NCBI GenBank assembly: GCA_032718475.1
Contig: JAUCBJ010005964.1
Span: 1 to 49,164, forward strand
Length of the DNA stretch: 49,164 nucleotides
Direction of reading: 5' to 3'
Origin: Nemertoderma westbladi
Taxonomy: Eukaryota; Animalia; Xenacoelomorpha
Shown here: positions 1 to 49,164 of the stretch, piece after piece
How the letters are laid out: the number at the start of each line of letters is the position of its first letter
Position numbering within the stretch: position 1 is the stretch's first letter
Notes under the pieces: model-generated
Seen by the model: only the letters and a program-made list of their open reading frames with translations
Told to the model about the DNA's origin: nothing
Databases searched by the model: none
Program-made: the position numbers and the translations under genes

Positions 1-439
1 CCCCTATTTTGGAATTTGACAAAAAATTTTTTATTCTATCATGTGCCGAATTTAATGGAGATTTCAAATCTGCAAGCAGTTTTCTCATATCTTTTCTCAA
101 ACTCAAGTTATTAGCCAAAACGTAAGAGCTAGTCTGATTTTTGTAAAGCCTTCGAGCAGCACTATATTTTACAATTGTACGGGGCCCTTTTCATAAAAAA
201 GGCTCTCACGGTATAGATATGCATAAAATTGCTAAAACGTTGTTTTACTAGTTATCTGTTTAGCAAGCATGAAAAATTTCGTTGAATTTCATTCATTTTT
301 GACAAAGTTATTGACGAACTAGAAAATTGGTATTATCTAAAATAGCGGGAAGGTTTAAATTATTCCTTAAACTTTAAACACCCATATCTCAGAACGACGT
401 TTTTTCATGAAAAAGGCTATTTCTCCGCCAATTTTAACT

Positions 440-672
440 GAAATGAGTTGAAATTTGGTACAGTTGTTAAGATTACCCTTCTCCATACTTCTTCTTAACA
501 AATTTGGTTGGAAATGCCCCGGAGCCTTTTTATTTCAAAAAGGCCCAAAAAAGGCCCTTTTTTGGGGCCTTTTTGTTCTAAAAAGGCTCCAGAGCATTTG
601 AGGCAAAATTTGTTAAGAAGAATTGGATGCAGGGTTCTTCTGAACCTATAATCCAAATTTCAACAATTTTCA
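440..672. repeat. Imperfect long inverted repeat (MITE/foldback-like) centred near 560
   Basis: Left arm gttgaaatttgg...ttcttcttaacaaatttggttggaaatgccccggagcctttt matches the reverse complement of right arm aaaaggctccagagcatttgaggcaaaatttgttaagaagaa...ccaaatttcaac. Confidence 0.6.
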
Positions 673-890
673 ACAAATATTGGTGGTAGAAATAGCCCTT
701 GGCGCAAAAAGGCCTTTTGGCCATTACGGAGCCATTTTGGGGCCAATTTTAAAAATATTTGGTTTGGCTATTCTCAGACAGTCCAGACGTTGTTTAGTAG
801 CAGAAAAAATAATTTTCACCCAAGTTTATGGTCCAGAGACACAAAAATGTGAGGTTCAATTTGGGGGTGCTACCCCCCCCCCCCCCCCCC

Positions 891-1900
891 TTACTCTCTT
901 ATTCCCCCCTTATTCCACTCTTGTTGAATAGGTTGGGGAAGAATTTCATCCCAAGAGATCTTATTTATCCACATGGATTTTATGATATTCATGCCTACCA
1001 GAAGTACAGGTGCTAGGAAATGTATTGGATCAAAAACAGAATTTCGTATGGACAGGCATCCGCCGCGCTTAGTGCAAGGTTTTCCTTTAGGCACATATTT
1101 AAAATATAAACTATCCTTCTGGAGGTCCCATTGAATCCCTAATGCTTTATGATCTGCAGTTTCCCCAAACATTTCTTCTCTTGTGAGTTTAATATCGTCA
1201 GGAAGATTAGACATCACCGTTTTATTATTTGATCTAAACTTCACTAAGTTGAAACCCCCTCGTTTGAGAAGAGCCTTTAGGTCTAGGGCTAAACGAATTG
1301 CTTCTTCAGGAGTATCTGTACTTATCATTCCATCATCTACATAGAAGCATCGTTTGACTGTTTCCTCAGTTATGGGATCAAAATTCTTTCCAAACTTTGT
1401 TGCTGTCCTCTTCAAGGCATCACTACAGACTACTGGTGAATCCCTGGCTCCAAATATATGCACTAACATGCGAATAATTACAATATCGTTTGGAGAAAGA
1501 TTTTCTATTTCTTCAATGGTTAGGTTTAGGTCACACCAGAGTATCCTAAGGCTATCAGAGTCTTTCTTGGTTGTGCGAACTTGATGAAACATTGCTTTAA
1601 TGTCACATGTCATTCCAACTTGTCCTTCCCGAAATCTAAAGAGTACACCAACCAATGAACTATATATATTTGGACCAGTATATAGCTGTGTATTTAGGGA
1701 TTCCCCTTTATATGTTGCTGATGCATCATTCACAACACGAATCTTTCCCTTTTTTCTGGGTTCAAGCACATAATGCGTTGGAAGGTAATATGTACGCTTT
1801 CCTTGACCCAACTCATCTTCTGGTATTCGAGATGCAATTCCATCTTCTAAATAGCCCTGAATGATTTCGCTATATCTCTTCTTTATTTCTGGTTTACCAT
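891..1900 (-). pseudogene. BEL/Pao LTR retrotransposon reverse transcriptase, truncated at the start of the Pao peptidase A17/RNase H region
   Basis: Motifs YYLPTHYV, KIRVVNDASA, SLN..LYTGPN, DIKAMFHQV, HIFGARDSP, FYVDDG, KALGIQWD, FDPIHFLAP and ISWDE are typical of BEL/Pao pol; frameshift from the protease ORF near 1885-1900. Confidence 0.93.
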
Positions 1901-2948
1901 GAAGTCGGTAGATTTAAGGCGACTAAATGCCATAGAGAAGTTGTTATCCATTATTTTGGCTGGGTTTCTCCAGAGCATTGGTGATACCCAGTGCCCATCT
2001 ATGAATTCAGATTTATCTAACATCTCAATACATTTTAGATCCTCCTCGGAATGCGCTTTATTGTGATCATCAAGTTCGTGAGACTCCTGATTGAAGTACT
2101 TCGTCATAGCCCTCTGTGTTCTCTCTGACTCAAGTACAAGTTCATGGTCATCTCCATTGATCTCACAGAACTTCACTCCAGGATGAACGCCATCGCTTGG
2201 TTGAATCTCCAGCTTTCTTATGTCAACTCCAGTGATATTCCAATTGCTATTCTTACAGATAATACTCTTTTGGACATGGTTAATCCTGATCTCAAACAAT
2301 TCATTATGGTTGATTGTATCAACGGATTCATTTTTGACACCACTGAGAGTCCAGCCTAATAATGTTTTTTCTGCATAAGGTTGTGTATTGATGTCCTGTG
2401 GACGTGCTACTTCACCAATAGGTATATGTAATGCAGGTACATCATGTCCAATAAGAAGATTCACAGTATCTATATCTAGTTCTGGGTAGCTTAGGTCCAC
2501 ATCAGTTCGTTCCCACTGAAAATCATATTCAGGATAATAGTCAGCTGGTCGTTTATACTTGATGTTCAAATTTGGGAAAATCAGTGCTGATTCAATTTTT
2601 ACATTCACATTTTCATATCCTTTCATAATACCTTCTATTGTGAATGAAACTTCACCTGACTCAATCATACCATTTCGATCAGTCACTGTACTAAAGGAAA
2701 CCTTCTTTGCTTCATAATCTAAATTTAACCATCTGCTCAAATCTGCATCGATCAAAGAGCAATCCGACCCATTATCCAAAAAAGTTGTAATTGATCTCCC
2801 ATTTTGGGATTTTATTCTAACTGGAATGATCTTTGAAAACACAGTCTTACGGCGCATTATAGAGTTCGTAGATACTTCCTGAAATCCTGATAGATTTTCT
2901 GTAACTATCGTAGCCAACAACTTATTGTTAGTTGGGGTAGTTATAACT
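1883..2948 (-). pseudogene. BEL/Pao aspartic protease region of pol
   Basis: FLDNGSDCSLI (DxGS active site), LLIGHD, AEKTLLGWTLSG, and downstream G.W.SPMLW..NFSMAFSRL. Confidence 0.88.
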
Positions 2949-5189
2949 CTGATAGATTTTCTGTAACTATCGTAGCCAACAACTTATTGTTAGTTGGGGT
3001 AGTTATAACTCTGATAGATTTTCTGTAACTATCGTAGCCAACAACTTATTGTTAGTTGGGGTAGTTATAACTCTGATAGATTTTCTGTAACTATCGTAGC
3101 CAACAACTTATTGTTAGTTGGGGTAGTTATAACTCTGATAGATTTTCTGTAACTATCGTAGCCAACAACTTATTGTTAGTTGGGGTAGTTATAACTCTGA
3201 TAGATTTTCTTTAACTATCGTAGCCAACAACTTATTGTTAGTTGGGGTAGTTATAACTCTGATAGATTTTCTGTAACTATCGTAGCCAACAACTTATTGT
3301 TAGTTGGGGTAGTTATAACTCTGATAGATTTTCTGTAACTATCGTAGCCAACAACTTATTGTTAGTTGGGGTAGTTATAACTCTGATAGATTTTCTGTAA
3401 CTATCGTAGCCAACAACTTATTGTTAGTTGGGGTAGTTATAACTCTGATAGATTTTCTGTAACTATCGTAGCCAACAACTTATTGTTAGTTGGGGTAGTT
3501 ATAACTCTGATAGATTTTCTGTAACTATCGTAGCCAACAACTTATTGTTAGTTGGGGTAGTTATAACTCTGATAGATTTTCTGTAACTATCGTAGCCAAC
3601 AACTTATTGTTAGTTGGGGTAGTTATAACTCTGATAGATTTTCTTTAACTATCGTAGCCAACAACTTATTGTTAGTTGGGGTAGTTATAACTCTGATAGA
3701 TTTTCTTTAACTATCGTAGCCAACAACTTATTGTTAGTTGGGGTAGTTATAACTCTGATAGATTTTCTGTAACTATCGTAGCCAACAACTTATTGTTAGT
3801 TGGGGTAGTTATAACTCTGATAGATTTTCTGTAACTATCGTAGCCAACAACTTATTGTTAGTTGGGGTAGTTATAACTCTGATAGATTTTCTTTAACTAT
3901 CGTAGACCAACAACTTATTGTTAGTTGGGGTAGTTATAACTCTGATAGATTTTCTTTAACTATCGTAGCCAACAACTTTTTGTTAGTTGGGGTAGTTATA
4001 ACTCTGATAGATTTTCTGTAACTATCGTAGCCAACAACTTATTGTTAGTTGGGGTAGTTATAACTCTGATAGATTTTCTGTAACTATCGTAGCCAACAAC
4101 TTATTGTTAGTTGGGGTAGTTATAACTCTGATAGATTTTCTGTAACTATCGTAGCCAACAACTTATTGTTAGTTGGGGTAGTTATAACTCTGATAGATTT
4201 TCTGTAACTATCGTAGCCAACAACTTATTGTTAGTTGGGGTAGTTATAACTCTGATAGATTTTCTGTAACTATCGTAGCCAACAACTTATTGTTAGTTGG
4301 GGTAGTTATAACTCTGATAGATTTTCTGTAACTATCGTAGCCAACAACTTATTGTTAGTTGGGGTAGTTATAACTCTGATAGATTTTCTTTAACTATCGT
4401 AGCCAACAACTTATTGTTAGTTGGGGTAGTTATAACTCTGATAGATTTTCTGTAACTATCGTAGCCAACAACTTATTGTTAGTTGGGGTAGTTATAACTC
4501 TGATAGATTTTCTGTAACTATCGTAGCCAACAACTTATTGTTAGTTGGGGTAGTTATAACTCTGATAGATTTTCTGTAACTATCGTAGCCAACAACTTAT
4601 TGTTAGTTGGGGTAGTTATAACTCTGATAGATTTTCTGTAACTATCGTAGCCAACAACTTATTGTTAGTTGGGGTAGTTATAACTCTGATAGATTTTCTG
4701 TAACTATCGTAGCCAACAACTTATTGTTAGTTGGGGTAGTTATAACTCTGATAGATTTTCTGTAACTATCGTAGCCAACAACTTATTGTTAGTTGGGGTA
4801 GTTATAACTCTGATAGATTTTCTTTAACTATCGTAGCCAACAACTTGTTGTTAGTTGGGGTAGTTATAACTCTGATAGATTTTCTTTAACTATCGTAGCC
4901 AACAACTTATTGTTAGTTGGGGTAGTTATAACTCTGATAGATTTTCTTTAACTATCGTAGCCAACAACTTATTGTTAGTTGGGGTAGTTATAACTCTGAT
5001 AGATTTTCTTTAACTATCGTAGCCAACAACTTATTGTTAGTTGGGGTAGTTATAACTCTGATAAATTTTCTTTAACTATCGTAGCCAACAACTTATTGTT
5101 AGTTGGGGTAGTTATAACTCTGATAGATTTTCTGTAACTATCGTAGCCAACAACTTATTGTTAGTTGGGGTAGTTATAACTCTGATAGA
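2887..5189. repeat. 62-bp tandem satellite, 37 near-identical copies, amplified from BEL gag/pol sequence
   Basis: Unit ctgatagattttctgtaactatcgtagccaacaacttattgttagttggggtagttataact; main variant G/T (ctgtaa/ctttaa); one 1-bp insertion near 3906. Confidence 0.98.
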
Positions 5190-5480
5190 CAGGATCTGGC
5201 AGACAGGATGACTACTCCTGTGGTAGGCTAATCCTGTAATCTGACAGTTGGTTAGGTAGGCCTGTCATGTGAGGCCCGGTAGGCCCGGCATACTGGGGAA
5301 TCTTGGACATCTGGACATGACATTTACGATTTACTGCGTTTTGAAATCTGGTATATGACTTACCATAGGGAATGGCTAAAGTTGTGCCTAAACCTGTAAA
5401 CTACGGTAATTAGATAAAGATATTACGATACAATCCCCATTTGTTTCAACAACCTTCTCACCTTCATTTGGTCTTTTTGT

Positions 5481-6270
5481 ATGGATAATAAGAGAAACCT
5501 TAGCGAGGTATCTAAGGCATCAACTTCGTCTTCCTCCGTTCACTCACCAGCCCCAAAACGGTTTGGTGCTGGCCCAATGTCTTCATCCAGCCCCGCGCAC
5601 TTGGCTCCAACTGAGATGGTCAATCCACCTGACTTGGAGGACATGTTTCACAGTACACAGGGGCCGGAGGACGGTGTTCCTGCCTTTAATCCGGGTAATA
5701 CCGGTACCTCTGATATATCTAGTACCGGGTATCATCGAAGCTAGCCTGGATAAATTCGGTCGGGAATTATCGAACTTTCTGCAAAGGAAATTTGAAGAGA
5801 TGACAAAGGATTTTTTGTCTTCCTTCGACCCCGCAAACTTTACTGAAGAGGTACGGAGTGCTTGTGCTAAGAACTCAACTTCCATTTCTAACGTAGCTCT
5901 TCGTGTTGATAACGATGCTCAACACGCGCCCCGAGTATCGCTTGTTCTATCCAGTCCCCTTGTTCTCTCTGCGAATAGCGGTAATAAGGCTACTCCTAGT
6001 ACTGGTAGGCATACAGGATTACTGGATGTCTGGCCCAAGTTTGTAACGGAGCTGGCTAACGATAGGTGTGGATTACATTCATTCGACCCAGCTACTATAT
6101 CTCGGTCCCACCCGTCGCGTAACAATAAACAGGTTATTGTGAAATTTACCTCTTATTACGCGCGCGAATCTCTATTTAAATCATGGTTTAAGTTGAAAAC
6201 CAGCGTACGTTCCGACCAGGTTTATATCAACGAGTTGCTAACACCATATCGTGGCGCCATACTTTATGGG
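5481..6270 (+). pseudogene. Non-LTR retrotransposon ORF1-like protein (RRM/CTD type), frameshifted and 3'-truncated
   Basis: MDNKR... Ser/Pro-rich N-terminus, frameshift near 5720-5745, then ISRSHP..VIVKFTSYYARESLFKSWFKLK..VYINELLTPYR, matching the HR..IVKF..R..LK..VYINEDLT pattern of LINE ORF1p. Confidence 0.75.
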
Positions 6271-8392
6271 AGTATATAACCAATGAAGTCTGTCAGTTCA
6301 GTGTCTTCGTTACCAACAGAGTAGCCATTATTCTTAGTCGCACGAAGATAGATCAATGGAGACATTGCCCTGGTACGATTAATCCAGCCGACATTGCCTC
6401 CAGGGGAGCAACTCCACAGGAACTGATAGATACTCCAGATTGGTTGGGTGGACCCGACTTCCTGAGCAAGGAAGAGGATGAATGGCCTCCTCACCTTACT
6501 ACGGCAGAGATTAGACAAGCCAAGGGAGCGGAGAAAGTCAAACCTAAAACCCGGGCGAGTAATCGAAGTTATTTAAACCTGCGATAGATCTGTCTGTACT
6601 ACATACTTCCGGAGATGACGCTTTGGATCCGAAAACCCCAGCCAAAAATAAGTCTGTTGTGGAAATAAGAGAGAGGGATTGGAAATCTGGAATACCAGAT
6701 GTCTCACAAGGACTCTCATCCCTGCTGCAGAGAGCGATACATCACTATAGCTCCTGGAATCGGCTCTGTAAGGCCGTTACATATTTAAAGCGATGTTTTC
6801 ATCATCATTACTCCAGGACGAGGACCACTAGTGATACCGCTCCACTGACATCTGCACAAGTTCATGTTGTTAAAGATCTTCCCAAATACAAGATATCCGA
6901 CAGGTTTCTGAAGGAGAAGATCAGTTACCTGGAGCATGAGGAAACCAATAAGCAGATACTGAGACTCCTGCAATGCTATGAGGATTCCGATAAGTATTTC
7001 CTGTTGTTGAGAAATCCACAGATGCACTTAAGGGATCGTTTCTCTAGCACAATGATAGAGCACAGTGATGGGTTGATACGTGTTGGAGGAAGACTCACTA
7101 ATGCTCCATTATCCTTTGACACTAAATTCCCCATACTCATTAGAAATCTTGAAATACAAATCAAGATGATTGTAGATGTTCACAGTAAACTTTATCATGT
7201 TGGTAGAGAACGAGTTCTTAGCGAAATCCGAACTCGCTATTATTTTTATAAACCCCGTAGAGCTCTGAACCAAGTTCTTAGGAACTGCATACCCTGTAGG
7301 AAAGCATTCAGTAGGCCTTTAACACAGCGAGAGGCAGAATTACCTAGGGAACGAGTAAGCTTCTATGAACCACCCTTTACTAATACCGGTGTGGATTTAT
7401 TTGGCCCTATTGAAGTATATCGTGCCAGGACTATAGTCAAGAGATGGTGTGTCATCTTTGTCTGCATGACTTGTAGAGCTATCCATCTCGATATGGTGAA
7501 CGATCTATCTACCAACAGCTTCGTATTAAGTTTACGCCGACAGATCGCTCGCTTCGGAACTAGTAACACGATGAGATCTGATAAGGGAACGAACTTCATT
7601 GGTGCCAACAACGAAATTCAGGCTTACGTAAAGGATTGGAACCAAAGACAGGTGGATGATCAGCTAAGGATAACAGCGTCTAGCTGGACCTTCAACGCCG
7701 CCGACGCCCCTTAATGGGGAGGAAGTTGGGAGAGATTAATAAGAAGTGTAAAGACCGCATTTCACTTTATAGTGCCGTGCCGCGCGAATCTCACCGACAA
7801 ACTTTTGCGGACGCTAATGGAGGAAATCGCCGCCTATCTCAACGAGAGACCGCTTATGCCAGTCTCATCGAGTCCCGATTCCCTGGAAGCGCTAACACCC
7901 GCGCACTTCCTACTGAAGAAACCTATAGCCATGCTCCCACGATCGGAGATCACCGACGGAGACGAATACTGCTGGCAAACTTGGCAACTTATGCAGTTGC
8001 TATCCCGTCGTTTCGCTGACCATTTTGAAAAACATTATCTGCCCACGCTACAACTTCGAACTAAGTGGTTTGCGCAGCAAGAAAACGTCAGCGCCAGAGA
8101 CATGGTGCTTATTGTGGATTCCGACCTTCCACGTAAGCGGTGGCAGACAGGTCGTATCATCGAGACTCACATCTCGGATGATGGTTTGGTGCGCTCGGTA
8201 GAACTTGTTGTCATGCGGCGTAACTTTAAGAAACCGGGCATAATCTTCGTGACGCAACAGCTCAACCGCCCAGTTGGTCGTTTATGTTTACTGGAAAGAG
8301 ACCGAGAACTCTCCGGAAACTATGGAAGGCAAGATACTCTTCCCACGAGCACCTCCCTAATTCCTCAAACATCTAGGGGCTCCCCAACATAA
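6271..8392 (+). pseudogene. BEL/Pao pol 3' half: RNase H C-terminus, HHCC zinc finger, DDE integrase and DUF5641-like tail
   Basis: Manual translation from 6274 gives FVTNRVAII..QWRHCPGTINPADIASRG..WLGGPDFL..WP; then RVGGRL, H..YHVG..CIPC, GVDLFGP, SDKGTNF, in-frame stop in AP*WGGSWERLIRSVK, LNERPL, LTPAHFL, YLPTLQLRTKW, DGLVRSV. Confidence 0.93.
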
Positions 8393-8410
8393 ACACGTCT
8401 GGAGTGGGTG

Positions 8411-8820
8411 TGTGACTATATTGTTTTATATACTTTTATTTCTTTTATATCTCTATGTATGTATTATTATGTACTTTTATTATAATCGTTTTATTTAATT
8501 TTATTTAGTAGAATGTTATTTAGAGATTATTTAGTAGATTAGTGCAATATATTAGTGTTTATTATTTAATTACTTATATATTATATATTTAGTGCGACGG
8601 CGAGAAATAATTCTTTTTTCTCTTTCCTTACTGTCCGTATTATATTATAAATGCGAGACTACAGTAAGATGAAATGTCCGTACTTATTAAAGTACAATAA
8701 AGCTCCTACTATATTTAAGTATTATTGGTAGGCAGAGTATTAGGAATGCAAAGTTCAGATCCTCATGTGTCGGCTAAACCAAGCTCTGGGTAGACCTTGG
8801 AAACAACTTGCCTCTTCACA
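8411..8820 (+). mobile_element. Probable 3' LTR of the BEL element (right end uncertain)
   Basis: Purine-rich ggagtgggtg just after the pol stop, followed by TGT; AT-rich body with AATAAA near 8696; a candidate ACA end at 8820; no second LTR in the window to confirm. Confidence 0.45.
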
Positions 8821-8943
8821 CTGACATTGCTTTGTGCGATATTGCTCTTCTACCTTATATTAAATAATACATATAGTAGCGTGATGTCCCTCTAACAGTA
8901 GCTTAAAACGCAAATAAATCTGTTAAACCTTTTGACCATCTGT

Positions 8944-9215
8944 AATTCTAGTCGATTAAGATATCGTGGCACCCACCGATATACTTGAAAGACAAATTCT
9001 AGAATCAGTGGTTAACGTCCCCAGACAAGTTCTGGAATAAATTGGTGCCCATCTTAAATATTAATTTAATATTTATTAAAATCTGTAAAATTCAGATCCT
9101 TTAAAATTCTAGTCAATTAAGATATCGTAGCACTTACCGATACTCTTAAAGAGACAAACTCCCTAGAATTAAGGATCCCAGTCCCCAGACATGCTCTGGA
9201 ATAAAATTGTGTCAA
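8944..9215. repeat. Diverged two-copy tandem duplication (period about 160 bp)
   Basis: aattctagtc(g/a)attaagatatcgt..accgata..gacaaa..tagaat..gtccccagaca..tctggaataaa occurs at about 8944 and about 9105. Confidence 0.75.
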
Positions 9216-12200
9216 CTTTACCATCAAATAATAAAATTTACGGGAATAAATTTAGATTCATATCTTTTAATGAATTTAATAAATTGTCATTTTATGCAAT
9301 TTATAACATTCCCAAAATTCCATTAATTAATAGATCACGGGAGCGGAGATTCACCCTATTGAGTGTATTAGAGTACGAGAATCCCCAATATATAGTCAAT
9401 AGCCGATAAAATTCATAAAATCATGTATAAAGAGGATATTGACAATTAAAGAATTACTATTAAATAGCATCCCAGATCTGTATGCATGGGAATTACCCTA
9501 ATTCTACCGCTAGCTTTCCATAATGTCACCATAGCAACACCCACGCTAGAATTAGAAGCAAGTTAAAAAAGAACAATAGAAAGCTTGCCCCATTGCATAG
9601 CATAAGGAATAAATAGCACACTGCTAGTATCCAGGGATACATAATAATAACGTGGCATTCTGGAAGGCACTGACTAACGGCTCTCGGGGCAAATACCACA
9701 CCCTGGTTTGCCATTCCACAGGGTGGGTGTCGCAATGGAGTAAGATATGAGCCCCATCACCCATATCTACCAGGTAATCTCCAGGTAAAGACCCCTAGAT
9801 CCCTTCCTATAATAAATGTATAATAACAAACACCTCGAAAAATACAGCTTGCCAACACATTGTTACTATCATATCTACTCTGGCGCACATGACCCACCAT
9901 TGGCTGTTGCAGCTCATCTGCTGGGTCATGCCCTGTACCCTTGCTGCCAGGTGCAGGTCGCAGTGAAGTGCTCTCAGAGTGGACATGAGAACACTCTACT
10001 CCTGACCAGCCATTGGTAGATCACCATCTGCCTGGTCAGGCCATATACCCCTGCAGCCAAGTATATGGGTCCTTAATCCAGGACCAAGGGCGTCCTTATC
10101 CCAGAACGAAGGGGGTCCTAGTTACAGGACCAGATTTGCCCTAGTAAAAGGGGTCTATGCAGCTACAGGTGGCACCTCCTTTATGCTGCATGGAGGTGGC
10201 AAGTTTTCTTGATCAATGACCTAGAATACCTGACCAATGCAACAAATGGCCCGAGTGTGTGCAGTTTGTGACAGTTGTGTGTGTGGAATTTGTGCGTTTA
10301 TAGGTGAATGTCACTACTAAAGTGTGTTTACAGTAGCGAGTCGCAATTGTGAAAGTAACCCTAACTCTGCAGTAAAACCTGAAGTGAATCTAAGCCCTTG
10401 GGACGGACAGTGGAGTGACTTGTGCCGGTTATCGTTGTTGTCGTTGTGTAGCTACACGTTGGCGAAAACACAGTGACGACGGTACATCGGCGCTGAGAAT
10501 CTCACACTGTCCGGGGGCAGAGCGGGGTAGGCAGCGACGCCCGCTCGCCTAAATGTAAACTTATTATAATATTAATAAACTCATATAGCAGATATGGCGG
10601 AGTTGATAGAAGATGATCTTGGTATCAGGGAGCGATATACTCTACCTTTACAAGCGTTTGTGATAGCTTGATACGCGGCGACGCTAGTCCAACTACTACG
10701 GAGGACGATGGTCGTTATATCAAACCGCCGATTTCATAGGAGCAACTTACGCGTGAATTGGACTATAGTAAATTCACCGCTCGCTACACGCATCGTAATG
10801 GTACGTATATGGACTTCTTAACTACTGGCCATTCTATCGATTTACACGATACGGACTATGTCAACACCGAAAGGGAAATGGTACTATTTAAATATCCTAC
10901 CCAGCGGAGTCGGAACGATAAACTGAAATTCGAATGCGAAAATTCTATTTGAAATTGACTCAAAAGAAAAGACGGTAAAGAAGCGGATAAACGCGGTAAC
11001 TCCAACGTATATTTGGAATTCTTGAGAGAAGCATTGTAACACCAAATAAATATCACCCGTTTCCCCTACAAGACGTGCGTCTTTGGTATTATTACAATGA
11101 ATGCCCAAGACCCAACCAACAAACGGAAAGACATAAACACCAGCGGAGACGTTGCTTTAAACACGGTTTACTCGCTATATTTACGGGAATTTCGAGCAAA
11201 ACTTATTCGATGTATCACCTACGCTCTCTCGACTCAAACGATCCTTAAGTAAACCTATGATCAGAGTTCCGGAATACTCGGTCAGACCTCCTCATTCCTT
11301 AGTTAGATTTCAGACTCTTGATCCTAATAGTATCACGGATCCTCACGAACTGTACTCACCGTTCAGAGATCTAGTGTTACCCGAACCGTTAGTCGGTGGC
11401 ACTCCGGTTGTGGGCTCCCTCAATATCCGCCCATTTTACCTGGCCGGATTGGGGCGCGGACACCTAATATCGCCATTCAACCGTATAATCGTCCCCGTTT
11501 AACATGATACAACCCGTCATCAAGGTGGAGGAGAGCGTTGTACGAAACGAGTTAGACGCTATTCTACAAAGATCAGAAAAGAAACCTACGTTTGTTCAGA
11601 TAAACTTAAATTGTAACAGCAAGTCCAAGCGGTAAACGGATTGGCTTCATCTCAGTTCGATTGGGAAATCCAGAATCTCTAATGATGATATCGAACTTGG
11701 ACGACCCTATTCTTTGCGAGAGTTTTTGGACGAACGTATCCAACGACGAGCGGAGGAAAATCAGCTCGAGGAGAAGCATATCGAAACGGCGGATACCCCG
11801 ACCATAATCCTACACCTTCTGATGCAATCATATTGCACCCTTCACCCAGGAGTTATAGCCCTCCTAGTAAAGTGGCTCGCCCCAAAGAGAAAAGGACTCT
11901 TGCTAGCTTTCAAAAACTGCGTAAACGCCGTCCACGCAAGAAAGACTAACTGTTTAGAGTATTTTTATATTTTAGAAACTGTGATTTTTTATACTTTATA
12001 GAATTAAATCCCATTTTCTGGGAGCGGTGTAAAGGCTTTTGTGGGATATAACTGGCCCTTTTGCTTCGCAATCCAGTTTCCCCCAAGGAGCTCAAATACT
12101 CTAAAAAACTCCCTAACTCAAATGATGCAAGCTACCGGCTGATTGGCTGATTTGCTGTACGTAGGGCTTCTTTGTTCGGTTCGATCAACCAACCAGAGCA

Positions 12201-13191
12201 ACGATCAACCAAGCAGGGTGATTCATCCTGTGTGTTGGCTAAGGGCTGCAAAAACCCGAATAGTTCGGCATTTAGACATTTGTGGAATCTATGGAATATG
12301 GAGCTCCGCCAATGAGAGCTGTTTCTCTTTGTGCTGAAAGATACCTGCAACGGCCCACAGGGATCAGTGTGTGTTGGTTTTTCCTATGCCAGAACATCGG
12401 CTTTGGAATCATTCTGTTTTCAGACTTTAGCCGAACATTAGTAGGCTTTGATTATAGAAACGTATAACTGTTATCATAACTCATATCAGTGTGTGTTGTA
12501 TCACAAACACCGCATTATTTTACTGCTATTTACTGTTGGTTATTAATTGTATCAGTTGATTGAATATTGTCATTTGGAGAATACCGATAAATGATCATAA
12601 AACCCCAATCTTCTTGATACACTAAAGGTTAGAGAGACCGGTTACATATAGCAATTGCGACTTACATTATTGTGGTTTGAAGTGAATCTAATGCTATTTC
12701 ATAGATACTACATGAGTCAATTGCCGTTCTCTTTATGTATGAGCAAATTCAGTGACTGTCGGCAGATCAGTGTGCAGTTGTGCGGTACCGGTAGTGTGCA
12801 AGAGTGACTGATAACCAAGCATCTCCTAAAGAATGCGCCTTATACGTGAATCATAAGCCGTACAGTTGTGTTTAGTATAAGTCATAACTCTGTTTACATA
12901 TTTAGAGCGCCACGTCCTAAAGGAACTGTTAATATTTCCCGAAAGTGAATAATATTTGTCAGAGATTATATATTAACGATCAATCGAATAATACAGTAGG
13001 CTTACACCGCAATAAGGTCAGAGCATCCGAATCCAGTCTCCCGGGTATATCCAGCGGGAGAATGATCGCGCATCGGCTGGCTTCGGCTAATGTAGTGCAT
13101 CAAATACTTGTCATAGGCTAAAGTCGATTTACAAACTAAAAGACATATAAATTAGCGGGTTAAACTGCTAAAGGTCTTAAAAGCGCGAACA

Positions 13192-13274
13192 ATGCTTATT
13201 CACTCCATGAGGCTGCCAAAGTACAAGATTATGCACTGGCTGGTCCTCACAGCGAAAGCAATGTCCTGCAAAGC
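13192..13274 (-). mobile_element. 83-bp internal fragment of the same RTE-like LINE as 33459-34617
   Basis: Reverse complement matches 34352-34434 (FAGHCFR.EDQPVHNLVLWQPHGVNKH) with a single mismatch. Confidence 0.93.
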
Positions 13275-13711
13275 TGTATACTGTCCATACTGCAATATTG
13301 ATGGCCATTATATTATGGCATGTACGTACACAGCTGGTAGAGATATGCAGTATTTGTCGAGTATGGGGACATGGCGCAACATCTAGATGTTCTCCCAAAT
13401 GTGCTAATACTAGCTCTGAACAGATTACAAATCTGGTGTATTTTGAAACACACGCGAACTCAAATCCATACACTATGAGAAGATTGGATGCAACGAGTCA
13501 GGGGGACCAGATGGCTATGGGATTCTTTCCTTTACCTAAAAGTTTGTTTCGGCCACCTTCCTTGCCTTTTAGTTATGGTGATTTGATAGAAACCGCTTAT
13601 ATGTATGGGGTAAGGGAGACCATCAATCGTCTACAAACTTATGACCCGTATTTAGAGTCAAACGACCTGCCTCCAAATTATGGCGGAACTTTCCATGTAG
13701 CTTCGATTTAG
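13275..13711 (+). pseudogene. Decayed gag-like or nucleic-acid-binding ORF with two CCHC zinc knuckles
   Basis: CPYCNIDGHYIMAC (CX2CX4HX4C) and, after a frameshift, CSICRVWGHGATSRC. Confidence 0.6.
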
Positions 13712-14392
13712 CAACCAAGTCAAGTAGTAGTCAAGAGCCGAGACAACCAACGCAGCCATGCAGTAGCGCTATCCCTGCATGATCGCTTGAACCAATCACA
13801 GCTCGAGGTTTACCACCACTACGCATCCATGAAGGCTCGACTGGCTGTAGAAGGTAAACTCGTTCAGGAGAAGTTGAGACTGACTCGCGAACAGCTGTCC
13901 GTCTTGGAAACGACCCCCGAACCCACAGAAGTCCAGATCCGATCAGCTGGGCGTTCAGCTGCGATCCAGATATCCAGATCGCCGGATCCAATGCAGAGAG
14001 AGTACAGTGGACTCTCAGACAGTCGATTAATGGTACCCCTACGCTAAGGTTCTTATTACTTCGTGGCTCGCCCTACAATACCTATATACATTGTTTGTTG
14101 TTGTTATTGTATTTACATAATGTATAGAGACTACCTAGTTACGTTGTGTTCCTGTAATAATGTGTACGGTAGAAATACACTAACTTACATAGATTGGATG
14201 CACGATCGAAGGGGTTGCTGAAATAAATAGCGTAACAATAAAAAAAAAGCGAAATAAATGTTTTACATATGAAATTATATTTAACTCCCTAAAAATTCTC
14301 GAAATCAACCGAAATCTCATAAAGCAATAAACTTTATACCAACAACAAACTTTACTAGTAGCTTTGTTATCCAATCCATCAATTAACTGAAC

Positions 14393-15486
14393 ATGGCTCA
14401 TCATGGAATATATAGCGATACAGAAATTAGCATGGAGGAAATTCCAGCAGGATCACCGGAAGGTGTCTATGACGTCATATCGGATAACGCGATTCCACAA
14501 CATACGTCACAGAATGTTATAGGACGCAATAACGCCGTTACTGAGAGACGAGTTGTTTCAGTTAGGAGATGGTGGGTCGGGGTTGTTGGAGGGATCTTGG
14601 TAGTGTTGTTAGTAACAGCGGCACTATCAACATTGTTTGTTATGATGTCTAACAAGAACAATAAAGAATTAAAAGACCAGATTACAATTCAAAATAATCA
14701 TGTCATGGAAAGTATTGGGGATCTAAAGGAAAGAAATAACGAGTTAGGGGAAAGTATTGGGGATCTAAAGGAAAGAAATAACGAGTTAGAGGAAAGTATT
14801 GGGGATCTAACGGAAAGAAATAACGACCTGGAGGACAAGTTGTCGCAGTTTCACCCTGAATTTATTTGTTTAAATACTCAAGTACACACCACCGATTTCG
14901 TCAATCATACGAATGGACTAAATGGTGTCATTAGATGCGACAACTCAGTCCCTGGAGGTCCGTTCCGTGGATAGTAATACAGAGGCGGGTAGAAGGATCA
15001 ATAGATTTCTATCGTGGATGGAGCCAGTATACTATGGGATTTGGTCTTGTGGAGAGCGAGTTTTTTCTAGGTTTGGATAACATCCACAACCTTACCAAAG
15101 CCGGAGTGAAACTGAGGATCGATCTTTGGTCCCGAGGAGAACACAAGTACGCCGAGTATAATAACTTTAGTATCGGTGATTCTAATAGTAATTACACGCT
15201 ACAGATATCCGGATACAGCGGTACAGCTGGTGATTCGATACTTTACGGGAGTCCCGGTGGGCCATGGTACGTCAATGGACAACCGTTCTCAACCTATGAT
15301 CGCAACAACGATGCTTATTCCGGTAACTGCGCCGCCGAAGGGGCTTGGTGGTATCGGGTGTGCAGCCACTCTCATCTAAACGGCGTCTACGGTAGGGCGG
15401 GTACGGTGGGACCTTATTGGTACACATTCACTGACCCTGAGAGATTCGTACCGATGGAGAAAATATAAATGAAGATCAGAGTTTAG
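14393..15486 (+). pseudogene. Intronless type II transmembrane fibrinogen-related (FReD) protein with FIBCD1-like architecture; frameshift and late stop
   Basis: Cytoplasmic N-terminus, TM WWVGVVGGILVVLLVTAALSTLFVMM, heptad repeats, then WIVIQRR..GSIDFYRGW..Y..GFG..EFFLGLDNIH..YSGTAGDS..FSTYDRNND..NCA..GAWWY..CSHSHLNG; TCCGT duplication at 14959-14968 shifts the frame; ends EKI*MKIRV*. Confidence 0.9.
14708..14826 (+). repeat. Three 42-bp in-frame repeats encoding a coiled coil (ESIGDLKERNNEL)
   Basis: gaaagtattggggatctaa(a/c)ggaaagaaataacga present three times. Confidence 0.95.
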
Positions 15487-17354
15487 CGAATCTACTATTG
15501 TTAACTATTAACTATATTATTATTATTATTAAGTTTTAATTCGCCATATAGATCGCATAGATTATATATAGAGACCCACAATACTTAGTACAATATTTAA
15601 GAAATGTATATTAATTATAATTACGCAGTAACGTATTCATATTATATATATATAATATATATAGTAAAGTAAATCATGAACTGACAAAAGCGAGAGCATT
15701 TGCCGTATCCTAGACGACAGGCAAAAATAATTTATTGCACAAACGATATAATTATCATAGTAGGAACCGAAGGTTCCTTTCTGTAATAAGAATGCCAAAT
15801 ACTCCATTTAATCTAGCAAAACAAAGAAAAGTAATTCGCAATTAATACAAACCATGTTTTATTGATACAATAAATTCTACTTTATTTATTACATTTCTTA
15901 TTTTTTCACGAAAATTCTACAGAAATTGTCACTTTGCTGACTTTACTGTGCCCAACGAAAGTTATAGTAACTGTAAGTCGCATACATTATAGTAATTACA
16001 ATTTGCTAGTTAACGGAGAATCAAAAAAACAATTTGGTTTAGATAAATTGCGAATTAGTTTTGGGTAGATTTATTGGTGTATACTATGATATCATGGCAT
16101 TTTACTAAGTAGATATATTATACCGGTACTGTTTGATAAATAATAATAAATCACTCAATGATTTATTTATCAGTGATATTATTGTCTTATAGTACCCGCA
16201 CTAAGTTATTGTTTTGATATGTTTATTACTAACTAATTTTGCTACGATTTCTGCCAAGCAAGTTTTCGCAATAAGGTCTATTCTAGAACCGCCATCATTA
16301 CACCATCACTCTTAATATAATTAAATGTCTTCTAAAAATCATAAACTTCTCTGTCCTGGAAAGTCTATGGTGATAATGTTGAAAATTTCCGCATTAAACT
16401 TTTGCGGAATTTCGCGGAAAAAAATTCGTAGATGAAAATTAGCATTTATCGCATGCCGCACAACATGCAGCACCCGAAACTCTTTTATTTGTATTAAAAA
16501 ATATTTGTAAATAAATTGAGTTACTATATTCAGGGTTATGGTGTATAGAATATGTTGTGTAAACTCGTTCTGTTGCAGCCAATATTAAACCTAGGGTACG
16601 CGATTTATTAATGTTACTGTAAGACAAATAGGCTATCTGTATTATAGACCTAGTTTTAGATCATTGATATTTTACAAGTAAAAAATAACAGATTAAAAAC
16701 AGAAGAATAAAAACAGCCACTTATTTATTCATCTGTAGCTAATTATTGTAAAAAAACCTAATGAAATTATTTGTCATTTTGGTTGCTTTTTTTGTAGAAT
16801 TCATGTAAATGGTATTTCTATTGGAGGGTCCCGTTCTCAGACATTACGGTGGACAACTGTAGGACAACAACATCCATAACAAAATATCAGTTTCAATCAA
16901 GTTTAGTTTTTATATTAAAGTGCAAAAATTGCTAGAAAACCATTGAATTCAAAATAAATTGATAGTAAAAATATTATTAGATAGTAAAAATATTATTAGA
17001 TTTGTTTTAGATTTATCAGTAAATAAAGGTTTTGCGCTGTAAATTATTTATTTTATCTGGATAATGTTTCGTTCCCAAACAACATACGGCAGTGGAACCG
17101 CAATGTCTGCGACTGAATTGTCTGTCACTGTATTGTCTGAGATCAAATGGTCCAAATAGTAATTTTACTTTTTTTCACTTTGTTGTATATAAAAGTAGTA
17201 ACATTTGTGGCGTAAATTGCATAACATGTATCTGTTTTACCATGAAAAGATTTTTTATGGAATAACTTAACTCATTTTCCATTTAATTTATCAAGTTTAC
17301 TTGTTAAACCATTGATGAATCTATTTATTGGTGTCAGTCCATGTATTTTTTATG

Positions 17355-18104
17355 AAAATACATACATAGGCCCCACACCTAATATACAAACACATTTAGT
17401 GTAGTACCGGTACCATATTATTATACATACTGTATGTATTAAACTTGTATCCATTCTTATTAAAATACATACATAGGCCCCTCACCTAATATACAAACAC
17501 ATTTAGTGTAGTACCGGTACCATATTATTATACATACTGTATGTATTAAACTTGTATCCATTCTTATTAAAATACATACATAGGCCCCTCACCTAATATA
17601 CAAACACATTTAGTGTAGTACCGGTACCATATTATTATACATACTGTATGTATTAAACTTGTATCCATTCTTATTAAAATACATACATAGGCCCCTCACC
17701 TAATATACAAACACATTTAGTGTAGTACCGGTACCATATTATTATACATACTGTATGTATTAAACTTGTATCCATTCTTATTAAAATACATACATAGGCC
17801 CCTCACCTAATATACAAACACATTTAGTGTAGTACCGGTACCATATTATTATACATACTGTATGTATTAAACTTGTATCCATTCTTATTAAAATACATAC
17901 ATAGGCCCCTACACCTAATATACAAACACATTTAGTGTAGTACCGGTACCATATTATTATACATACTGTATGTATTAAACTTGTATCCATTCTTATTAAA
18001 ATACATACATAGGCCCCTCACCTAATATACAAACACATTTAGTGTAGTACCGGTACCATATTATTATACATACTGTATGTATTAAACTTGTATCCATTCT
18101 TATT
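17355..18104. repeat. 107-bp tandem repeat, 7 copies
   Basis: Unit aaaatacatacataggcccctcacctaat...gtatccattcttatt. Confidence 0.97.
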
Positions 18105-18440
18105 TTCCATTTTATATTACTAGTGTATATTAAAATATTATTGGATCGATGTTCTAACAAATTACTTTAATAATAAGAATGTTATAACAAACAAATCTAC
18201 TCTCTCTAACCGGTGAGGCAGAAAAACAGCCTACGAACAGACAAAACTCATCAGAAAAACAATCCCGCGCAGCAAATCCTAAACTAATAACGCTGATGGT
18301 CCGACTATATCCGTAAACTTGCCGCGGTGTGATTTATATGGGGGTGGGTTTGCTAGCTAAATACTAGCGAGCTATTCAGCAGACCAAAATTCACAGTCGT
18401 ATATATAATAGAAAAGAAACAAAACAAGGTTCTAGAACAC

Positions 18441-18549
18441 GAGTGTGTGTGTGTGTGTGTGTGGGGGGGGGGGGGGTGTATGTGTGTGTAGGGGTGTGTG
18501 TGTGTGTGTGTGTGTGTGGGGGTGGGGGTGTGTGTGTGTGTGGGGTGTG

Positions 18550-18584
<35 letters not shown>

Positions 18585-18594
18585 GCGTGTAGGG

Positions 18595-18625
<31 letters not shown>

Positions 18626-18638
18626 GTGTGTGGTGTGT
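18441..18638. repeat. Compound (TG)n/poly-G microsatellite (candidate empty target site)
   Basis: Directly visible; preceded by aacacg, as are the other two tracts. Confidence 0.95.
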
Positions 18639-18855
18639 CAATTTAAATCGAACAAAAAGGCAGAACATAAACAGTAAACAGTAAAAAATATACACCTTTT
18701 TATTTGGGGTTGGTGGCCGGTAGGGCGAAAAATCGAATGCTAGACTGCTAAAATAAGTCTGATCACCCCTCTGTACATACTGTAGGTCTAATACTCACAA
18801 ATGTTGAATTTATATTGAATTATTTATTATTTTTATTATTATTTTAATAAATTTC

Positions 18856-19661
18856 AATCCATGGAACGGTGTCAAACAGGTGTCCCTTCTGTCTCCGTGG
18901 CTTTTAACTATTACATAAAGGAGGCACTAGAGAAGCTAAAGGAAGCTGGATTTGGTTGCAGTATCAGGGATACTTGGTTAGGAGTAATCAACTATGCGGA
19001 TGATTTACTGCTACTAGCGACAAGTGGCGATGAAATAGAGCACATGATGAATATTCTGTAGCAGGAACGTTCTAAGTTGGGACTGGCCGTGAGTGCAGCG
19101 TAGACTGCCTGGACAGCGATTGGGTCAGTAAGAATGAAGTTGGTGTCCTTTCCTCATACATTGAAAATCCTTGGAACAGATGTCCGGATGTCTGAGAATC
19201 TATCCTTCCTCTGATACAAGTTGTATCATAAGAGGTTACACGCTCTTGATGAGTGTACTCGCAAGATATCGGCTATTGATGGGATCTTTCATCAGAGGGG
19301 TTGGACCAGGGAACACACTGTAGAAACTTTAAGTTGGCTATGGAACATGGTTGACCTGCCTTGGATTCTTTATGGGATGGAGTTCTACTTGGGTGGATTC
19401 CGTCAGGTTGCCCTGATCTCACTTGATGGTCACTGCAGAAGAGTCATGCGAGGTCTTCTTTACTGCAACAACTATGTGTCATCAGCTGTGCTGCGTCTGT
19501 TGTTTGGGTCACAGTCAATTAGCGAATCAACGTTCACCCGATGCCTTGGACTGATCTCGAGAATTAAATTATGTCCTAAATCAGTGGTGCAGTGGGGCCT
19601 CCGCTATCTCCTTGCAACCAACCAATTAAGAATGCCATTAAGGACACCATCAAGGATGTAA
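18856..19661 (+). pseudogene. Degraded non-LTR retrotransposon reverse transcriptase
   Basis: NGVKQ(G) frameshifted, FNYYI, GFGCSI..LGVINYADDLLLLA, later P.ILYGME; several stops. Confidence 0.8.
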
Positions 19662-22273
19662 ATTGGTGCTACAGAAATATATTTGGTGCTAAATAAGTTA
19701 TCTTGGTGTCAAATCATCTATTAGTGTCGTAATTAATATACTAGACTACCATTTTGCAAATTTATACATATTCTATAATAGAAGTTAATGAGGTCCCAGG
19801 AGGGAATCTAAGTCGCAATAGAGTTAAAATTACTAAGACGAGTTGGTAGAATGTTGAAACCGTAATAAAAGGGTATATCTTTTGCGTAGAGGTATAGCCT
19901 ACATAGAGGCTTCATGTAGGTATGTGTAGCCTACATGTAGATGCACGTGTAGGGTGAATGTAGGTAGGTGTAGTCCCATAGATATTAATGTAATTTATGT
20001 GTCAACTTGCAGTAACGTGATACACGGTCGTCAATCAGGATGTATGGCAATAATCTCTGATCTCCACGGTACAATACGGTACATCAACATGCAGACCTGT
20101 CTGCTGTCAGACAACAGGTTTTACTGCATACTGCAGTACTGTATAAATATCAATAAAGTCCCTTACTCGTCATAAATATTATGCCCTAATAAATTTGAGT
20201 ATGCTAACGCCACGAAAGGCATCGTTCCATTAGATTAACTCGTTCTGATTTATATGTTTATTGAGTAAGAGTAACCTAAACAAGAACAGCCATCATCGCG
20301 GGGACTATAGTCTACCAGAAACCCTGACCCCCCTCTGCCCCTCTTTATCTGTTTATCAACCATACATCCATGGGACTTGAACAGTACTTCAGCATTGAAA
20401 TGTTTTGGACGTTTTGTTTTGAAAGTAAAAATATAGAAGTCTGGAAGTTTTGTTTGTTTTAAACATTCCACCAACCAGCAACAGTCCCATCCCTTCCCAC
20501 TATCCCGCGGACCACCACACTGTTTCATTATAAAGTATTCCCATCTCGATGATAGGAATTAATCAGTAATCCGATGGGATTCAAATCCCATCTCGAAGTA
20601 ACAGCAAAACAATAACACGAAAGTCAATAGCTTTACAGTTATATTTGATTGCATTGAAAGTTAATAGAAAGAAGAAGTTAAATTGCATATCCATTAAAAT
20701 ATCATGAAATTGATACGGCAGTTTAGTAGATTAAAACGGCCACAGCAAGATTTATAAAATGAAAAATAAGTAAAATCAGCACAGCACACAATATTATCAA
20801 TATAGACATTGAAGACAATTTAATAAACAAATACTATAAAAAAATATCTACTAACAATCAATACATGATATATATAATATATATAATATATATACTCAAA
20901 TGATGAATATTTGTGTTGGACAAGTTTTGGTGGCATCAGGACCATCATTTCATGCACCAGAGACCCATATAAACATGGAATGTAGTGATGATGATGATGA
21001 AATGAAAAGCGGTAATGTAAATTTGCAATTTAAAGATAATTTTCAATATGTTTGGGTTTGCCAAGGTCTCAAACTCAAAAACTTATTTCTTGACTTTGAG
21101 ACCTTGACAAACACAACCACATTGATGAATTTATGTCATTGAGGCCTTTACTAAAGAGCTGGAAATTCTGTACAAGGTTCCAAAATTACATACCTATACC
21201 TTCAGTAGTTTTTGAGAAATATGTACATGAATGAAACTGGCACGTGATAAATGCAAGCAGCAGAAAATGACCTTTACGGTAAGGGGAGCAGTACAGTGGG
21301 GGAGTACAGAGAAGTACAGGGGAGGACATACAGTGCGAGATCCCATGTAAAATACCATTCGTATCATTGTTTACTTAGGTGCATTTTTCGAGAAATGTGT
21401 TCATTGGATTTGCTTCAAATTTGGAACATGGAGCAATATGAATTTAGATAACCCAAAAACGACCTATCACGCACTGAAAATTTGGCTCAAGCATGAGTTC
21501 CAATGATGACAGGTCACTAAAGTGCAGATTTTAAGGAGAATATTACCAGGAATGCACTCAGAAAGTTTCAATGGATTATATTCACCCAATCCTGAGAAAA
21601 GTGCACCCAAACGTTGGAAAATAATGTTTCGCATAAAATTAATATAAAGAGTAATATATCGAGAAATGTATAGAAATCATAGATGTCACTAAAGCTCTTA
21701 CAACTAATCAGTAATACCATCTAAAACATTCCTTCTCCATATTCAATTTCATTCCTCCATATTCAGTCAGCCAGCCAGCCAGCCATGAGCGATTCTTATA
21801 GTAAGTCTGTCAGTTCCTAAGTAGTGATGGGCCTAGGGGCCCAATAAGGAACCGACCTTTTATTATATAAAAATGTCTTCAACCGGCATTATTAGACTGG
21901 GTATGGAAAAATCTTGCAATAAAAAGTTTTACTATATGCAAGGGGTGAAGTAAAGTACTTTTTAAAGTGTGGAAATAATATAGATTTGTCTCTTTCCCAA
22001 CAAAATTCTTATGAAGCAAAAATTAGACTTTTTTTAGGGGTGGGTGTGTTCGGACAACTTTTGCCTCAACCTCATAACTTTTGACAGAATGACATTCATT
22101 GAATATAACTTACATATTCGGAATCTGCATTAAATTGTAGTTTACAATCAATAAAAAATAAAAAAATTGATTTTTACATTTATGATTTATTTATTTGTTG
22201 AGCCACCTTAATAAAAATGTTAATTCTACTTATTATTGATTATATAGTCGGTTTTACAGTAAGGCATACTTTT

Positions 22274-22495
22274 AGTATTTTAATTCATTAATATTTTTTA
22301 ATCGAAAATGTGGCAAATATTATCAAAAAAAAATTATTGTAATAATAAGAATTTTTTTTGGCAGTAATAATAATTTTATCGCAATAATACTATTAATATT
22401 ATCGCATCAATATTAATTTTATCGCGAAAAAGTTATATTTTTTGTGATAATATTAGCCACTTTTTCGATCAAAAAAACTATTGAATGTTAATACT
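22274..22495. mobile_element. AT-rich MITE-like element with ~60-bp imperfect terminal inverted repeats
   Basis: agtatt..attca.ta..ttttt.atcgaaaa.gtggc.aatattatca.aaaaa mirrored by ttttt.tgataatatt.gccac.ttttcgat.aaaaa..ta.tgaat..aatact. Confidence 0.6.
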
Positions 22496-22696
22496 GCCGC
22501 TCTATTACAGCAGTTAGAATGTGTTGATTTATTTAATCAGTGTCGCCTCGTATAATTACAATTTAATTAATTGTTTCATAAATTTTAATATTATCACTAT
22601 TAATTTTAGAATTTCGATACAAATTATAATAATATTTATAACATTAAGAGCTTCTATCCTCAGAGGAATGGAAAATATTTCAGAGAAAATTATATA

Positions 22697-23426
22697 ATGG
22701 CGACGTGGCGGCACTAGGGTAGAGGAGTGGGACACCTTTATCTGGTGCATGGCGACGTGGCGGCACTAGGGTAGAGGAGTGGGACACCTTTATCTGGTGC
22801 ATGGCGACGTGGCGGCACTAGGGTAGAGGAGTGGGACACCTTTATCTGGTGCATGGCGACGTGGCGGCACTAGGGTAGAGGAGTGGGACACCTTTATCTG
22901 GTGCATGGCGACGTGGCGGCACTAGGGTAGAGGAGTGGGACACCTTTATCTGGTGCATGGCGACGTGGCGGCACTAGGGTAGAGGAGTGGGACACCTTTA
23001 TCTGGTGCATGGCGACGTGGCGGCACTAGGGTAGAGGAGTGGGACACCTTTATCTGGTGCATGGCGACGTGGCGGCACTAGGGTAGAGGAGTGGGACACC
23101 TTTATCTGGTGCATGGCGACGTGGCGGCGCTAGGGTAGAGGAGTGGGACACCTTTATCTGGTGCATGGCGACGTGGCGGCACTAGGGTAGAGGAGTGGGA
23201 CACCTTTATCTGGTGCATGGCGACGTGGCGGCACTAGGGTAGAGGAGTGGGACACCTTTATCTGGTGCATGGCGACGTGGCGGCACTAGGGTAGAGGAGT
23301 GGGACACCTTTATCTGGTGCATGGCGACGTGGCGGCACTAGGGTAGAGGAGTGGGACACCTTTATCTGGTGCATGGCGACGTGGCGGCACTAGGGTAGAG
23401 GAGTGGGACACCTTTATCTGGTGCAT
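22697..23426. repeat. GC-rich 52-bp tandem repeat, 14 copies
   Basis: Unit atggcgacgtggcggcactagggtagaggagtgggacacctttatctggtgc; only one substitution seen (near 23129). Confidence 0.98.
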
Positions 23427-23554
23427 TTATGGGAGATTATTAATATTACTATTATTATTATTTAAGTATTATTCTAATGTAATTTATATCCGATGTTTTG
23501 TGCTTATAATAATAATTTTGCATTGTTTATAGCGGTTTGATGCAATATGGTGAA

Positions 23555-26304
23555 GCCAAATACTCCATTTAATCTAGCAAAACAAAGAAAAGTAATTCGC
23601 AATTAATACAAACCGAGTTTTATTGATACAATAAATTCTACTTTATTTATTACATTCCTTATTTTTTCACGAAAATTCTACAGAAATTGTCACTTTGCTG
23701 ACTTTACTGTGCCCAACGAAAGTTATAGTAACTGTAAGTCGCATACATTATAGTAATTACAATTTGCTAGTTAACGGAGAATCAAAAAAACAATTTGGTT
23801 TAGATAAATTGCCAATTAGTTTTGGGTAGATTTATTGGTGTATACTATGATATCATGGCATTTTACTAAGTAGATATATTATACCGGTACTGTTTGATAA
23901 ATAATAATAAATCACTCAATGATTTATTTATCAGTAATATTATTGTCTTATAGTACCCGCACTAAGTTATTGTTTTGATATGTTTATTACTAACTAATTT
24001 TGCTACGATTTCTGCCAAGCAGGTTTTCGCAATAAGGTCTATTCTAGAACCGCCATCATTACACCATCATCCTTAATATAATTAAATGTCTTCTAAAAAT
24101 CATGAACTTCTCTGTCATGGAAAGTCTATGGTGATAATGTTGAAAATTTCCGCATTAAACTTTCGCGGAAAAAAATTCGTAGATGAAAATTAGCATTTAT
24201 CGCATGCCGCACAACATGCAGCACCCGAAACTCTTTTTTTTGTATTAAAAAATATTTGTAAATAAATTGAGTTACTATATTCAGGGTTATGGTGTATAGA
24301 ATATGTTGTGTAAACTCGTTCTGTTGCAGCCAATATTAAACCTAGGGTACGCGATTTATTAATGTTACTGTAAGACAAATAGGCTATTTGTATTATAGAC
24401 CTAGTTTTAGATCATTGATATTTTACAAGTAAAAAATAACAGATTAAAAACAGAAGAATAAAAACAGCAACTTATTTATTGATCTGTAGCTAATTATTGT
24501 AAAAAAACCGCATGAAATTATTTGTCATTTTGGTTGCTTTTTTTGTAGAATTCATGTAAATGGTCTTTCTATTGGAGGGTCCCGTTCTCAGACATTACGG
24601 TGGACAACTGTAGGACAACAACACCCATAACAAAATATCAGTTTCAATCAAGTTTAGTTTTTATATTAAAGTGCAAAAATTGCTAGAAAACCATTGAATT
24701 AAAAAATAAATTGATAGTAAAAATAGTATTAGATAGTAAAAATATTATTAGATTTGTTTTAGATTTATCAGTAAATAAAGGTTTTGCGCTGTAAATTATT
24801 TATTTTATCTGGATAATGTTTCGTTCCCAAACAACATACGGCAGTGGAACCGCAATGTCTGCGACTGAATTGTCTGTCACTGTATTGTCTGAGATCAAAT
24901 GGTCCAAATAGTAATTTTACTTTTTTTCACTTTGTTGTATATAAAAGTAGTACAATTTGTGGCGTAAATTGTATAACATGTATCTGTTTTACCATGAAAA
25001 GATTTATTGATGGACTAACTTAACTCATTTTCCATTTAATTTATCAAGTTTCCTTGTTAAACCATTGATGAATCTATTTATTGGTGTCAGTCCATGTATT
25101 TTTTATGAAAATACATACATAGGCCCCACACCTAATATACAAACACATTTAGTGTAGTACCGGTACCATATTATTATACATACTGTATGTATTAAACTTG
25201 TATCCATTCTTATTAAAATACATACATAGGCCCCTCACCTAATATACAAACACATTTAGTGTAGTACCGGTACCATATTATTATACATACTGTATGTATT
25301 AAACTTGTATCCATTCTTATTAAAATACATACATAGGCCCCTCACCTAATATACAAACACATTTAGTGTAGTACCGGTACCATATTATTATACATACTGT
25401 ATGTATTAAACTTGTATCCATTCTTATTAAAATACATACATAGGCCCCTCACCTAATATACAAACACATTTAGTGTAGTACCGGTACCATATTATTATAC
25501 ATACTGTATGTATTAAACTTGTATCCATTCTTATTAAAATACATACATAGGCCCCTCACCTAATATACAAACACATTTAGTGTAGTACCGGTACCATATT
25601 ATTATACATACTGTATGTATTAAACTTGTATCCATTCTTATTAAAATACATACATAGGCCCCTACACCTAATATACAAACACATTTAGTGTAGTACCGGT
25701 ACCATATTATTATACATACTGTATGTATTAAACTTGTATCCATTCTTATTAAAATACATACATAGGCCCCTCACCTAATATACAAACACATTTAGTGTAG
25801 TACCGGTACCATATTATTATACATACTGTATGTATTAAACTTGTATCCATTCTTATTTTCCATTTTATATTACTAGTGTATATTAAAATATTATTGGATC
25901 GATGTTCTAACAAATTACTTTAATAATAAGAATGTTATAACAAACAAATCTACTCTCTCTAACCGGTGAGGCAGAAAAACAGCCTACGAACAGACAAAAC
26001 TCACCAGAAAAACAATCCCGCGCAGCAAATCCTAAACTAATAACGCTGATGGTCCGACTATATCCGTAAACTTGCCGCGGTGTGATTTATATGGGGGTGG
26101 GTTTGCTAGCTAAATACTAGCGAGCTATTCAGCAGACCAAAATTCACAGTCGTATATATAATAGAAAAGAAACAAAACAAGGTTCTAGAACACGTGTGTG
26201 TGTGTGTGTGTGTGTGGGGGGGGGGGGGGGTGTATGTGTGTGTAGGGGTGTGGGGGTGTGTGTGTGTGTGTGGGGGTGGGGGTGTGTGTGTGTGTGGGGT
26301 GTGT
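23555..26304. repeat. 2.8-kb duplicated segment, copy S2, joined through its (TG)n tract to the YR element
   Basis: Near-identical to 15794-18638; (TG)n tract at 26194-26304. Confidence 0.96.
25108..25857. repeat. 107-bp tandem repeat, 7 copies (paralogue of 17355-18104)
   Basis: Same unit and same variant copies (1st and 6th) as the first array. Confidence 0.97.
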
Positions 26305-26318
26305 TCTGCCGGATGGTG

Positions 26319-26773
26319 CAAACCGGGGAGACATACTGTACTTTTGACCCGCAAAGCGGGGAGCGATTTCAAACCGGGGAGCTCCCCGGTTTGTAAGACG
26401 TCTATAATCATATTAAGGAGGTCAAATATAATCAGTATGACGTCATTTTTTATAAATATAATTTTATTTTATATCATCCCCGGTTTGTGTTTATGAAGCG
26501 AACTTGGTGTGTCTATGAATGTGGAGTGTATCGGAATTTATGGTCCCCGGTTTGTGTGAAAAATATCCGTGCTCCCCGCTTTGTAATATTCGCCGCTAGA
26601 TGTCGCAAAATCGTAGGTGAAAAATTATACGAAGCCAATAACGGAGTGTGACAGTCCCCGGTTTGCTACTATCCCGCCTAGCAGCCTAGTAAGAACTAAG
26701 TAGATTACCTGTACCTCTACATATGTCGCAAATTTCCATAAACCAATAATTGAGTGTGTCGCTCCCCGGTTTG
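26319..26773. repeat. Subterminal motif cluster: 9 copies of TCCCCG(G/C)TTTG, including the perfect 24-bp palindrome at 26370-26393
   Basis: Copies at 26319, 26352, 26370 (inverted) and 26383, 26477, 26544, 26573, 26655, 26763. Confidence 0.9.
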
Positions 26774-27362
26774 AAAATGTTGTGCCTTTATTTTGTTAGT
26801 AGAAATGCATGGCTAATTACATGTATTTTAATTAAACATATCAATATGTTCAAAAACTGTTCCAATATGTACGACGCTAATGAAAATCAACTCTAATAAA
26901 AAAATTTTCCTTCGTTTGCAGAGATGGTGTATACATATGTGCACTTTTCCTCATGTTGTATTTTTTATTCCAGCAAAATCATATCTTTAAAAGTGTCCTT
27001 AAATTTTGCATGTATGTATAAGGCCCAGGACGCATCGTGTGCCCTAGGGGTCTCATCATGTGAAAAAAAAAGTTTCCAGGGGAACTTGTTTTTGAAAAAA
27101 ATACGATATAATTGAAGTCAATAAAACCATAATAGATACAAACTTGCGGTTTCCCAACTCAAATAAAGGGTTAGGTGAGCACACTACTATGGTTAATTAG
27201 AAAATTCAGTTACATAAGACGCTGCAAAAATTTACGTTAATTACGCTAATCTAACGTTATAGACTATCTTGTCTTCGGTTAGGGAAAAAGTTTCAAAAAA
27301 ATAAATTTTCCAACCGTTTCATAACAGTTCAATAGCTAAATGTCCACAAAACATTAATCCTA

Positions 27363-27601
27363 AACGTAAAGCTGACGTTTAATTAAATTAAATGTTAATT
27401 AAGCAACTCCTGAAAGTTCATCTCATCCACGCCACGCCCTACATTTAGATCTAACCGGGAGTCGTTGCTCATATACTACTCTCCTTCCATATGATTAACT
27501 TTAATAATATGAATTCAGTTATGTTCCCCGCTTCGATAACGAAAATAAATGTCTGTGTCAACAAGCATTGTTTTGGGTTAACAAAACGATGTACTTTTTG
27601 T
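27363..27601. repeat. ~240-bp direct repeat DR1 flanking the 30-bp array
   Basis: aacgtaaagc...gatgtactttttgt repeated at 31322-31557. Confidence 0.93.
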
Positions 27602-30600
27602 AATCAGTACTACAAAATACGAACAACTGGTAATCCGTACTACAAAATACGAACAACTGGTAATCAGTACTACATAATACGAACAACTGGTAATCAGTAC
27701 TACAAAATACGAACAACTGGTAATCCGTACTACAAAATACGAACAACTGGTAATCAGTACTACAAAATACGAACAACTGGTAATCCGTACTACAAAATAC
27801 GAACAACTGGTAATCCGTACTACAAAATACGAACAACTGGTAATCAGTACTACATAATACGAACAACTGGTAATCAGTACTACAAAATACGAACAACTGG
27901 TAATCCGTACTACAAAATACGAACAACTGGTAATCAGTACTACATAATACGAACAACTGGTAATCAGTACTACAAAATACGAACAACTGGTAATCCGTAC
28001 TACAAAATACGAACAACTGGTAATCAGTACTACAAAATACGAACAACTGGTAATCCGTACTACATAATACGAACAACTGGTAATCAGTACTACATAATAC
28101 GAACAACTGGTAATCAGTACTACATAATACGGACAACTGGTAATCAGTACTACATAATACGAACAACAACTGGTAATTAGTACTACAAAATACGAACAAC
28201 TGGTAATCCGTACTACATAATACGAACAACTGGTAATCCGTACTACATAATACGAACAACTGGTAATCAGTACTACATAATACGAACACAACTGGTAATT
28301 AGTACTACAAAATACGAACAACTGGTAAACCGTACTACATAATACGAACGACTGGTAATCAGTACTACACAATACGAACGACTGGTAATCAGTACTACAA
28401 AATACGAACAACTGGTAATCAGTACTACAAAATACGAACAACTGGTAATCAGTACTACACAATACGAACGACTGGTAATCAGTACTACATAATACGAACG
28501 ACTGGTAATCAGTACTACATAATACGAACGACTGGTAATCAGTACTACATAATACGAACAACAACTGGTAATCCGTACTACATAATACGAACAACAACTG
28601 GTAATTAGTACTACAAAATACGAACAACTGGTAATCAGTACTACAAAATACGAACAATTGGTAATCAGTACTACATAATACGAACAACTGGTAATCCGTA
28701 CAACAAAATACGAACAACTGGTAATCCGTACTACATAATACGAACAACTGGTAATCCGTACTACATAATACGAACAACAACTGGTAATCAGTACTACATA
28801 ATACGAACAACTGGTAAACCGTACTACATAATACGAACAACTGGTAAACCGTACTACATAATACGAACAACAACTGGTAATCAGTACTACATAATACGAA
28901 CAACAACTGGTAATCAGTACTACATAATACGAACGACTGGTAATCAGTACTACATAATACGAACGACTGGTAATCAGTACTACAAAATACGAACAACTGG
29001 TAATCAGTACTACACAATACGAACGACTGGTAATCAGTACTACATAATACGAACGACTGGTAATCAGTACTACATAATACGAACAACTGGTAATCCGTAC
29101 TACATAATACGAACAACAACTGGTAATCCGTACTACATAATACGAACAACAACTGGTAATTAGTACTACATAATACGAACAACTGGTAATCAGTACTATA
29201 TAATACGAACAACTGGTAATCCGTACTACAAAATACGAACAACTGGTAATCAGTACTACAAAATACGAACAACTGGTAATCAGTACTACATAATACGAAC
29301 AACTGGTAATCCGTACTACATAATACGAACAACAACTGGTAATCCGTACTACATAATACGAACAACAACTGGTAATCCGTACTACATAATACGAACAACA
29401 ACTGGTAATCAGTACTACATAATACGAACAACTGGTAATCAGTACTATATAATACGAACAACTGGTAATCAGTACTACAAAATACGAACAACTGGTAATC
29501 AGTACTACAAAATACGAACAACTGGTAATCAGTACTACATAATACGAACAACTGGTAATCCGTACTACATAATACGAACAACAACTGGTAATCCGTACTA
29601 CATAATACGAACAACAACTGGTAATTAGTACTACAAAATACGAACAACTGGTAATCAGTACTACAAAATACGAACAACTGGTAATCAGTACTATATAATA
29701 CGAACAACTGGTAATCAGTACTACAAAATACGAACAACTGGTAATCAGTACTACAAAATACGAACAATTGGTAATCAGTACTACATAATACGAACAACAA
29801 CTGGTAATCCGTACTACATAATACGAACAACAACTGGTAATTAGTACTACAAAATACGAACAACTGGTAATCAGTACTACAAAATACGAACAATTGGTAA
29901 TCAGTACTACATAATACGAACAACTGGTAATCCGTACAACAAAATACGAACAACTGGTAATCCGTACTACATAATACGAACAACTGGTAATCCGTACTAC
30001 ATAATACGAACAACAACTGGTAATCAGTACTACATAATACGAACAACTGGTAAACCGTACTACATAATACGAACAACTGGTAAACCGTACTACATAATAC
30101 GAACAACAACTGGTAATCAGTACTACATAATACGAACAACAACTGGTAATCAGTACTACAAAATACGAACAACTGGTAATCCGTACTACATAATACGAAC
30201 AACTGGTAATCCGTACTACATAATACGAACAACAACTGGTAATCAGTACTACATAATACGAACAACTGGTAAACCGTACTACATAATACGAACAACTGGT
30301 AAACCGTACTACATAATACGAACAACAACTGGTAATCAGTACTACATAATACGAACAACAACTGGTAATCCGTACTACATAATACGAACAACTGGTAAAC
30401 CGTACTACATAATACGAACAACTGGTAAACCGTACTACATAATACGAACAACTGGTAAACCGTACTACATAATACGAACAACAACTGGTAATCAGTACTA
30501 CAAAATACGAACAACTGGTAAACCGTACTACATAATACGAACAACTGGTAAACCGTACTACATAATACGAACAACAACTGGTAATCAGTACTACATAATA

Positions 30601-31157
30601 CGAACAACAACTGGTAATCCGTACTACATAATACGAACAACAACTGGTAATCAGTACTACAAAATACGAACAACTGGTAAACCGTACTACATAATACGAA
30701 CAACTGGTAAACCGTACTACATAATACGAACAACTGGTAAACCGTACTACATAATACGAACAACTGGTAAACCGTACTACATAATACGAACAACTGGTAA
30801 ACCGTACTACATAATACGAACAACAACTGGTAATCAGTACTACAAAATACGAACAACTGGTAAACCGTACTACATAATACGAACAACTGGTAAACCGTAC
30901 TACATAATACGAACAACAACTGGTAATCAGTACTACATAATACGAACAACAACTGGTAATCCGTACTACATAATACGAACAACTGGTAAACCGTACTACA
31001 TAATACGAACAACTGGTAAACCGTACTACATAATACGAACAACTGGTAAACCGTACTACATAATACGAACAACAACTGGTAATCAGTACTACAAAATACG
31101 AACAACTGGTAATCCGTACTACATAATACGAACAACTGGTAATCAGTACTACATAAT
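27601..31157. repeat. 30/33-bp minisatellite (more than 110 units) in E1
   Basis: Unit taatc(a/c)gtactaca(a/t)aatacgaacaactgg with +aac and aaacc variants. Confidence 0.98.
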
Positions 31158-31321
31158 TTACTGTCTCTCGCCATAATAATGTATTATAATGCCTTATCTA
31201 TTCACAACTTAGTACATAGTTTCCTGCACAATACAAATACAATACAAATACAATACAAATAAAACATTTGTATATTAAAACAAAATACAACAAATATGCA
31301 CAGTAGTTACTACAAAATATG

Positions 31322-31557
31322 AACGTAAAGCAGACGTTTAATTTAATTAAATGTTAATTAAGCAACTCCTGAAAGTTCATCTCATCCACGCCACGCCCTA
31401 CATTTAGATCTAACCGGGAGTCGTTGCTCATATACTCTCCTTCCATATGATTATCTTTAATGATATGAATTCAGTTATGTTCCCCGCTTCGATAACGAAA
31501 ATAAATGTCTGTGTCAACAAGCATTGTTTTGGGTTAACAAAACGATGTACTTTTTGT
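31322..31557. repeat. ~240-bp direct repeat DR2, just downstream of the YR stop codon
   Basis: Matches 27363-27601. Confidence 0.93.
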
Positions 31558-32315
31558 CAGCTACTTGTGTTTTAGTTGTTTTTCACTGATAGCTCTTCTA
31601 AGATTTTCTTCCGATTGTTCCGATAATAGTCTTTGACATTTCGCCATGTTCTACCACTTAGCACGGGATTTTCAATTATTAACTTTTCCAGAGGATCTTT
31701 ACCTGGTAGCTTTTCAAGTAAAAGCATCTCCTGAATTCCATTAAGATTCGTCAAGGCCGTTGATTCCGCCATGGTCCAGGGTCTTTTTATTATTGGTTTG
31801 CGTACCGGTACTGAATAAAAAAAGATAGATGTGAATAAGTAACGTTATCAGTTTATCACGTTTAGGATACCATAAGCACAATAATATGATTATAATATTT
31901 AATGCCAAAATGTGCCATTTTTCTATTTAATTTCTAATAAGGTGCTTACAATGTAGCATTGTAACATGAATGAAATATTAATATTATGGAATTAAATAAG
32001 TATAACAGCAATTTATTGCACACTACTACTATTTATACAAACAAGCAGTACTCTTCTTGTTCTTGGCTAAAGTACAAGATGCTGAATTCTTTACAGCAAC
32101 AGTACAAATAAAGTTAATTTCCCATAGAGTAAAATAATTATTCATTAATATAATGTTACCGTTTCGATAAAAACAATGACGGTGAATTTCATTGAAAAAA
32201 GTTATGTTAATTGACATTATTTTCTATTATCAAAACGGGGAATTTTTAAAAAGAATAAGACATGAATACCTAAAATTTTCATGTTATTAATAAAAGTTCA
32301 GTTTTTAAGCACAAA

Positions 32316-32422
32316 ATAGTCGGCTGAAGCCTGAGGCTACCCGAAGGTAGGGGTGGACGCTACTCCTATCCTAAGAATTGCTCCCAGTTATTTAACTGGT
32401 ACTCATTTTATCGACCTCAGGG
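32316..32422 (-). mobile_element. SINE central-domain-like fragment in YR intron 2 (also at about 44050-44156)
   Basis: The minus strand reads gaggtcgataaaatgagtaccagttaaataactggg, which resembles the conserved core of Deu/Nin-type SINEs as I recall it. Confidence 0.45.
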
Positions 32423-32565
32423 CAGGGACTTGCATCGAATCGAATCGAAAGCAATTTTTCGTCTTCTATTTCCCATATATTTTTCGATTCGATTTCGATT
32501 CGATTCAGCACAATTTCGATTCGACTCAAGTAAAAAATTTCGACTTCGATTCGATTATTCGACCT
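32423..32565. repeat. (TTCGA)-rich MITE-end-like repeat in YR intron 2 (also at about 44157-44299)
   Basis: cagggacttgcatcgaatcgaatcgaa followed by many ttcga units. Confidence 0.55.
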
Positions 32566-33458
32566 ATGAATATTAACTTAATTATTTGTCATTAAATATA
32601 CATTATAAATTGTATTCTTAACCTGTATTTTCAAAATTCGATATGCCAATAGCTCTGCTCGTGGATGAAGTAGGGGATGGCCGACCAATACTCCTATGAT
32701 CATCAATCCCATCAACACCAATTTGAACAGCAGCAGCAACTTGATCATAACCTTCTATTTGAGTAACAGGTTCGACGTCAGAATCTGAATCTGAATTGTC
32801 CATAAGGTGGTCTATAAATGAAAAGAATGAAAATTATTGTAAAATGTAGGAATGGAAAGATAATACATAACCTAGAAATTGTAAGTTGAAATCCCATCTC
32901 GCCAAATTTAATTTTCTCCTTCATGTTAAATTATCAATTTAGGGATGCAGATTAAAGTCGCACGTTATTCCAACCAAAACAATAAACCCAATCAATAGAA
33001 CAGGTTACAGATTCATTGTTGGGAGTAATCAGCTGTTATTTGCTTCGATTTACCCCATTTTGATTGCGCTGGACCCCCCCCCCCCCCCCCCCCTCTTACC
33101 TACAGATAAGATACCTAGATAAATATTAAATAGACACACTCACCTATAGAATTATCATTCAGGATATCCTCCAGATTACGCCCTTTAAATTCAGCCAGGT
33201 TGCCCTTCTCCATTACCATGAACAGCTTGGATAACTTGGTTACCCTCTGGACTTTATCAGGTAAGCGGTAAAACTCTCGATGAACGCGTATGTCGTGGCC
33301 CATAAAACCTGCCAACAGCTCGAGGTCTTGTTCGCTAAGATTTAGCATAGCCACACTTGTGGCAATATGCTTACGTAACTTCGTAGATGTCATAGCCTTT
33401 GGATTTGTGAGGTTGACAACAGAAACAAGGCTGTGCAGAGCATCATATCCTCGGACGT

Positions 33459-34617
33459 ATCCTTCTTCAAGGCCTTTGATTCAGTCTCTCGCTCACGTAT
33501 GTTCAGCATACTTTCATTATATGGGATTCCTGATGAAATTATTGCAGCAATCAGATCAGTATACGATGGTTCGACAACATTTGTGTCTACTGTTGACGGT
33601 GACACAGAACCATTTGAAGTGTTATGGGGCGTCCTCCAAGGAGACACACTTGCACCATTCTTGTTCATTATTGTGGTTGACTATGTTCTACGCATGTCCT
33701 TAGATCATCATAATGATGATGGGGTGATGATAACTCCACCTACTGGCTCCAGAAGTCGAGGAAATCCTGCCAAGTACCTAACTGATCTAGACTTTGCTGA
33801 TGACTTAGGAGTACTCTCAGAATCATTAGAGGGAGCCCAGCGGCTCCTCAGCTCATTAGAACATGCTGCTTCTAGTGTTGGTCTTTTTATTAACTCCAGA
33901 AAGACCAAAATTCTGACAGTTAACTTTGAAAGTCCTCAGCAAGTCTCTGATCGGATGAGCATAAGCTCAAAGGATGGTATGCTTGAGCATGTGGACGACT
34001 TCTGTTACCTGGGATCATGGATCCGGAAGTCAGGTGAGGACCTTCGAATACGTAAGGGAAAGGCATGGGCAGCCTTGAATAGGCTTTCCAGGATTTGGAA
34101 GTCACCTAGAATTAATCGGAAACTTAAGGTCCGATTATTTAGAGCAGCAGTAGTTCCAGTACTCCTCTACGGGAGTCCATGCTGGGCTCTAACTGCTGAG
34201 GATACCAAATCTCTGGATGGCACATTCACAAGAATGCTACGCCGGGTACATTGTGTCAAGTACAATGCACACATCTCCAACCAGACACTATATAACATTG
34301 GAGGTGTCTCATTGGTTCCCCCAAGCTTGACACTAGAACAAAATCGCCTCCGCTTTGCAGGACATTGCTTTCGCCGTGAGGACCAGCCAGTGCATAATCT
34401 TGTACTTTGGCAGCCTCATGGAGTGAATAAGCATGGTGGACAGCCCATGACTTTCTTGAGACGCATCTTAAAGGACACTGGCCTTAAAGATGCGGATGAT
34501 CTAGCAAATGTCATGGGTGATAGGGAGTTGTGGCGGTGCAATTTTGTTGACAAGCCGGCACAGCATTCTTAAAAATGCAGCTGCAATGCAGCATGCCGAT
34601 CCTAGTAGTCCTAGTAG
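33459..34617 (+). mobile_element. 5'-truncated RTE-like LINE with open RT ORF, 13-bp TSD and (CTAGTAGT) tail
   Basis: FKAFDSV, GVLQGDTLAPFLF, DFADD, FCYLGS, VLLYG, RLRFAGH; stop at 34572; TSD tatcctcggacgt at 33446-33458 and 34618-34630; single empty site in copy 2 at 45178-45190. Confidence 0.95.
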
Positions 34618-36469
34618 TATCCTCGGACGTGGGAAACACTACCATAGTTCGCACGAGCAAAGAGATATTCATTCGTGCTATTAACGCCAACTTCCTCTCG
34701 ATACTTCAACAAACACTCGATAGCTCCGATGGTTTTACCATTTAAAAGAACTGGTACAGTACGACCACATTTACCAACAATCTCCATTACTTGAAAGAGT
34801 CGACACATGTTCTGTTCGAGAACACCCAAGTGGCTATTGTCATCTGACACCTCATTTACATGATGACGTTTACTAAAGTCATCAACCTTAATTTTCGATA
34901 CCTCTCCTTGTCTACGTCTGTTAAAGATAATTAAGTACGCAAGTACAAGCTCATTAAGGGATTGCCAACTTTGTTTAATTTGAATTTCCTTATCAATTAA
35001 TGACATATGTTCTGGAATCCTTTGCTGAATATATTCAGTTAGTTTAACAATGTCGCTGACTAATGGGAGCAATTGTGGCTTATTACGCTTGTTCTGTTGA
35101 ATGGTACGTAGTGCATGACCTGAGACTGACACTGGCCATCTTATGGTGCACAGTGATAGGAAGTTGTCCGCAGACTCCATAGTATCAGTATCATTTAGTT
35201 CAATTGAACTAGCCTTCAATAGTGTTGCACATTTCTTTACAGAGTGACCCTGCTTCAATGCCAGGGAAGGATGCTGAAAGGTGTTGGACGAAGAATCAAA
35301 ACCAGCCAACTTGTATACTGCATCCACTATAACTGTTAGTTTAGACGGGATGATGAAATCCTGCAACTTTGCCCTTGGAAAGTTCTCGCATTCTCTCAAT
35401 TGTATCAAGAGACGCCCAAGTTCACGCAACTTATCTCTGATATAACCTCTACGGTCGTAATCATGGCCATTCTTATGGCACTCCCTTTTAGCAAATTCCA
35501 ATATTAAGGCATCTGACCTTACAGCAAAAGAAACTGGGCCGTTGTTCATAGAAGATATAATCTCTTTCACCGTTTTGGATAGATCTGATGGACTTCCAAT
35601 ACAGGGTATGAGCAGTTTACTTTCATAGGACCACCTCCCTGTTCCTAGACAACCATGTCCAGACTCTTTACCTATATCACGCAATGGGCAACGATGGCGC
35701 CAAAGATCACCTTTTAAATACCACCCCATACAAACAGGGCATGGGCCATAGTTATCTACAGTATAACATTGGGATTCTGAAACGCTCTTACTATGTCGAT
35801 ATACAACCTGTAATGTGCCTTGGTTCTTTTCTAGAACTTCAATATTGTGTACATGAGCCCCAAGGTTACGAATCTTGCTCTGTAGAATATGTTTTTCAGC
35901 TAAAGAACCAGCTATCATGATGCGAATGACAAAATCTTCATTTGAATGCTTTCGTGTCAAATGGTTATGCAATTTTGACTGCGGCTGTTTACAATAAAAA
36001 CAGTATTGCTTTTTATCATAACTACGACCACCTTCATTATTAGTGTAGGGTATTTGAACACTTGATTCCTTATTCATTGAGTACTTAGCCTTCACTTTAG
36101 ATTTCGTTGAAATAGAGCATCCTACTCCGGGATTAATAATTTCTTCATTCTTATTGTACTCATCATCACAAGATTCTGATATCTCATCATCAGAAAGTAC
36201 CCAGTCTTTATCTCGACAATCATCACAGCCAAGGTCTTCTAATATATCAAGTGAAAATGGATCTGACTCTATTGCAGATGGTGAAATGGTTGTAAGTGGT
36301 CTCATACATAAGTCTGAAATGTTTTCATCTTGAAGATCTATTGATTCAAGTATCGCTATCGCTGATTCATCATCATCATTGGGCATGTAATCACTGAAGT
36401 AGTCATCGATGAGGTCGGTGACCTTCTTGGCAGGAGAACAAGTATTTAAATCAGAGGGAGCAATAGAGA

Positions 36470-37840
36470 TAACGGGGACATCAGTATCAGTAAGAGGGGG
36501 GATATAGACAGCAGTGGGGGCAACTACTGCGAGACTGACATCAGTCGGAGTAATTGGTGGGACATAGACAGCAGTAGGGGCAACTTGGGTGACAGAGACA
36601 TCTGTCGGAGCAACAGGGGGGACAGAGAAAGCAGTCGGAGGAACAGGGGGGACAGAGACAGCAGTGGGGTTTACAAGTAGGTTATCGACATCTGTCGGAG
36701 CAACAGGGGGGATAGAGACTGCGGTGGGGGCAACAAGTGGGACATTGATATCAGTTGGAGCAACAGGGGGAACAAAGACATCAGTCGGAGTAATTGGTGA
36801 GTCATAGACAGCAGTAGGGATAACTTGGGTGACAGAGACATCTGTCGGAGCAACAGGCGAGATAGAGAAAGCAGTCGGAGCAACAGGGGGGACAGAGGCA
36901 GCAGTGGGGGCTACAAGTGGGATATCGATATCTGCCGGAGCAACAGGGGGGACAGAGACATCAGTGGGGACAACAAGGGGGAACGGGACAGAAGTGCGGT
37001 CTACAAGTAGGTTATCGACATCTGTCGGAGCAACAGGGGAGATAGAGACTGCGGCGAGGGCAACAAGTGGGACATTGTTATCAGTCGGAGCAACAGGGGG
37101 AACAAAGACATCAGTCGGAGTAATTGGTGAGTCATAGACAGCAGTAGGGATAACTTGGGTGACAGAGACATCTGTCGGAGCAACAGGGGAGATAGAGAAA
37201 GCAGTCGGAGCAACAGGGGGAACAGAGACAGCAGTCGGAGCAACAGGAGGGACAGATACAGCATTCAGAGTAATTGGTGGGACATAGGCAGCAGTCGGAG
37301 TAATTGGTGGGACATAGACAGCAGTAGGGGTAACTTGGGTGACAGAGACATCTGTCGGAGCAACAGGGGAGATAGAGAAAGCAGTCGGAGCAACAGGGGG
37401 AACAGAGACAGCAGTCGGAGCAACAGGAGGGACAGATACAGCATTCAGAGTAATTGGTGGGACATAGGCAGCAGTCGGAGTAATTGGTGGGACATAGACA
37501 GCAGTAGGGGCAACTTGGGTGACAGAGACATCTGTCGGAGCAACAGGGGAGATAGAGACTGCGGTGGGGGCAACAAGTGGGACATTGTTATCAGTCGGAG
37601 CAACAGGGGGAACAAAGACATCAGTCGGAGTAATTGGTGGGACATAGACAGCAGTAGGGGCAACTTGGGTGACAGAGACATCTGTCGGAGCAACAGGGGA
37701 GATAGAGAAAGCAGTCGGAGCAACAGGGGGGACAGAGACAGCAGTGGGGGCTACAAGTGGGATATCGATATCTGCCGGAGCAACAGGGAGGACAGAGACA
37801 GCAGTGGGGGCAACAAGGGGGAACGGGACAGAAGTGGGGA
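36470..37840 (-). repeat. Coding 30-bp repeat (VPPVAPTAVS-type decapeptides) in the YR N-terminus, copy 1
   Basis: gacagagacagcagtcggagcaacaggggg-type units with higher-order blocks. Confidence 0.95.
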
Positions 37841-38065
37841 CAATATGGACTGCACTAACAAGTCTCTTTCTGAGTTGATATTGTTTTCGAATACCATCGT
37901 TACAGACGTTTTCTTTCCGAAATCTTTTTCTTATACCATCCATGTTTCTTACTGAGGGAAGGTGGCTAAATATCTCCAATCATCATTTACGTTGTAGTTT
38001 ACGAATAACTCTATCAAAACTAGTTCTACTAATAACTCTATAAGGTAAAACAAACTTGGTACGTA

Positions 38066-38256
38066 CGGGTTGGCATACAATCTTCGCCCGGGGAACCTTC
38101 GCCCGCAAGGCAATCTTCGCCAGTGAGCAACCTTCGCCCAATAAGATTTGTGTTAGTTGCCATTTAAGGTTTCCACCGGGCGAATAGTTGCTCATTTTGA
38201 GGGCGAAGATTGGACGAGGACGAAGCTTTCTCGCCGGTGAAGTTTGCTACGCACCG
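38066..38256. mobile_element. Small MITE with CGG...CCG ends, TA flanks and TTCGCC subrepeats
   Basis: ta|cgggttggcatacaatcttcgccc ... ggtgaagtttgctacgcaccg|ta; ttcgcc repeats on the left, ggcgaa repeats on the right. Confidence 0.65.
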
Positions 38257-39288
38257 TACATACACAGTCTCGTGCTGCGCGTACATTTAATTTAGTTATT
38301 AGATATTCATTTAAGTTATTAGAGTTTCGTTTCAGAGAACAATTATTCTTTTGTAAATTGTTTGAAAACGAAAGTTCATAAATCAGTATTTAGCATTTAA
38401 ATTTTCAAGTCAGAAATATACAAATTTTTAGGCTATTATAATTTTCAGTGTCTGTAAATATAATGAAACATACCCTAAATTCGCTCTCTGTACAAAAGTG
38501 TGCGATTAAACAATTAAATTAGTCCCCCCATGACCTACTATAACTTATAGTATGTCACCCCCTCCCATTTAGAAGACCGCCAGTAGGCCTATACTTTTCA
38601 ATAAATTGAATGTGAGTCAAACATATAGATTTCCAAAACAATACACTACAGCCATGGGAACATGTTACAGTTTCATATTTGTCGTTATCAGCAGTGGTTG
38701 TCGGAGTAGCGTATACAATATTTATACATCCACCAAGTACATGACTACTAATAGAGTTAATAGATAAATTTATCTCCATTTCAGGGGGTTCTTTGGGTTT
38801 CAGTGTGAAATTTATTTTGTAATTATTTATTTATTATAGTATTTATTAAATAATATAATGCAATCTGAAATATGAATACAATTCTATGTATGTTACCGGA
38901 GTTACCCAATACAGTAATAATGAAATTATGCCTAAATTTATCTAAGACAAATTTAATAAATCTTCCATCCCCGCTTTGATAATAAATTACGAAACTCTCA
39001 GACACACACAATCAATAAAGAAGGATGATCGCATACATAAGTATCACCCATCATTGTTTGTACTAGACTAAATATATGCCTCACAATCTTGTTGTAATTG
39101 TATTGGCTAATAGTGCTTTTCTACGAGACGGGGTGGCCAGTATTCTAGTAGGTTATGTCCTATTATTATTGTACCTAAACAACTAAGCCAGATACATTGG
39201 GCCTATAGTTTCCATAACAACTGCTAACAAGCCCCATTTTGTAAAAAACAAACGAACACCTCTAACACTTTTCAAGTACATAGGTGTG

Positions 39289-39502
39289 TCCCCGGTTTGC
39301 TAAGTGTGTCCCCGGTGTGCATGGTAGAAACGGGACATTAAATTTCTATTTTCAGTTAATTAATAGGTGCATTAAAGATAGATAATTTTCCGCTGATTAC
39401 GAATTTGCACCTGTCGTTAAAATTCCTTAATGACCAAATGAATTACAAGCGTTTCCTTTTGGTCCCCAGTTTGTTGTTACGAAATTTGGCCTCCCCGGTT
39501 TC
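39289..39502. repeat. Four TCCCCGGTTT-like motifs at the putative other end of E1
   Basis: Copies at 39289, 39309, 39463, 39492. Confidence 0.85.
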
Positions 39503-39514
39503 CATAATAAACAC

Positions 39515-39523
39515 GTAGGGGTG

Positions 39524-39570
<47 letters not shown>

Positions 39571-39576
39571 AGGGGT
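39515..39576. repeat. (TG)n tract at the E1/E2 junction, bracketed by GTAGGGGT direct repeats
   Basis: gtaggggt at 39515-39522 and 39569-39576. Confidence 0.92.
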
Positions 39577-40622
39577 TCTGCCGGATGGTGCAAACCGGGG
39601 AGACATACTGTACTTTTGACCCGCAAAGCGGGGAGCGATTGCAAACCGGGGAGCTCCCCGGTTTGTAAGACGTCTATAATCATATTAAGGAGGTCAAATA
39701 TAATCAGTATGACGTCATTTTTTATAAATATAATTTTATTTTATATCATCCCCGGTTTGTGTTTATGAAGCGAACTTGGTGTGTCTATGAATGTGGAGTG
39801 TATCGGAATTTATGGTCCCCGCTTTGTGTGAACAATATCCGTGCTCCCCGCTTTGTAATATTCGCCGCTAGATGTCGCAAAATCGTAGGTGAAAAATTAT
39901 ACGAAGCCAATAACGGAGTGTGACAGTCCCCGGTTTGCTACTATCTCGCCTAGTAAGAACTAAGTAGATTACCGGTACCTCTACATATGTCGCAAATTTC
40001 CATAAACCAATAATTGAGTGTGTCGCTCCCCGGTTTGAAAATGTTGTGCCTTTATTTTGTTAGTAGAAATGCATGGCTAATTACATGTATTTTAAACATA
40101 TCAATATGTTCAAAAACTGTTCCAATATGTACGAAGCTAATGAAAATCAACTCTAATAAAAAAATTTTCCTACGTTTGCAGAGATGGTGTATACATATGT
40201 GCACTTTTCCTCATGTTGTATTTTTTATTCCAGCAAAATCATATCTTTAAAAGTGTCCTTAAATTTTGCATATATGTATAAGGCCCAGGATGCATCGTGT
40301 GCCCTAGGGGTCTCATCATGTGAAAAAAAAAGTTTCCAGGGGAACTTGTTTTTGAAAAAAATACGATATAATTGAAGTCAATAAAACCATAATATATACA
40401 AACTTGCGGTTTCCCAACTCAAATAAAGGGTTAGGTGAGCACACTACTATGGTTAATTAGAAAATTCAGTTACATAAGACGCTGCAAAAATTTACGTTAA
40501 TTACGTTAATCTAACGTTATAGACTATCTTGTGTTCGGTTAGGGAAAAAGTTTCAAAAAAATAAATTTTCCAACCGTTTCATAACAGTTCAATAGCTAAA
40601 TGTCCACAAAACATTAATCCTA

Positions 40623-40858
40623 AACGTAAAGCAGATGTTTAATTTAATTAAATGTTAATTAAGCAACTCCTGAAAGTTCATCTCATCGACGCCACGCCCT
40701 ACATTTAGATCTAACTGGGAGTCGTTGCTCATATACTCTCCTTCCATATGATTAACTTTAATAATATGAATTCAGTTATGTTCCCCGCTTCGATAACGAA
40801 AATAAATGTCTGTGTCAACAAGCATTGTTTTGGGTTAACAAAACGATGAACTTTTTGT
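40623..40858. repeat. DR1 of E2 (partner at about 43039-43279)
   Basis: Same ~240-bp direct repeat pair as in E1. Confidence 0.9.
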
Positions 40859-42886
40859 AATCAGTACTACAAAATACGAACAACTGGTAATCAGTACTAC
40901 ATAATACGAACAACTGGTAATCAGTACTACATAATACGAACAACTGGTAATCAGTACTACATAATACGAACAACTGGTAATCCGTACTACATAATACGAA
41001 CAACTGGTAATCCGTACTACAAAATACGAACAACTGGTAATCAGTACTACAAAATACGAACAACTGGTAATCCGTACTACAAAATACGAACAACTGGTAA
41101 TCAGTACTACAAAATACGAATAACTGGTAATCAGTACTACAAAATACGAACAACTGGTAATCAGTACTACATAATACGAACAACTGGTAATCCGTACTAC
41201 AAAATTCGAACAACTGGTAATCAGTACTACATAATACGAACAACTGGTAATCAGTACTACATAATACGAACAACTGGTAATCCGTACTACAAAATACGAA
41301 CAACTGGTAATCAGTACTACAAAATACGAACAACTGGTAATCCGTACTACAAAATACGAACAACTGGTAATCAGTACTACAAAATACGAACAACTGGTAA
41401 TCCGTACTACAAAATACGAACAACTGGTAATCAGTACTACATAATACGAACAACTGGTAATCAGTACTACATAATACGAACAACTGGTAATCCGTACTAC
41501 AAAATACGAACAACTGGTAATCAGTACTACAAAATACAAACAACTGGTAATCAGTACTACATAATACGAACAACTGGTAATCAGTACTACAAAATACGAA
41601 CAACTGGTAATCAGTACTACATAATACGAACAACTGGTAATCCGTACTACATAATACGAACAACTGGTAATCCGTACTACAAAATACGAACAACTGGTAA
41701 TCAGTACTACATAATACGAACAACTGGTAATCAGTACTACATAATACGAACAACTGGTAATCCGTACTACATAATACGAACAACTGGTAATCCGTACTAC
41801 AAAATACGAACAACTGGTAATCCGTACTACATAATACGAACAACTGGTAATCCGTACTACAAAATACGAACAACTGGTAATCAGTACTACAAAATACGAA
41901 CAACTGGTAATCAGTACTACAAAATACGAACAACTGGTAATCCGTACTACAAAATACGAACAACTGGTAATCAGTACTACATAATACGAACAACTGGTAA
42001 TCAGTACTACAAAATACGAACAACTGGTAATCAGTACTACAAAATACGAACAACTGGTAATCAGTACTACAAAATACGAACAACTGGTAATCCGTACTAC
42101 AAAATACGAACAACTGGTAATCAGTACTACATAATACGAACAACTGGTAATCCGTACTACAAAATACGAACAACTGGTAATCCGTACTACATAATACGAA
42201 CAACTGGTAATCCGTACTACAAAATACGAACAACTGGTAATCAGTACTACAAAATACGAACAACTGGTAATCAGTACTACAAAATACGAACAACTGGTAA
42301 TCCGTACTACAAAATACGAACAACTGGTAATCAGTACTACATAATACGAACAACTGGTAATCCGTACTACATAATACGAACAACTGGTAATCCGTACTAC
42401 AAAATACGAACAACTGGTAATCAGTACTACATAATACGAACAACTGGTAATCCGTACTACATAATACGAACAACTGGTAATCCGTACTACAAAATACGAA
42501 CAACTGGTAATCAGTACTACATAATACGAACAACTGGTAATCAGTACTACAAAATACGAATAACTGGTAATCAGTACTACAAAATACGAACAACTGGTAA
42601 TCCGTACTACAAAATACGAACAACTGGTAATCAGTACTACAAAATACGAACAACTGGTAATCAGTACTACATAATACGAACAACTGGTAATCCGTACTAC
42701 AAAATACGAACAACTGGTAATCCGTACTACATAATACGAACAACTGGTAATCAGTACTACAAAATACGAACAACTGGTAATCAGTACTACATAATACGAA
42801 CAACTGGTAATCAGTACTACAAAATACGAACAACTGGTAATCAGTACTACATAATACGAACAACTGGTAATCAGTACTACAAAATT
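40858..42886. repeat. 30-bp minisatellite (about 67 units) in E2
   Basis: Strict 30-bp period with no 33-bp variants. Confidence 0.98.
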
Positions 42887-43293
42887 TACTGTATCTCGCC
42901 ATAATAATGTATTATAATGCCTTATCTATTCACAACTTAGTACATAGTTTCCTGCACAATACAAATACAATACAAATAAAACATTTGTATATTAAAACAA
43001 AATACAACAAATATGCACAGTAGTTACTACAAAATATGAACGTAAAGCAGATGTTTAATTTAATTAAATGTTAATTAAGCAACTCCTGAAAGTTCATCTC
43101 ATCCACGCCACGCCCTACATTTAGATCTAACCGGGAGTCGTTGCTCATATACTGTACTCTCCTTCCATATGATTATCTTTAATGATATGAATTCAGTTAT
43201 GTTCCCCGCTTCGATAACGAAAATAAATGTCTGTGTCAACAAGCATTGTTTTGGGTTAACAAAACGATGTACTTTTTGTCAGCTACTTGTGTT

Positions 43294-46200
43294 TTAGTTG
43301 TTTTTCACTGATAGCTCTTCTAAGATTTTCTTCCGATTGTTCCGGTAATAGTCTTTGACATTTCGCCATGTTCTACCACTTAGCACGGGATTTTCAATTA
43401 TTAACTTTTCCAGAGGATCTTTACCTGGTAGCTTTTCAAGTAAAAGCATCTCCTGAATTCCATTAAGATTCGTCAAGGCCGTTGATTCCGCCATGGTCCA
43501 GGGTCTTTTTATTATTGGTTTGCGTACCGGTACTGAATAAAAAAAAAGATAGATGTGAACAAGCAACGTTATCACTTTATCACGTTTAGGATACCGTAAG
43601 CACAATAATATGATTACAATATTTAATGCCAAAATGTGCCATTTTTCTATTTAATTTCTAATAAGGTGCTTACAATGTAGCATTGTAACATGAATGAAAT
43701 AGTAATATTATGGAATTATATAAGTATAACACATCATACAAAGCAATTTATTGCACACTACTACTCTTTATACAAAAAGCAGTACTATTCTTGTTCTTGG
43801 CTAAAGTACAAGATGCTGAATTCTTTACAGCAACAGTACAAATAAAGTTAATTTCCCATAGAGTAAAATAATTATTCATTAATATAATGTTACCGTTTCG
43901 ATAAACACAATGACGGTGAATTTCATTGAAAAAAGTTATGTTAATTGACATTATTTTCTATTATCAAAACGGGGAATTTTTAAAAAGAATAAGACATGAA
44001 TACCTAAAATTTTCATGTTATTAATAAAAGTTCAGCTTTTAAGCACAAAATAGTCGGCTGAAGCCTGAGGCTACCCGAAGGTAGGGGTGGACGCTACTCC
44101 TATCCTAAGAATTGCTCCCAGTTATTTAACTGGTACTCATTTTATCGACCTCAGGGCAGGGACTTGCATCGAATCGAATCGAAAGCAATTTTTCGTCTTC
44201 GATTTCCCATATATTTTTCGATTCGATTTCGATTCGATTCAGCACAATTTCGATTCGACTCAAGTAAACAATTTCGACTTCGATTCGATTATTCGACCTA
44301 TGAATATTAACTTAATTATTTGTCATTAAATATACATTATAAATTTTATTCTTAACCTGTATTTTCAAAATTCGATATGCCAATAGCTCTGCTCGTGGAT
44401 GAAGTAGGGGATGGCCGACCAATACTCCTATGATCATCAATCCCATCAACACCAATTTGAACAGCAGCAGCAACTTGATCATAACCTTCTATTTGAGTAA
44501 TAGGTTCGACGTCAGAATCAGAATCTGAATTGTCCATAAGGTGGTCTATAAATGAAAACAATGAAAATTATTGTAAAATGTAGGAATGGAAAGATAATAC
44601 ATAACCCAGAAATTGTAAGTTGAAATCCCATCTCGCCAAATTTAATTTTCTCCTTCATGTTAAATTATCAATTTAGGGATGCAGATTAAAGTCGCACGTT
44701 ATTCCAACCAAAACAATAAACCCAATCAATAGAACAGGTTACAGATTCATTGTTGGGAGTAATCAGCTGTTATTTGCTTCGATTTACCCCATTTTGATTG
44801 CGCTGGACCCCCCCCCCCCCCCCCCTCTTACCTACAGATAAGATACCTAGATAAATATTAAATAGACACACTCACCTATAGAATTATCATTCAGGATATC
44901 CTCCAGATTACGCCCTTTAAATTCAGCCAGGTTGCCCTTCTCCATTACCATGAACAGCTTGGATAACTTGGTTACCCTCTGGACTTTATCAGGTAAGCGG
45001 TAAAACTCTCGATGAACGCGTATGTCGTGGCCCATAAAACCTGCCAACAGCTCGAGGTCTTGTTCGCTAAGATTTAGCATAGCCACACTTGTGGCAATAT
45101 GCTTACGTAACTTCGTAGATGTCATAGCCTTTGGATTTGTGAGGTTGACAACAGAAACAAGGCTGTGCAGAGCATCATATCCTCGGATGTGGGAAACACT
45201 ACCATAGTTCGCACGAGCAAAGAGATATTCATTCGTGCTATTAACGCCAACTTCCTCTCGATACTTCAACAAACACTCGATAGCTCCGATGGTTTTACCA
45301 TTTAAAAGAACTGGTACAGTACGACCACATTTACCAACAATCTCCATTACTTGAAAGAGTCGACACATGTTCTGTTCGAGAACACCCAAGTGGCTATTGT
45401 CATCTGACACCTCATTTACATGATGACGTTTACTAAAGTCATCAACCTTAATTTTCGATACCTCTCCTTGTCTACGTCTGTTAAAGATAATTAAGTACGC
45501 AAGTACAAGCTCATTAAGGGATTGCCAACTTTGTTTAATTTGAATTTCCTTATCAATTAATGACATATGTTCTGGAATCCTTTGCTGAATATATTCAGTT
45601 AGTTTAACAATGTCGCTGACTAATGGGAGCAATTGTGGCTTATTACGCTTGTTCTGTTGAATGGTACGTAGTGCATGACCTGAGACTGACATTGGCCATC
45701 TTATGGTGCACAGTGATAGGAAGTTGTCCGCAGACTCCATAGTATCAGTATCATTTAGTTCAATTGAACTAGCCTTCAATAGTGTTGCACATTTCTTTAC
45801 AGAGTGACCCAGCTTCAATGCCAGGGAAGGATGCTGAAATGTGTTGGACGAAGAATCAAAACCAGCCAACTTGTATACTGCATCCACTATAACTGTTAGT
45901 TTAGACGGGATGATGAAATCCTGCAACTTTGCCCTTGGAATGTTCTCGCATTCCCTCAATTGTATCAAGAGACGCCCAAGTTCACGCAACTTATCTCTGA
46001 TATAACCTCTACGGTCGTAATCATGGCCATTCTTATGGCACTCCCTTTTAGCAAATTCCAATATTAAGGCATCTGACCTTACAGCAAAAGAAACTGGGCC
46101 GTTGTTCATAGAACATATAATCTCTTTCACCGTATTGGATAGATCTGATGGACTTCCAATACAGGGTATGAGCAGTTTACTTTCATAGGACCACCTCCCT

Positions 46201-48395
46201 GTTCCTAGACAACCATGTCCAGACTCTTTACCTATATCACGCAATGGGCAACGATGGCGCCAAAGATCACCTTTTAAATACCACCCCATACAAACAGGGC
46301 ATGGGCCATAGTTATCTACAGTATAACATTGGGATTCTGAAACGCTCTTACTATGTCGATATACAACCTGTAATGTGCCTTGGTTCTTTTCTAGAACTTC
46401 AATATTGTGTACATGAGCCCCAAGGTTACGAATCTTGCTCTGTAGACTATGTTTTTCAGCTAAAGAACCAGCTATCATGATGCGAATGACAAAATCTTCA
46501 TTTGAATGCTTTCGTGTCAAATGGTTATGCAATTTTGACTGCGGCTGTTTACAATAAAAACAGTATTGCTTTTTATCATAACTACGACCACCTTCATTAT
46601 TAGTGTAGGGTATTTGAACACTTGATTCCTTATTCATTGAGTACTTAGCCTTCACTTTAGATTTCTTTGAAATAGAGCATCCTACTCCGGGATTAATAAT
46701 TTCTTCATTCTTATTGTACTCATCATCACAAGATTCTGATATCTCATCATCAGAAAGTACCCAGTCTTTATCTCGACAATCATCACAGCCAAGGTCTTCT
46801 AATATATCAAGTGAAAATGGATCTGACTCTATTGCAGATGGTGAAATGGTTGTAAGTGGTCTCATATATAAGTCTGAAATGTTTTCATCTTGAAGATCTA
46901 TTGATTCAAGTATCGCTATCGCTGATTCATCATCATCATTGGGCATGTAATCACTGAAGTAGTCATCGATGAGGTCGGTGACCTTCTTGGCAGGAGAACA
47001 AGTATTTAAATCAGAGGGAGCAATAGAGATAACGGGGACATCAGTATCAGTATGAGGGGGGATATAGACAGCAGTGGGGGCAACTACTGGGAGACTGACA
47101 TCAGTCGGAGTAATTGGTGGGACATAGACAGCAGTAGGGGCAACTTGGGTGACAGAGACATCTGTCGGAGCAACAGGGGGGACAGAGAAAGCAGTCGGAG
47201 CAACAGGGGGGATAGAGACAGCAGTGGGGTTTACAAGTAGGTTATCGACATCTGTCGGAGCAACAGGGGGGATAGAGACTGCGGTGGGGGCAACAAGTGG
47301 GACATTGATATCAGTTGGAGCAACAGGGGGAACAAAGACATCAGTCGGAGTAATTGGTGAGTCATAGACAGCAGTAGGGGCAACTTGGGTGACAGAGACA
47401 TCTGTCGGAGCAACAGGGGAGATAGAGAAAGCAGTCGGAGCAACAGGGGGGACAGAGACAGCAGTGGGGGCTACAAGTGGGATATCGATATCTGCCGGAG
47501 CAACAGGGGGGGCAGAGACATCAGTGGGGACAACAAGGGGGGACGGGACAGAAGTGCGGGCTACAAGTAGGTTATCGACATCTGTCGGAGCAACAGGGGA
47601 GATAGAGACTGCGGTGGGGGCAACAAGTGGGACATTGATATCAGTTGGAGCAACAGGGGGAACAAAGACATCAGTCGGAGTAATTGGTGAGTCATAGACA
47701 GCAGTAGGGGCAACTTGGGTGACAGAGACATCTGTCGGAGCAACAGGGGAGATAGAGAAAGCAGTCGGAGCAACAGGGGGGACAGAGACAGCAGTGGGGG
47801 CTACAAGTGGGATATCGATATCTGCCGGAGCAACAGGGGGGGCAACAAGGGGGAACGGGACAGAAGTGCGGGCTACAAGTAGGTTATCGACATCTGTCGG
47901 AGCAACCGGGGAGATAGAGACTGCGGCGGGGGCAACAAGTGGGACATTGATATCAGTTGGAGCAACAGGGGGAACAAAGACATCAGTCGGAGTAATTGGT
48001 GAGTCATAGACAGCAGTAGGGGCAACTTGGGTGACAGAGACATCTGTCGGAGCAACAGGGGGGACAGAGAATGCAGTCGGAGCAACAGGGGGGACAGAGA
48101 CAGCAGTCGGAGCAACAGGAGGGACAGATACAGCATTCGGAGTAATTGGTGGGACATAGGCAGCAGTCGGAGTAATTGGTTGGACATAGACAGCAGTAGG
48201 GGCAACTTGGGTGACAGAGACATCTGTCGGAGCAACAGGGGGGACAGAGACAGCAGTGGGGGCAACAAGGGGGAACGGGACAGAAGTGTGGACAATATGG
48301 ACTGCACTAACAAGTCTCTTTCTGAGTTGATATTGTTTTCGAATACCATCGTTACAGACGTTTTCTTTCCGAAATCTTTTTCTTATACCATCCAT
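43294..48395 (-). CDS. Three-exon tyrosine recombinase (about 1315 aa): P/T/V repeats, Zn-finger-like motifs, YR domain, C-terminal Myb/SANT-like domain; exons 48395-44876, 44545-44357, 43532-43294
   Basis: CFYC..HLTRKH; CPVC..WRHRC; catalytic set NRRRQGEV (R), GKCGR (K), TKLRK, FMGH, FYRL (Y); both GT-AG introns are phase 1 and join in frame; exon 3 KRPWT..E..PGK..P.L.GRTWRNVKDYYRN; further upstream or internal exons not excluded. Confidence 0.85.
47030..48290 (-). repeat. Coding 30-bp repeat in the YR N-terminus, copy 2
   Basis: Same unit as in copy 1, net 108 bp shorter, frame preserved. Confidence 0.95.
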
Positions 48396-48517
48396 GTTTC
48401 TTACTGAGGGAAGGTGGCTAAATATCTCCAATCATCATTTACGTCGTAGTTTACGAATAACTCTATCAAAACTAGTTCTACTAATAACTCTATAAGGTAA
48501 AACAAACTTGGTACGTA

Positions 48518-48708
48518 CGGGTTGGCATACAATCTTCGCCCGGGGAACCTTCGCCCGCAAGGCAATCTTCGCCAGTGAGCAACCTTCGCCCAATAAGATT
48601 TGTGTTAGTTGCCATTTTAGGTTTCCACCGGGCGAATAGTTGCTCATTTTGAGGGCGAATATTGGACGAGGACGAAGCTTTCTCGCCGGTGAAGTTTGCT
48701 ACGAACCG
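48518..48708. mobile_element. Small CGG...CCG MITE with TA flanks (paralogue of 38066-38256)
   Basis: ta|cgggttggc...gctacgaaccg|ta. Confidence 0.65.
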
Positions 48709-49164
48709 TACATACACAGTCTCGTGCTGCGCGTACATTTAATTTAGTTATTAGATATTCATTTAAGTTATTAGAGTTTCGTTTCAGAGAACAATTATTC
48801 TTTTGTAAATTGTTTGAAAACGAAAGTTCATAAATCAGTATTTAGCATTAAAATTTTCAAGTCAGAAATATACAAATTTTTAGGCTATTATAGTTTTATC
48901 TGTAAATATAATGAAACATACCTTAAATTCGCTCTCTGTACAAAAGTGTGCGATTAAACAATTAAATTAGTCCCCCCATGACCTACTATAACTTATAGTA
49001 TGTCACCCCCCCCCCCCCCCCCCCCCCCCATTTAGAAGACCGCCAGTAGGCCTATACTTTTCAATAAATTGAATGTGAGTCAAACATATAGATTTCCAGT
49101 CCAGGTTGGTTTTCAGGGACACAGTTTTTAATTCAACATAGACCAAAATTTGTCAATGAAACGA

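Follow-up and report, generated by a model that had tools for sequence, protein, structure and literature searches.

A TG/G tract lying in a 49,164-nucleotide stretch of Nemertoderma westbladi DNA (hereafter, the window) is probably the empty counterpart of a second tract holding two CryptonV-like tyrosine recombinase (YR) transposons, E1 and E2. The elements would have arrived in two separate insertions, 46 bp apart, with the empty tract likely representing the pre-insertion state. The two tracts adjoin two copies of a host segment, S1 and S2, and the locus is laid out as follows.

15794..18441, forward strand: S1, first copy of the host segment, carrying a 107-bp array of seven units at 17350-18104
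18442..18638, forward strand: S1 TG/G tract, uninterrupted, the proposed empty site
18542..18549, forward strand: GGGGTGTG, single copy at the empty site of E1, with the insertion point after 18549
18589..18595, forward strand: GTAGGGG matching the left flank of E2, with the insertion point after 18595
18639..23554, no strand: U, the DNA between S1 and S2, containing a 52-bp array of 14 units at 22697-23426
23555..26194, forward strand: S2, second copy of the host segment
26195..26303, forward strand: left portion of the S2 tract, terminating in GGGGTGTG
26304..39517, reverse strand: E1, a complete YR transposon of 13,214 bp (12,055 without a nested LINE), its forward-strand ends being TTCTGC...CACGTA
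39518..39575, forward strand: 58-bp junction tract between E1 and E2, G4 (TG)8 TT (TG)13 CGTGTA G4
39576..49164, reverse strand: E2, a second copy of the YR transposon, about 1% different from E1 and open at the window end

The original observation that a 2.8-kb segment occurs twice is borne out, 15794-18550 and 23555-26304 aligning at 98.4% over 2760 columns. So is the observation that the copies part company after the tract: S1 runs on into CAATTTAAATCG at 18639 and S2 into TTCTGCCGG at 26304, the start of the YR element. Since E1 lies complete within the window, its empty and filled sites can be compared without extending the contig; the original prediction that the 18639+ sequence comes after the last element bears on the way S was duplicated and not on S1 as the empty site of E1.

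Read as run lengths, the S1 tract is ...G3 (TG)9 TT (TG)10 CGTGTA G4 (TG)7 G17..., while that of S2 reads ...G3 (TG)2 up to E1, resumes as the junction tract and then meets E2. Joined together, the S2 tract and the E1/E2 junction tract give the S1 tract, interruption for interruption and in matching order. The resemblance already noted between 18542-18595 and 39518-39575 is real, the ordered TT and CGTGTAGGGG interruptions being common to both. Within the window the signature is confined to 18563 and 39537, and it is absent from all 32 (TG)5+ tracts of a comparison set of 80 related loci fetched from metagenomes. The order GGG, TT, CGTGTAGGGG arises in 1.1% of 200,000 shuffles of S1's own interruptions.

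TG tracts are prone to recombination and misassembly, and the S1 tract might be a chimera of unrelated TG tracts made by ectopic exchange or by the assembly, its likeness to the junction tract being incidental. The allele-like relationship of S1 and S2 (see below) would suit this, as would the absence of any tract-spanning contig among the run contigs; those of runs X1-X3 reach both element ends and stop inside the junction tract, giving no letters at 39511-39578 and no flank sequence. Against this, the ordered rare interruptions match on both sides of E1, and a chimera could touch only the part right of 18595, i.e. whether the sequence from 18639 onwards follows E2. We consider a chimera improbable. 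Coverage has holes, which were not used as evidence: X4 lacks contigs on the element ends, X1 lacks contigs on 23427-23538 and X2-X4 lack the S1-type loose end at 23555. Contig depths in X1, not to be read as copy numbers and left out of the argument, are 40 at the right end, about 160 at the left end, about 65 in S and in the thousands at a repeat near 38100.

GTAGGGG is present in all three tracts, as had been noted, at 18488, 18589, 26242, 39515 and 39569, always followed by T. AACACG does precede all three (18436, 26189 and 39510), a six-base match at a fixed place with p about 2e-4, but at the first two positions it is host flank and at the third it lies inside the element terminus. Its candidacy as a common recombination arm or element end was rejected, the ends of S lacking the 27-nt motif described below and hence the end geometry. 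The idea that GTA interruptions are scars left by earlier visits was set aside because a single transition yields them.

The positions of the element ends, TTCTGC at 26304 and 39576 and CACGTA at 39517, are fixed by a 27-nt register common to the window ends and distant relatives. These relatives, from other hosts and with 37-38% protein identity, likewise end at (TG)n tracts. Six of the 80 loci, in three families (L021/22/23/79, L020 and the left end of L030), show such an end, the first family with at least three different flanks; no element end was found in the other 74. The motif [GC]TCC[CT][CA] stands at a distance of 27 nt from the junction in each of the six relatives and at each of the three window ends. 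At this distance it occurs at 6 of 64 tract edges against a background of 0.001 per position; the motif was defined post hoc from the observed ends, and one family contributes repeats to the 64 edges. In L063, a cluster of the motif proved to be an internal tandem repeat rather than an element end. Imperfect inverted copies of CTCCCCGGTTT/CCAT stand at matching distance from both element ends, CTCCCCGGTTT-type subterminal repeats being present at both ends of E1. That S, or U plus S, is a non-autonomous member of the same family was rejected: the 27-nt motif is absent from both ends of S and from the left edge of U, and no TG tract was found upstream of 15794.

Two further features lie inside the elements.

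33459..34617, forward strand: reverse-transcriptase (LINE-type) fragment inside the E1 YR gene
44847..48431, reverse strand: main YR reading frame of E2, stop-free, with Pro/Thr-rich repeats, a Cys/His-rich region and the YR domain

The YR gene of E1, on the reverse strand, is broken. The LINE-type fragment is flanked by a 13-bp duplication, TATCCTCGGACGT (33446-33458 and 34618-34630), and the corresponding place in E2 is empty. A DIRS or Ngaro YR retrotransposon was rejected as an identification, since the sole reverse transcriptase frame is this nested insert, with its own duplication and absent from E2. The homology of E2 to E1 stops at 49099, likely at a nested insertion. No long gene besides the YR was found in the 12-13 kb element, and no cargo frame was recognised among its open reading frames.

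The element encodes a tyrosine recombinase, as indicated by fold match, conserved residues and relatives matching PF00589. The fold matches XerH/Cre (Foldseek E 6.8e-4) with low TM-scores (0.25), and the Tn1549 integrase is among weaker matches (E 0.02). Twelve of 34 aligned YR members match PF00589 at E<=0.01; the window's own protein scores 17.9 bits, below the curated cut-off of 27.1 bits, and the full 1181-residue frame gives no Pfam match at E<=0.1. Residues R394, R395, K442 and H543 are invariant in all 34 members, and R517 and Y552 are conserved in 33; we take the conserved R, K, R, H and Y to be catalytic.

The proposal that the crossover lies within the TG/GTAGGGG tract holds in that the junctions fall within the TG tract. 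It does not hold as a single crossover at GTAGGGG, because S1 shows two separate junction points, one following 18549 and the other 18595, 46 bp apart. The left junction of E1 is GGGGTGTG followed directly by TTCT, and GGGGTGTG stands on both sides of E1; E2 is preceded by GTAGGGG, which means that the two left junctions cannot be explained by one fixed core. The left flank of E2 is also identical to the 7-mer at the right of E1, an identity that a single insertion plus duplication would explain as well.

In such a history, a single ancestral insertion occurred at GTAGGGG by conservative recombination through the 7-bp core, a subsequent unequal exchange of a right-flank (TG)7 with a left-flank (TG)9 doubled the element, and about 46-52 bp beside the left end of E1 were deleted. 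The junction tract, GTAGGGG (TG)8 TT ... GTAGGGG, is the product expected of that exchange, the divergence of E1 and E2, about 1%, is in the allelic range, and a single insertion agrees with the homology between terminus and target in the available accounts of Cryptons and Starships (PMC13465315, PMC10104507). However, this takes three events, among them an exchange across 14-18 bp and a deletion that stops precisely at the terminus, and relatives show TG, not GGGG, after CACGTA. Furthermore, only 1 of 1092 bases differs in the 1.1 kb beside the S1 and S2 tracts, as against 60 of 6215 between E1 and E2 (Fisher p=0.0009), which suggests that divergence of the elements preceded that of the tracts. 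The near-identity beside the tracts, which contrasts with 1.7% difference in the 5' part of S1/S2 (p=1e-5), could stem from gene conversion or from polishing of the assembly, and this would void the timing argument. We regard a single insertion as unlikely. It predicts CACGTAGGGG(TG)n at the right junction of E2, while an 8-bp duplication or a matched core predicts CACGTA followed directly by TGTAGGGG(TG)n; as the right end of E2 lies beyond the window, both junctions are known for one element only.

S1 had been proposed to be a pre-integration or post-excision site. Its tract corresponds to the S2 locus without the insertions, and pre-integration is favoured: the S1 tract most likely predates insertion. 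Footprint-free excision is reported in the accessible text on Starships (PMC10104507), so an empty-looking site is no proof of prior absence, and both elements could once have sat in the S1 tract and departed precisely. Yet S1 retains the segment between the two sites, which demands two separate precise excisions, and E1's own YR is broken; a post-excision origin thus seems very improbable.

Under the preferred reading of two insertions, which the differing left junctions and nested inserts of E1 and E2 support, the YR would bind the subterminal repeats, excise the element as a circle, as in the proposed Crypton model, and recombine the circle into TG/G tracts. The exchanged overlap would likely be 4-8 bp, outside the fixed termini, and no single unchanging sequence could find its match in the target at both sites. 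Either mismatches would be tolerated, with the circle supplying GGGG/GTAGGGG, or the target would have been duplicated over 8 bp (GGGGTGTG) at E1. Tract slippage ((TG)10 versus (TG)13) makes 4, 6 or 8 added bases at E1 indistinguishable. We tentatively raise the possibility of an animal YR transposon integrating Tn916-style, i.e. without overlap homology, with E1 as a local hop that carried GGGG/GTAGGGG from an E2-like donor site into a mismatched TG target 46 bp away, and with the 27-nt geometry between motif and junction fixed at both ends throughout the group. By analogy, recombination of Tn916 type without homology of coupling sequences, as outlined in the part of PMC5812530 available, would account for GGGG(TG) at the right end of E1. 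The GTAGGGG shared by that end and the left flank of E2 could be such a donor-derived coupling sequence, and an 8-bp duplication fits equally. Tn916-type integrases differ, on the same partial account (PMC5812530), in being bacterial and conjugative, with AT-rich targets and a need for Xis.

That S1 and S2 are paralogous, as originally supposed, is unproven, their difference being allele-like. Over the 5' 1.55 kb they differ by 1.7%, and letters deviating from S2 number 14 of 1048 in run X3 and 21 of 1284 in X4. At least 14 of 26 S1 substitutions recur in X1-X4 (read by hand in 40 of 43 rows). Runs X1-X4 contain 0.48-0.61 of the words of U, X2 and X3 being one sample and X1, the run with the best coverage, perhaps being the source of the window; in X5-X7 words of the window are nearly absent. 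U has no second occurrence elsewhere in the window. One contig of X1 connects the upstream flank of S1 to S, and contigs from X2, X3 and X4 span the left junction of S2. A single low-copy locus probably underlies S1 and S2, two alleles brought into tandem order either through unequal exchange within a repeat or as an artefact of assembly.

Among known systems, CryptonV DNA transposons (Kapitonov and Jurka 2012, Repbase Reports) appear the closest. According to brief mentions (PMC8869645, PMC4455052, PMC5753468), these too are YR-only DNA transposons in microsatellites, with relatives named from echinoderms, molluscs, a hemichordate, fish and a frog; here, both copies and three related families adjoin TG tracts. 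In this text-based comparison, which involves no CryptonV sequence, those mentions say nothing of a 27-nt register, of a target interrupted by G runs or of junctions that are not identical. No description of CryptonV junctions was found in the searchable literature, a scope excluding subscription journals, Repbase Reports and supplements. CryptonF/S/A share the YR and short direct repeats at the ends, and a circle intermediate is proposed for them but not shown, in the portions consulted of PMC3212892 and PMC13465315. They are described there without terminal inverted repeats and with repeats of 4-6 bp, whereas inverted subterminal repeats, albeit imperfect, are present in the window element (CTCCCCGGTTT...CCAT), whose two left junctions fit no common core; E1 shows either the 8-bp repeat GGGGTGTG or 4-6 unmatched bases, the right end of E2 lying outside the window. 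Starships, as portrayed in the available text of PMC10104507, are likewise eukaryotic YR transposons defined by empty and filled sites, with direct repeats at their edges, but are fungal and cargo-carrying, with a TTAC target and demonstrated homology between terminus and target. Membership of that group was rejected, as none of the 34 aligned members matches DUF3435 and no cargo frame is recognised. Telomere-inserting YRs of nimaviruses (PMC10871703, in part) resemble the window element as YRs in animal genomes with a zinc-binding region and simple-repeat insertion, but belong to viral genomes; the element is 12-13 kb long with the YR its sole long gene found, and 25 pattern matches in IMG/VR included no relative.

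Empty/filled pairs and targeting of repeats were already known, and what is new here are copies of a CryptonV-like element with a mechanistic clue. Microsatellite-targeting Cryptons are known mainly through a database report, and the Crypton circle intermediate was still undemonstrated as of the 2023 Starship paper, by its available text (PMC10104507). Flanks of simple repeat usually conceal element ends; here the G-run-interrupted tract serves as a ruler, the empty copy is adjacent and the YR frame of E2 is open. The E1/E2 locus makes it testable whether flanking repeats are homology between terminus and target, true target duplications or carried coupling sequences, and the 27-nt register offers a rule for locating the ends of microsatellite-inserted YR elements. 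The S1/S2 pair provides a rare before-and-after view of the likely mode of insertion of these little-studied elements.

The host segment and the tyrosine-recombinase (YR) transposon each occur twice in the window, which contains no Ns; self-comparison yields these two duplications, S1/S2 and E1/E2, the element measuring 12-13 kb. The features concerned are as follows.

15794-18441: S1, first copy of the host segment, followed by its TG tract (18442-18638)
18639-23554: U, the DNA between the copies
23555-26194: S2, second copy, with a TG tract on its right
26304-39517: E1, transposon copy
33446-34630: LINE-type reverse-transcriptase fragment in the YR gene of E1, including a 13-bp duplication; the E2 counterpart (45165-45205) is empty
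39576-49164: E2, transposon copy, open at the window end

Written as runs, the S1 tract reads A + G3 (TG)9 TT (TG)10 CGTGTA G4 + (TG)7 G17..., then the DNA from 18639, and the S2 locus reads A, G3 (TG)2, E1, G4 (TG)8 TT (TG)13 CGTGTA G4, E2. The TT...CGTGTAGGGG signature is found in 0 of 32 tracts of (TG)5 or longer in 80 related loci, and the order of S1's interruptions is reproduced in 1.1% of shuffles of those same interruptions. Given the corresponding runs, the rare signature and the shuffle result, the S2 locus is the S1 tract split in two places, one following 18549 and the other 18595. The original prediction, whose sequence statements all proved correct on re-reading, took S1 as empty and S2 as filled; they do form a true pair of empty and filled sites, for a CryptonV-like family that is new, and have two insertion points where a single crossover had been proposed in the TG/GTAGGGG tract. 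Some 20 bases right of S1's tract, GGCAGAACA (18658-18666) is the reverse complement of the 9-mer at E1's left junction, probably by chance.

E2 has an open frame of 1194 codons on the minus strand. Of 7992 candidates scored, 585 are relatives of its C-terminal 602 residues at E<=1e-20, the named ones being from animals. The predicted structure (pLDDT 82) resembles XerH and Cre, the best match having E 6.8e-4 and TM 0.25, and PF00589 is matched by 12 of 34 aligned members. The alignment conserves the R, K, R, H and Y expected of a tyrosine recombinase, where they serve in catalysis. Two stretches of the minus strand, 43294-43650 and about 44400-44540, are probable further YR exons; they contribute a run of acidic residues and a short frame at the C terminus (KRPW...RTWRNVKDYYRN). 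By eye, L075 and L078, two related metagenome loci, have a frame like the latter downstream of the YR.

CryptonV is reported to insert in microsatellites (PMC8869645), and the window element works alike, a likeness at the level of description. Other Cryptons are described as having 4-6 bp direct repeats and lacking inverted repeats (PMC3212892, PMC13465315), and YRs targeting repeats appear in nimaviruses too (PMC10871703). No account of CryptonV junctions was found in the literature searched, Repbase Reports and subscription papers being outside its reach.

Of 390 metagenome stretches that matched in a scan, 80 were analysed. L021, L022, L023 and L079 form one family whose homology ends at CACGTA/(TG)n, in at least three different flanks; L020 ends at CTCGTA/(TG)31 and L030 starts at (TG)7/TACGCG. 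The outermost [GC]TCC[CT][CA] motif, picked after inspection, starts 27 nt from the junction in each of these six loci, which represent three families, and likewise at the three element ends in the window. Of 64 tract edges, 6 show this placement, against a background of 0.001 per position. The placement fixes the limits of E1 at 26304-39517, with GGGG outside the terminus. AACACG beside the S tracts was rejected as an element end, since the motif is absent at 27 nt from both S ends. The YR points toward the CGTA/TG end in L020, L021 and L030 and away from it in the window elements. By eye, the subterminal region of L020 (11581-11960) looks as if it contained a pair of similar blocks and, ahead of the terminal (TG)31, an internal (TG)11.

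The reverse-transcriptase fragment that breaks E1's YR copy makes, with the E2 counterpart, a cleaner empty/filled pair; an 86-bp stretch belonging to that fragment's family is found inverted at 13189-13274. Homology of E2 to E1 stops at 49099, where a nested insertion in E2 is likely, because at the corresponding position (38633-38635) two contigs of sequencing run X2 are interrupted, one of them continuing farther on toward the right end. In both elements a 239-bp direct repeat (97%) brackets a 30-bp array (27363-27601/31322-31557; 40623-40858/43039-43279), with 116 units in E1 and 68 in E2. Upstream of the YR, a short stretch inside the element (38050-38260) reaches contig depths in the thousands in runs X1-X3 and in X4 too, and is likely a nested high-copy repeat. 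In X1 and X3 the left end (39579-40850) has about 4x the depth of the right (38260-39510); depth is not copy number, and the excess may reflect truncated or non-autonomous copies.

The host is likely an animal, since the window carries LINE fragments, a frame with a fibrinogen domain and pieces of BEL/Pao retroelements. The BEL/Pao pieces lie at 891-8392 on both strands, with a 62-bp x37 array (2887-5189) in between. Just upstream of S1, 14387-15468 (plus strand) encodes a hydrophobic stretch, a coiled coil of 42-bp repeats and a fibrinogen C domain (PF00147), spread over two overlapping frames in which no introns are apparent.

U is present in four runs from three samples (X2 and X3 being one sample). 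Contigs of X2, X3 and X4 bridge S2's left junction, and one contig of X1, the run from which the window may come, joins S to S1's flank (29 of 30 letters compared agree), so both junctions are real DNA. The copies had been called paralogous. The difference between S1 and S2 is similar in size to that of S2 from X3 and X4, and among the 26 S1 substitutions at least 14 recur in the runs (hand count over 40 of 43 rows). The two are likely alleles set in tandem, either by the assembler or through exchange, in the 52-bp array or in the TG tract. Exchange in the array predicts the DNA from 18639 after E2; exchange in the TG tract does not. No run contig crosses a TG tract.

Between S1 and S2, a single base of 1092 differs in the 1.1 kb to the left of the tracts, against 60 of 6215 compared bases (arrays excluded) between E1 and E2 (p=0.0009), a disparity that favours two insertion events, each from its own donor, later than the split of the tracts. 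The 5' 1.55 kb of S, in contrast, holds 26 substitutions (p=1e-5), and the near-identity beside the tracts may be due to conversion or polishing. Between the alternatives first offered for S1, divergence favours a pre-insertion site. A post-excision site is less likely: clean excision is known for Starships (PMC10104507), but two clean excisions would be needed here, as S1 retains the segment between the sites.

E1's junctions read GGGGTGTG/TTCT...CACGTA/GGGGTGTG and E2's left junction TGTAGGGG/TTCT. Relative to S1, the bases added at E1 are GGGGTG without slippage, GGGG if one unit was gained, or a perfect 8-bp duplication if one was lost. One invariant core matched in the target was rejected as a common explanation of the two left junctions, since the left flanks agree only in their last G. 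Three readings remain: target duplication at insertion; a carried, mismatch-tolerant core, which would resemble that described for Tn916 (PMC5812530); and a single insertion at GTAGGGG with later duplication and deletion. The junctions offer a clue, open to test, to how the element handles the overlap.

What the first reader, a model, noticed from the sequence alone, without database searches (positions are those of the whole stretch)
26305..49098. Head-to-tail pair of large tyrosine-recombinase elements anchored in (TG)n microsatellites
Seen: two collinear units (about 13 kb with the LINE, and at least 9.5 kb), each starting immediately after a (TG)n tract with ttctgccggatggtgcaaaccgggga and each encoding an intron-containing protein with the YR catalytic set; no RT of its own, no LTR and no long TIR. 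Known: Cryptons are YR-encoding DNA transposons thought to move via circles; I recall the CryptonV group being described as microsatellite-targeting but cannot verify membership here. Inference: a microsatellite-targeting YR element that re-integrated next to itself or integrated as a dimer, with copy 2 potentially functional.
Basis: partly seen in the sequence, partly recalled or inferred. Interest (0 to 1): 0.9.

Follow-up and report, generated by a model that had tools for sequence, protein, structure and literature searches.

The report
Two recombinase transposons in one microsatellite
Two near-identical copies of a large DNA element carrying a recombinase-like gene sit 58 bases apart inside one TG repeat of what is likely an animal genome; they are most likely separate insertions of a known but little-studied kind of microsatellite-seeking jumping gene (CryptonV-like), and one copy still has an open gene.

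Summary
Two collinear units (0.6-1.4% substitutions) start after TG tracts at 26304 and 39576. Each carries a three-exon gene whose predicted fold is a tyrosine recombinase (XerH/Cre/Tn1549 Int hits; R-K-R-H-Y kept, the His of HxxR is Thr family-wide). Copy 1 is 26304-39517 and is broken by a truncated LINE. Copy 2 has an open 1315-codon frame but is interrupted at 49098, and its right end lies outside the window. New points: (1) a 27-bp imperfect terminal inverted repeat, arrays of a CCCCGGTTT motif at both ends and an 8-bp flanking direct repeat define the ends; (2) a paralogous empty tract at 18443-18640 shows that the 58-bp spacer is host microsatellite, which favours two separate insertions over a dimer or a tandem duplication; (3) 5 of 80 related loci from other genomes end at TG tracts in the same register. 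The protein family is large (4,507 clusters) and occurs across animals. This works like a CryptonV element. Membership by sequence could not be tested, because no Repbase sequences were available. Verdict: a new member of a known kind, useful as a mechanistic test case.

The parts
26194..26303 (.). Left part of the compound (TG)n/Gn host tract; its last 8 bases (GGGGTGTG) recur right after copy 1
26304..39517 (-). Copy 1 of the element, 13,214 bp including the LINE; both ends present
26304..26330 (.). Left 27-bp imperfect terminal inverted repeat; G4 core at positions 22-25
26319..26773 (.). Left subterminal array: 9 copies of the CCCCGGTTT motif, first three inverted, next six direct; inferred protein-binding sites
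27363..31557 (.). 30-bp tandem array (115.6 copies here, 67.6 in copy 2) between two 240-bp direct repeats, downstream of the gene's stop; shared by both copies
31572..37943 (-). Recombinase gene of copy 1 (exons 37943-33144, 32811-32623, 31810-31572), split inside the catalytic domain by the LINE
33459..34617 (+). 5'-truncated LINE (RVT_1; RTE-like by recall), 1,159 bp, flanked by a 13-bp target-site duplication; absent from copy 2
38078..38212 (.). Short inverted-repeat (MITE-like) piece upstream of the gene, also in copy 2 near 48530-48664; very deeply covered in all four runs
38969..39502 (.). Right subterminal array: 5 direct copies of the motif
39491..39517 (.). Right 27-bp imperfect terminal inverted repeat of copy 1
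39518..39575 (.). 58-bp spacer: the middle part of the host tract, G4 (TG)8 TT (TG)13 CGTGTA G4
39576..49098 (-). Copy 2 of the element from its left end to the point where foreign sequence interrupts it; right end outside the window
43294..48395 (-). Recombinase gene of copy 2 (predicted exons 48395-44876, 44545-44357, 43532-43294; GT-AG, phase 1/1), open, 1315 aa: Pro/Thr/Val-rich repeat, Cys/His motifs, recombinase domains, acidic linker, Myb-like tail
49099..49164 (.). Foreign sequence interrupting copy 2, likely a nested insertion
18443..18640 (.). Empty-site paralog of the compound tract, in the duplication 15794-18550 = 23555-26304 (98.4%); outside the finding, used as the pre-insertion reference

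Best explanation
These are two copies of one DNA element with a single tyrosine-recombinase-fold gene, most likely a CryptonV-like transposon that inserted twice, in likely separate events, 58 bp apart in one compound TG/G microsatellite. Shown: the collinear copies, the recombinase fold of the predicted model, the symmetric ends, the 8-bp direct repeat round copy 1, and that the spacer matches the host tract. Inferred mechanism: the recombinase binds the inverted 27-bp ends, with the CCCCGGTTT arrays as accessory sites for its extra Cys/His or Myb-like domains; it cuts the element out as a circle with a short spacer and recombines the circle into a TG tract after a G on the TG strand. Copy 1 then took a LINE inside the catalytic domain and copy 2 took an insertion upstream of its gene. 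Copy 2 could still supply enzyme in trans.
For: Fold: AlphaFold model of the last 584 codons of exon 1, mean pLDDT 89.6; all 9 Foldseek PDB matches at E<=0.001 are XerH/XerA chains, then Cre and Tn1549 Int; VIA-align Z 13.2 XerA, 12.8 integron integrase (rmsd 4.1, 277 aligned), 12.7 XerH (rmsd 4.5, 307 aligned); PF00589 in 6 of 20 aligned members. R975, K1022, R1097, H1123, Y1132 kept in 115, 117, 116, 113, 112 of 117 sequences. Ends: TIR register peaks at 39517 (17/27, next best 11). Separate events: the empty paralog reads ...G5 (TG)7 G3 (TG)9 TT (TG)10 CGTGTA G4 (TG)7 G17; copy 1's left flank stops in the G3 (TG) block and the spacer continues with TT and CGTGTA G4 in the same order; the two left flanks differ. 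Targeting: 6 ends in 5 of 80 related loci abut TG tracts with GG[G/T/A]G at positions 22-25; L079 has tracts at both ends 12.2 kb apart. Copies differ by 7 amino-acid-changing and 2 silent codons in 482, which shows no sign of purifying selection between them, on small numbers. Literature: some CryptonV families insert specifically in microsatellites (PMC8869645); Cryptons have short terminal direct repeats and a proposed circular intermediate (PMC3212892).
Against: The window protein itself has no Pfam or PDB sequence match. The His of HxxR is Thr. No other insertion site in this genome was seen: no genome is held and the read tool masked the TG spacer. Only 6 of 18 related loci with at least 4 kb downstream, and 2 of 7 with at least 4 kb upstream, show a (TG)7+ tract there; the closest locus L001 (44%) has other repeats and no TG tract. 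In those relatives the gene lies on the TG strand, here on the CA strand. The empty paralog is low-complexity and differs by a few repeat units. Only one of the two copies has both junctions in view.
Confidence: 0.78

Rival explanations
1. One insertion became two by integration of a dimer circle or by unequal crossing-over between the TG tracts flanking a single copy.
For: Same orientation, close spacing and about 1% divergence. Concatemers spanning the target repeat are reported for repeat-targeting recombinase elements (nimaviruses, PMC10871703).
Against: A dimer should have a junction of a few bases, not 58 bp. Unequal crossing-over should give both copies the same left flank, but these are GGGGTGTG and TGTAGGGG. 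The spacer holds TT and CGTGTA marks that are absent from copy 1's left flank and lie downstream in the empty paralog.
Confidence: 0.12
2. It is a host (domesticated) recombinase-fold gene copied by an ordinary local duplication; the TG tracts are just breakpoints.
For: The window holds another local duplication; the gene has introns; the His of HxxR is replaced; copy number could not be fixed.
Against: Symmetric ends, subterminal arrays and a flanking direct repeat; the same end geometry in relatives at 34-36% protein identity; an empty paralogous site; 7:2 non-silent to silent codon changes.
Confidence: 0.05
3. The pair is an assembly artefact: two alleles or one repeat laid twice.
For: No laid contig spans the whole stretch, and the spacer was masked.
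Against: Different left flanks, different array lengths, a LINE with its own duplication in one copy only; in run X1 two contigs break at 38633-38635, the place where copy 2 is interrupted, while contigs of X2 and X3 run through it.
Confidence: 0.05

Closest known systems
CryptonV (Kapitonov & Jurka 2012, Repbase Reports 12:2034; seen only as cited in PMC8869645)
   Same: DNA element with a tyrosine recombinase, inserted in microsatellites, in animals.
   Different: Not comparable by sequence here. I could not see whether its description includes the 27-bp TIR, subterminal arrays, 8-bp direct repeat or the Thr for His.
Crypton A/F/I/S (PMC3212892; active CryptonF-1_cRei, PMC9977147)
   Same: Recombinase as the only enzyme, no RT, short direct repeats at the termini (F and S groups), proposed circular intermediate.
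   Different: The paper says Cryptons have no TIRs and that CryptonA/I have no terminal repeats and no C-terminal domain; this element has short imperfect TIRs, an 8-bp direct repeat and a C-terminal Myb-like tail. CryptonF-1 uses a fixed donor/target motif, whereas the two left flanks here differ.
Tn916/Tn1549 integrases (PMC12229494; PDB 6emy)
   Same: Same fold (Z 10.7); inverted ends; a circle with about 5-6 bp of unmatched coupling DNA would explain unlike flanks.
   Different: Bacterial and conjugative, AT-rich targets, excisionase; 12-13% identity only.
Telomere-repeat-targeting recombinases of endogenous nimaviruses (PMC10871703)
   Same: Repeat-targeted integration, C2H2-type N-terminal motif, incomplete canonical residue set (five of seven), concatemers.
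   Different: Those are 278-580 kb viral genomes; no viral gene is in this element and no relative was found in viral contigs or phages. Relationship of the two protein families was not tested.

Membership tests
Crypton (recombinase-only DNA transposon) | Encodes a tyrosine-recombinase fold | tested here: met
   PF00589 in 6 of 20 members, not in the window protein itself
Crypton (recombinase-only DNA transposon) | Catalytic tetrad R-H-R-Y | tested here: inconclusive
   R, K, R, second H and Y are conserved; the HxxR His position is Thr in 111 of 117. Positions were assigned by recalled motif spacing, not by structural superposition.
Crypton (recombinase-only DNA transposon) | No RT, LTR or DDE transposase of its own | tested here: met
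   The only RT is the nested LINE; no other credible ORF in copy 2
Crypton (recombinase-only DNA transposon) | Short direct repeats at the termini, no long TIR | tested here: inconclusive
   An 8-bp direct repeat flanks copy 1 (published: 4-6 bp); there is no long TIR but a 27-bp imperfect one; one complete copy only
Crypton (recombinase-only DNA transposon) | Dispersed copies with shared ends; excision as a circle | not testable with these tools
   No genome held; spacer masked in read laying
CryptonV | Insertion in microsatellites | tested here: met
   Three of three junctions in view abut TG/G tract; empty paralog; 5 of 80 related loci
CryptonV | Protein groups with Repbase CryptonV sequences | not testable with these tools
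   No Repbase/Dfam sequences on hand; the primary report was not seen and the Kojima 2020 review is not held
DIRS/Ngaro recombinase retrotransposons | Own RT/RNase H and terminal LTR-like repeats | tested here: not met
Endogenous nimavirus or other DNA virus | Viral core genes on a genome of hundreds of kb | tested here: not met
   Copy 1 is 13.2 kb with one gene

The most novel reading that the evidence does not exclude
This large animal recombinase family transposes without needing homology at the crossover, like Tn916/Tn1549: conserved 27-bp inverted ends with a G-rich core at positions 22-25 and arm-like subterminal arrays build a circle whose short spacer is carried from the donor flank. 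Copy 1 is a local hop from copy 2's site, and the GGGG after its right end is such a carried spacer, not part of a true target duplication. The open gene of copy 2 with both ends of copy 1 would make this directly testable and give a (TG)n-directed integrase for animal cells.
Probability: 0.25. Interest if true: 0.65.

Novelty: new member of a known kind. Interest (0 to 1): 0.4.

Why it matters
CryptonV is known mainly from database entries: 3 papers in the library hold the word, and the first active Cryptons were reported in an alga (PMC9977147). This locus offers exact ends, an empty-site reference, an interrupted (not pure) target tract in which junction bases can be read, and an open gene. 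That is what is needed to tell a target duplication from a carried spacer and to test how an animal recombinase finds microsatellites. It does not reveal a new kind of element.

Tried and rejected
No whole genome, so no genome-wide table of flanks. Sequence searches of the recombinase part against Pfam, PDB sequences, phages and viral contigs found nothing (21 pattern hits, none confirmed); only the fold search and homologues gave the assignment. No RNA holder was listed, so expression is untested. Laying contigs on the junction did not show flanks because the tool skips the TG spacer; run X5 covered only 2 of 30 bins. A single-copy depth baseline failed: the fibrinogen-domain gene chosen is itself multi-copy, and the tool warns that depth is no copy number. 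A first idea that a 7-base GTAGGGG was carried from the donor site was dropped once the TIR register and the relatives' ends put GTA inside the element. The 240-bp direct repeats were considered as LTRs and rejected: no TG...CA ends in both copies. L012 and L028 have TG tracts but doubtful ends and were not counted; the GA tract in L069/L070 lies inside their shared stretch. The Atlas gave, for homologue P0027 only, a Myb cluster (0.93; family on 40% of members) and DUF3435 leads under 0.9. Searches for a printed description of such ends found none; subscription journals and Repbase Reports are not covered.

Full report
Observation. The two units are collinear and in the same orientation. Outside tandem arrays they differ by 0.60-1.41% substitutions in four compared blocks. 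Their 30-bp arrays have 115.6 and 67.6 copies. Copy 1 alone holds a 1,159-bp piece with an RT match (RVT_1, E 1.5e-14), flanked by a 13-bp duplication. Similarity of copy 2 to copy 1 stops at 49098/38635 and 66 foreign bases follow.

The gene. On the minus strand copy 2 has predicted exons 48395-44876, 44545-44357 and 43532-43294 with GT-AG junctions, giving one open frame of 1315 codons. The splicing is predicted, not observed; exon 3 matches the C-terminal part of two annotated homologues (E 5e-10 and 4e-10), which supports it. The last 584 codons of exon 1 found 136 homologues among 7,997 scored candidates; the 120 listed are 32-49% identical, and the named ones are from fish, a frog, molluscs, echinoderms, a nemertean and a barnacle. 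A profile of 117 of these sequences matches 4,507 clusters at E<=1e-30. The window protein has no Pfam or PDB sequence hit, but 6 of 20 aligned members hit Phage_integrase. The model (pLDDT 89.6) matches XerH, XerA, Cre, Tn1549 Int and lambda Int by Foldseek and by VIA-align, where the top 25 rows are nearly all recombinase-fold proteins or type IB topoisomerases; viral-library hits are mostly named integrases. R975, K1022, R1097, H1123 and Y1132 are conserved in 112-117 of 117 sequences, while the His of HxxR is Thr in 111 of 117 (the positions rest on recalled motif spacing). Residues before about 185 of the model, with the Cys/His motifs, were barely tested by the fold search.

The ends. 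A CCCCGGTTT motif is repeated 9 times in each left end and 5 times in the right end, far above shuffles. Comparing the left 27 bases with the reverse complement of the right end over 15 offsets gives one peak, 17 of 27, at 39517; 11 of these identities are the motif itself. With these ends copy 1 is 13,214 bp and has GGGGTGTG on both sides, and copy 2's left flank is TGTAGGGG.

The empty site. Bases 15794-18550 repeat 23555-26304 at 98.4%, and contigs of runs X1 and X3 (one sample) carry the junction of the second copy of this duplication. The tract at 18443-18640 has no element. Written as runs, copy 1's left flank matches its first half, and the 58-bp spacer matches the next part, with the TT and CGTGTA marks in order. 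So the spacer is most simply host DNA and the copies mark two sites in one tract. A dimer circle or unequal crossing-over would not give this pattern. Caveat: the sequence is low-complexity and unit counts differ by one to four.

Relatives. Seven of the 80 have a (TG)7+ tract on the gene strand and two a (CA)7+ tract. In five (L064, L065, L066, L075, L079; six ends) the gene-facing side looks like an element end: GG[G/T/A]G at positions 22-25 from the tract, repeated motifs behind it in most, and L079 is bounded by tracts on both sides. For L065 the boundary was set two bases before the tract phase to fit. Most loci are too short to reach an end; of 18 with at least 4 kb downstream 6 show a TG tract, and of 7 with at least 4 kb upstream 2 do. 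These loci are scattered over a FastTree tree of 105 sequences (80 loci, 24 of the stored proteins, the window), so TG targeting is not special to this element. The gene lies on the TG strand in them and on the CA strand here.

Reads. Five runs from three studies hold the gene region, three of them at 0.80-0.84 of its words; one may be the source sample. Contigs of X1, X2 and X3 cover both element ends up to the masked spacer. In X1 two contigs break at 38633-38635 with unlike sequence beyond, which fits a nested insertion with the rest of the element on its far side; X2 and X3 contigs run through. Left-end depth exceeds right-end depth in X2 (164 against 40) and X3 (410 against 112), and a diverged contig of about one sixth the depth overlaps the gene's start in all three runs. 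This hints at several copies, but the tool warns that depth is no copy number and the baseline attempt failed.

Mechanism. Inferred: the recombinase binds the inverted ends and the arrays, excises a circle and inserts it after a G in TG/G repeats. This follows the Crypton model (PMC3212892) and the excisions and insertions seen for an algal Crypton (PMC9977147). A fixed, homology-matched 8-base core is unlikely, because the two left flanks differ. Two readings remain: an 8-bp duplication of the target, or a short unmatched spacer carried in the circle as in Tn916 (PMC12229494), where the GGGG after copy 1 equals the four bases before copy 2. Each needs one repeat unit of slippage against the empty paralog. 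I put them at about 60:40 in favour of the duplication; copy 2's right junction decides.

Known kinds and novelty. Microsatellite-targeting CryptonV families are in print (PMC8869645; listed in PMC4455052 and PMC5753468; named in PMC13465017). Sequence membership could not be tested. My recollection that CryptonV proteins look like this family, some with SET domains, comes from no call, though SET and OTU domains do occur on homologues. What I saw: passages of PMC8869645, PMC4455052, PMC5753468, PMC10871703, PMC9977147, PMC13465017 and PMC12229494; abstract, section 5 and passages of PMC3212892; nothing of the 2012 Repbase report or the 2020 review. No supplements were opened; Additional file 1 of PMC3212892 lists Crypton elements and may bear on the termini. 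Searches showed no description of these ends, which may still be in Repbase. Two earlier AI notes from other genomes describe similar elements at TTAGGG and TA repeats; they are unchecked and not used as support.

Verdict. Real feature; new member of a known kind; interest 0.4. The most novel open reading is homology-independent, Tn916-like hopping in an animal (probability 0.25).

Noticed in passing
window 15794-18550 and 23555-26304: A 2.76-kb duplication (98.4%) with a 107-bp x7 array, ending in the compound TG/G tract; segmental duplication or a separate mobile element.
   Followed up: partly
window 27363-31557 and 40623-43279: A 30-bp tandem array between 240-bp direct repeats just after the gene's stop; its length differs almost twofold between the copies; long stop-free frames on both strands are a by-product.
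   Followed up: partly
window 38078-38212 and about 48530-48664: A short MITE-like inverted-repeat piece upstream of the gene with depth over 9,000 in three runs; present in both copies, so older than their split.
   Followed up: partly
window 13189-13274: 86 bp matching the nested LINE at 97.7% in reverse: another fragment of the same young LINE family.
   Followed up: no
window 891-2983 (minus) and 6192-8392 (plus): Broken Pao/BEL-type retrotransposon pieces (RVT_1, Peptidase_A17, Integrase_H2C2) on either side of a 62-bp x37 array at 2887-5189.
   Followed up: no
window 14387-15468: A gene with a predicted membrane stretch, a coiled repeat and a Fibrinogen_C domain, split over two frames; multi-copy by contig depth.
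   Followed up: partly
window 49099-49164: Unidentified insertion interrupting copy 2; run X1 contigs suggest a 3-base overlap of its two junctions.
   Followed up: partly
L079:896-13115: An apparently complete 12.2-kb relative bounded by TG tracts on both sides, with the gene in the opposite orientation to the ends compared with the window element.
   Followed up: partly
L001:54-196 and 11403-11468: The closest related locus (44%) lies between AT-rich tri- and tetranucleotide repeats rather than TG; possibly a different target, ends not defined.
   Followed up: no

Follow-up and report, generated by a model that had tools for sequence, protein, structure and literature searches.

Two near-identical copies of a predicted tyrosine-recombinase element, likely separate insertions 58 bp apart in a TG/G tract of Nemertoderma westbladi, with a likely subterminal protein-binding motif

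CryptonV elements are animal DNA transposons that have a tyrosine recombinase as their only enzyme and, in some families, insert into microsatellites, features shared by the element analyzed here, whose protein family may be that of CryptonV. Arm-type sites and coupling sequences are familiar from the integrases of lambda and Tn916/Tn1549. The open-literature account of the microsatellite-targeting group amounts to about one sentence in the accessible text of PMC8869645, where 'some families' of CryptonV are placed in microsatellites with reference to Kapitonov and Jurka (2012, Repbase Reports), and CryptonV also stands in the classification tables of PMC4455052 and PMC5753468, in the parts available. 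CryptonF, S, A and I elements encode only a recombinase, lack long terminal inverted repeats and show short direct repeats derived from a donor/target match (available sections of PMC3212892 and PMC9977147), all of which holds for the present element. In the same sections, animal CryptonA and CryptonI are described without terminal repeats and without a C-terminal domain, whereas the present element encodes Cys/His clusters, ends its gene with a Myb-like exon and is flanked by a direct repeat of 8 bp. Endogenous nimaviruses encode telomere-repeat-specific tyrosine recombinases with a C2H2 domain and insert into (TAACC)n (PMC10871703, accessible text); these resemble the element in being associated with eukaryotes, in their C2H2 domain and in their insertion into a simple repeat, but nimaviruses are large viral genomes in (TAACC)n and the element has no viral genes. 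Dada elements, as presented in the available part of PMC3706591, are likewise DNA transposons with a specific target, where tandem stacks of them build up, but they use a DDE transposase, target RNA genes and produce target duplications of 6-7 bp.

In the window analyzed here (the whole 49,164-nt stretch of contig JAUCBJ010005964.1), the right end of one element copy, E1, faces the left end of a second, E2, across a short TG/G repeat. The elements and their flanks are as follows, with strand given where one was assigned.

26304..39517: E1, 13.2 kb including a LINE insertion and arrays of minisatellites, recognized from self-BLAST blocks common to E2; termini TTCTGCC (left) and CACGTA (right), with boundaries good to ~2 bp from the E1/E2 comparison and from relatives
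39576..49098: E2, as far as it resembles E1 (up to 49098), covering its left end and body; the right end lies outside the window
39518..39575: spacer, 58 bp, G4 (TG)8 TT (TG)13 CGTGTA G4
18443..18640: empty compound TG/G tract, element-free, within duplicate segment A1
26194..26303: left part of the occupied tract, within duplicate segment A2
39515..39522, plus: GTAGGGGT copy 1, final 3 bases of E1 and target
39569..39576, plus: GTAGGGGT copy 2, target (also at 18589 in the empty tract) and first base of E2
26296..26303, plus: GGGGTGTG on the left flank of E1, found again as the first 8 bases beyond its right end (39518-39525), a short direct repeat

E1 and E2 are ~99% identical (61 substitutions in 6235 aligned non-array bases, 0.98%) and also differ in array lengths and one LINE; no internal copy of either terminus was found within E1 or E2 at up to two mismatches. 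The sequence between them can be traced through segment A, which is present as A1 (15794-18640) and A2 (from 23555) with 27 substitutions in 2637 bases (1.0%). The empty tract of A1 reads ...(TG)7 G3 (TG)9 TT (TG)10 CGTGTA G4 (TG)7 G17 and the occupied tract of A2 reads ...(TG)7 G3 (TG)2 / E1 / G4 (TG)8 TT (TG)13 CGTGTA G4 / E2, a comparison that accounts for every interruption, once each and in the same order. Two diagnostic interruptions are found only at 18560 and 18582 in the empty tract and at 39534 and 39562 in the spacer. Since the 58-bp spacer matches the element-free tract at 18443-18640 interruption by interruption, it is target DNA, that is, a piece of the host tract between two insertion points, each of which corresponds to a G4-(TG)n boundary of the empty tract. 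The direct GTAGGGGT repeats that an initial annotation had seen bracketing the TG tract are present, starting at 39515 and 39569.

The occurrence of GGGGTGTG on both sides of E1 fits the donor/target match of active CryptonF (available text of PMC9977147), with 8 bp around E1 as against the 4-6 bp given for Crypton direct repeats in the accessible part of PMC3212892. The left flank of E2 is GGGG only, four bases less than the GGGGTGTG of E1, which needs either a loss of (TG)2 or a mismatched crossover region. Mobility is indicated by the empty tract at 18443-18640 and by two different flanks for one relative family.

Several other features lie around these copies. Positions 15794-23554 and 23555-26303 form a 7.76-kb tandem duplication or a second haplotype, 1.0% diverged, in which a 107-bp x7 array is identical in both copies. 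Segment A ends in AGAACACG right before the tract (18434-18442; 26187-26193); this resembles the right terminus AAACACGTA, is not accompanied by a motif array, and may reflect chance or mark where a different repeat-targeting family ends. Some 20 bp beyond the right side of the empty tract, 18659-18666 matches the 8-bp left terminus of the element in inverted orientation, possibly by chance; the same 8 bp are otherwise found only at the two left ends. Each element holds a 240-bp segment twice (27363-27601 and 31322-31557 in E1; 40623-40858 and 43039-43279 in E2) on either side of a 30-bp minisatellite array of 116 units in E1 and 68 in E2, and this segment contains a copy of the end motif described below with two mismatches. 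Unrelated sequence occupies 49099-49164 after the abrupt end of E2/E1 similarity (nested insertion or truncation).

The ends themselves are marked by arrays of a short motif. The relevant features are listed here; L numbers denote related loci.

39289, 39309, 39463 and 39492 (span 39289..39502), plus: four E1 right-end motif copies, all pointing toward the terminus, the inner two at offsets -56 and -27 from it
39502..39517, plus: final 16 bp of E1 on its right side, closing with CACGTA; terminus as in L038/L044/L075 and L043, with variants in L047 and L062
39576..39602, minus: E2 left terminus and innermost inverted motif, the motif starting 27 bp from the first flanking base
39591, 39624 and 39642, minus: E2 left-end motif copies (TCCCCGGTTTG scan, at most one mismatch)
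39655, 39749, 39816, 39845, 39927 and 40027, plus: E2 left-end motif copies from the TCCCCGGTTTG scan
39591..40037: E2 left-end motif array, nine copies, three on minus and six on plus
39642..39665: palindrome, 24 bp, perfect, two motif copies tail-to-tail
26304..26773: E1 left end, nine motif copies (26319-26773) as at the E2 left end, preceded only by TG tract

The descriptive claims of the initial annotation largely held. CTCCCCGGTTT (39491-39501) and AAACCGGGGAG (39592-39602), reported as facing each other, are exact reverse complements; a scan for TCCCCGGTTTG with at most one mismatch returned the same four copies on the left and nine on the right, with a fifth left-side copy at 38968, outside the range of that count; and the palindrome at 39642-39665 is perfect. 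The observation that the motif keeps to the element ends stood for 23 of 25 11-mer matches, which lie within 560 bp of an end, but not for two internal ones (32231 and 43965), which represent a single internal position present in E1 and E2 alike. The abundance of the motif is not due to chance, with 27 matches in the window to the TCCCCGGTTT 10-mer at up to one mismatch compared with a shuffle mean of 2.26, and none of 100 shuffles reaching 27.

Read outward, both element ends carry CTCCCCGGTTT with its start 27 bp from the first flanking base, an offset that depends on element boundaries accurate to ~2 bp, and the last 30 bases of the left and right ends match at 18 positions. The left-end array of E1 (26319-26773) has no right end facing it. 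The final 16 bp of E1 (39502-39517) likely hold the putative recombinase core site. Folding of 39440-39700 gave a z of -2.5, which is due to the inverted motifs and the palindrome and was not counted as evidence for a single-strand substrate.

The same end structure was sought among 375 related loci, of which the best 80 (462 kb in total) were used. Of 29 (TG)5+ tracts in these loci, six are preceded by ACxxGTA, and these ACxxGTA/(TG)n ends belong to four families (L038/L044/L075, L043, L047 and L062) at 36-38% protein identity. The four occupy two tree branches separate from that of the window, with three of the four forming one clade, in a tree (75 rows covering at least 450 query residues, 6 of the 80 loci excluded; FastTree, midpoint root) that serves only for branch counting. 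A variant motif (GTCCTC.. or GGCACC..) stands at -27 in all four families, followed farther in by another at -53 to -55, where the window has -27 and -56. Among (TG)6+ tracts, 6 of 15 have 7-11 GTCCYC copies in the preceding 600 bp (background 0.17), and exact TCCYCGGTTTG matches number two in the 462 kb of loci, both inside these end arrays. L044 and L038/L075, which are >99% identical, diverge immediately past the tract, so the tract-side boundary is an element end. The relative ends match at 13-16 of 30 bases; statistics on this match are post hoc because the ends were chosen by eye.

Conservation of motif sequence and offset over such a distance suggests binding by an element-encoded domain, and the TCCCCGGTTTG motif is likely a subterminal site to which the protein encoded by the element would bind; a host factor may be the binder instead. 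The pattern is not general among the relatives. No ACxxGTA/(TG)n end was seen in 74 of the 80 loci, many of whose contigs are short; L001, a long and close relative, is bounded by AT-rich repeats with the motif absent, and L005, close as well, also has no such end. In L032 the last motif lies at -37, and the ACxxGTA/CACGTA end is downstream of the gene in the relatives and upstream of it in the window's element. A strict terminus-plus-motif pattern with one fixed spacing and base set matched none of the 80 loci. When dispersed 7-mer arrays were scanned for blindly, 42 of 80 loci were flagged, the majority owing to coding repeats, and the top 7-mer array stood directly before (TG)n only in L038/L044/L075 and L062.

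Two further features were noted among the relatives. At 8693-9128 of L016, ~1.7 kb past the last exon, there are 12 dispersed copies of another motif (of the TGTGTCATG type) in both orientations, including a near-palindromic pair, and the contig stops before any repeat tract. L001 (54-196 and 11403-11468) and L079 (9839-9890) have borders of (AAT)n/(AAG)n, (AAAT)n or (TAG)n; the tracts bordering these two loci hint at family-specific repeat targets and mark candidate ends.

Both copies encode a predicted zinc-finger/tyrosine-recombinase/Myb-like protein, with the frame open in E2.

44847..48431, minus: E2 main frame, 1194 codons, open, with a Pro/Val/Thr repeat, two Cys/His clusters and a tyrosine-recombinase domain
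43306..43560, minus: likely last exon of E2, which recurs in relatives and has no Pfam match
33115..37979, minus: recombinase frame of E1, interrupted at ~33458-34618 by a LINE fragment

The small downstream exon of E2 (43306..43560), which we take from its appearance to be Myb/SANT-like, has matches downstream of the recombinase in 13 of the 80 related loci and in 7 of 120 proteins. A protein search with the last 607 residues of the E2 frame returned 599 matches at E 1e-10 or better (7991 scored). Among the 120 matches listed, named homologues came from echinoderms, molluscs, a hemichordate, fish, frog and beetle; none of the 120 bore a transposon name, homologues being labelled only 'uncharacterized'. 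No relative was found in a metagenome scan with the single protein or in any of 28 stretches in a viral contig scan.

A structure model built from 101 sequences reached a pLDDT of 87, and a single-sequence model of the same protein (pLDDT 34) was set aside. XerH was the first structure match (E 3e-4), followed by XerA, Cre and the Tn1549 and lambda integrases; for the lambda and Tn1549 integrases the modeled similarity is at the level of the fold only (E 0.016-0.09). R398-400, K447, R522, H548 and Y557 are conserved in 98-100% of the 101 rows and by analogy are putative catalytic residues. Pfam Phage_integrase matched the E2 protein at E 0.0027, below cut-off. From the model, the element protein is predicted to be a tyrosine recombinase.

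Like Cryptons, the element combines a predicted tyrosine recombinase bearing these conserved residues with the absence of long terminal inverted repeats and a short direct repeat around E1. Neither a DDE transposase nor a reverse transcriptase belonging to the element itself was found: the sole reverse transcriptase within E1 belongs to the LINE fragment, which E2 does not have, and no further Pfam domain was found in P0001, in a scan covering part of the short E2 frames. DUF3504 (PF12012), the CryptonA domain, was detected in none of 21 proteins scanned nor in P0002; it occurs as an extra domain in 4 of 39 very long fish gene models, which are probably fused models. GCR1_C, the CryptonF domain, was likewise absent by Pfam from the 21 proteins, P0002 and the last exon. 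As to microsatellite insertion, both copies lie in the TG/G tract and four relative families end at (TG)n.

Other coding remnants were recorded. The LINE fragment in the E1 recombinase gene (33458-34618; RT, DUF6451) is flanked by a 13-bp target duplication, and an 86-bp piece at 13189-13274 is related to it. Relatives P0030, P0084, P0102, P0104 and P0111 carry additional N-terminal SET, BRCT or OTU domains where the window protein has its Pro/Val/Thr repeat. Elsewhere in the window, oppositely oriented BEL/Pao retrotransposon fragments (891-2983, minus; 5410-8392, plus) flank a 62-bp x37 array, and a fibrinogen-domain gene with a coiled coil lies at 14387-15468.

With good though not full confidence, we read the locus as the right end of E1 and the left end of E2, likely separate insertions 58 bp apart, with TCCCCGGTTTG likely a subterminal protein-binding site. 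The observed support consists of the ~99% identical copies, the empty tract holding the spacer once, the 8-bp repeat on either side of E1, a motif set back 27 bp from each terminus, and relatives that share this terminus and offset. In the mechanism that we propose, the protein would use its Cys/His or Myb-like domain to bind the motif arrays and would bring the two ends together, and the catalytic tyrosine would cut at the termini. The joined ends would then recombine with the (TG)n target where a G run meets TG, and a short direct repeat would be left behind. As some tract remains to the left and right, further insertion is possible, and a second hit on the surviving tract would stack copies head to tail.

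We regard as unlikely, yet foremost among the alternatives, a single insertion followed by recombinase-driven unequal exchange, in which a sister copy contributed its left end to a crossover with the target 58 bp right of the element, giving element-spacer-element; the spacer would still be host DNA. Such an exchange needs no second donor, agrees with the precise join at the left terminus and with the equal divergence of E1/E2 and A1/A2, and has precedent in the rearrangements linked to Cryptons at target sites (PMC9977147, in the part available), but it predicts a second spacer after E2, beyond the window. The 61 substitutions and the differences in array lengths and the LINE between E1 and E2 are compatible with both models. 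With no right end of E2 in the window, the locus does not tell independent insertion apart from recombinase-driven tandem duplication.

It is quite improbable that the tandem arrangement stems from an assembly mis-join, in which E1/E2 (or A1/A2) would be alleles, each inserted in the same tract and written in tandem. The divergence of E1/E2 (0.98%) equals that of A1/A2 (1.0%), as two haplotypes might show, and no contig bridges the tract, a result that is uninformative as the repeat is skipped in the contig layout; against this, the two left flanks differ as the empty tract predicts. The empty site is valid even as an allele, so the reading of the spacer as target would be unchanged by a mis-join.

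The initial annotation had taken the locus for an end-to-end junction of the circle type, with inverted motifs around a TG spacer. The symmetry of the pair about the spacer stood, but the 11-mers do not flank it directly: they lie 90 bp apart, made up of 16 bp of element, 58 bp of repeat and 16 bp of element. Placed 16 bp inside each terminus, the motifs are subterminal (arm-like) rather than core sites. A captured circle or concatemer junction with the motifs as core sites is very improbable, even though the E1 right end does face the E2 left end, the inverted 11-mers are symmetric about the spacer, and repeat-spanning episomes or concatemers are possible for nimavirus elements in repeats (PMC10871703, accessible text). 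Recombinase sites have two inverted arms of 11-13 bp around a crossover spacer of 6-8 bp (PMC3212892, available sections), as against 58 bp of spacer and 90 bp between motifs here; the spacer exists element-free at 18443-18640, in exactly the tract position expected, and the left flank of E1 is without it. A true circle joint would link the CACGTA and TTCTGCC termini via at most 8 bp.

Scarcely credible is an independent MITE at 39280-40035 with an internal TG tract, despite the inverted motifs around a central tract and a contig depth ~4-fold higher in the left than in the right half in two of three runs, since the right half (from 39576) is found again at 26304, where it lacks the left half and continues into the recombinase gene, and no loose ends or contig breaks occur at 39280 or 40035 in the rows listed for X1-X3. 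The depths in X1, X2 and X3 were 410, 164 and 187 on the left and 112, 40 and 183 on the right, where depth is not copy number, and these contigs (two samples) cover both halves and stop at the tract, which the layout skips.

Returning to the preferred reading of two likely separate insertions, the element works like CryptonV, a known kind, and its end anatomy is the part that is undescribed within the open literature available. The subterminal arrays at fixed offsets and the ACxxGTA terminus are not in the accessible CryptonV text, and a search of the open literature, with Repbase Reports and most subscription papers outside its scope, found no description of them; both may already stand in Repbase entries. 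Lambda and Tn916/Tn1549 resemble the element in having repeated sites at a fixed setback from the crossover, in unequal numbers per end, but they are bacterial and their arm-site binding has been shown, whereas for the element we infer it. A broader interpretation, offered tentatively as possible rather than probable, is that a widespread animal family has lambda/Tn916-like ends, with arm-type arrays (-27 and ~-55), a short terminal core and a crossover that need not match (TG)n; the arrays would then be bound by the zinc-finger or Myb-like domain of the enzyme.

What makes the locus valuable is not a circle junction but the combination of an open gene, ends that are mapped and a site without an element. 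For curation of such elements, the rule would be ACxxGTA beside (TG)n with the motif at -27, and a recombinase inserting ~10 kb into (TG)n could interest tool makers. The window supplies the open recombinase gene of E2, both termini to ~2 bp, a candidate binding motif shared by distant families and an empty target. The circular intermediate of Cryptons is hypothesized and so far undemonstrated (PMC10104507, in the part available). If the broader interpretation is true, no earlier eukaryotic tyrosine recombinase that targets (TG)n would have had its sites mapped finely enough for reconstitution, and the circular intermediate proposed for Cryptons could be tested directly.
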